Assembly (NCBI RefSeq): GCF_902652985.1
Contig: NC_047016.1
Span: 39,804,001-39,868,000 of the forward strand
Length of the DNA: 64,000 nt
Direction: 5' to 3'
DNA from: Pecten maximus
Taxonomy: Eukaryota
The translations under genes and the position numbers were made by a program. Shown here piece after piece: positions 1-64,000 of this stretch. Below the pieces are notes generated by a model, which made no database searches, had not been told where the DNA came from, and saw only the letters and a program-made list of their open reading frames with translations. The stretch's first letter is position 1; each line of letters opens with the position of its first letter.

Positions 1-99
1 AATAGAGTCCATCAGCGTAGACACATACGTCTCCCTCCGTGCAAGGCTCGACAGCGTCCAATATATCACACCCATTGACGCCCGCCTTTGTGTAATTAC
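1..99 (-). CDS. Post-SEA Cys-rich exon (truncated by window edge)
   Basis: tacAG|gt; [33 protein letters not shown]; phase 1. Confidence 0.78.
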
Positions 100-3000
100 C
101 TGTATATATGCATAAAGGAACATATCTTAATGAATTTATTGTTTTATGCTTTGGAGCAAACGTTTTAAAAGTGGTTAAAAGTCAGTCACTTATAGTTTAA
201 GTTTTGTTCTTATCTTTATTTTCCCACATTAATAGCCCTGGTTGCAGGGTAATATATAGAGGTTACACAATGAGTGGTTGTTAGATATGGAATTTATTTC
301 ACACGAGTAAGTTATTTTTTAAAAGTTGCCAAAAACACTCGCTTTGTTGGATATGGAATTTATTTCACACGAGTAAGTTATTTCTGAAAAGTTACAAAAG
401 ACACGAGATTTAGCGAGTGTTTTATGCAACTTTTAAAAAATAACTTACTAGTGTGAAATAAATTCCATATCTAACAATTTCGAGTCGTGTGACCTGTTTC
501 TACCACAATAATATCGGCTTGAATCAAAGGGAAACTTGGCCAAGTATAATTTCGCGTATGCAAATAAAGTGTACCGGTGACGTCATTAGATTATTGATGA
601 CGTCAATAACAATTGCAGCTTGGGTCAAAGTTCACCGTGTTAGCCAATCAAAATGCGTACATAGTTTATACCACGTGTGGTACAAACAGATTGTTAATAA
701 ACAGCTGTAATGATTAACTGATGGTCTGAGAGTTGAATAACACAGGGTATTGTGGTAGAAAAAAAAATTATTAACCCAATGATAGCATATTTCACGAGGG
801 TTTTCGCCGAGGGAAATATGACATAAGAGAATAAAAAGATAAACATTTGTTGCCACATATTTCTTCTTGTCTTTGTCGTTGTATAACGTTATAGGCTATT
901 TGGCTCAACAGTACCTAACGTACCCTATTATATTTCTTTATACAAAATTGTTATTGTTTCTTTATCTGTCGACGTTTTCAATATTTATATCACACTTAGT
1001 TGGAGCATATTGAAATAAATTTACGCTGCACAAACGTTTTTTTAGAAATAATTTATGTAAACAATATATACTAATCAGTAAAATTGTAGTGTTTATAAAA
1101 ATCTATAAACAGAATATCAACAAAATCATCATTATTACTAGATTTTTGTATTTGTTTTACCAATTAGATTTTTACTAAATTGTAATTTATGATTTGATAC
1201 TTACGGTAAACAGAGGTAAGGTCCTGTAATCCGTACACAATTACGGGGATTGTTTGACCTCCCGCGTAAAATGGTTCTCGTTCGAATGTGATGTCCTGAA
1301 TGGCCTTAATCAGACGATTCACCACATCCGAGTTGTTGACCACATATAGTTCATGGTACACTACGAGCGAGCCTGCCCTGTAGCACACAATATACGAATA
1401 ATGTGTAAATCATTTCAAAACTTGCATATATAGGTAGCCTACTATTTGCTTATAATGAATACACTTTCAAGTATGAGTTCAATACCTTCTCAAGTCAGAC
1501 ATGTCATACATAAAAATACAATATAACGCGTAACATTTGCTTTCTTTTAATTCTAGTTACTGGGTGATTCCTAACCAAGAAAGTACAAACATAGCATGAC
1601 ATTCAGCTAACTATTAAAACATAACAATTTTAACTTAAAAATTAAAAAAAAAAAAATAATAATAATAATAATCTTCAAAACTATCGCGATATATATATAT
1701 ATATACAAAAAAAAATTTTTCCCGGCTACCATATGATTATGATTTTTTTTGTCTTATTATAACGACTCTCGTTTAACCAAATCTTTGATTAAATGTATGA
1801 TTTTTCCTTGTATCATGACAAATTCAATAATTCATCTTCTTACTACGAAGAACATTAAATTTAGAGACCACAAATCATTTCTTATCAGCACCGGACTTTG
1901 TTTTATATATTATTGCAAACCACCAGTATATATAATAACGCGAAATAACTGAACGACACAACAAACTGTAATTTATTATAGAAAATGTACATTCCATGTG
2001 GTTTTTGTTTTCAGTATAGTGATACAGAGGAGACTAAGACAGTAAATATTCCAAACATATTTATCAAATCCTACATTGTCAACTCCTTTATGCTATATTT
2101 AACAATTGCTGTATCAGGAAAAGGCGATTTTCACGTGGACGCTACTTCGTTTTAGATGATATTTTAAAATACAAATAACCCGAATCTCATTAATGAATTT
2201 CTTTGATTTAATAATAACAAATTCTAAAAGTTAAAGAGGCTTACCCGCAGACGGACCGGTAAACGGCACATCTCCGATCACTAAATAAACTTTCTATGTG
2301 ACAAAATTAGAGGCTTTCCGACTTTATTTCTTGAAAACAATTACATCATATGTATTTAAAAGACGTTTTAAAACTCAACCTGAGAGGGAAATGTATGGAA
2401 TATAACGGCAAATCTTCTTTGTAAATCGCCGCTGCCTTTGAAGTTATCACTGTGCGGTACTGTGCACGTGCTTGTTTCTTTGATGTGTCAATCAAATTAT
2501 ACTCAACTTTATAGCGGGGACTTATTGCGGGTTGCGATTAAATAAATAATATTTAAAAAATGAGGTTTTAATATCACTTTTCAGCGTTTTATAAGGAAAA
2601 TAAAATGAAAAACTCAACAATTCCAACTATCTGTCATGTGTAAAAAATCTTTTTCTATTAGCGAATTTTTCTGATCTCTCTGCGGGCAAGCCTCTCTAAT
2701 GTATGTTAAAAAAATTAACATTAAGTTAATATATGTAAAACGATACATATATGACGTAACCTACCTAATATCGGTTAGTCTAACACCTTTGAAGTCTACT
2801 AAGGTTCTGTTGTAGGCGTCAGTGAACTGAAATACAAAACGGCAGGAGAAATGTTACTTAACATAAAACACAGATGATTGACATAAGACGTATTAGCTCC
2901 ATGTCATGTACTTCACAAACAAACATCTTGATATAACTAGGTGTGTGTGGTATCTGCATTTTGCACCATTTTAAAAATTTGAGTGAAGTAGTATGCATTT

Positions 3001-6000
3001 GACAACTTAACAAAAAAAAATAATGTCGTTAGCGTCATTTTGAAAGGATTTACATTTGCTACTGTTGCTGGGTAATTGTAAAAAAGAAAACGTTTACTAT
3101 TCAACAGACACGGAAATATGTAAGTACTGTTTTTGTACTGCATATATGTAATCATTCTTTCATAAATATTTATCGGAATTTTTTTTTAAAAATTTGGAAC
3201 CTTACCCCTTCAGTAAAATCGGTGAGGAGTTCCTGGTAGTATGAGCTAGAGCTGTTCTCTAAAGCCTGTGTGTCCGTTACAGTGTAGACAAAGGAGGTTA
3301 ATAAACGGAACATCCGTCCAGTAAAACCTGAAAACGGCGAGAGAAAGTAGCAAAACCAATTCAGGACTCAAATGCATATATAATACCAAAACAAGCATAA
3401 TATATACAAGTATCTTCGTATGGAACTTACCCAAAGAAATCGAAAAAATGCTTTTTGAATGAACATGTACTTTTTTAATAGATTTGTCCGCTCATTTCTA
3501 AACATTTTCATACTAACGGTTAAGATGTTAAACAAAATTTGCTCTCTCTCTCTCATATGAAGTTACATCCCTGAAATCAGATGCATTTGTACAGAGAGAG
3601 TTAGAGAGTAAATACATATTCTTGTTACGTCACTGAACTCATGTCTAATAACATATGATTCACTATTGATAATAGAGGTATCTCTGTAATATGTGAAATA
3701 CCTACGGCTTTGGCCAGGTAAACTGAAGCACGTGGTATCTTACCTGTACATGATACGATTCCATCTCCAGGAAGTCCCTCTTCACATTTGCAGTAGAATG
3801 ATCCTATCGTATTGGTACAGTTGGCGATTGGTAGACATATATCTGTTCCATTAGCGCACTCATCTATATCTGTTAAATGAAAAACATACATTCTGCACAT
3901 TGGGGACACGACGTAAACATCATTTCTCATAACAAGGTACGGAAGTTACATCAATTAGTTTTTTGCAAAACGTTAGATTTCTTTATATAAAAAAATTACT
4001 TAATATTTGCCAGCACAAGTTGTAGTGTTTTCGATATCATCAAACTTCTCGAAACAAGGCTCACATTTGCAAAAACAAGTGAAAAAGGAAAAAAAAATCT
4101 GTAATGGCCAGATTATTATACCAAGATATTCAATCTTATCTATAGAAATGAAAATATAATAATTATTACCTACATTCTATGATATACGCAAGTGACAAGC
4201 TGATGTATAATGTGTACATGCCTTATGATATGGACATAGAGGCTTCTGGCCTGCGTCCATTATTTTCTAATAAATCTATTCAAGTATAATCAAAAGACCG
4301 AACATGATTAGAACAGTATATTTCATAATGAACAGGACCACAGAAGTGTTTATTTATGTCAATTTGATAGGTAATTTATATATTGACTAATCAACATTAC
4401 AAACCTGTACAGTAATATCCATCCCCTTCAAAGCCTGGTTTACACGAACAAGAGAAGGAGGCTTCAGTGTTATTACAGTCAGCGTACTGACTGCAGTTAT
4501 CTGCACCGATGAGGCATTCGTTAATGTCTGCAATAAAGTAATTTTTGCTATCTTTTATAATCATATCATGTTTTTCTATTACAATATAACATGCATAATG
4601 TGTCTATTACGTTGCTTTATTATCAAAAGTGAATCGTTTATATCGTATCATCAATATAATAAAGTAGAATATATGATACAATAATTCGGTCCACTGAAAT
4701 TATGGTTAATATATATTTTGGGCTAGACGTTAATTTAGGAATCAATTTTACATTATAGAAAAACGTGAAAAGATATGTACTGTTGAAAGTAATTTACATT
4801 AAGAAGGTTAAAAATAAGATATTGTATAAGGACGTCAATTCTTATATGAAAAATATAACAAACACCACGTACACAAACCAATTGAAGCAAATAATGTTAA
4901 TCAGTATATAACCAAAAGGCAAATAAAAGCCTAAACGAGGCTAACATGTTGCTTTGTACAGGTACTTGCCTTATATAGCCCGTATACTTGTATAAATGAA
5001 TGAAGTAAGCAATACACTTATCTTATGACGTAAAAGATAAAACAATGTCTACCAAACGTACCTATGCATGTGCCGTTGCCGGCATTCGTGTATCCCTGGA
5101 CACAGACACACGTGTATGAGCCGTTAGTGTCTTTACAGTCAGCATGAGCACCACATATATTAGCTACGTCACATTCATTGACGTTTGTGTCGCATGTCAT
5201 TCCTGTCCATCCCGTCATGCAGCTACACGTACCGTTGAACTTATCACATGACGTCGTATGGTTGAAGTTGCACATGCATGAACTATCACAATGATAACCA
5301 TATCGCCCGTTGGGACATTCTGAAATAAAAAAGACACGTACAAAACTAAGCAAACTCATTTTGGTATATGAAAATAGTTTTGCTGCAGGAATAAGCTTCT
5401 TCAGTCATTGTAAATAGAAAGATAATATACATGGAAAACATTTAAATTTTAAGTATGCACCGACATATTAAAGAAATGTGAATAAAGTCACACCATATAT
5501 TAGCATTCACATACAGAGGTAGATACAGTATAGCCACAATAAGTGAAATAGCACCATACAGCTATTCCGCCCTTTTAGTTAGGACTCGTCAGTGATACAA
5601 GAAGCACCATACAGCTGTTCTGCCCTTCTATCTAGGGCTAAGACTCTTCAGTTATGCTAAGGATCTGAAGTATTGATCGCTAGGAGACGACTGAAATAGG
5701 TCGTTAGAAATATTAGTATCTAGATGAGGTGGCAAAATAGCCTCATAATTCAATGAATTTTTAATATTTTTGATATTGTACTTCAAAAAAAAAAGCCAAG
5801 TGCGTGTGGATATTTTAAAATGTGTCACTATTCAAATGAATGTATATATGTATTCAAAAGAACAATGAATTCATATCATAAGTGGAACGTGAAACTTACC
5901 GACACACAACCCGTTGTTAGATACAGCGTATCCACGGTTACAGTCACATACAAATGATCCATTGGTGTCCAGACAAGTGGTCAACGCAGGACAATTGTTC

Positions 6001-9000
6001 AGTCCAAGACTACACTCGTCGATATTGTCCGCACACGTCTTTCCGTTCCAACCACTCTTGCACGTGCATTGTCCGCTCATTTTGTCACATGACAACGTAT
6101 TCCTGATATCACATCCACACGATTGGCTGCAATTCATTCCATAAAATCCAAGATCGCATTCTGAAAATCAAAATATTACCAGTCATATTTCATTGAAGAT
6201 GCTAAAAACGAAGGTTGAAAAAAGAAGGTAATCTTTCTCTATTGAATGCGATTGTGAATGTTGTCATTAAGTGTTGAAGGAATCAAATATGGATATCTTT
6301 TTTGTTGTAAACTTCCAATTTGTTCCGAAGTAGTTATATTGAAGCGGATCATAGATGAAGAAAAAGTGAGAAACTAGCGGCAAAATTATGAGTATGTGAT
6401 AAAAATAAACATAAAAAGTCGCAGATAACTGTAGTAGCACAGGCACAAACAAACCTTTACAAGTGGCGCCATCTGGTTGTAGTTTGTAGCCAGAGTTGCA
6501 GGAACACTGGAATCCAGGTGTCAGATCGGTACAGTTATGTTGACACGGATTGTCGGTGCATTCGTTTACATCTGGAAAAGTAAAATATATATTCCTCATC
6601 AAAATGTTGAATGTCGAATCCATATAATGATGTATGTAAAAGAACGCTTACTAGGCTAAACAGGGAAGCGTTTTTTCAAAATTTTGTTTTTATCGTAACC
6701 ATTCTAACGGAAACGTTAATATCAAATTAAAATATCTTGTTTATCATTTAAATTTGGAACTGTTATGAATTCTTGCATGATAAAAATGTGTGCATTACAC
6801 AATTACATTATAACACTACAGGTATGAATAAAGGTTATGTTCCGTCGTTCTTTTTACACCATTTGTCTTTAGAAGTTGCCGAAGTGTTAAAGAATGATGT
6901 CATACTCACTGTTGCACGTCAAATTGTCGCCTGCCAGTGAAAATCCAGGTTCACACGAACAATATTGCATCCCATTGCTGTCTACTGCGCAATTCTGACT
7001 ACAGTTCGAGGTACCGCACATGCTCTTAACTAATATCAACAAAGACGAACAACATGTGTGGCTTAGTAATGGAACAAAACATTGTAAGTTTAAATTGGCA
7101 AAACACTCAAGTGTTTTGGTTTATGATGCGAATTGCAAATGAGTTTAAATATATACGTATAAGATGATACTTGATATTTGACTTTCGCAGTAATCTTATA
7201 TTTGAGAATGATGATTTGCAGCACAGAAAAATATACATACATGTATATTGTAAATTCGCGAAGGACATTGATAAGAAATTGAATCAATTTAGAAAAAAAA
7301 ATCATGAAAATTCGTTCTAATTACATTTAAATCAAATGTAAAAAGGGAAGAAAAATAATCATTTTGCAATTCTGTCTTTTACTTACCGATTATTTCAATG
7401 TGTATATCAATAAGGCTTACATCACTAAAATGTAAGAGAATAGGTAACACTACACATAATTGAAATGCGATTACCTATGCATTTTTTACGGTTGCGAAGA
7501 TCGAGATCGTATCCATCCCGACAGGTACACCTATAGCTTCCGACTGAGTTAAAGCAGAAATGATCACATCCGTCTTGATGGAGGGCACACTCATCTATGT
7601 CTGTAAAGAAGAGAACCCAGTTTGGATGTTATATAATGTATATATCAATGTCAGCACGTTTTACCAAATAGAGATTTCCCTGTCAATATATTGGTCTGAC
7701 AATACATTAACTATTTACTAAAATCAATTAATCATCTACTACAGGTTATGAAATTCCCTGGAATATCATCAGCCTTTGAATAAGACAATGCTTAAACATC
7801 ACCGCATATTGAAACATGTTTGGCTACAATCGGGATTCCAAAATGTTTAAACATAAAATATGAATTATTATTAAAAATATCTTATTACGATTATGAGTTA
7901 TATAAAAAAAATATACACTAATGAAAACAACGAAGAAGTAACTGATTTCCGCAATAATGACAAAGTATATGAACTGACCGGTACAAGTTTCTGTTCCCTT
8001 GAACCCAGAAAAGCAAGAACAGGTATAGCTTCCCTCTGTATTGGTACAGTCCTGGGTACATGCGTTAGTTGTATTACATTCGTTGATATCTAGAGAATAA
8101 ATCAGTATAGTTTATGTTACAAATACTTTCATTATGTAGTATTTCTTTTTATTTGGGAAAAACACATTGATTTTTTTATGGGCATAACCTACTTTAAAAA
8201 CCATGGGCTAACAAATAGTTTAATGACAGGTATAAGAACTGTCTCACATGGGAAATTATGACTATGAAATTATGTATATCAAGTTGATGATATGGGACAT
8301 CCTTATTTACTTGAAATTGCTTTTATTTTTCATTTAGGAAAAAAAAATAAAATGAGTATTTCTGTAATAGCAACAGTAAACCATCAAATCAAATAAAATT
8401 TCCAAACACAGGTGAAAATGAGGGAATTCTGATATTTGGATCGGACGAAATAAGTCGGAGTATACATGCTTTATTATATGATATTCATGAACTGAAAGGA
8501 TTTCTATAAATAAAATTAACGAGTTTTTATCGACCAAAACTGTAACAAAATCTCATAAAATGGTATCAAATATCAAATTTGGTGTTATAGAAATAATAAA
8601 TGAAATATCATAATTTTGTACGGGAATCACAAAAATATTCTTCTGAAACATGTATTTTACAAATGCATCAATTGATGTTGTTATCAAGCATGAACATATT
8701 TTTAGTCTGGGGTTTGTATTGGTTCCTACCTTGACAAGTGCCCGTGTCGTTGGAGTATCCGGTAACACAACGACATTCATATGTTCCTTGTGTGTTTAGA
8801 CATTCTTCATTTGGTAACGGACACCGGTCTTCGATCAAACATTCGTTGACGTCATCTGTACACTGTGGTCCTGTCCATCCCTCCTTGCACACACATCCTA
8901 TCAAGTTGTCACAGCGAGTTGTACCGGCCGGACCGCAGTGGCAAAGGTTGGCACAGTTCTGGCCCCAATGGTCAGAATCGCATACTAACAAGCAAAGGAA

Positions 9001-12000
9001 TCCATTTCATCTCAAATAATTTTGTTTTAGTTTACCAAGCATTTCTAACACTAAAGAATAAATAAATGAAACAAAATGAAATGTAACGCAAAAATATATT
9101 GCATGGAGCATATTATCTTACCAGTACATGTACGACCGTCATTCTCCAAGCGGTATCCAACACCGCATGAACAGGTGTATCCTCCGGGTACGTTAGTACA
9201 GGCTTGATTACACTGATCCAGTCCAGCCGTACACTCATTCACGTCTGTATACAAAACATAACATTTAGGTATATGTGTATTCCATTGCTGATTTTCATGT
9301 TAAAACTCATGTTGGAACATATGATATTAAACAATGCCTTATACCCGTTTAGGTTTAATATAAGGCCAGCGAAAAATATTTGGCACTTTCTCTCCAGATT
9401 ATCATAATATATAACCGCATCGCTGCAGGTAAATTCCTAAATTTTACAAAATATTTGCAATTAAATATGAAAAAAGACAAAATTTTACACAATTTCTTTA
9501 AATAATTTTGTTTTCTAGAAGTTCCAACATAATTTACCTATTTATTGCACGAGAGGCGGTATAAGCAATCATTTTGTTATGTTTGGTAAGCAAATACTCT
9601 CATTTAACATTTTAAGATATGATTATTATTTCATAAAATAATACCAAATATTCGTACGGATTTTAGTTTGATATTTTATATTTTACAAATGAATGATGAA
9701 TGACGTGTGCAAGCCCTCTTGTGGAAGGACATATATTGTAATATATAAACATGTTTTGTCTGAATAAAAAGATATACTTACAAAAGAAAAGTTTTTATTG
9801 CCAAAAACTGACATCGCCTTTTTTGGTTTTTACATTTACTATACATTATTTTTTGTGATGTGTAGCGGTTTGGAAAATAAACTCAATGATTTGTCGTACA
9901 TATGTCCCTACCTTCACATGTTTGATTGTCAGAGGTTAGCTGGTATCCCTTTGGACAAAAGCATTCTGGATTCCCTGCAGTTATACGACAAGCATACCCA
10001 CAGGTAAGTCCAGCGAATGCCGCGCAAGCATCAGATACTGAAATGTAAGTCCAGAATAACGATATGTATACATTGATATAGTTTTAATTTCATCCAAGTT
10101 ATTCAAAATCTTAATTGAAAATTTAATTTGCGATAACTTAATTATTACATCAAAATTATAATTTAACACATTTCATTCCATTCTGATCGTATTTCATGAG
10201 AGCTGCACGAAATTGTTAGGTTTTTTCCCCCAACATGTAGGTTTATGTAAGAAAATGACCAAACAATTCCGTCGCAATGGCGAATGACAACGGAAGTCTT
10301 ACTGAAGCCTTTTACCCCTACTGACAATATTGGACTTCAAATGATAGATGAATTGCAAAGTCCACTAAAATTTCTTAGGGTTGAAAGGGTTAGGAACCAG
10401 AATACGCAGGAGTCACTCTCATCTAGAGTTTTACCTTTTATACACGTCTTTCTATCGGATGAAAGCGTGAAGCCGTCCTCACAGAAACAGTTGTAACTTC
10501 CATCAGCGTCCACACAAATCTGATTGCATGAGTGTGTGCCCGTTGCACATTCATCAACGTCTGGATAGGAAATAACACAATATATTATAATATAGTTTTT
10601 AATCATAGAAATCATTAAAAAAAATTGTAAGGATATTTGTTACATTGATCACGAATGATTCTGTTTTTATTATGCATTTAATTTGTTTATGTGTGTCTTA
10701 AAAAGAGTCTTCTTATTTTTTGAAATTCAATTTAATGGACAGTGATACATTTATATGAACAATATGACCTTGGTTAAATACGAAAAGTATTGACACTTAT
10801 CAATATCATATACAAAATCCTCGTACGCACGTGCTAGGCCCGCCTTGATGTAATATGCAGAAGACTGACACGTGTCAATTGCATTTACATTACTCACTTT
10901 GTCATGTGTTTTCCATCTATAATGTAGCCTATTGAACACTGACGCGTGTGGATATTTACTTGAGCACGTGATAGGGCTTTCCTTGAAATAGCTTATTGGA
11001 CACTGACACGTGACGATACTTACTTGAGCACGTGATGGGGCTATCCTTGATGTAGCCTGTTGGACACTGACACGTGACGATACTTACTTGAGCACGTGAT
11101 GGGGCTATCCTTAATATAGCCTGTTGGACACTGACACGTCACGATACTTACTTGAGCACGTGATGGGGCTATCCTTGATGTAGCATATTAGACACTGACA
11201 CGTGACGATACTTACATGAGCACGTGTTAGGGCTTTTTTTATGTAGCCTGTTGGACACTGACACGTGACGATACTTACATGAGCACGTGTTAGGGCTTTT
11301 TTTTATGTAGCCTGTTGGACACTGACACGTGACGATACTTACTTGAGCACGTGGTGGGACTATCCTTAATATAGCCTGTTGGACACTGACACGTATATCC
11401 CCCGTCGTTATCCTCACAGAGAGCATTGCCTACACATGTGTGTGTTTCCAACTGACATTCATTTATATCTGTAACGAATATACACACAATTATACCCTTA
11501 ATACAATGTAGTTAGCTTCTACACTTCATATAAGTTATTGAATGACCATATATTTGTATTACAAATTAACACTCTGATTTTATGTTAATTATTCTAGAGT
11601 AAAATTATGCATGCATGGCACTGTAATGCTAATAAACGTCTACTCTGATGAAATAACCGACAATGACAGATACCCAACATCAAGATATTTAAACTTTCTG
11701 AAATACACTTGTACTTTTACAAATTTTGACCGGCTAGCTTACATTAAGATAAGCCTATATTTCTCTAATGTATTGTAGATTTTGATATGTTGTTATACTT
11801 TTCATAACTTAATTGATATGTGACTATCCTATCACTTACATTAAGCGATATGGACAAACAGTTTTGGATACAACAGTCTATCTTTGCCTTTTGCATACGG
11901 ATATCAGTCTGGTCACCATGAACAACATGTATGACTTATGTCCAGACAAGATTATCTAAAAACTGCATTTTTTTTGTTGGAAAATATATAAACTAATGAT

Positions 12001-15000
12001 TGGAAGAACAACGTTGTGACCTTCTATGGGTTCAACAACGAACAAAAACTTGAAAAAATCACGACTTCCATTGCAAAATTATCAAAGTAAAATAAAAAAT
12101 CATAAGATATACATGTAATGTAAATTTAATATAGAGTTACTTACTGACACAAGTGTTGTTGATGTGCTCGTATCCACTGAAACAATAACATATATACAAG
12201 CCGTTGATATTCTGACAGGTTTTGTCCGCTCCACAGATGAGAGGGTTGATCTCGCACTCATTGATATCTGTTTTACACTCAGTCCCAGTCCATCCACTCA
12301 TACAAATGCATCCCAGAGCCACATCACATGTAGACGCCCCTACACCACACGTGCAGGTACTGGCACAATTTTGGCCATATGCTGGAAACTCGCATGCTAA
12401 ATAAAAGGAGACAACGTATGGAAGGATTGTAAAAAAAAGCACAAACGATGTAAACACATGGCAGTATATAGTGTGTTTTTAGATACAACAGAGCCATTTA
12501 AACTACATATTTTTTTTAATATTCTATGAAGAATTCTTTAGGTGACAGAGGAAGCTCAAAAAGGTCGAAAAATGTCAGGTGCAATACTCATTCATTATAT
12601 CAATTGCATTATTTTCAATTTTTATTTCGAATGAATGGTGAGCATATGTATATATTCTGACCAGCGCCACTATCAAAACGAAACAAAACGTGATATGCAG
12701 GTTTTAAAGTTTATAATGTATATTAGTAGTTTGAAATATTTCCCTATTGGATTTGTACATTTTTAGTATTGGAAGCCTAGTTTTACCGTTACAAGACGTT
12801 TTGTCCGGATCCAGAGAGTACCCAACTGCACATGTACACTCGTAGCTCCCAACGTTGTTGCTGCACTCATGTTGGCAAATATTCCTCTCACATTCGTTGA
12901 TATCTGAAAAAAAGTTATGTTCGTGTAATAAGATAATAATATCTAAAAATTTAAAGGCCTGTCACACTGTTCCCGGCTGTTCATACGTGCTCTGACCTGT
13001 CATTACCTCGCAGGTACATATATAGCCCGGCCGGTCTTGTGCGCAGGTGTACAAGGAGGTCCAAGATGTTCCGGATAAGTTGAATGAGTTTTCCCGAAAG
13101 CTCCGCGCAGAACACCAGCAGGAGGTCCTTAGCGAACGTAACTCACAGACGCTAGACCCGCTTCAAGACAGTAGGTTGACCGTGAACATGTGGCCACCTC
13201 GCATATGCACATGTCAGCTGTGGTCTCTGAGCAAATTGAGGTCATATTGGGAGCCATCGTATGTCTTCCTGCTGGTAATCTGAGGGCCGACTGTGGCCAA
13301 GCTTGTGGCATTCTGCGAGGACCTCTCTCAAATAAATAGTCCCCTCAGAAAGATTCCTTCAGTTATCAGTCTGGTTATGAGGATACAGGACCTCTAAACA
13401 GTATAGCAAACACAGCATGCATTCAGTATCATTTCGGAAGTTACCTGGTGATCGCTTGTAAGGATCAACAACATTGTACATGCATATGAAGAATTTGAAG
13501 TTTTCCGACGGGCATTTTAACACTATGACATCAGGCTGAGAAATAAGGACCTGTATGTATATGCCCTCGCGTCTTGCAGGCAACTCCAATGCAGGTATCA
13601 TGTAGCTGGCACGCAAGTAGCCCGCCTGCAGCTCGGAGCTAACACGGATCTCTCTGGAATATCACATGAGTCATCCTCGCGACTGCTGCGCAGGGTACGC
13701 AAAGCCAATGAAGAATGCATGGAACGATGTAACTGGGTCTTACGGCCTTCAGTGGCGAATTATAAGGATTTGTGTTTTCAAAACCATTCATATCAGTTGA
13801 CCTTTCAATGCATCATCTATTATTAATACTATACGATATAAGATCTTAAATATGTGTTGCCTAATGATATTCAGCTGACATCTTCAACAAAAAATATGGA
13901 TAAGGATAAACACACTTGATAAACAGGCTCTCAAAGCATTGTATTAAAACATTTGGATGTGATAAATAACAACAATTTATACAAGATATAATGTCCCAAC
14001 TATATACAGACATTTCGTATTGATATAAAATAATTCTTACCAACGCAATTCTTCCCAGAAGAATCAAGCTCGTATCCTCCGGGACATTGACACTTGAAAT
14101 TCTCGCTGTCGGTAGCATTTGAGCAGGCATACGAGCAATTAAGGGTTTCACAAACATCAACAACTGTAACTGATAAATAATTATATTCATTTATAAGCAA
14201 TAGACAAATTATGCTTTTGTTCTAATACTTAAATGTGCAGTATGGTGCAGCAAGTGTTTTACGTAAAACGTGCGAATGGTCTTAGTCTAGAAGGAAACCG
14301 GAGAAACCCTACGTGGTCGGGCAGGTGACCCCATACCATGTCACGCCTGATCGGAGAATCGAACCCCGCCCGCCTAGGTGAAAGGCAAGTGTGTTACTAC
14401 TGTGCCATCCCATCCGACCACTCAAAGGGCACCACTGTACCTGTGCCACTCGACTACTCAAAATTGATAACTCCAAATTGATACTTCTTCTTTCAAATAG
14501 TTTCAAAAAGTATCGTTACGCATGTCTTTGCAATGATAATACTTCGTGAAATGTATCATGTGTGTGAACAGCTCCTTTAGCGGCTTATAATCTCAATAAT
14601 AATCCATATGGTGATAGCTTTATAAATAAACAATAATAATAAACAAATTCAAATATGTAACCTTCAGTTCAACAACACATAGCGTACACGATACATTGTG
14701 TCTACATTTAGATGTATGTAACAGAGCATATGATTAATCAAATTGAAATCACTGCCTCCGCTAGGGATCGAACCCGGGACCTCTGGCTTACTAGTTTTAC
14801 GCTCAACTGATCGAGCTAAAGAGAAGATCTCTCTAGCCGAGCAGTATATTGCGGCTTGTATTTACTAGGGTTACATACTCCCCCTCCAGGAATGAACTCA
14901 TCCCCGAAGTATGAAATACACTGTATAGTTAATTCTAGTTGTTAGGTAAGGTAACCCTTTCTATTTCTTAAAAATCAACAAAAGTGACAAACACTCCCTT

Positions 15001-27000: not shown

Positions 27001-30000
27001 GATAAAACCCCAAGGAAGCCGCTAGAACGCTAATTAACTTTGGCGTTACGCACGTGCATACTTACAAGAACATTTATATAAACCTATATTATCGGGTACG
27101 TACATTTCTACGGCAGGGGACTAATCAGTTATGCAAATGGAGTGAATGGAAAGCTGTTAGGCTGGACGTTTTGTTTGACCTTATCTCGACGGCAATTGAT
27201 AAACTGGTATCTAAAAATTTATATTATTACCATAAATTATAATATTTGGGACTGAAGCTAATTTTCCTTATGTAATATTCCTGTATGTTAAGTGTATTGC
27301 ACATATATACTAGGCAATTTTTGCATCATCTTAATTTTCATGATATTTGCATTATGGATACTTAAATACGTGAGTCTTGAGCAATTAAGATCATATTCCA
27401 CAAATATATGGAAATATCTATTAAATCATTTTAAGGCCACATATATACAAGGTTGTTTGAAGTAACTTTGGGGGAAAGTTTGTCAACTGGCGGGTCGTTA
27501 CAAAAAGAGACTGACCGTAAAAACAATGTTATGATTAAGAAATAAATCCTCAATTAACTAAGTTGAATGTTTAGAGTTTTGTCAATATCGGGATACAATC
27601 ACATTCGAGCGAGAATTTCATTAATTAATTAAATATTTACACAAATCCCCCCCCCCCCCCCCCCCCCCCCCCCAGATTAACTTGTGAAACTTTAGCTTAT
27701 GTTTTTATATACACATACTGAGAGGCTGTTGTATTCCTGATTCGTAGTAGGCAGAGGCACCGCCGGCGTCAGCAAATCGGACGACTGTTGCACGGACAAT
27801 GACAAATCGCCTTGGTCTTCTCCAAACGCAAAGAATCCTGGAGATGTGGCTGGAATTAATACAAAAATATCTAGCTGTGATATTATAGACTAAAACAACA
27901 CACAATTTTGTCCAAGATGCTAGAAATTACACCTTTTGTAACGACACCTGAATAGTACCCCTCCGTGACTGAGACAGTATAATATCGTCCCTGTGTGACT
28001 GAGACAGTATAATATCGTCCCTGTGTGACTGAGACAGTATAATATCGTCCCTGTGTGACTGAGACAGTAAAATATCGTCCTGTATGACTGAGACAGTATA
28101 ATATCGTGCCCGTGTGACTGAGACAGTATAATATCGTGCCCCGTGTGACTGAGACAGTATAATATCGTCCCCGTGTGACTGAGACAGTATAATATCGTCC
28201 CCGTGTGACTGAGACAGTATAATATCGTCCCTGTGTGACTGAGACTGTAGAACACCCCCCCCCCCCCCCCCCTCGCTTGTAAATGAGACAGTAGAATGTC
28301 CTCCATTTGTAATTGAAACAGTATAATGTTATCCTTTTGTGGTTGAGACAGTCGAATATTGCCCCGCTACGAATAATACAGTAGAATGTCACCCGTTTGT
28401 AATGGTGACAGCCAGGCGTCGCTTCTTTATGAATGAGACTTTGAACAAGGTGATTTTCGTCCATTTCTAGAGTTGACTTGATAGTGAATATTAAAAATTT
28501 ATTTTTCAATGCATTCATTTGGTTTTCACTCTAAATGATGCTTTTCATATTGATCATTCAAAAGCAGTACCTAGAAACTTTGTGAAATACCACTGCTCGA
28601 TCTGACCACCCAATAGTCTTTAACGCTGACAGCACAAGTTAAAAAGCTTTTAAATGAGATTTGAAAAATACGAAATTTCAGTATTGAGAAATCGTTTCTG
28701 AGATATACCTCCATCTCTAAGGAAGTGTCGACATTTCAGTTTGTGCTCTACATGGAGACGTATACCCGGACCCGACCTCTATATAAAGGTCCAGAATTAG
28801 TTAAACAAGTATCTCTCTTTCAATACGTACGCAACGCGTCACGTGTCAAACTATGTCCGTCGTCACGTGTCAAACTATGTCCGTTCTGGATCTCTCCACC
28901 AACCAATCCACGTTATTTTTACAATAGCAGAATTTATCAGAAAATGAGAGAAAAAAAAATACAATTTAGATTACATTCATATATGAAATAATCTCGACGA
29001 AAGACAAAAAACAACAAAATCGACTAACTATCCTCCCTTGTATAATTCAATATTATGCCCATATAAGCAAGAATGTGTAAAAGCAGTAATATTTCCAGAA
29101 ATATCCATCAGAATACGAATATTTGTCAAATATCCCAGAATTACTGGCACGTAGACTGCCAACCCCCTGTGGTCATGCTACATTTGTCAAGCGCACCTTT
29201 GACAGCGCGTGGCCACGATGTGGACGCACGTGAATAATGGAGGAACTATTTTAGATCTGTACATTTTCTGCCACTTATCATTTGAGTGCGAATTTTATTT
29301 TGAGAGGAATTTGGAGGATAGCTGGGAGGTACTGACCATCTTCCCTACTTCATTACGACCTAAGGTAAGTGTGTTGTCCTCCCTACTTCATTACTACCTA
29401 AGGTAAGTGTGTTGTCTTCCCTACTTCATTACGACCTAATGTAAGTGTGTTGTTCAGATCATGCAGTGTATACTACTTTACACGTGTGTTTGCCTGGAAG
29501 GTTGTTGGAGTGCAAGCAAGTGTGACAGTCGCACGAGCTTGTATACATTGTAGGTCAGTGTCGGTGCCCGTCAAAGCACAAGTCAAAATATCGGCACTTC
29601 CTTCAATACGACGACCGTAACAAACTGTAACCACAAGGGAACATCTCGAAAACGATTTCTGAATACTGAGACTTCGTACATATTTTAAAATCTCAATTGG
29701 AAGCTTTTGAACTTGCATTGTCAGCACAAGTTGGCATCCCATCTCCTTTACGCAGCACATGCACAGATTCGATCAGTCCACAAGTGCCTGACTCGTATCA
29801 TATAATAATAACATATAAGAGTACATAAATGGATATGTACTATTATATGTTATTATTATGTAAAACGAGTCCGGCACCTGTGATAGGATCAACACTGACA
29901 ACATCACAGTAGAACAATGTTTTGAAAAGAGCACACATCGCAGAGCTGACCGGTGGTGTACATAGCACAGGGGCCTGATAATTTGAGAGTCTTCTTGTAT

Positions 30001-33000
30001 TTGGACATTCCAGTGTGTGTGTAAAGCAAATTTTCAGACGTTTAGTGGGAAGATTAGAATTCGCTGCCGTAGTAATATCATACTGCCACAGTACTGTTGC
30101 CGTAGTACTACCATACTGCCACAGTCCTGTTGCCGTAGTACTACCATACTGCCACAGTACTGCTGCCGTAGTACTACCATACTGCCACAGTACTGCTGCC
30201 GTAGTACTACCATACTGCCACAGTACTGTTGCCGTAGTACTACCATACTGCCACAGTACTGCTGCCGTATTACTACCATACTGCCACAGTACTGCTGCCG
30301 TAGTACTACTATACTGCCACAGTACTGCTGCCGTAGTACTACCATACTGCCACAGTACTGCTGCCGTATAACTACCATACTGCCACAGTACTGCTGCCGT
30401 AGTACTACCATACTGCCACAGTACTGCTGCCGTATTACTACCATACTGCCACAGTACTGCTGCCGTAGTACTACCATACTGCCACAGTACTGCTGCCATA
30501 GTACTACATACTGCCACAGTACTGCTGCTGTAGTACTACCATACTGCCACAGTACTGCTGCCGTAGGACTACCATACTGCCACAGTACTGTTGCCGCAGT
30601 ACTACCATACTGCCACAGTACTGCTGCCGTAGTACTACCATACTGCCACAGTACTGCAGCCGTAGTACTACCATACTGCCACAGTACTGCTGCCGTAGTA
30701 CTACCATACTGCCACAGTACTGCTGCCGTATTACTACCATACTGCCACCGTAATTCTGCCGTAGTACTACCATACTGCTACCGTAATTATGCCGTAGTGC
30801 TACCATACTGCCACAGTACTGTTGCCGTAGTACTACCATACTGCCACAGTACTGCTGCCGTATTACTAACATACTGCCACCGTAATGCTGCCGTAGTACT
30901 ACCATACTGCCACCGTAATTCTGCCGTAGTGCTACCATACTGCCACAGTACTGTAGCCGTAGTACTACCATACTGCCACAGTACTGCTGCCGTATTACTA
31001 CCATACTGCCACACTACTGCTGCCGTATTACCACCATACTGACACAGTACTGCTGCCGTATTACTTCCATACTGCCACAGTACAACTGCTGTAGTACTAC
31101 CATACTGCCACAGTACTGTTGCCGTATTACTACCATACTGCTGCCGTGTTACCACCATACTGCCACAGTACTGCTGCCGTAGTACTACCATACTGCCACC
31201 GTAATGCCGCCGTAGTGCTACCATACTGCCACAGTACTGTTGCCGATTACTAACATCAACAGGATCGTGAATTAGCATGCTTCGTAACTATCTGGATTGG
31301 GTTTGGAAGCATAAGTGAAAACGCACGATATTGTCGTGAGAGTTCATCAGATAAAATAGCATCACCTTATTTTTCAAGAACTCTGAAGCTGTTTAAACTA
31401 TATCATTTCACTTCCGGTTGTGAAATCGAACCCAAGTCGTTTAGGTGAATGGCGATGCCACATGCCCAATATCAGGTCTCTTAGTTTCTTGGTTATTAGA
31501 AAGATGTTGTTTAAAAAGGCAGATATTACACCATGCTTTTTGCTTACTTGCATTTCAGGCAGGTCAGCTAAAAAATTACAGTATCCAAATATACATATAA
31601 TACAGAAAGTTGATCTCTAAGATATCACAAATTACACTGAAAACAAATAACAAAACTTAAAACACACCAACCTGTAGCAGTTGTTGTAGGGACATCAGTG
31701 GTTGTTGTCGGGACATCTGTGGTTGTTGTAGGGACATCGGTGGTTGTTGTAAGGACAACCGTTGTTGTAGGGACAGCTGTGGTTGTTGTAGGGACATCGG
31801 TGGTTGTTGTAGGGACAGCTGTGGTTGTTGTAGGGACATCGGTTGTTGTTGTAGGGACATCGGTGGTTGTTGTAGGGACAGCTGTGGTTGTGGTAGGGAC
31901 ATCGGTGGTTGTTGTAGGGATATCGGTGGTCGATGGAACTGTAGTGGTTACAGGAGCGACAGTTGTCGTAGGAGCTTTAGTGGTTGTAAGACCGCTACTG
32001 GTAGTCTCTGTAAGACCGACAGTAGTTGAAGGACCGGTAGTCGTTGGCTGTGTAGAACCAGAAGTGGTTGAAGGACCGGCAGTCGTTGACTGTGTAAAAC
32101 CAGAAGTGGTTGAAGGACCGGTAGTCGTTGACTGTGTAGAACCAGAAGTGGTTGAAGGACCGGTAGTCGTTGACTGTGTAGAACCAGAAGTGGTTGAGGG
32201 ACCGGTAGTTGTTGACACAGTAGAACCAGAAGTGGTTGAAGTACCGGTAGTCGTTGACACAGTAGAACCAGCAGTGGTTGAAGGACCGGTAGTCGTTGAC
32301 ACAGTAGAACCAGCAGTGGTTGAAGGACCGGTAGTCGTTGACTGTGCAAAACCAGAAGTGGTTGAAGTACCGGTAGTCGTTGACTGTGTAGAACCAGAAG
32401 TGGTTGAAGGACCGGTAGTCGTTGACACAGTAGAACCAGAAGTGGTTGAAGGACCAGTAGTTGATGACTGAGTAGAACCAGAAGTGGTTGAAGGACCGGT
32501 AGTCGTTGACTGTGTAGAACCAGAAGTGGTTGAAGGACCGGTAGTCGTTGACTGTGTAGAACCAGAAGTGGTTGAAGGACCGGTAGTTGTTGACTGAGTA
32601 GAACCAGAAGTGGTTGAAGGAGCGGTAGTCGTTGACTGTGTAGAACCAGAAGTGGTTGAAGGACCGGTAGTTGTTGACTGTGTAGAACCAGAAGTGGTTG
32701 AAGGACCGGTAGTTGTTGAGTGTGTAGAACCAGAAGTGGTTGAAGGACCGGTAGTTGATGACTGAGTAGAACCAGAAGTGGTTGAAGGACCGGTAGTTGT
32801 TGAGTGTGTAGAACCAGCAGTGGTTGAAGGACCGGTAGTCGTTGACACGGTAGAACCAGAAGTGGTTGAAGGACCGGTAGTTGTTGTCACAGTAGAACCA
32901 GAAGTGGTTGAAGGACCGGTAGTTGTTGTCACAGTAGAACCAGAAGTGGTTGAAGGACCGGTAGTTGATGACTGAGTAGAACCAGAAGTGGTTGAAGGAC

Positions 33001-36000
33001 CGGTAGTCGTTGACACAGTAGAACCAGAAGTGGTTGAAGGACCGGTAGTTGATGACTGAGTAGAACCAGAAGTGGTTGAAGGACCGGTAGTCGTTGACTG
33101 TGTAGAACCAGAAGTGGTTGAAGGACCGGTAGTTGTTGACTGTGTAGAACCAGAAGTGGTGGAAGGACCGGTAGTTGTTGACTGTGTAGAACCAGCAGTG
33201 GTTGAAGGACCGGTAGTCGTTGACACAGTAGAACCAGAAGTGGTTGAAGGACCGGTAGTCGTTGACACAGTAGAACCAGAAGTGGTTGAAGGACCGGTAG
33301 TTGTTGTCACAGTAGAACCAGAAGTGGTTGAAGGACCGGTAGTCGTTGACACAGTAGAACCAGAAGTGGTTGAAGGACCGGTAGTCGTTGACTGTGTAGA
33401 ACCAGAAGTGGTTGAAGGACCGGTAGTCGTTGACTGTGTAGAACCAGAAGTGGTTGAAGGACCGGTAGTCGTTGACTGTGTAAAACCAGAAGTGGTTGAA
33501 GGACCGGTAGTCGTTGACTGTGTAGAACCAGAAGTGGTTGAAGGACCGGTAGTCGTTGACTGTGTAGAACCAGAAGTGGTTGAAGGACCGGTAGTCGTTG
33601 ACTGTGTAAAACCAGAAGTGGTTGAAAGACCGGTAGTCGTTGACTGTGTAGAACCAGAAGTGGTTGAAGGACCGGTAGTTGTTGACTGAGTAGAACCAGA
33701 AGTGGTTGAAGGACCGGTAGTTGTTGACACAGTAGAACCAGAAGTGGTTGAAGGACCGGTAGTTGTTGAGTGTGTAGAACCAGCAGTGGTTGAAGGACCG
33801 GTAGTTGTTGACTGTGTAGAACCAGAAGTGGTTGAGGGACCGGTAGTTGTTGACACAGTAGAACCAGAAGTGGTTGAAGGACCGGTAGTCGTTGACTGTG
33901 TAGAACCAGAAGTGGTTGAAGGACCGGTAGTTGTTGACTCAGTAGAACCAGAAGTGGTTGAAGGACCGGTAGTCGTTGACAGTGTAGAACCAGAAGTAGT
34001 TGAAGGACCGGTAGTTGTTGACTCAGTAGAACCAGCAGTGGTTGAATGACCGGTAGTTGTTGACACAGTAGAACCAGGAGTGGTTGAAGGACCGGTAGTC
34101 GTTGACTCAGTAGAACCAGAAGTGGTTGAAGGACCGGTAGTCGTTGACTGTGTAGAACGAGAAGTGGTTGAAGGACCGGTAGTCGTTGACTGTGTAGAAC
34201 CAGAAGTGGTTGAAGGACCCGTAGTCGTTGATACAGTAGAACCAGCAGTGGTTGAAGGACCGGTAGTTGTTGACTCAGTAAAACCAGAAGTGGTTAAAGG
34301 ACCGGTAGTTGTTGACACAGTAGAACCAGAAGTGGTTGAAGGACCGGTAGTCGTTGACTCTGTAGGACCAGCAGTGGTTGTAGGACCGGTAGTTGTTGTC
34401 ACTGTAGGACCAGCAGTGGTTGAAGGACCGGTAGTCGTTGACTCAGTGGAACCAGAAGTCGTTGAAGGACCGGTAGTCGTTGACACAGTAGAACCAGAAG
34501 TGGTTGAAGGACCGGTAGTTGTTGTCACAGTAGAACCAGAAGTGGTTAAAGGACCGGTAGTCGTTGACACAGTAGAACCAGAAGTGGTTGAAGGACCGGT
34601 AGTCGTTGACTGTATAGAACCAGAAGTGGTTGAAGGACCGGTAGTCGTTGACTGTGTAGAACCAGAAGTGGTTGAAGGACCGGTAGTTGTTGACTGTGTA
34701 GAACCAGAAGTGGTTGAAGGACCGGTAGTTGATGACTGAGTAGAACCAGAAGTGGTTGAAGGACCGGTAGTTGTTGAGTGTGTAGAACCAGCAGTGGTTG
34801 AAGGACCGGTAGTTGTTGACTGTGTAGAACCAGAAGTGGTTGAGGGACCGGTAGTTGTTGACACAGTAGAACCAGAAGTGGTTGAAGGACCGGTAGTCGT
34901 TGACTGTGTAGAACCAGAAGTGGTTGAAGGACCGGTAGTTGTTGACTCAGTAGAACCAGAAGTGGTTGAAGGACCGGTAGTCGTTGACAGTGTAGAACCA
35001 GAAGTAGTTGAAGGACCGGTAGTTGTTGACTCAGTAGAACCAGCAGTGGTTGAATGACCGGTAGTTGTTGACACAGTAGAACCAGGAGTGGTTGAAGGAC
35101 CGGTAGTCGTTGACTCAGTAGAACCAGAAGTGGTTGAAGGACCGGTAGTCGTTGACTGTGTAGAACGAGAAGTGGTTGAAGGACCGGTAGTCGTTGACTG
35201 TGTAGAACCAGAAGTGGTTGAAGGACCCGTAGTCGTTGATACAGTAGAACCAGCAGTGGATGTAGAACCGGTAGTTGTTGTCACTGTAGGACCAGCAGTG
35301 GTTGTCGGACCAATAGTTGTTGTCACTGTAGGACCAGCAGTGGTTGTAGGACCAGTAGTTGTTGTCACGGTAGGACCAGCTGTGGTTGTCGGACCGGTAG
35401 TTGTTGTCACTGTAGGACCAGCAGTGGTTGAAGGACCGGTAGTCGTTGTCTCTGTAGGACCAGCAGTGGTTGTAGGACCGGTAGTTGTTGTCACTGTAGG
35501 ACCAGTAGTGGATGTAGAACCAGAAGTGGTTGAAGGACCGGTAGTCGTTGACTCTGTAGGACCAGAAGTGGTTGAAGGACCGGTAGTCGTTGACTCTGTA
35601 GGACCAGCAGTGGTTGTAGGACCGGTAGTTGTTGTCACTGTAGGACCAGCAGTGGTTGAAGGACCGGTAGTCGTTGACTCAGTGGAACCAGAAGTGGTTG
35701 CAGGACCGAAAGTTGTTGTCACTGTAGGACCAGCAGTGGTTGTATGTGCAGAAGTTGTTGTCACTGTAGGACCAGCAGTGGTTGTAGGACTAGTAGTTGT
35801 TGACTCTGTAGGACCAGCAGTGGTTGTCGGACCAGTAGTTGTTGCCACTGTAGGACCAGCAGTGGTTGTAGGTGCAGAAGTTGTTGCCACTGTAGGACCA
35901 GCAGTGGATGTCGGACCAATAGTTGTTGTCACTGTAGGACCAGCAGTGGTTGTCGGACCGGTAGTTGTTGTCACTGTAGGACCAGCAGTGGTTGTAGGAC

Positions 36001-39000
36001 CAGTAGTTGTTGTCACTGTAGGACCAGCAGTGGTTGTCGGACCGGTAGTTGTTGTCACGGTAGGACCAGCAGTGGTTGTAGGACTGGTAGTTGTTGTCAC
36101 TGTAGGACCAGCGGTGGTTGTAGGACCAGTAGTTGTTGTCACGGTATGACCAGCAGTGGATGTAGAACCGGTAGTTGTTGTCACTGTAGGACCAGCAGTG
36201 GTTGTCGGACCAATAGTTGTTGTCACTGTAGGACCAGCAGTGGTTGTAGGACCAGTAGTTGTTGTCTCTGTAGGACCAGCAGTGGATGTAGAACCGGTAG
36301 TTGTTGTCACTGTAGGACTAGCAGTGGTTGTCGGACCAGTAGTTGTTGTCTCTGTAGGACCAGAAGTGGTTGTAGGACCAGTAGATGTTGTCTCTGTAGG
36401 ACCAGCAGTGGATGTAGAACCGGTAGTTGTTGTCACTGTAGGACCAGCAGTGGTTGTCGGACCAATAGTTGTTGTCACTGTAGGACCAGCAGTGGTTGTA
36501 GGACCAGTAGTTGTTGTCACGGTAGGACCAGCTGTGGTTGTAGGACCGGTAGTTGTTGTCACTGTAGGACCAGCAGTGGTTGAAGGACCGGTAGTCGTTG
36601 TCTCTGTAGGACCAGCAGTGGTTGTAGGACCGGTAGTTGTTGTCACTGTAGGACCAGTAGTGGATGTAGAACCAGAAGTGGTTGAAGGACCGGTAGTCGT
36701 TGACTCTGTAGGACCAGAAGTGGTTGAAGGACCGGTAGTCGTTGACTCTGTAGGACCAGCAGTGGTTGTAGGACCGGTAGTTGTTGTCACTGTAGGACCA
36801 GCAGTGGTTGAAGGACCGGTAGTCGTTGACTCAGTGGAACCAGAAGTGGTTGCAGGACCGAAAGTTGTTGTCACTGTAGGACCAGCAGTGGTTGTATGTG
36901 CAGAAGTTGTTGTCACTGTAGGACCAGCAGTGGTTGTAGGACTAGTAGTTGTTGACTCTGTAGGACCAGCAGTGGTTGTCGGACCAGTAGTTGTTGCCAC
37001 TGTAGGACCAGCAGTGGTTGTAGGTGCAGAAGTTGTTGCCACTGTAGGACCAGCAGTGGATGTCGGACCAATAGTTGTTGTCACTGTAGGACCAGCAGTG
37101 GTTGTCGGACCGGTAGTTGTTGTCACTGTAGGACCAGCAGTGGTTGTAGGACCAGTAGTTGTTGTCACTGTAGGACCAGCAGTGGTTGTCGGACCGGTAG
37201 TTGTTGTCACGGTAGGACCAGCAGTGGTTGTAGGACTGGTAGTTGTTGTCACTGTAGGACCAGCGGTGGTTGTAGGACCAGTAGTTGTTGACTCTGTAGG
37301 ACCAGCAGTGGTTGTCGGACCGGTAGTTGTTGTCACTGTACGACCAGCAGTGGTTGTAGGACCAATAGTCGTTGACTCTGTAGGACCAGCAGTTGTTGAA
37401 GGTGAAGAAGTTGTTGTCAATGTAGGACCAGCAGTGGTTGTAGGACCAGTAGTTGTTGTCACTGTAGGACCAGCAGTGGTTGTCGGACCAGTAGTTGTTG
37501 TCACTGTAGGACCAGCAGTGGTTGTAGGACCAGTAGTTGTTGTCACTGTAGGACCAGCAGTGGTTGTCGGACCAGTAGTCGTTGACTCTGTAGGACCAGC
37601 AGTAGTTGTAGGTGCAGAAGTTGTTGTCACTGTAGGACCAGCAGTGGTTGTCGGACCAGTGGTTGTTGTCACGGTAGGACCAGAAGTGGTTGTCGGACCG
37701 GTAGTTGTTGTCACTGTAGGACCAGCAGTGGTTGTAGGACCGGTAGTTGTTGTCTCTGTAGGACCAGCAGTGGTTGTAGGACCGGTAGTTGTTGTCACTG
37801 TAGGACCAGCAGTGGTTGTAGGACCGATAGTTGTCACTGTAGGACCAGCAGTGGTTGTAGGACCAGTAGTTGTTGTCACGGTATGACCAGCAGTGGATGT
37901 AGAACCGGTAGTTGTTGTCACTGTAGGACCAGCAGTGGTTGTCGGACCAATAGTTGTTGTCACTGTAGGACCAGCAGTGGTTGTAGGACCAGTAGTTGTT
38001 GTCTCTGTAGGACCAGCAGTGGATGTAGAACCGGTAGTTGTTGTCACTGTAGGACTAGCAGTGGTTGTCGGACCAGTAGTTGTTGTCTCTGTAGGACCAG
38101 AAGTGGTTGTAGGACCAGTAGATGTTGTCTCTGTAGGACCAGCAGTGGATGTAGAACCGGTAGTTGTTGTCACTGTAGGACCAGCAGTGGTTGTCGGACC
38201 AATAGTTGTTGTCACTGTAGGACCAGCAGTGGTTGTAGGACCAGTAGTTGTTGTCACGGTAGGACCAGCTGTGGTTGTCGGACCGGTAGTTGTTGTCACT
38301 GTAGGACCAGCAGTGGTTGTAGGACCAGTAGTTGTTGACTCTGTAGGACCAGCAGTGGTTGTAGGACCAGTAGTTGTTGTCACTGTAGGACCAGCAGTGG
38401 TTGTAGGACCAGTAGTTGTTGACTCTGTAGGACCAGCAGTGGTTGTCGGGCCGGTAGTTGTTGTCTCTGTAGGACCAGCAGTGGTTGTAGGACCTGTAGT
38501 TGTTGTCTCTGTAGGACCAGCAGTGGTTGTAGGACCAGTATTTGTTGTCACTGTAGGACTAGCAGTGGTTGTAGGACTGGTAGTTGTTGTCTCTGTAGGA
38601 CCAGCAGTGGTTGTCGGACCAGTAGTTGTTGTCACGGTAGGACCAGCAGTGGTTGTCGGACCGGTAGTTGTTGTCCCGGTAGGACCAGCAGTGGTTGTCG
38701 GACCGGTAGTTGTTGTCACTGTAGGACCAGCAGTGGTTGTAGGACCAGTAGTTGTTGACTCTGTAGGACCAGCAGTGGTTGTCGGGCCGGTAGTTGTTGT
38801 CTCTGTAGGACCAGCAGTGGTTGTAGGACCTGTAGTTGTTGTCTCTGTAGGACCAGCAGTGGTTGTAGGACCAGTAGTTGTTGTCACTGTAGGACTAGCA
38901 GTGGTTGTCGGACCAGTAGTTGTTGTCACTGTAGGACCAGCAGTGGTTGTAGAACCGGTAGTTGTTGTCTCTGTAGGACCAGCAGTGGTTGTAGGACCAG

Positions 39001-42000
39001 TAGTTGTTGTCTCTGTAGGACCAGTAGTGGTTGTAGGACCGGTAGTTGTTGTCACTGTAGGACCAGCAGTGGTTGTAGGACTAGTAGTTGTTGACTCTGT
39101 AGGACCAGCAGTGGTTGTAGGTGCAGAAGTTGTTGTCACTGTAGGACCAGCAGTGGTTGTCGGACCGGTAGTTGTTGTCTCTGTAGGACCAGCAGTGGTT
39201 GTCGGACCAGTAGTAGTTGTTGTCACTGTAGAACCAGCAGTGGTTGTAGGACCAGTAGTTGTTGTCACTGTAGGACCAGTAGTTGTTGTCACTGTAGGAC
39301 CAGTAGTAGTTGTTGTCACTGTAGGACCAGCAGTGGTTGTAGGACCAGTAGTTGTTGTCACTGTAGGACCAGTAGTTGTTGTCACTGTAGGACCAGTAGT
39401 TGTTGACTCTGTAGGACCAGTAGTTGTTGTCACTGTAGGACCAGTAGTAGTTGTTGACTCTGTAGGACCAGTAGTTGTTGTCACCGTAGGACCAGTAGTT
39501 GTTGACTCTGTAGGACCAGTAGTTGTTGTCACTGTAGGACCAGTAGTAGTTGTTGACTCTGTAGGACCAGTAGTTGTTGTCACTGTAGGACCAGTAGTAG
39601 TTGTTGACTCTGTAAGATTAAAACCAACAAATAGTGATAAGTAAGATTTCTATGAGACTCTAGGATTAATTCTTTGTTCGAATGATAACCTGATGTTGAT
39701 GTCAATAAGGGCTTTTGGTTCAATGTTGTAGGTTTTTTGAGAAATGCCTATGGGACACGATCAGGTCAGGTATTGTGTAATTAATCAGTTATCGCTAAGA
39801 CAAAATTTCCAAAGCGGTCAATAACATGTGAACTTTGACCTTGGCCAATGATCAATTTTATTTAATCAAAAGGATTAGTTGATGTTACTATGACAAGCTT
39901 TTTACTCTCTTAATTTCAAAATTGACATTTGTCTTCAGTGATGAGAACAAGAAGAAGAAGAAGGAGAAGGAGAAGAAGAAGAAGAAGAAGAAGAAGAAGA
40001 AGAAGAAGAAGAAGAAGAAGAGCCATGTGTGACGTTAGTCAAAATTGTTGATATCATTTAGAAATCCTATCATCTTTTTTAATCAACAATATTTTGATTA
40101 CATACCTGAAAAAGTGGTTCCTGGTGTGGTGGTACCTAAAACATCAAATGTTAAAATATAAAAGTTCGAACACAAAATGCCATTAACTGAAAAAAAAACA
40201 TCTGTTAAACAAACTTGGCTTGATATTCAAAATGAACAATTTTGGTAAGGCATCAACATTTTACTCTAGCGAAAATTTCGAAATAGATAGCGGCCATCAA
40301 TTGAGGATATAAAGAGATGTGTGCTTATTGATAAACTTAAGTTGTAACAACGACAGTACTTGTTATTATTGTTGGTACATCTGTAGTAGTGGTTACACCA
40401 GCAGTACTGGTCGTTGCTGGTACATCTGTAGTAGTGGTAACACCGGCAGTACTGGTCGTTGGTACATCGTNNNNNNNNNNNNNNNNNNNNNNNNNNNNNN
40501 NNNNNNNNNNNNNNNNNNNNNNNNNNNNNNNNNNNNNNNNNNNNNNNNNNNNNNNNNNNNNNNNNNNNNNNNNNNNNNNNNNNNNNNNNNNNNNNNNNNN
40601 NNNNNNNNNNNNNNNNNNNNNNNNNNNNNNNNNNNNNNNNNNNNNNNNNNNNNNNNNNNNNNNNNNNNNNNNNNNNNNNNNNNNNNNNNNNNNNNNNNNN
40701 NNNNNNNNNNNNNNNNNNNNNNNNNNNNNNNNNNNNNNNNNNNNNNNNNNNNNNNNNNNNNNNNNNNNNNNNNNNNNNNNNNNNNNNNNNNNNNNNNNNN
40801 NNNNNNNNNNNNNNNNNNNNNNNNNNNNNNNNNNNNNNNNNNNNNNNNNNNNNNNNNNNNNNNNNNNNNNNNNNNNNNNNNNNNNNNNNNNNNNNNNNNN
40901 NNNNNNNNNNNNNNNNNNNNNNNNNNNNNNNNNNNNNNNNNNNNNNNNNNNNNNNNNNNNNNNNNNNNNNTTTTAACACCGCAGTACTGGTCGTTGTTGG
41001 TACATCTGTAGTAGTGGTAACACCGGCAGTACTGGTCGTTGTTGGTACATCTGTAGTAGTGGTAACACCGGCAGTACTGGTCGTTGTTGGTACATCTGTA
41101 GTAGTGGTAACACCGGCAGTACTGGTCGTTGTTGGTACATCTGTAGTAGTGGTTAACACCGGCAGTACTGGTCGTTGTTGGTACATCTGTAGTAGTGGTA
41201 ACACCGGCAGTACTGGTCGTTGTTGGTACATCTGTAGTAGTGGTAACACCGGCAGTACTGGTCGTTGTTGGTACATCTGTAGTAGTGGTTAACACCGGCA
41301 GTACTGGTCGTTGTTGGTACATCTGTAGTAGTGGTAACACCGGCAGTACTGGTCGTTGTTGGTACATCTGTAGTAGTGGTAACACCGGCAGTACTGGTCG
41401 TTGTTGGTACATCTGTAGTAGTGGTAACACCGGCAGTACTGGTCGTTGTTGGTACATCTGTAGTAGTGGTAACACCGGCAGTACTGGTCGTTGTTGGTAC
41501 ATCTGTAGTAGTGGTAACACCGGCAGTACTGGTCGTTGTTGGTACATCTGTAGTAGTGGTAACACCGGCAGTACTGGTCGTTGTTGGTACATCTGTAGTA
41601 GTGGTAACACCGGCAGTACTGGTCGTTGTTGGTACATCTGTAGTAGTGGTAACACCGGCAGTACTGGTCGTTGTTGGTACATCTGTAGTAGTGGTAACAC
41701 CGGCAGTACTGGTCGTTGTTGGTACATCTGTAGTAGTGGTAACACCGGCAGTACTGGTCGTTGTTGGTACATCTGTAGTAGTGGTTAACACCGGCAGTAC
41801 TGGTCGTTGTTGGTACATCTGTAGTAGTGGTAACACCGGCAGTACTGGTCGTTGTTGGTACATCTGTAGTAGTGGTAACACCGGCAGTACTGGTCGTTGT
41901 TGGTACATCTGTAGTAGTGGTAACACCGGCAGTACTGGTCGTTGTTGGTACATCTGTAGTAGTGGTAACACCGGCAGTACTGGTCGTTGTTGGTACATCT

Positions 42001-45000
42001 GTAGTAGTGGTAACACCGGCAGTACTGGTCGTTGTTGGTACATCTGTAGTAGTGGTAACACCGGCAGTACTGGTCGTTGTTGGTACATCTGTAGTAGTGG
42101 TTACACCGGCAGTACTGGTCGTTGTTGGTACATCTGTAGTAGTGGTTACACCGGCAGTACTGGTCGTTGTTGGTACATCTGTAGTAGTGGTAACACCGGC
42201 AGTACTGGTCGTTGTTGGTACATCTGTAGTAGTGGTAACACCGGCAGTACTGGTCGTTGTTGGTACATCTGTAGTAGTGGTAACACCGGCAGTACTGGTC
42301 GTTGTTGGTACATCTGTAGTAGTGGTAACACCGGCAGTACTGGTCGTTGTTGGTACATCTGTAGTAGTGGTAACACCGGCAGTACTGGTCGTTGTTGGTA
42401 CATCTGTAGTAGTGGTACACCGGCAGTACTGGTCGTTGTTGGTACATCTGTAGTAGTGGTAACACCGGCAGTACTGGTCGTTGTTGGTACATCTGTAGTA
42501 GTGGTAACACCGGCAGTACTGGTCGTTGTTGGTACATCTGTAGTAGTGGTAACACCGGCAGTACTGGTCGTTGTTGGTACATCTGTAGTAGTGGTAACAC
42601 CGGCAGTACTGGTCGTTGTTGGTACATCTGTAGTAGTGGTAACACCGGCAGTACTGGTCGTTGTTGGTACATCTGTAGTAGTGGTACACCGGCAGTACTG
42701 GTCGTTGTTGGTACATCTGTAGTAGTGGTAACACCGGCAGTACTGGTCGTTGTTGGTACATCTGTAGTAGTGGTAACACCGGCAGTACTGGTCGTTGTTG
42801 GTACATCTGTAGTAGTGGTAACACCGGCAGTACTGGTCGTTGTTGGTACATCTGTAGTAGTGGTTAACACCGGCAGTACTGGTCGTTGTTGGTACATCTG
42901 TAGTAGTGGTAACACCGGCAGTACTGGTCGTTGTTGGTACATCTGTAGTAGTGGTAACACCGGCAGTACTGGTCGTTGTTGGTACATCTGTAGTAGTGGT
43001 AACACCGGCAGTACTGGTCGTTGTTGGTACATCTGTAGTAGTGGTAACACCGGCAGTACTGGTCGTTGTTGGTACATCTGTAGTAGTGGTAACACCGGCA
43101 GTACTGGTCGTTGTTGGTACATCTGTAGTAGTGGTAACACCGGCAGTACTGGTCGTTGTTGGTACATCTGTAGTAGTGGTACACCGGCAGTACTGGTCGT
43201 TGTTGGTACATCTGTAGTAGTGGTAACACCGGCAGTACTGGTCGTTGTTGGTACATCTGTAGTAGTGGTAACACCGGCAGTACTGGTCGTTGTTGGTACA
43301 TCTGTAGTAGTGGTAACACCGGCAGTACTGGTCGTTGTTGGTACATCTGTAGTAGTGGTAACACCGGCAGTACTGGTCGTTGTTGGTACATCTGTAGTAG
43401 TGGTAACACCGGCAGTACTGGTCGTTGTTGGTACATCTGTAGTAGTGGTAACACCGGCAGTACTGGTCGTTGTTGGTACATCTGTAGTAGTGGTTACACC
43501 GGCAGTACTGGTCGTTGTTGGTACATCTGTAGTAGTGGTAACACCGGCAGTACTGGTCGTTGTTGGTACATCTGTAGTAGTGGTAACACCGGCAGTACTG
43601 GTCGTTGTTGGTACATCTGTAGTAGTGGTTACACCGGCAGTACTGGTCGTTGTTGGTACATCTGTAGTAGTGGTAACACCGGCAGTACTGGTCGTTGTTG
43701 GTACATCTGTAGTAGTAGTAACACTGGCGGTACCGGTCGTTGTTGGTGCATCTGTAGTAGTGGTTACACCGGCAGTACTGGTCGTTGTTGGTACATCTGT
43801 AGTAGTGGTAACACCGGCAGTACTGGTCGTTGTTGGTACATCTGTAGTAGTGGTAACACCGGCAGTACTGGTCGTTGTTGGTACATCTGTAGTAGTGGTT
43901 ACACCGGCAGTACTGGTCGTTGTTGGTACATCTGTAGTAGTGGTACACCGGCAGTACTGGTCGTTGTTGGTACATCTGTAGTAGTGGTAACACCGGCAGT
44001 ACTGGTCGTTGTTGGTACATCTGTAGTAGTGGTAACACCGGCAGTACTGGTCGTTGTTGGTACATCTGTAGTAGTGGTAACACCGGCAGTACTGGTCGTT
44101 GTTGGTACATCTGTAGTAGTGGTAACACCGGCAGTACTGGTCGTTGTTGGTACATCTGTAGTAGTGGTAACACCGGCAGTACTGGTCGTTGTTGGTACAT
44201 CTGTAGTAGTGGTAACACCGGCAGTACTGGTCGTTGTTGGTACATCTGTAGTAGTGGTAACACCGGCAGTACTGGTCGTTGTTGGTACATCTGTAGTAGT
44301 GGTACACCGGCAGTACTGGTCGTTGTTGGTACATCTGTAGTAGTGGTAACACCGGCAGTACTGGTCGTTGTTGGTACATCTGTAGTAGTGGTAACACCGG
44401 CAGTACTGGTCGTTGTTGGTACATCTGTAGTAGTGGTAACACCGGCAGTACTGGTCGTTGTTGGTACATCTGTAGTAGTGGTAACACCGGCAGTACTGGT
44501 CGTTGTTGGTACATCTGTAGTAGTGGTAACACCGGCAGTACTGGTCGTTGTTGGTACATCTGTAGTAGTGGTAACACCGGCAGTACTGGTCGTTGTTGGT
44601 ACATCTGTAGTAGTGGTTACACCGGCAGTACTGGTCGTTGTTGGTACATCTGTAGTAGTGGTTACACCGGCAGTACTGGTCGTTGTTGGTACATCTGTAG
44701 TAGTGGTAACACCGGCAGTACTGGTCGTTGTTGGTACATCTGTAGTAGTGGTAACACCGGCAGTACTGGTCGTTGTTGGTACATCTGTAGTAGTGGTAAC
44801 ACCGGCAGTACTGGTCGTTGTTGGTACATCTGTAGTAGTGGTAACACCGGCAGTACTGGTCGTTGTTGGTACATCTGTAGTAGTGGTAACACCGGCAGTA
44901 CTGGTCGTTGTTGGTACATCTGTAGTAGTGGTAACACCGGCAGTACTGGTCGTTGTTGGTACATCTGTAGTAGTGGTAACACCGGCAGTACTGGTCGTTG

Positions 45001-48000
45001 TTGGTACATCTGTAGTAGTGGTAACACCGGCAGTACTGGTCGTTGTTGGTACATCTGTAGTAGTGGTAACACCGGCAGTACTGGTCGTTGTTGGTACATC
45101 TGTAGTAGTGGTTACACCGGCAGTACTGGTCGTTGTTGGTACATCTGTAGTAGTGGTAACACCGGCAGTACTGGTCGTTGTTGGTACATCTGTAGTAGTG
45201 GTAACACCGGCAGTACTGGTCGTTGTTGGTACATCTGTAGTAGTGGTAACACCGGCAGTACTGGTCGTTGTTGGTACATCTGTAGTAGTGGTAACACCGG
45301 CAGTACTGGTCGTTGTTGGTACATCTGTAGTAGTGGTTACACCGGCAGTACTGGTCGTTGTTGGTACATCTGTAGTAGTGGTAACACCGGCAGTACTGGT
45401 CGTTGTTGGTACATCTGTAGTAGTGGTAACACCGGCAGTACTGGTCGTTGTTGGTACATCTGTAGTAGTGGTAACACCGGCAGTACTGGTCGTTGTTGGT
45501 ACATCTGTAGTAGTGGTAACACCGGCAGTACTGGTCGTTGTTGGTACATCTGTAGTAGTGGTACACCGGCAGTACTGGTCGTTGTTGGTACATCTGTAGT
45601 AGTGGTAACACCGGCAGTACTGGTCGTTGTTGGTACATCTGTAGTAGTGGTAACACCGGCAGTACTGGTCGTTGTTGGTACATCTGTAGTAGTGGTAACA
45701 CCGGCAGTACTGGTCGTTGTTGGTACATCTGTAGTAGTGGTACACCGGCAGTACTGGTCGTTGTTGGTACATCTGTAGTAGTGGTAACACCGGCAGTACT
45801 GGTCGTTGTTGGTACATCTGTAGTAGTGGTTACACCGGCAGTACTGGTCGTTGTTGGTACATCTGTAGTAGTGGTAACACCGGCAGTACTGGTCGTTGTT
45901 GGTACATCTGTAGTAGTGGTAACACCGGCAGTACTGGTCGTTGTTGGTACATCTGTAGTAGTGGTAACACCGGCAGTACTGGTCGTTGTTGGTACATCTG
46001 TAGTAGTGGTACACCGGCAGTACTGGTCGTTGTTGGTACATCTGTAGTAGTGGTAACACCGGCAGTACTGGTCGTTGTTGGTACATCTGTAGTAGTGGTA
46101 ACACCGGCAGTACTGGTCGTTGTTGGTACATCTGTAGTAGTGGTAACACCGGCAGTACTGGTCGTTGTTGGTACATCTGTAGTAGTGGTAAACCGGCAGT
46201 ACTGGTCGTTGTTGGTACATCTGTAGTAGTGGTAACACCGGCAGTACTGGTCGTTGTTGGTACATCTGTAGTAGTGGTAACACCGGCAGTACTGGTCGTT
46301 GTTGGTACATCTGTAGTAGTGGTAACACCGGCAGTACTGGTCGTTGTTGGTACATCTGTAGTAGTGGTAACACCGGCAGTACTGGTCGTTGTTGGTACAT
46401 CTGTAGTAGTGGTAACACCGGCAGTACTGGTCGTTGTTGGTACATCTGTAGTAGTGGTAACACCGGCAGTACTGGTCGTTGTTGGTACATCTGTAGTAGT
46501 GGTACACCGGCAGTACTGGTCGTTGTTGGTACATCTGTAGTAGTGGTAACACCGGCAGTACTGGTCGTTGTTGGTACATCTGTAGTAGTGGTACACCGGC
46601 AGTACTGGTCGTTGTTGGTACATCTGTAGTAGTGGTAACACCGGCAGTACTGGTCGTTGTTGGTACATCTGTAGTAGTGGTACACCGGCAGTACTGGTCG
46701 TTGTTGGTACATCTGTAGTAGTGGTAACACCGGCAGTACTGGTCGTTGTTGGTACATCTGTAGTAGTGGTAACACCGGCAGTACTGGTCGTTGTTGGTAC
46801 ATCTGTAGTAGTGGTAACACCGGCAGTACTGGTCGTTGTTGGTACATCTGTAGTAGTGGTAACACCGGCAGTACTGGTCGTTGTTGGTACATCTGTAGTA
46901 GTGGTAACACCGTCAGTGCTGGTCGTTGTTGGTACTCTCTGTATTAGTGGTTACAACCGGCAGGTACTGGTCGTTTTTGGTACAATCTGTAGTCGTGGTT
47001 ACAACACCGGCAAGTACTGTCGTTGTTGGTACATCTGGGGGTTCGTAGATGTTGTATTAGTCGTTTCCTCCGTACTTGTTGGTATAGATGTGGTGTGAAT
47101 GTTTGTTGATGTTTGTGGACTGATTGTTATTTTTATCAGCTGGCCGCAATTATCCTATTGTTACCCCCAAACGGGCTTTTCCATAGGTCGTGTAAACTTC
47201 TCTGGAAACAGAACAAAAAATATTTTCAATTAAATCGATGTGAACCTAGAAATATCCTAAACTGATTTTGATAAGAAAAATAGTCAATTAAATGTTTTAA
47301 TAAAACCATGGAAAAAAAGAAAACCTAACTCCTATGGCAAGATCCACATCATCAAGTCATTTATGATTATCCCAATTTAACCACTTATTTACATCTCTTC
47401 CTAACAAGTGAAAAGGTGATAATGAATACATTCATTAATTATTCGAATTCTTAATATGGATAGTAACACTGACAAAGTTAAAAGACGCATTGTTTGTTCA
47501 AAGATCAGTGTAAAGGAGGTTGAAAATGATAAATCTAGATGCAATTTTATAACTCTCTGAAATTGGGGTTGGGTCAGAAACTTATAACACTGAAGGGAAT
47601 GGAAAATCATCTTAAAGAGGAATTTTGATGTGCTCTTCTATAATTGGTGGGGAATATCTATCCACTGTAGTATATTATGTACTAATCATTTTTGGGTGAC
47701 GTTTTCCATGCCCTGGTATAATTGATTAACGTCTAGAAGGGAAATAAGAACCGCCACAAAATTCATTTTTGACACGATGAATTGGGGATAATGACATAAC
47801 GGTGCTGGTAAACCTGTGTTCTATAAATCATTTTATAATCAAGATACATCAATTTGAAGACCTTCTAAAGAGTTCAGAGGACTAACTTTCTATTTCATTT
47901 GAAGAACTTCACTAGATAGCAATTACATACAAATTTTTTCAGTTCCAAGGATTAATATTCTGCAGTTCGGAAATGTTCGGCCAGATCCTCTACCACAGCC

Positions 48001-50053
48001 CTACCCAAATATCCCACCAGTTACTCGCCCGTTTGCTACCTCCTAGTATAACAGTGTTTTTCTCTCAAGTATCATTTAATCAGCAACATTTTTAAAAATA
48101 TTTTCAATAAACAGACACTGTTGCTACTGGCAAATCAAAATGGATGGAACAGCTCTTATTTGATGAAGAAGAATGAGTAAAATATACAACATTCCCGTAA
48201 AGTAAACAAAAAATACTAAACTTCAATGGCTTCAATTTCGTATTCTCATCATATTCTTACCACCACTTCTACTTTGTTTAAATATGCCTAGTAACTAAGC
48301 CGCTATGTGCAACTTTCTGTAACTCTGAAAGAGAACAATAATTCCCTTGATGTGGGAATGCCATGGAAGTTGCAAATCTATTACGTAGAGTGGAACATAC
48401 GGCAGTACTTGTCGTTGTTGGTACATCTGTAGTAGTGGTTACACCGGCAGTACTGGTCGTTGTTGGTACATCTGTAGTAGTGGTAACACCGGCAGTACTG
48501 GTCGTTGTTGGTACATCTGTAGTAGTGGTTACACCGGCAGTACTGGTCGTTGTTGGTACATCTGTAGTAGTGGTAACACCGGCAGTACTGGTCGTTGTTG
48601 GTACATCTGTAGTAGTGGTAACACCGGCAGTACTGGTCGTTGTTGGTACATCTGTAGTAGTGGTAACACCGGCAGTACTGGTCGTTGTTGGTACATCTGT
48701 AGTAGTGGTAACACCGGCAGTACTGGTCGTTGTTGGTACATCTGTAGTAGTGGTAACACCGGCAGTACTGGTCGTTGTTGGTACATCTGTAGTAGTGGTA
48801 ACACCGGCAGTACTGGTCGTTGTTGGTACATCTGTAGTAGTGGTACACCGGCAGTACTGGTCGTTGTTGGTACATCTGTAGTAGTGGTAACACCGGCAGT
48901 ACTGGTCGTTGTTGGTACATCTGTAGTAGTGGTAACACCGGCAGTACTGGTCGTTGTTGGTACATCTGTAGTAGTGGTTACACCGGCAGTACTGGTCGTG
49001 TTGGTACATCTGTAGTAGTGGTAACACCGGCAGTACTGGTCGTTGTTGGTACATCTGTAGTAGTGGTTACACCGGCAGTACTGGTCGTTGTTGGTACATC
49101 TGTAGTAGTGGTTACACCGGCAGTACTGGTCGTTGTTGGTACATCTGTAGTAGTTGTAACACCGGCAGTACTGGTCGTTGTTGGTACATCTGTAGTAGTG
49201 GTAACACCGGCAGTACTGGTCGTTGTTGGTACATCTGTAGTAGTGGTAACACCGGCAGTACTGGTCGTTGTTGGTACATCTGTAGTAGTGGTTACACCGG
49301 CAGTACTGGTCGTTGTTGGTACATCTGTAGTAGTGGTAACACCGGCAGTACTGGTCGTTGTTGGTACATCTGTAGTAGTGGTACACCGGCAGTACTGGTC
49401 GTTGTTGGTACATCTGTAGTAGTGGTAACACCGGCAGTACTGGTCGTTGTTGGTACATCTGTAGTAGTGGTTACACCGACAGTGCTGGTCGTTGTTGGTA
49501 CATCTGTAGTAGTGGTTACACCGGCAGTACTGGTCGTTGTTGGTACATCTGTAGTAGTGGTTACACCGGTAGTACTAGTCGTTGTTGGTACATTTGTAGT
49601 AGTGGTAACACCGGCAGTGCTGGTCGTTGTTGGTACATCTGTAGTAGTGGTTACACCGGCAGTACTGGTCGTTGTTGGTACATCTGTAGTAGTGGTAACA
49701 CCGGCAGTGCTGGTCGTTGTTGGTACATCTGTAGTAGTGGTTACACCGGCAGTACTGGTCGTTGTTGGTACATCTGTAGTAGTGGTAACACCGGCAGTGC
49801 TGGTCGTTGTTGGTACATCTGTAGTAGTGGTTACACCGGCAGTACTGGTCGTTGTTGGTACATCTGTAGTAGTGGTTACACCGGCAGTACTGGTCGTTGT
49901 TGGTACATCTGTCGTAGATGTTGTATTAGTCGTTTCCGTACTTGTAGGTATAGATGTGGTGGGAAAGGTTGTTGATGTTGTGGACTGATTGGTTATTTGT
50001 ATCAGGCTGGCCGCAATTATCCATATTGTTATCCCCCTAACGGGCTTTTCCAT
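1..50053 (-). CDS. Giant MUC4-like mucin gene: SP-PTS-NIDO-AMOP-VWD-EGF(n)-SEA; about 38 coding exons; 3' end lies outside the window
   Basis: Exons from 40135 down to 1 join with canonical GT-AG sites and matching phases into about 13.65 kb of CDS (about 4,550 aa), plus a first Thr-rich exon of unresolved length. Diagnostic motifs: [13 protein letters not shown] and FQAVITTNG (NIDO), CPC...WRY/ECCY (AMOP), [10 protein letters not shown] and GLLGNFN (VWD), D-I/V-N/D-E-C (cbEGF), GSLVV (SEA). Confidence 0.93.
258..820. mobile_element. Non-autonomous element with long internal palindrome
   Basis: About 52-bp inverted arms at 278-329 and 426-477, a partial third copy near 345-395, and a small hairpin near 786-820. 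Confidence 0.55.
1205..1377 (-). CDS. SEA exon 3 with GSLVV motif
   Basis: (R)[12 protein letters not shown]...TSVY; phase 2-1. Confidence 0.88.
2235..2695. mobile_element. MITE, Kolobok-like
   Basis: 17-bp TIR agaggcttacccgcaga / tctgcgggcaagcctct (one mismatch), flanked by ttaa and ctaa. Confidence 0.75.
2765..2826 (-). CDS. SEA exon 2
   Basis: [20 protein letters not shown](R); phase 0-2. Confidence 0.85.
3206..3327 (-). CDS. SEA exon 1
   Basis: [13 protein letters not shown]...[20 protein letters not shown]; phase 1-0; L-x-N-x-S-S-x-x-Y SEA pattern. Confidence 0.85.
3744..3869 (-). CDS. cbEGF exon
   Basis: [12 protein letters not shown]...GDGIVSCT; phase 1-1. Confidence 0.92.
4405..4527 (-). 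CDS. cbEGF exon
   Basis: [18 protein letters not shown]...[10 protein letters not shown]; phase 1-1. Confidence 0.92.
5062..5319 (-). CDS. Laminin/MEGF-type EGF plus cbEGF exon
   Basis: [17 protein letters not shown]...NVNEC; phase 1-1. Confidence 0.92.
5551..5657 (-). ncRNA. Two tandem degenerate minimal type-I hammerhead-ribozyme-like motifs
   Basis: Minus strand: GCAUAA-CUGAAGA-GUCUU..GGGC-AGAA-CAGCUG-UA-UGGUGC (5657-5604) and GUAUCA-CUGACGA-GUCC..GGGC-GGAA-UAGCUG-UA-UGGUGC (5598-5551). Stems I and II can pair; the GAAA box is mutated. Confidence 0.7.
5900..6160 (-). CDS. Laminin/MEGF-type EGF plus cbEGF exon (cassette 3e)
   Basis: [17 protein letters not shown]...NIDEC; phase 1-1. Confidence 0.92.
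6455..6571 (-). CDS. cbEGF exon (cassette 3d)
   Basis: [13 protein letters not shown]; phase 1-1. Confidence 0.92.
6910..7029 (-). CDS. EGF exon without Ca-binding consensus (cassette 3c)
   Basis: [13 protein letters not shown]...CSCEPGFSL; phase 1-1. Confidence 0.88.
7475..7600 (-). CDS. cbEGF exon (cassette 3b)
   Basis: [27 protein letters not shown]; phase 1-1. Confidence 0.92.
7979..8089 (-). CDS. cbEGF exon (cassette 3a)
   Basis: [26 protein letters not shown]; phase 1-1. Confidence 0.9.
8730..8984 (-). CDS. Laminin/MEGF-type EGF plus cbEGF exon (cassette 2e)
   Basis: [16 protein letters not shown]...DVNEC; phase 1-1. Confidence 0.92.
9122..9244 (-). CDS. cbEGF exon (cassette 2d)
   Basis: [16 protein letters not shown]; phase 1-1. 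Confidence 0.92.
9912..10037 (-). CDS. EGF exon without Ca-binding consensus (cassette 2c)
   Basis: [17 protein letters not shown]...CFCPKGYQL; phase 1-1. Confidence 0.9.
10435..10560 (-). CDS. cbEGF exon (cassette 2b)
   Basis: [16 protein letters not shown]; phase 1-1. Confidence 0.92.
10920..11395 (-). repeat. 64-bp tandem repeat made of the exon 3' end plus its splice donor (about 7 units)
   Basis: Donor junctions at 11342, 11278, 11215, 11151, 11087, 11023 and 10959. Confidence 0.92.
11343..11468 (-). CDS. cbEGF exon (cassette 2a)
   Basis: [12 protein letters not shown]...[16 protein letters not shown]; phase 1-1. Confidence 0.92.
12145..12396 (-). CDS. Laminin/MEGF-type EGF plus cbEGF exon (cassette 1e)
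   Basis: [16 protein letters not shown]...GWTGTEC...DINEC; phase 1-1. Confidence 0.92.
12787..12903 (-). CDS. cbEGF exon (cassette 1d)
   Basis: [25 protein letters not shown]; phase 1-1. Confidence 0.92.
14041..14163 (-). CDS. EGF exon without Ca-binding consensus (cassette 1c)
   Basis: [14 protein letters not shown]...CQCPGGYEL; phase 1-1. Confidence 0.9.
14291..14419 (-). mobile_element. tRNA-derived SINE (head plus conserved central motif)
   Basis: A-box tggcacagtag, B-box ggttcgattc, then gtagggtttctccggtttcc. Related pieces at 23868-23939, 24600-24710, 52300-52370 and 63450-63612. Confidence 0.7.
14753..14826 (-). pseudogene. tRNA-like sequence (Thr-AGT-like pseudogene or SINE head)
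   Basis: tagctcgatcagttgagcg...ctagtaa gccagaggtcccgggttcgatccc; T-arm intact, anticodon and acceptor stems broken. Confidence 0.55.
15010..15135 (-). CDS. cbEGF exon (cassette 1b)
   Basis: [27 protein letters not shown]; phase 1-1. Confidence 0.92.
15669..15788 (-). CDS. cbEGF exon (cassette 1a)
   Basis: [28 protein letters not shown]; phase 1-1. Confidence 0.92.
15945..16174. mobile_element. MITE (PIF/Harbinger-like TIRs)
   Basis: About 33-bp imperfect TIR gcccagttgttcaaaaggtgattagcttaatca / tgattagcctaatccccttttgaactactgggc. Confidence 0.75.
16378..18130. repeat. 47-bp minisatellite, about 37 copies, abutting a splice donor
   Basis: Unit ccaaaacctgaatgatcaaccagatctgtatgaagtaactaccacat. 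Confidence 0.97.
18134..18295 (-). CDS. EGF-like exon
   Basis: [16 protein letters not shown]...[16 protein letters not shown]; phase 1-1; weak AAG acceptor. Confidence 0.85.
19052..19218 (-). CDS. Ig-like end plus EGF-like exon
   Basis: LTAVD...[10 protein letters not shown]...CECNIGYE; phase 2-1. Confidence 0.9.
19915..20007 (-). CDS. Cadherin/Ig-like exon 2
   Basis: [23 protein letters not shown]; phase 2-2. Confidence 0.85.
20387..20501 (-). CDS. Cadherin/Ig-like exon 1
   Basis: NKPPVVNG...FTVTVTDSD; phase 1-2. Confidence 0.85.
20660..20905 (-). CDS. Post-VWD Cys-containing exon
   Basis: [12 protein letters not shown]...FVPVF...[15 protein letters not shown]; phase 1-1. Confidence 0.9.
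21226..21420 (-). CDS. VWD exon 3
   Basis: [19 protein letters not shown]...IFDYGQT(W); phase 1-1. Confidence 0.93.
21857..21991 (-). CDS. VWD exon 2
   Basis: [11 protein letters not shown]...LGLINS; phase 1-1. Confidence 0.88.
21997..22266 (+). mobile_element. 5'-truncated SINE with (AAACC)n tail
   Basis: gtcagtataatgtgaccgggtgggg core and 3' end taaatgaccttagctgttaataggacgctaaac + aaacc repeats; the same 3' end occurs inverted near 24283-24320. Resembles bivalve Meta-type SINEs (from recollection, not searched). Confidence 0.65.
22362..22492 (-). ncRNA. Three tandem degenerate hammerhead-ribozyme-like motifs
   Basis: Minus strand: GACAUCA-CUGACGA-GUCC..UGAC-AAGA-CAGCU; AAUAUUA-CUGACGA-GUCG..GGAC-CAA-CACCCUG-UA-UGAUGUC; ACAUCC-CUGGCGA-GUCC-UGGAA-GGAC-CAAA-CUCUG-UA-UGAU. 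Confidence 0.62.
23191..23436 (-). CDS. VWD exon 1 with GDPH motif
   Basis: [28 protein letters not shown]...LQART...ATVFTAFA; phase 1-1. Confidence 0.95.
23992..24193 (-). CDS. AMOP exon 2
   Basis: [11 protein letters not shown]...[23 protein letters not shown]; phase 0-1; not in the ORF track. Confidence 0.88.
24813..25087 (-). CDS. AMOP exon 1
   Basis: ECLAWY...[14 protein letters not shown]...YCV; phase 1-0. Confidence 0.85.
25496..25694 (-). CDS. NIDO exon 2
   Basis: [21 protein letters not shown]; phase 0-1. Confidence 0.92.
25727..26140. mobile_element. Non-autonomous element with about 160-bp palindrome
   Basis: atatctaacagtgtcttcagtaataccaaatat (from about 25977) mirrored by atatttggtattactgaagacactgttagatat (to about 26132); smaller hairpin at 25727-25785. 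Confidence 0.6.
26426..26752 (-). CDS. NIDO exon 1
   Basis: VGANGFISL...FAPFWMDI...[12 protein letters not shown]; phase 0-0. Confidence 0.92.
27719..27849 (-). CDS. Pre-NIDO exon ([18 protein letters not shown]...YNSLS)
   Basis: ttccAG|cc ... tca|GTatgt; phase 1-0; F-x-F-G-xxx-G-D motif typical upstream of NIDO. Confidence 0.85.
27964..28250. repeat. 30-31-bp minisatellite, about 10 copies, decaying to about 28440
   Basis: gtgactgagacagtataatatcgtccctgt. Confidence 0.95.
29340..29455. repeat. 38-bp tandem repeat, 3 copies
   Basis: cttccctacttcattacgacctaaggtaagtgtgttgt. Confidence 0.85.
30063..31250. repeat. 33-bp intronic minisatellite, about 36 copies
   Basis: gccgtagtactaccatactgccacagtactgct. 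Confidence 0.97.
31672..39609 (-). CDS. PTS domain 2: single 7,938-nt exon of 7/14-aa Thr-Ser-Gly-Pro repeats
   Basis: Acceptor cttacAG|ag at 39610; donor acag|GTtggt at 31671; phase 1-1; open for 2,646 codons ([34 protein letters not shown]). Confidence 0.93.
39944..40022. repeat. (GAA)n microsatellite, intronic
   Basis: Run of gaa units with a few gga/gag interruptions. Confidence 0.95.
40106..40135 (-). CDS. 30-nt micro-exon ([10 protein letters not shown])
   Basis: tttAG|gtaccaccacaccaggaaccactttttcag|GTatgt; phase 1-1; Thr-rich; in frame with the next exon. Confidence 0.8.
40471..40970. other. Assembly gap (500 N) inside the 45-bp array
   Basis: Run of N. Confidence 1.
46911..48385. 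other. Indel-riddled second copy of the exon start plus LINE fragment (copy of about 49800-51258); probable assembly artefact
   Basis: Aligns by eye with about 49800-51258 (47170 acgggctttttccataggtcg vs 50040 acgggcttttccataggtcg). Differences are mostly 1-nt indels. Confidence 0.8.
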
Positions 50054-50069
50054 AGGTCGATGTACTTCT
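48395..50069 (-). CDS. Start of first coding exon: short 5'UTR, ATG (50053), probable signal peptide, then 15-aa Thr repeats
   Basis: Acceptor tttctgtttcAG|agaag at 50070/50069. [23 protein letters not shown] has a basic N-terminus and hydrophobic core, and runs straight into [15 protein letters not shown] repeats. Confidence 0.8.
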
Positions 50070-50102
50070 CTGAAACAGAAAAAAAATATTATTCAATTAA
50101 AA

Positions 50103-51905
50103 TCGATGTGAACCTAGAAATATCCCTAAACTGAATTTTGATAAGAAAATAGTCAAATTAAAATGTTTAATAAAAACATGGAAAAAAAGAAAACTAACTC
50201 CTATTGGCAAGATCCACATCATCAAGTCATTTATGATATCCCAATTTAACCACTTATTTACATCTCTTCCTAACCCAAGTGAAAAGGTGATAAAGGAAAT
50301 AAATTCATTATTATTCGAATTCTTATGGGATAGTAAAACTGACAAAGTTAAAAGAAGCATTGTTGTTCAAGATCATTGTAAAGGAGGTTTGAAAATGATA
50401 AATCTAGATGCATTTATAAACTATCTTAAATTGGGTTGGGTCAGAAGACTGTATAACACTGAAGGGAAATGGAAATATATCTTAAAAGAGAATTTTGATG
50501 TGGATCTTCTATTAAATATTGGTGGGGAATATATATCTCACTGTAGTATATTATGTACTAATAATTTTTGGAGTGACGTTTTCCATGCCTGGTATAAATT
50601 GATTAACTCTAAGGAAATTAAAGAACCCCAACAAAATTCATTTTTGACTAAGTGAATTTGGGATAATAAGGACATAACGGTTGCTGGTAAACCTGTGTTC
50701 TATAAATCATGGTATAAATCAGGAATACATACAATTGAAGACCTTCTAAAGAGTTCAGAGGACATAACTTTCTATTCATTTGAAGAACTTTCACATAGAT
50801 ATCAATTACATACAAATTTTCTTCAGTTCCAAGGATTAATATCTGCAGTTCGGAAATGTCTGCCAGATCCTCTACCCCAAAATATCCCACCAGTTACTCG
50901 CCCGTTGCTACCTCCTAGTATACAGTGTTTTCTCTCAAGTATCAGTGAATCAGCACATTTTTTAAAAATATTTTCAATAAAACAGACACTGTTGCTACTG
51001 GCAAATCAAAATGGAATGAACAGCTCTTATTTGATGAAGAAGAATGGAGTAAAATATACAACATTCCACGTAAAGTAACAAAAAAATACTAAACTTCAAT
51101 GGCTTCAATTTCGTATATCTCATCATATTCTTACCACCAATTCTAATTTGTTTAAATATGGCATAGTAAATAGCCCTATGTGCACTTTCTGTAACTCTGA
51201 AAGAGAAACAATAATTCACTTGATGTGGGAATGCCAGGAAGTGCAAAATCTATTACAAAATTTTGAATCAATGGTAGATGCACTCTATATTCCTTTTGCA
51301 ATAAATAAACAGTCTTTTCTTTTTGGACTCACAAGCAATAGTATTAATGCAACAGTTGATAATATAGTAATTCTTATCATCAAACAATACATTTATAGAA
51401 CGAGGTGTCTTAATAAATCCTTAAATGTCAACGTATTGGCAAACAATTACTACAATACGCAGAAATTCATATCAAACGGTCAGAACGATTTCTTCAAAGC
51501 AAAATTCATGAATACTTGGTGTAAATGGAAAAACTTTATTCGTCTTGATATTTAATAGCCAAAACTTATTCCTGACAGTTTACAAACACTATTATATTCA
51601 TTTTGTAACTAAAGCTATGCCATTATCAATATTACTCCCCACATCTCTACCCTAAAGGAAACTCTTTTGATTTCTATCTCTCTACAGAAATAAATAATTG
51701 TATTCAAATTAACCGTATATGTAGGAATATATATTTATATATATATATATGTACTCTATGAGTGAATGAGAATGCAATTGTAAAAATATGAACATTAATG
51801 CAATACTGTCTCTGTGTGTTATATGTATGTGATTATACATGTATATGTATTATACACCATGAATTCAAAATAAAAAATAAATTATAAAAAAAAAATATAA
51901 TAATA
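50103..51905 (+). mobile_element. 5'-truncated L1/Tx1-like LINE (ORF2 C-terminal part, 3'UTR, A-rich tail), decayed
   Basis: [17 protein letters not shown]...FLWDSK...KGGLKMINL...LKLGWVRRL and Cys/His motif CTFC...ETIIHLMWEC; in-frame stop at 50655 plus a frameshift; candidate TSD tcaattaaaat at 50093 and 51907. Confidence 0.88.
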
Positions 51906-52568
51906 ATCAATTAAAATTAATTTGAAACAAAATTTTAATTTGATATTGTTACGCAATGTTTTGGTTCTAAAAGAAGTGTGTATTAATCCCAATACCTATA
52001 TACAGTGTACATTTTAATTATTACCTATTTAGAGTGATAACGAAATTAGGATTATAGTATTTTATCTTGATATTGATTTAGTTTCACATCATGTTAAATA
52101 GTAGTTATTCGGTTCGACATGATCTTCAATGTATAAAATTTTGAAAACATTTTCAAATTTGCGTAAAAACCCAACTTACCACATTAAATATATATCGATA
52201 CTGACAATACTTTGAAAAATCGATAGAAAGGGTTCTTATAGAAGGTCAGACATTATGTAACTTGTCCAGGATAATACCACTTCCCTGGTTGCACGTGTAA
52301 ACCTACGCGATCACGTGGGTTCTCCGGATTCCTCCCGCCGTTAGACTGCTCGCGCGCCTCAATGCGGACAATTAAGTTGTTTTAAGTCCGAGTTTTGAGA
52401 GTTATCTCCCTTACAACACAACACGTTAGCCACAACGTTTGACAGTCTGCTCAGCTAATCCTTCTCACATACATTTCATAGACTAAGTAAGCGTTCGATT
52501 AATAATTATTCTTTCAGATTGATTGATGTTATGTCAAACAATTAATTCGTGTAACATCGATTGAGAAA

Positions 52569-53911
52569 CAGCCTTGTGTTGCTATGGTACACGGAACTGG
52601 GCGTAACATTACACAGACTTGTGTTGCTATGGCACACGGAACTTGGCGTAACATTACACAGCCTTATGTTGCTATGGCACACGGAACTGGGCGTGACGTT
52701 ACACAGCCTCATGTTGATATGACACACGGAACTGGGCGTGGCATTACACAGCCTTGTGTTGATATGGTACACGGAACTGGACAAGACATTACACAGCCTT
52801 GTGTTGCTATGGTACACGGAACTGGGCGTAACATTACACACCCTTATGTTGCTATGACACACGGAACTGGGCGTGACATTACACAGCCTTGTGTTGCTAT
52901 GGCAAACGGAACTGGGCGTAACATTACACAGACTTGTGTTGCTATGGCACACGGAACTTGGCGTAACATTACACAGCCTTATGTCGCTATGGCACACGGA
53001 ACTGGGCGTGACGTTACACAGCCTCATGTTGATATGACACACGGAACTGGGCGTGGCATTACACAGCCTTGTGTTGATATGGTACACGGAACTGGACAAG
53101 ACATTACACAGCCTTGTGTTGCTATGGTACACGGAACTGGGCGTAACATTACACACCCTTATGTTGCTATGACACACGGAACTGGGCGTGACATTACACA
53201 GCCTTGTATTGCTATGGCACACGGAACTGGGCGTAACATTACACACCCTTATGTTGCTATGACACACGGAACTGGGCGTGACATTACACAGCCTTGTGTT
53301 GCTATGGCAAACGGAACTGGGCGTAACATTACACACCCTTATGTTGCTATGACACACGGAACTGGGCGTGACATTACACAGCCTTGTATTGCTATGGTAC
53401 ACGGAACTGGACAAGACATTACACACCATTGTGGTGCTATGACACACGGAACTGGGCGTAACATTACACAACCTTGTGTTGCTATGACACACGGAACTGG
53501 GCGTGGCATTACACAGCCTTGTGTTGCTATGACACATGGACCTGGGCGTAACATTACACAGTCTTGTGTTGCTATGACACATGGACCTGGGCGTGGCATT
53601 ACAGAGCCTTGTGTTGCTATGACACATGGACCTGGGCGTAACATTACACAGCCTCATGTTGCTATGACACACGGAACTGGGCGTAACATTACACAACCTT
53701 ATGTTGCTATGACACACGGAACTGGGCGTAACATTACACAACCTTGTGTTGTTATGACACACGGAACTTGGCGTGGCATTACACGGCATCATGTTGCTAT
53801 GACACACGGAACTGGGCGTGACATTACACAGCCTTGTGTTGCTATGTCACATGGAACTGGGCGTAACATTACACACCCTTGTGTTGCTATGACACATGGA
53901 ACTGGGCGTGA
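52569..53911. repeat. 45-bp minisatellite, about 30 copies
   Basis: cagccttgtgttgctatggcacacggaactgggcgtaacattaca. Confidence 0.97.
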
Positions 53912-54069
53912 TAAATACGGCATGAACAATTTTTGACGTGTTTGAATGTAATTAGTTAAACTTTTACTTCAGTAACGTCTTTTTACCTATTTTAACGTGC
54001 TTTCGTAGTAAAGCATTCTTCAGTATAATTGCTCGTTCTTTGCTTGTAGTTAAGTGTTCATGTTGTCGA

Positions 54070-55156
54070 ACTTTATCATAGATAAACGTTCATCCTGTCA
54101 TACTTTATCATAGATAAATGTTCGTCCTGTCATACTTTATCATAGATTAACGTTCATCCTGTCATACTTTATCATAGATCAACGTTCATCCTGTCATACT
54201 TTATTATAGATCAACGTTCATCCTGTCATACTTTATCATAGATCAACGTTCATCCTGTCATACTTTGTCATAGATCAACGTTCATCCTGTCATACTTTAT
54301 CATAGATCAACGTTCATCCTGTCATACTTTGTCATAGATCAACGTTCATCCTGTCATACTTTATTATAGATCAACGTTCATCCTGTCATACTTTATCATA
54401 GATCAACGTTCATCCTGTCATACTTTATCATAGATCAACGTTCATCCTGTCATACTTTATCATAGATCAACGTTCATCCTGTCTTACTTTATCATAGATC
54501 AACGTTCATCCTGTCGTACTTTATCATAGATCAACGTTCATCCTGTCATACTTTGTCATAGATCAACGTTCATCCTGTCGTACTTTATCATAGATCAACG
54601 TTCATCCTGTCATACTTTATCATAGATCAACGTTCGTCCTGTCGTACTTTATCATAGATCAACGTTCATCCTGTCGTACTTTATCATAGATCAACGTTCA
54701 TCCTGTCGTACTTTATCATAGATCAACGTTCGCCCTGTCGTACTTTATCATAGATCAACGTTCATCCTGTCGTACTTTATCATAGATCAACGTTCATCCT
54801 GTCATACTTTATCATAGATCAACGTTCATTCTGTCGTACTTTATCATAGATCAACGTTCGTCCTGTCGTACTTTATCATAGATCAACGTTCATCCTGTCA
54901 TACTTTATCATAGATCAACGTTCGTCCTGTTGTACTGTATCATAGATCAACGTTCGTCCTGTCGTACTTTATCATAGATCAACGTTCATCCTGTCATACT
55001 TTATCATAGATCAACGTTCGTCCTGTTGTACTGTATCATAGATCAACGTTCATCATGTCGTACTTTATCATAGATCAACGTTCATCCTGTCATACTTTAT
55101 CATAGATCAATGTTCATCCTGTCATACTTTATCATAGATCAACGTTCGTCCTGTCG
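54070..55156. repeat. 32-bp minisatellite, about 34 copies
   Basis: tttatcatagatcaacgttcatcctgtcatac. Confidence 0.97.
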
Positions 55157-56934
55157 TGCCACGATATAAGGATTCGAACACGGCCTGAAAATATTGAAAG
55201 CAGGTTAATTAATCGGTCATTTAACTCATTGAGTGTATGATAAATGTTGTATAGGCTATCATATCCTTGTGGGTGAGGTTGTTTGTTTGTTGGGTTTATC
55301 TCCACGTGAACAACAAGCGTTTTTTTGAGGCAAGGGTATCCTTGTAGTAGTTGGTGACTACCTTTACTGAACAATATACGGGAGGCCCGTTAAATGTCAC
55401 CAAGAACAATTTTGTTAAATTTGTTTGCCCAATGAAACAACTACGAAAGCACAGACGGCCCGTTTTTCAGCTTCCCGAGGAACACAAACTATCATATTGT
55501 GGCCGGCGCTTTAATTAATTAACCAACTGAGCTATCGCGTATAAATCATTTACTGCGAACGTTACAAAAGCATTTAATTCAACCATGGCTGCCATCGAAA
55601 ATCGTTTGAAAAACGCGAATACTTATGACCAATATCGCTTATTCGCCGTGTGGGTTCGGCCTATACGCTGCATGAAGTTCCGGTTGGCATTGACGAGAAC
55701 ATTTTGTTTACACAGGATGTTTACGTGTAAATATAATTCCTTAAACTTATTCGGACACAGGGTACTGTCATATAAGTCGTCTGGGATTTTGTACATAAAA
55801 AATACAGGGGTATAATTACATGTGTTAATCATACGTGCAACAATTATTTCTATTGGTTTAAACTCATCGGGTATTGTCATCGAAATACGAGCATATATAC
55901 ACGAAGGGGGACATTTTAACCTAGCTTTAATCTAGCCCACCCCCCCCCCCCCCCCCCCCCAAAAAAAACCCAACAATAACAAAAATACGTCTCAAAGCGG
56001 AAATTCCAAATAAATATAGATTGTTACAAATTCTCAGGTCCCTGTGAATGTATTTATGGTCGAACCAAGGTAATATATTCAATTTCAAACAACATCCTTT
56101 GTTAAAATCGCCAAGCTTGCTCCAGTTCCGAATATACTATCAACGCTTCTATTGAAGTCAATGGACAAAAACTCATGCATATTTTTGTATTGAAACGGTT
56201 ATATATTCACAAACTATGATGATGGCTATGCTTGATCTTGAAGCATATCCATCATTTTAATTAAAATTCTATTTAAAATGAATAACTGTTTTGTGTGGTT
56301 AAGAAAAAAAAATGTGCAAGCCATTTTTTTATGATTGATGACAATGACACGGCTACCTGTAGAAAAGTACGTTGTAAATGGTTATCTTATCCATCATTTG
56401 CATACACCAAATTAAATTGATACCCCTTCCCATAAATATATATAGAATACATATATATGTGCTTTTCAGGTGGAACCATTTACCTATAGGGTACAATAAG
56501 AAACTTTAGTGAAGAATGCCTTAACATTTGTGGTCGGCAATAGGGAGGGAGTGTGTGTTTGTATGTATGTATGTGTAGGGGTGGGGGGTGGGGGGGGGGG
56601 GGGGGGGGAGGGGAGGAATTGGGGGTCTTGAATTGTATAAATGGTCCTATTGCAACATATTTCAACCGGAATCTCTCTCTCCAATTTCTAAAAACTAACG
56701 TTTAAAAGTATTGTGCTAGGTATGTATATGTTTTCGCTTTTTTTTCACGAAAGCACCAATACCTAAAACAAACTAAAACGGACCGTGGGGTAGGGTATTT
56801 GTAACAAGTACCCGTGTAGTTCCAAATATACTTTAGGGTTTCTTATCCTTGTAACTGCATCGATTTCTTATCGCTTTTTGACAACGGTGATAGAGATGCT
56901 ACAAGTTTCCACTATTAAGGCCTTCTTAGTAACT

Positions 56935-59457
56935 TCTTAGTAAACAGGTTGTTGATTTCCTAGTAACTAGACTGTTAATTCCTAGTAACCAGGTTGTTGA
57001 TTTCCTAGTAACCATGTTGTTGATTTCCTAGTAGCCATGTTGTTGATTTCCTAGTAACCAAGTTGCTGATTTCCTAGTAACCATGTTGTTGATTTCCTAG
57101 TAACCATGTTGTTGATTTCCTAGTAACCAGGTTGCTGATTTCCTAGTAACCATGTTGCTGATTTCCTAGTAACCATGTTGATTTCCTAGTAACTAGGTTG
57201 TTGATTTCCTAGTAACCAAGTTGTTGATTTCCTAGTAACCAGGTTGTTGATTCCCTAGTAACCAGGTTGTTGATTTCCTAGTAACCAGGTTGTTGATTTC
57301 CTAGTAAGCAGGTTGTTGATTTCTTAGTAACCATGTTGTTGATTTCCTAGTAGCCAGGTTGTTGATTTCCTAGTAACCAGGTTGTTGATTTCTTGGTAAC
57401 CATGTTGTTGATTTCTTAGTAACCATGTTGTTGATTTCCTAGTAGCCAGGTTGTTGATTTCCTAGTAACCAGGTTGTTGATTTCCTAGTAACCAGGTTGT
57501 TGATTTCCTAGTAACCATGTTGTTGATTTCTTAGTAGCCAGGTTGTTGATTTCCTAGTAACCATGTCGTTGATTTCTTAGAAGCCAGGTTGTTGATTTCC
57601 TAGTAACCACGTTGTTGATTTCCTAGTAACCATGTTGTTGATTTCCTAGTAGCCAGGTTGTTGATTTCCTATAAACCAGGTTGTTGATTTCCTAGTAACC
57701 AGGTTGTTGATTTCCTAGTAACCAGGTTGTTGATTTCCTAGTAACCAGGTTGTTGATTTCTTAGTAGCCAGGTTGTTGATTTCCTAGTAACCAGGTTGTT
57801 GATTTCCTAGTAACCATGTTGTTGATTTCCTAGTAGCCAGGTTGTTGATTTCCTATTAACCAGGTTGTTGATTTCCTAGTAACCAGGTTGTTGATTTCCT
57901 AGTAACCAGGTTGTTGATTTCCTAGTAACCATGTTGTTGATTTCTTAGTAGCCAGGTTGTTGATTTCCTAGTAACCATGTCGTTGATTTCTTAGTAGCCA
58001 GGTTGTTGATTTCCTAGTAACCAGGTTGTTGATTTCCTAGTAACCATGTTGTTGATTTCCTAGTAGCCAGGTTGTTGATTTCCTATTAACCAGGTTGTTG
58101 ATTTCCTAGTAACCATGTTGTTGATTTCTTAGTAACCATGTTGTTGATTTCCTAGTAACCATGTTGTTGATTTCCTAGTAGCCATGTTGTTGATTTCCTA
58201 GTAACCAGGTTGTTGATTTCCTAGTAACCAGGTTGTTGATTTCCTAGTAACCATGTTGTTGATTTCCTAGTAGCCAGGTTGTTGATTTCCTATTAACCAG
58301 GTTGTTGATTTCCTAGTAACCATGTTGTTGATTTCTTAGTAACCATGTTGTTGATTTCCTAGTAACCATGTTGTTGATTTCCTAGTAGCCATGTTGTTGA
58401 TTTCCTAGTAACCAGGTTGTTGATTTCCTAGTAACCAGGTTGTTGATTTCCTAGTAACCATGTTGTTGATTTCTTAGTAGCCAGGTTGTTGATTTCCTAG
58501 TAACCATGTCGTTGATTTCTTAGAAGCCAGGTTGTTGATTTCCTAGTAACCACGTTGTTGATTTCCTAGTAACCATGTTGTTGATTTCCTAGTAGCCAGG
58601 TTGTTGATTTCCTATAAACCAGGTTGTTGATTTCCTAGTAACCAGGTTGTTGATTTCCTAGTAACCAGGTTGTTGATTTCCTAGTAACCAGGTTGTTGAT
58701 TTCTTAGTAGCCAGGTTGTTGATTTCCTAGTAACCAGGTTGTTGATTTCCTAGTAACCATGTTGTTGATTTCCTAGTAGCCAGGTTGTTGATTTCCTATT
58801 AACCAGGTTGTTGATTTCCTAGTAACCAGGTTGTTGATTTCCTAGTAACCAGGTTGTTGATTTCCTAGTAACCATGTTGTTGATTTCTTAGTAGCCAGGT
58901 TGTTGATTTCCTAGTAACCATGTCGTTGATTTCTTAGTAGCCAGGTTGTTGATTTCCTAGTAACCAGGTTGTTGATTTCCTAGTAACCATGTTGTTGATT
59001 TCCTAGTAGCCAGGTTGTTGATTTCCTATTAACCAGGTTGTTGATTTCCTAGTAACCATGTTGTTGATTTCTTAGTAACCATGTTGTTGATTTCCTAGTA
59101 ACCATGTTGTTGATTTCCTAGTAGCCATGTTGTTGATTTCCTAGTAACCATGTTGTTGATTTCCTAGTAACCAGGTTGTTGATTTCCTAGTAACCAGGTT
59201 GTTGATTTCCTAGTAACCATGTTGTTGATTTCCTAGTAGCCAGGTTGTTGATTTCCTATTAACCAGGTTGTTGATTTCCTAGTAACCATGTTGTTGATTT
59301 CTTAGTAACCATGTTGTTGATTTCCTAGTAACCATGTTGTTGATTTCCTAGTAGCCATGTTGTTGATTTCCTAGTAACCATGTTGTTGATTTCCTAGTAA
59401 CCAGGTTGTTGATTTCCTAGTAACCAGGTTGTTGATTTCCTAGTAACCATGTTGTTG
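56935..59457. repeat. 23-bp minisatellite, about 110 copies
   Basis: gttgttgatttcctagtaaccag. Confidence 0.97.
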
Positions 59458-60058
59458 CGACACAGTGCTAAACAAATACGTGACGGTGCCAAAAAAGGTC
59501 TGACTGAACCACGAAGCCTAACGATGTTTTAAATCGTTGTATACGACATTGTGTCGTTACCATGACAACCACACTATCCCAACTACCTTAAGCTACTGGT
59601 GTCGGGTTTCCTTTATGCCCAATCAATTCATACAGAAGTCATTAACTAAATGGATTTAAATAGTGTATTGTGGTCGCTTCAAAAATACAAGTAATTGCCA
59701 AATATTGTACCCTTACCCCGATAGAATACTAGCAGCTTCTTACCGACATTCTCCTAGCTCATTCTGCATCACTGAATTTTGCCATTTCTAAATGTCCACT
59801 CAGTTCTGAATGAAGAAGGGATTTATTATTTTGGACCGATCCATAACCAAAATGCATCAGTTTTTTTGGGAACAAATCCATAACATTTTCGGCTGAATTT
59901 GCAATAAAGTTTTGGAGACCAATCCGAAACGTAAACAAAATCGTTTTACTTTGTTTCTGTCAATATTAAAGGGCTGGGAGCGTAAACATCATATTGCTAA
60001 AAAGCGGTGTAAATCAGGGAGTCTTTTTGACATGAAGATAAACTGAATAAATACTCAC

Positions 60059-60217
60059 GGCGAATCACCTCTCGATGACGAGTTTTACAGTTCGTCCAAC
60101 TTTGCGAGGAACTCACAGTTGTTTATGAACTAAACAGCATCTGATAATTGTTGTAATATAAATCTTAACTATTTTTGAGTTAGACTTTAAACTTGTCTCA
60201 GTCAGATTGTTTTTATA
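60059..60217 (-). promoter_or_regulatory. Candidate non-coding first exon and core promoter of the mucin
   Basis: Strong donor cc|GTGAGTat at 60058; TATAAAA at 60217-60211. The ATG exon starts with an acceptor, so an upstream exon is required. No transcript evidence. Confidence 0.3.
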
Positions 60218-60631
60218 AATACATGATTTTGTAGCTCAAAGTGCACTACTGTCTTCTTTGATCATGAAGGTGCACAAGACCATTGAAAAGACCATTATCT
60301 GTTTGGTTCTCGACAGTTGCTATAGAGTGTTATAGCATAGCGAGCCGATTGCCGAGTCAGTAGGAAGCAGCACATTTAGAGCTTGACATGCATGCCCAAC
60401 CTACGATCCTATAGGTATTGATTTGAGAATTCGTTCCTGTGGGAAGCAGCTACTTATAGGATCTTACCAGGATGAAAAACGCAGACCATGATACCAGCCG
60501 ACAGAAATATATAGTATTAGCATGTTAATGCTCCCATCAAATCTTCATGAGATGAAGAAAAATGAAAACTATATAACCATAATTGACAGGGGTAGTAGAT
60601 AGAGATTTGAAAGCATTACTACAATGATAAA

Positions 60632-61235
60632 AATAAGAGGCCCCATGGACCTGTATTGGTCATATGCTGTTTATGCATATATGTTTAGATTTGGATGGCA
60701 TAGCCATGATATAAACTTACTACACAGATGTGTATATCAGAACGCAATGTGACGTTTGTCTGCAAATTTCTGGATTTAATTCGGCCATAGATACCATATC
60801 AAGATGATTAAATGCTTAATATACATGTATGGCCACTATGATCGTCAGAGTCAGCGACTTTCAATAACATTAATTCATTTGTAATCTTTATTATTAATGA
60901 TACTTCTACCAATGCAATTTAATGTTCTTTTGTGACTTGTTTTATGCCGCCATCCTAACAACCTGCTTGCCATATATCCTCCGTGACCTTGACAGTGGGA
61001 CAAGGGTGACTTTGACAGTGGATCAAGGTACATGTAATTCACATATGTATTCGATCGAAATTGATAGTCCTTCATTCTTGGTACATGTATATATAGTATG
61101 AATAACTTGCTACTGGCCAAACATCAATACTAGACATTTTGGTTATTGAGACGAAATCGTTGAAGGAAAACGTTGACAACGGTCGTCCTATCGTGGTAGA
61201 AGTTCTACAGATTCCTTCGGACTGATGGACTAAAC
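60632..61235 (+). mobile_element. Degenerate non-autonomous Helitron/Helentron-like element
   Basis: aagaggccccatggacctgtat start, tgaccttgac / tgactttgac motifs, hairpin-like end ccttcgg...ctaaa. Family assignment from recollection only. Confidence 0.4.
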
Positions 61236-62659
61236 TATCAAAGCGAATACGACAAAAATGTGTATTACGGTGTATGGAATATCATTAATGAATGTCCATG
61301 AAAATGGCGACGTTTTGTTGTGTCCTGTTTATCGTATTTGCTACAATCCTTGTTGCTACCACCCAGCATTATAATTGGTCGATGTACCAGCCATATTGTG
61401 GGGATTGCCCATTGATATAAATAACGTGAATACTTTGATTGGCTCGCTAGCATTATCTATTCGCAGTGATTGGCTGCCTGTTGTCTGTGATGTCATCATT
61501 CGTTGAGGTACAGTTGGGGAATTAATTGCAAAAGCAAAATGTGATTGATAGAATCAGAGAGATCCGAATGGATATTGCTCTGCTATTACACGCACGGCGG
61601 CGCTGTTTGTTAGGTTATGGTCGGAAATCGATGAACTCGGAGAGACATGCGCATGTCAAAAACTCCACCATAACACCTAACAGGTTGACAGTTGTCCGAT
61701 CATTGATGCTCGTTATTTTTTTTCAGTAAAACTACGCGCGCTTCTACACACATATGCCAAGCTATCTTAAGCTTTACAATAACTGCTTACTAATTAATAA
61801 TGTGTGATAGTCCTCTCAGTTTTTTGTTTTTTTTGTTTTTTTGTTTTTTGTTTTTTTTAATACTTATATACATTTTTTTAATGCTGATACTTAAATACAT
61901 TTATTTTTCTTAATGCCGATACTTATATACATTTTTATGTTTTGTGTATATATTGGTACATGTTTTAGTGATTACCGGTGAACGACCTAACCAGGGTCTT
62001 TACACTAGCATATATATTCTCTTTAAACTGGCCAGGTGACATTTACTGAATGGTGTAAGTGGGTTAATCGGTTATTGGTCGCGGTCTTACCAACTGTTTT
62101 GACGGTATACCACATGACTAGGGTATCGTGGGTGGCTCTGCTTAGAAACAGAATTACGGAGAAGTCAATTTTAATTCGAACTAGGTTTGAAATATAGATT
62201 GATAAATTCTCACGGCTCACAAGCAACATACATGTACGTTTACATATGGACATGCTGTGGTAAAAGTTGTCAAAATATACTGATGACAAGCCACATCAAA
62301 TATACCTTTTCTAAGAATTGAAATACGTACAACTTTTCAATGTACTTTCTTATATCGAGGCTTATTTAACAAGAAAAACTCAAAATTCTACATTTAATTT
62401 AACTTTTGTTTAACTACAAAACATTTTGTTTGATCCGTAGGGTAGTTCGCAGTGGGCCTTAATGTTTACATATTAACTTAGTTTTTTTAATAATTACAAA
62501 ACAACTTTGGTCCGGACGGTAGTCTATAATGTTTAAAGAAATGTGGGCGTACTCAGAAATATCTAAACTCTATTTGTATTTCGGGATATGGCCATATTTA
62601 TTTTCCTGTCTGATCGAGGAAGGACTTTACCATAATATCGAGACAATGTAGATGTGTGC

Positions 62660-62792
62660 AAGTTTGACAGCCAGATTGAAGTTTGACAGCCAGATTGAAG
62701 TTTGACAGCCAGATTGAAGTTTGACAGCCAGATTGAAGTTTGACAGCCAGATTGAAGTTTGACAGCCAGATTGAAGTTTGACAGCTAGATTG
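62660..62792. repeat. 19-bp tandem repeat, about 7 copies
   Basis: aagtttgacagccagattg. Confidence 0.95.
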
Positions 62793-64000
62793 GCGTTCAT
62801 TTGAAAATAATCAGAAGCAGTCCAAAAAAATAATCGATCAAAATGTATGAATTAGCTAAAACATAACTACAGATTTCTGCCCTAAATTCCATAACCTATG
62901 CATGTCAATTCGACTTTTCCGCGCCTTTATGGACAATGATAACGCATTTTCAGAAGTACATATATACATGTACATAATGATATTTGACGCCCCGTTGCGG
63001 AAATATTCTAGGTAGTGAAATGGTGACACTCCCTTCATTGATGATCAAACTGGCTCCTTTTCTCGTGCTCACCAATCCACAAAATTTTTAATCTGCTTCT
63101 GACGTCAGTTTTCTAAACGAAACCATTAACCCTGGTATGGTTGAAAACTATATGATCGACCGATCAAAAGGTCTAGGCGATAACCCGTGTCTTATTTATG
63201 AGTCTAAACATTAATAATGTCCCCCGTCGTGTGATTATAAATGGCGTGAAGGATGTTGCTGAAGGTGGCGCAATGTCACTGTGTCGACCAATGGTTGGCC
63301 ATTTTAGACATTATGAATAAGTATTTATTGGATCAGCTGGAGTCGCAGTAGGTATAAGACGACCTGGTTTTTCACACACAATTTTTTTTTTTCACAAAGA
63401 TGACCGAATTTTGTATATAGGGTACAGTAGTAATATTTTCTATGATCCATCAACCAAACCAAAGTCATTTGATACGCGCGAAGGGTTTTACTGTAGGGAC
63501 GAAACCGGTTACCCGGATAAAATCGACTCTATATTCTTTAACGTTTTATATGGGAATCGAACCACGGCCTGTTAGGTTAAGGCTAGTGTACTACTAGTGT
63601 GTCACACGACCACGCCAGGTTCCGCCATAGCTCAGGCGGTTAGAGCGCCGGCTACGTAATTCATTTGTTTTTCTTTGTTAGTCGAAAACTGATACAGTTT
63701 ATGGATAAAAGATTTGCATAAATTAAGATACAATAAATATTTCCATGGTCAATCATACAAAATCTAATTTTCTACTCACTATTTTGTTCGTAATATGTTT
63801 GCTTGATGGACAAATTTTCATAAATTACACAATTATTTTGTATTACCAGACGATAGAAATATAACTTATTTAAAGACGGAGGGATTTATTCGATAATTTG
63901 GCTTAATAATTTGTTTCTCAGCTCACTGTAGAAGGGGCATTTAAAAATGAAGTGATATTCATCCTCGATGTCAGGAAGATAAACAGGGCCGATTCGAAGA

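What the first reader, a model, noticed from the sequence alone, without database searches (positions are those of the whole stretch)
5551..5657. Tandem pair of minimal hammerhead-like motifs in a mucin intron, in sense orientation
Seen: two head-to-tail motifs with stem I (GUAUCA/UGGUGC), a CUGANGA core, stem II (GUCC/GGGC), a palindromic C/UAGCUG stem-III region and a GUA cleavage triplet. Known: minimal type-I hammerheads with a palindromic stem III occur in tandem in Penelope-like elements and related retroelements and cleave best as dimers. Both copies have a mutated GAAA box (GGAA, AGAA). Inference: relics of a ribozyme-bearing retroelement, probably inactive.
Basis: partly seen in the sequence, partly recalled or inferred. 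Interest (0 to 1): 0.7.

Follow-up and report, generated by a model that had tools for sequence, protein, structure and literature searches.

The report
Decayed double-hammerhead retrozyme copy
The two motifs are a broken copy of a self-cutting-RNA (hammerhead) motif that sits inside an old 394-base non-coding repeat found all over this genome; in many copies the motif is repeated head-to-tail every 49 bases with one shared junction, which suggests the jumping ancestor carried a built-in double ribozyme, while this intron copy is probably inactive.

Summary
The pair is part of a dispersed 394-nt non-coding monomer (about 380 nt present here, 5469-5848, minus strand, in a predicted 580-nt intron of a mucin-like gene). 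Copies show a fixed 3' end, ragged 5' ends, partial tandems and one back-to-back pair, as in non-LTR retrozymes and Penelope-type insertions. The added feature: the hammerhead occurs as 49-nt head-to-tail arrays (2 to over 40 units; 2,419 exact junctions). Two adjacent units fold into a nested double hammerhead whose inner half is a compact type III ribozyme. The junction carries bases that single-unit copies lack, so it likely arose once in the mobile master. Copies are old (20-26% flank divergence) and the core is not better conserved than loops. Here both GAAA boxes are mutated; the junction ribozyme has one core defect (A13G). No cleavage or autonomous partner shown. This scan noted similar decayed hammerhead minisatellites in other genomes. 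Verdict: new variant of a known kind, locally a relic.

The parts
5604..5657 (-). Hammerhead unit A (upstream): CUGAAGA intact, GAAA box changed to AGAA, enlarged loop 2; supplies the GUA site (predicted cut between 5610 and 5609) for the junction ribozyme
   Evidence: sequence; unit profile hit
5599..5603 (-). 5-nt spacer UUCUU (family form CCCUA); becomes loop 1 of the junction ribozyme
5551..5598 (-). Hammerhead unit B (downstream): CUGACGA intact, helix II GUCC/GGGC, GGAA (A13G at 5567)
   Evidence: RF00163 22.2 bits
5559..5617 (-). Junction ribozyme, type III topology: helix III 7 bp, helix I 6 bp with 5-nt loop, helix II; only core defect A13G
   Evidence: predicted minimum-energy fold -16.3 kcal/mol, z -1.68
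5664..5848 (-). 5' flank of the family monomer (about 190 nt)
   Evidence: 18 other loci found with this flank alone, 14 of them with an adjacent hammerhead unit
5469..5550 (-). 3' flank of the monomer (about 85 nt), ending at the family's fixed 3' end
   Evidence: profile hit 26 bits
5320..5899 (-). Predicted host intron between two EGF exons of a mucin-like gene
   Evidence: GT-AG sites read by eye; ORFs; Pfam EGF_CA
12420..12690 (-). Second copy of the family in the same gene; hammerhead lost
22285..22615 (-). Third copy in the same gene, three degenerate hammerhead units

Best explanation
The two motifs are a decayed two-unit hammerhead tract inside one copy of an old, dispersed 394-nt non-coding element that likely moved as a non-LTR retrozyme using a Penelope-type reverse transcriptase, and this copy is probably unable to cut. 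Inferred mechanism: one duplication in the mobile master put two type I hammerheads 5 nt apart. Their palindromic helix III arms (ACAGCUGU) then pair with each other, so the RNA would carry its own dimer partner and the inner half would be a compact type III ribozyme. Target-primed copying from a fixed 3' point, sometimes for more than one unit length, would give the ragged 5' ends and partial tandems. After insertion the short tandem would either collapse to one unit (most copies) or grow as an ordinary minisatellite, without regard to ribozyme integrity. Shown: the family, its anatomy, the shared junction and the decay pattern. Predicted: the folds. Inferred: cleavage, circles, the mobilising enzyme and the order of events.
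For: Family with intact core: 528 exact 32-mers, control 0; all 20 RF00163 loci fetched carry the same unit. Monomer period 394 nt, 38% GC, close to the 350-390 bp mussel retrozyme repeat. Nine loci hold two hammerhead tracts joined through the linker. End asymmetry in loci not found with the linker: 14 of 32 5'-flank starts continue upstream into the linker, but only 3 of 31 3'-flank ends continue downstream, and those 3 lie on the 5' side of an insertion (p 0.004; without the loci used to train the linker profile 4 of 21 against 0 of 22, p 0.048). L005 has two back-to-back arms, both cut off inside the array, with 3' flanks pointing outward, as described for PLE insertions. Single origin of the junction: 2,419 exact 27-mers, control 0; spacer CCCTA in 40 of 47 loci with junctions; position -3 is C in 47 of 53 arrays against 9 of 34 single units, and position 1 is A in 33 of 53 against 6 of 34. 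The outer helix I ends G-C (first G 15 of 22, last C 22 of 26) and the inner one mostly U-A or U-G (U 447 of 499, A 310 of 499), as the nested fold needs. A natural 93-nt dimer folds as the nested double hammerhead (z -3.14). Three of nine tandem pairs mix one single unit with an array, which implies collapse or growth after insertion. Decay: conservation is about equal in core, loops and helices over 681 units in 65 loci, and arrays homogenise dead variants.
Against: No cleavage, circle or independent transcript was shown. No autonomous partner was found: 0 of 30 GIY-YIG loci and 0 of 20 longer PLE regions match any part of the element, and 0 of 95 family loci match 5 PLE ORFs; only a few PLE families were screened. 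The majority monomer folded as a circle is no more stable than shuffles (z -0.49, 60 shuffles), unlike the highly self-paired retrozyme circles described. No long young array of 394-nt monomers was seen. Exactly two units are rare (2 of 35 runs bounded by both flanks) and 33 of 37 runs in flank-found loci are single, so the dimer-master model needs frequent collapse. The internal position 1 is G in 135 of 499 junctions, so the U-A pair is not fixed, and the U may simply come from the duplication breakpoint. Two other segments of the monomer also formed 50-nt arrays (L101, L110), so array growth needs no ribozyme. At this locus the junction fold has probability 0.42-0.46 only for RNA ending within 8 nt of it with up to 100 nt upstream, and 0.01-0.12 once 20-50 nt more are added.
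Confidence: 0.68

Rival explanations
1. The master had one hammerhead. One array arose once as DNA and its junction spread between copies by ectopic gene conversion or by a second, contemporaneous master. The double-hammerhead fold is then a by-product of duplicating any motif with a palindromic helix III and was never selected.
For: 33 of 37 runs in flank-found loci are single and two-unit copies are rare. Other segments also formed 50-nt arrays. The window is full of 20-66-nt minisatellites. The core is not conserved above background.
Against: Flanks of single and array copies have the same majority sequence and divergence, with no diagnostic position after correction. Mixed tandem pairs argue against two separate masters without collapse. 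Both arms of L005 are truncated inside arrays. Conversion across dozens of loci on many chromosomes is not shown.
Confidence: 0.2
2. The 49-nt piece between two adjacent cut sites is itself circularised and copied round by reverse transcriptase (a micro-retrozyme), which wrote long arrays directly into the genome.
For: The unit length equals the distance between cut sites. 66 of 499 junctions in 25 of 47 loci keep a full type III form. Some arrays begin inside a unit with no 5' flank. Array-like contigs occur in RNA-labelled runs.
Against: Most arrays end in the element's 3' flank and many begin in its 5' flank, instead of standing free. Units show higher-order repeats and locally fixed dead variants typical of DNA slippage. 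Contigs give no strand, ends or circularity.
Confidence: 0.07
3. The element is the solo pseudo-LTR of an extinct or unsampled autonomous Penelope-like element rather than a free retrozyme.
For: PLE-like ends and partial tandems. Intact PLE families with their own hammerheads exist in this genome. Vertebrate retrozymes are reported to derive from pLTRs.
Against: No RT or endonuclease remnant within about 1.5 kb of 95 family loci. Upstream of the 5' flank the sequence runs into the previous monomer's linker, not into an ORF. This rival concerns the origin and is compatible with the best explanation.
Confidence: 0.05

Closest known systems
Metazoan non-LTR retrozymes (Cervera and de la Pena 2020, PMC7229834; passages and sections 14 and 17 read)
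   Same: Non-coding monomer of similar size (394 nt against 350-390 bp in mussel), GC under 45%, canonical type I hammerhead, tandem monomers, autonomous PLEs in the same genome.
   Different: Here the hammerhead itself is repeated at a 49-nt period inside the monomer. Copies are old, mostly solo or partial tandems. Circles and cleavage were not shown, and the monomer is not strongly self-paired.
Vertebrate retrozymes as PLE derivatives (bioRxiv 10.64898/2026.07.22.740005; parts 1-3 of 5 read, supplements not seen)
   Same: Reports family consensus lengths from 51 to 972 bp, so hammerhead-sized tandem units are already counted there, and proposes local minisatellite-type amplification.
   Different: The parts read do not describe arrays nested in a larger monomer, a shared junction, or a junction type III fold. 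The unseen supplementary tables may list comparable 51-bp families.
Dimeric (double) hammerheads and PLE min-HHRs (PMC4209133, parts 1-2 of 4 read; PMC6765202, passages; Lunse et al. 2016 not held, known only as cited)
   Same: A weak palindromic helix III rescued by pairing of two tandem motifs.
   Different: There the partners lie one element apart. Here they are 5 nt apart, so the inner ribozyme closes helix I with a 5-nt loop. Helix sizes match the canonical form, not the min-HHR.

Membership tests
Type I hammerhead ribozyme (family sequence) | Core C3-A9, G12-A15.1, U16.1-H17 with helices I-III | tested here: met
   528 exact intact cores; 21 matches over the RF00163 cut-off
Type I hammerhead ribozyme (this locus) | Intact GAAA box | tested here: not met
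   GGAA and AGAA; 22.2 bits against a cut-off of 34
Type I hammerhead ribozyme | Self-cleavage | not testable with these tools
   needs an in vitro assay
Non-LTR retrozyme | Non-coding monomer of about 170-400 nt, GC under 45%, with a type I hammerhead | tested here: met
   394 nt, 38% GC; no RT-like ORF in family loci
Non-LTR retrozyme | Tandem monomers | tested here: met
   9 loci with two hammerhead tracts joined through the linker; dimers and partial tandems only, no long arrays seen
Non-LTR retrozyme | Highly self-paired monomer | tested here: inconclusive
   majority sequence of 17 old copies folds at z -0.49; the true master sequence is uncertain
Non-LTR retrozyme | Expressed as circular RNA | tested here: inconclusive
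   only assembled contigs were available; they hold units but give no strand, ends or circles
Penelope-type insertion | Fixed 3' end, 5' truncation, partial tandems, inverted 5'-truncated neighbour | tested here: met
   the inverted pair rests on one locus (L005)
Autonomous PLE pseudo-LTR | Adjacent RT plus GIY-YIG ORF | tested here: not met
   0 of 95 family loci, 0 of 50 PLE regions
PLE min-HHR | Long helix II (7-8 bp), short helix I (4-5 bp), little or no helix III | tested here: not met
   helix II 4-5 bp, helix I 6 bp (definition)
Penelope-type insertion | Target-site features (tail, duplication, microsatellite target) | not tested
   copies are 20-26% diverged and no empty sites were available

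The most novel reading that the evidence does not exclude
A mobile RNA acquired a built-in double hammerhead by duplicating its type I ribozyme at a 5-nt spacing. This creates a self-sufficient type III hammerhead at every junction (a natural route from type I to type III). The hundreds of intact junctions left in this genome still cut transcripts and may release 49-nt ribozyme-only circles, which would be among the smallest retrozyme units known.
Probability: 0.15. Interest if true: 0.75.

Novelty: new variant of a known kind. Interest (0 to 1): 0.42.

Why it matters
For this locus it matters little: a broken repeat in an intron. For the family, it offers a concrete and cheap test of how weak type I hammerheads get their dimer partner. 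If the two-unit RNA cleaves much faster than one unit, it shows a simple duplication turning a dimer-dependent ribozyme into a self-sufficient type III one. It also implies that some intact junctions inside host transcripts could cut them. The fixed 3' end with more-than-unit 5' extensions fits the proposed, still unproven, copying of retrozyme RNA by Penelope-type enzymes.

Tried and rejected
(1) Selection for dead ribozymes. With the other 28 positions perfect, variant:intact odds were 588:528 for the GAAA box, against 314:528 (loop 2), 294:528 (helix II 3' strand) and 260:528 (helix III loop). But 31 of 51 variants among the first 100 listed change G12, a CpG position (counted by eye), and the CUGA box showed only 27 variants among the first 100 of 598 listed (counted by eye). 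A general excess of core damage is therefore not supported. Units in arrays are not independent, and the G12 excess is left unexplained.
(2) GGAA as a family variant: seen in 11 of 65 loci, but A13 is 99% conserved in loci found by flanks alone, so it was query bias.
(3) A separate array subfamily: no diagnostic flank position.
(4) A second ribozyme in the linker: no Rfam match in 17 loci other than hammerheads and three weak unrelated-looking hits, two of them to SNORD27 and DLEU2_5.
(5) Autonomous partner: none found. A search with a recalled Pfam accession failed because the library lacks it.
(6) Expression: no run held half of the query's words. One search was mis-aimed and covered only part of the L015 element. 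Contigs from RNA-labelled and unlabelled runs, including two other coded organisms, hold hammerhead units and short flank starts, but cannot show strand, ends or level, so they are not used as evidence.
(7) Sense-orientation bias: 3 of 3 copies in this gene are in sense, too few to mean anything.
(8) Literature: searches found no description of 49-nt hammerhead arrays nested in a retrozyme monomer. Lunse et al. 2016 was not held, and supplements of the bioRxiv paper and of PMC7229834 were not seen and may bear on novelty.
The host organism was not identified by any search.

Full report
Observation. The minus strand holds unit A (5657-5604), a 5-nt spacer and unit B (5598-5551). Unit B matches RF00163 weakly (22.2 bits, E 0.21) and nothing in the window reaches a gathering score. 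Both GAAA boxes are changed (AGAA, GGAA). The tract lies in sense orientation in a predicted GT-AG intron (5899-5320) between EGF exons of a minus-strand gene with NIDO, VWD and EGF_CA domains and long mucin-type repeats.

The family. A DNA search of the own genome gave 208 matches (lower bound). They are arrays of a 49-nt unit in which each unit is one hammerhead plus 5 nt. RF00163 found 29 matches, 21 over the cut-off, and none in 14 control genomes; all 20 loci fetched from that search carry the same unit. The intact 32-nt core occurs exactly 528 times and the 27-nt junction 2,419 times, with 0 for both reversed controls. With helix I 6 bp, helix II 4 bp and helix III 2 bp plus a palindromic loop, the motif fits the canonical metazoan type I description and not the min-HHR description in PMC4209133 (parts 1-2 of 4 read).

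The carrier. Arrays share about 190 nt upstream and 85 nt downstream. A search with the window's 5' flank alone found 18 other loci, 14 with an adjacent unit. A 68-nt linker joins the 3' flank to the next 5' flank, which gives a 394-nt monomer of 38% GC. Nine loci hold two hammerhead tracts joined through the linker. In loci not found with the linker, 14 of 32 5'-flank starts run on upstream into the linker, while 3 of 31 3'-flank ends run on downstream, all 3 on the 5' side of an insertion; without the ten training loci the counts are 4 of 21 and 0 of 22. L005 has two back-to-back arms truncated inside their arrays. Fixed 3' ends, 5' truncation, partial tandems and inverted truncated neighbours are described for PLE insertions (PMC8557442, passages). 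The size matches mussel retrozymes of 350-390 bp (PMC7229834, sections 14 and 17 read). Against a straightforward membership: the majority monomer is not more self-paired than shuffles (z -0.49), no long array of monomers was seen, and no RNA circle could be tested. The genome has intact RT plus GIY-YIG elements with their own, different hammerhead-like motifs, but none of 50 PLE regions matched the element and none of 95 family loci matched 5 PLE ORFs, so the mobilising enzyme is inferred only.

The junction. Helix III is the palindrome ACAGCUGU. One unit alone does not form helix III in the predicted ensemble, but a natural 93-nt dimer folds as a nested double hammerhead (z -3.14), and the inner half is a type III hammerhead with a 5-nt loop 1. 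Rfam independently scored array junctions as Hammerhead_3, below its cut-off. 66 of 499 junctions, in 25 of 47 loci, keep this form intact. The junction is shared and differs from single-unit copies: spacer CCCTA in 40 of 47 loci; position -3 is C in 47 of 53 arrays against 9 of 34 singles, and position 1 is A in 33 of 53 against 6 of 34. The terminal pair of helix I is G-C in the outer helix and mostly U-A or U-G in the inner one. Independent duplications at each locus would not share these bases, so the junction arose once. Flanks of single and array copies do not differ in sequence or age (0.20 and 0.21 for the 3' flank; 0.23 and 0.26 for the 5' flank), and 3 of 9 tandem pairs mix a single unit with an array. 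The simplest reading is a master with at least two units, followed by collapse or growth after insertion. It has costs: 33 of 37 runs in flank-found loci are single, exactly two units are rare (2 of 35 bounded runs), G remains at position 1 in 135 of 499 junctions, and two other segments of the monomer also made 50-nt arrays.

State of the copies. Over 681 gapless units in 65 of 93 loci (units with indels or more than 12 mismatches were left out), conservation is about 0.76-0.98 at core, loop and helix positions alike, apart from four variable helix I positions; 190 units have an intact core and 115 also intact helices. Many of these loci were found with hammerhead queries, which favours intact units: in flank-found loci only 8 of 51 units have an intact core. 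Arrays homogenise dead variants, as DNA-level minisatellite growth would. An apparent excess of GAAA-box damage came mostly from G12 and was not repeated in the CUGA box, so selection for dead copies was not accepted.

This locus. The junction ribozyme 5617-5559 uses unit B's core and unit A's GUA. It is the predicted minimum-energy fold of that 59-nt piece (-16.3 kcal/mol, z -1.68), and its only core defect is A13G. A13 belongs to the consensus core, and core-mutant repeats were rejected as non-functional in PMC3088659 (passages and section 8 read, figure not seen). That A13 changes cut activity by orders of magnitude is recalled, not from a call. In longer context the fold is a minority state. 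The outer ribozyme has two core changes. The tract is probably inactive. Two more decayed copies lie in other introns of the same gene.

Comparison and novelty. Retrozymes, dimeric hammerheads and PLE links are known (passages). A 2026 preprint lists retrozyme families down to 51 bp and proposes minisatellite-type growth (parts 1-3 of 5 read, supplements not seen). My searches found no account of hammerhead-only arrays nested in a monomer with one shared junction that forms a type III ribozyme; Lunse et al. 2016 could not be read. Earlier notes of this scan describe similar decayed hammerhead minisatellites and two-armed insertions in other genomes; they are unchecked and are not counted as support. 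Verdict: a real, locally dead copy of a new variant of the non-LTR retrozyme kind; interest 0.42.

Noticed in passing
window 12420-12690 (-) and 22285-22615 (-): Two further copies of the same element in introns of the same mucin-like gene, both in sense orientation; one has lost the hammerhead, the other has three dead units.
   Followed up: partly
L101 (G000:C2:45.46 Mb) and L110 (G000:C16:19.03 Mb): Other segments of the 394-nt monomer (the linker) are amplified as 50-nt arrays of about 9 and 30 units, nearly the same period as the hammerhead arrays.
   Followed up: partly
genome-wide pattern counts: G12 of the hammerhead is changed far more often than its CpG partner or other positions, including by transversions; unexplained.
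   Followed up: partly
L166, L167, L179 (PLE with 792-aa ORF): Young Penelope-like family with identical copies of a minimal hammerhead in direct and inverted terminal repeats.
   Followed up: no
L168, L169, L172, L175, L177, L178 (PLEs with 780-929-aa open frames): PLE families whose terminal repeats carry a hammerhead-like motif with the U3-A8 core covariation.
   Followed up: no
L163-L165, L170, L173: Tandem elements near contig ends with an upstream ORF of about 465-485 aa followed by a 755-aa RT plus GIY-YIG ORF; no hammerhead found with my descriptor.
   Followed up: no
L040:895-1592: Two hammerhead arrays in tail-to-tail inverted orientation.
   Followed up: no
window 16377-18081, 30063-31256, 52568-59457 and others: Many unrelated minisatellites of 19-66 nt, besides the 42- and 45-nt coding repeats at 31979-49917.
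   Followed up: no
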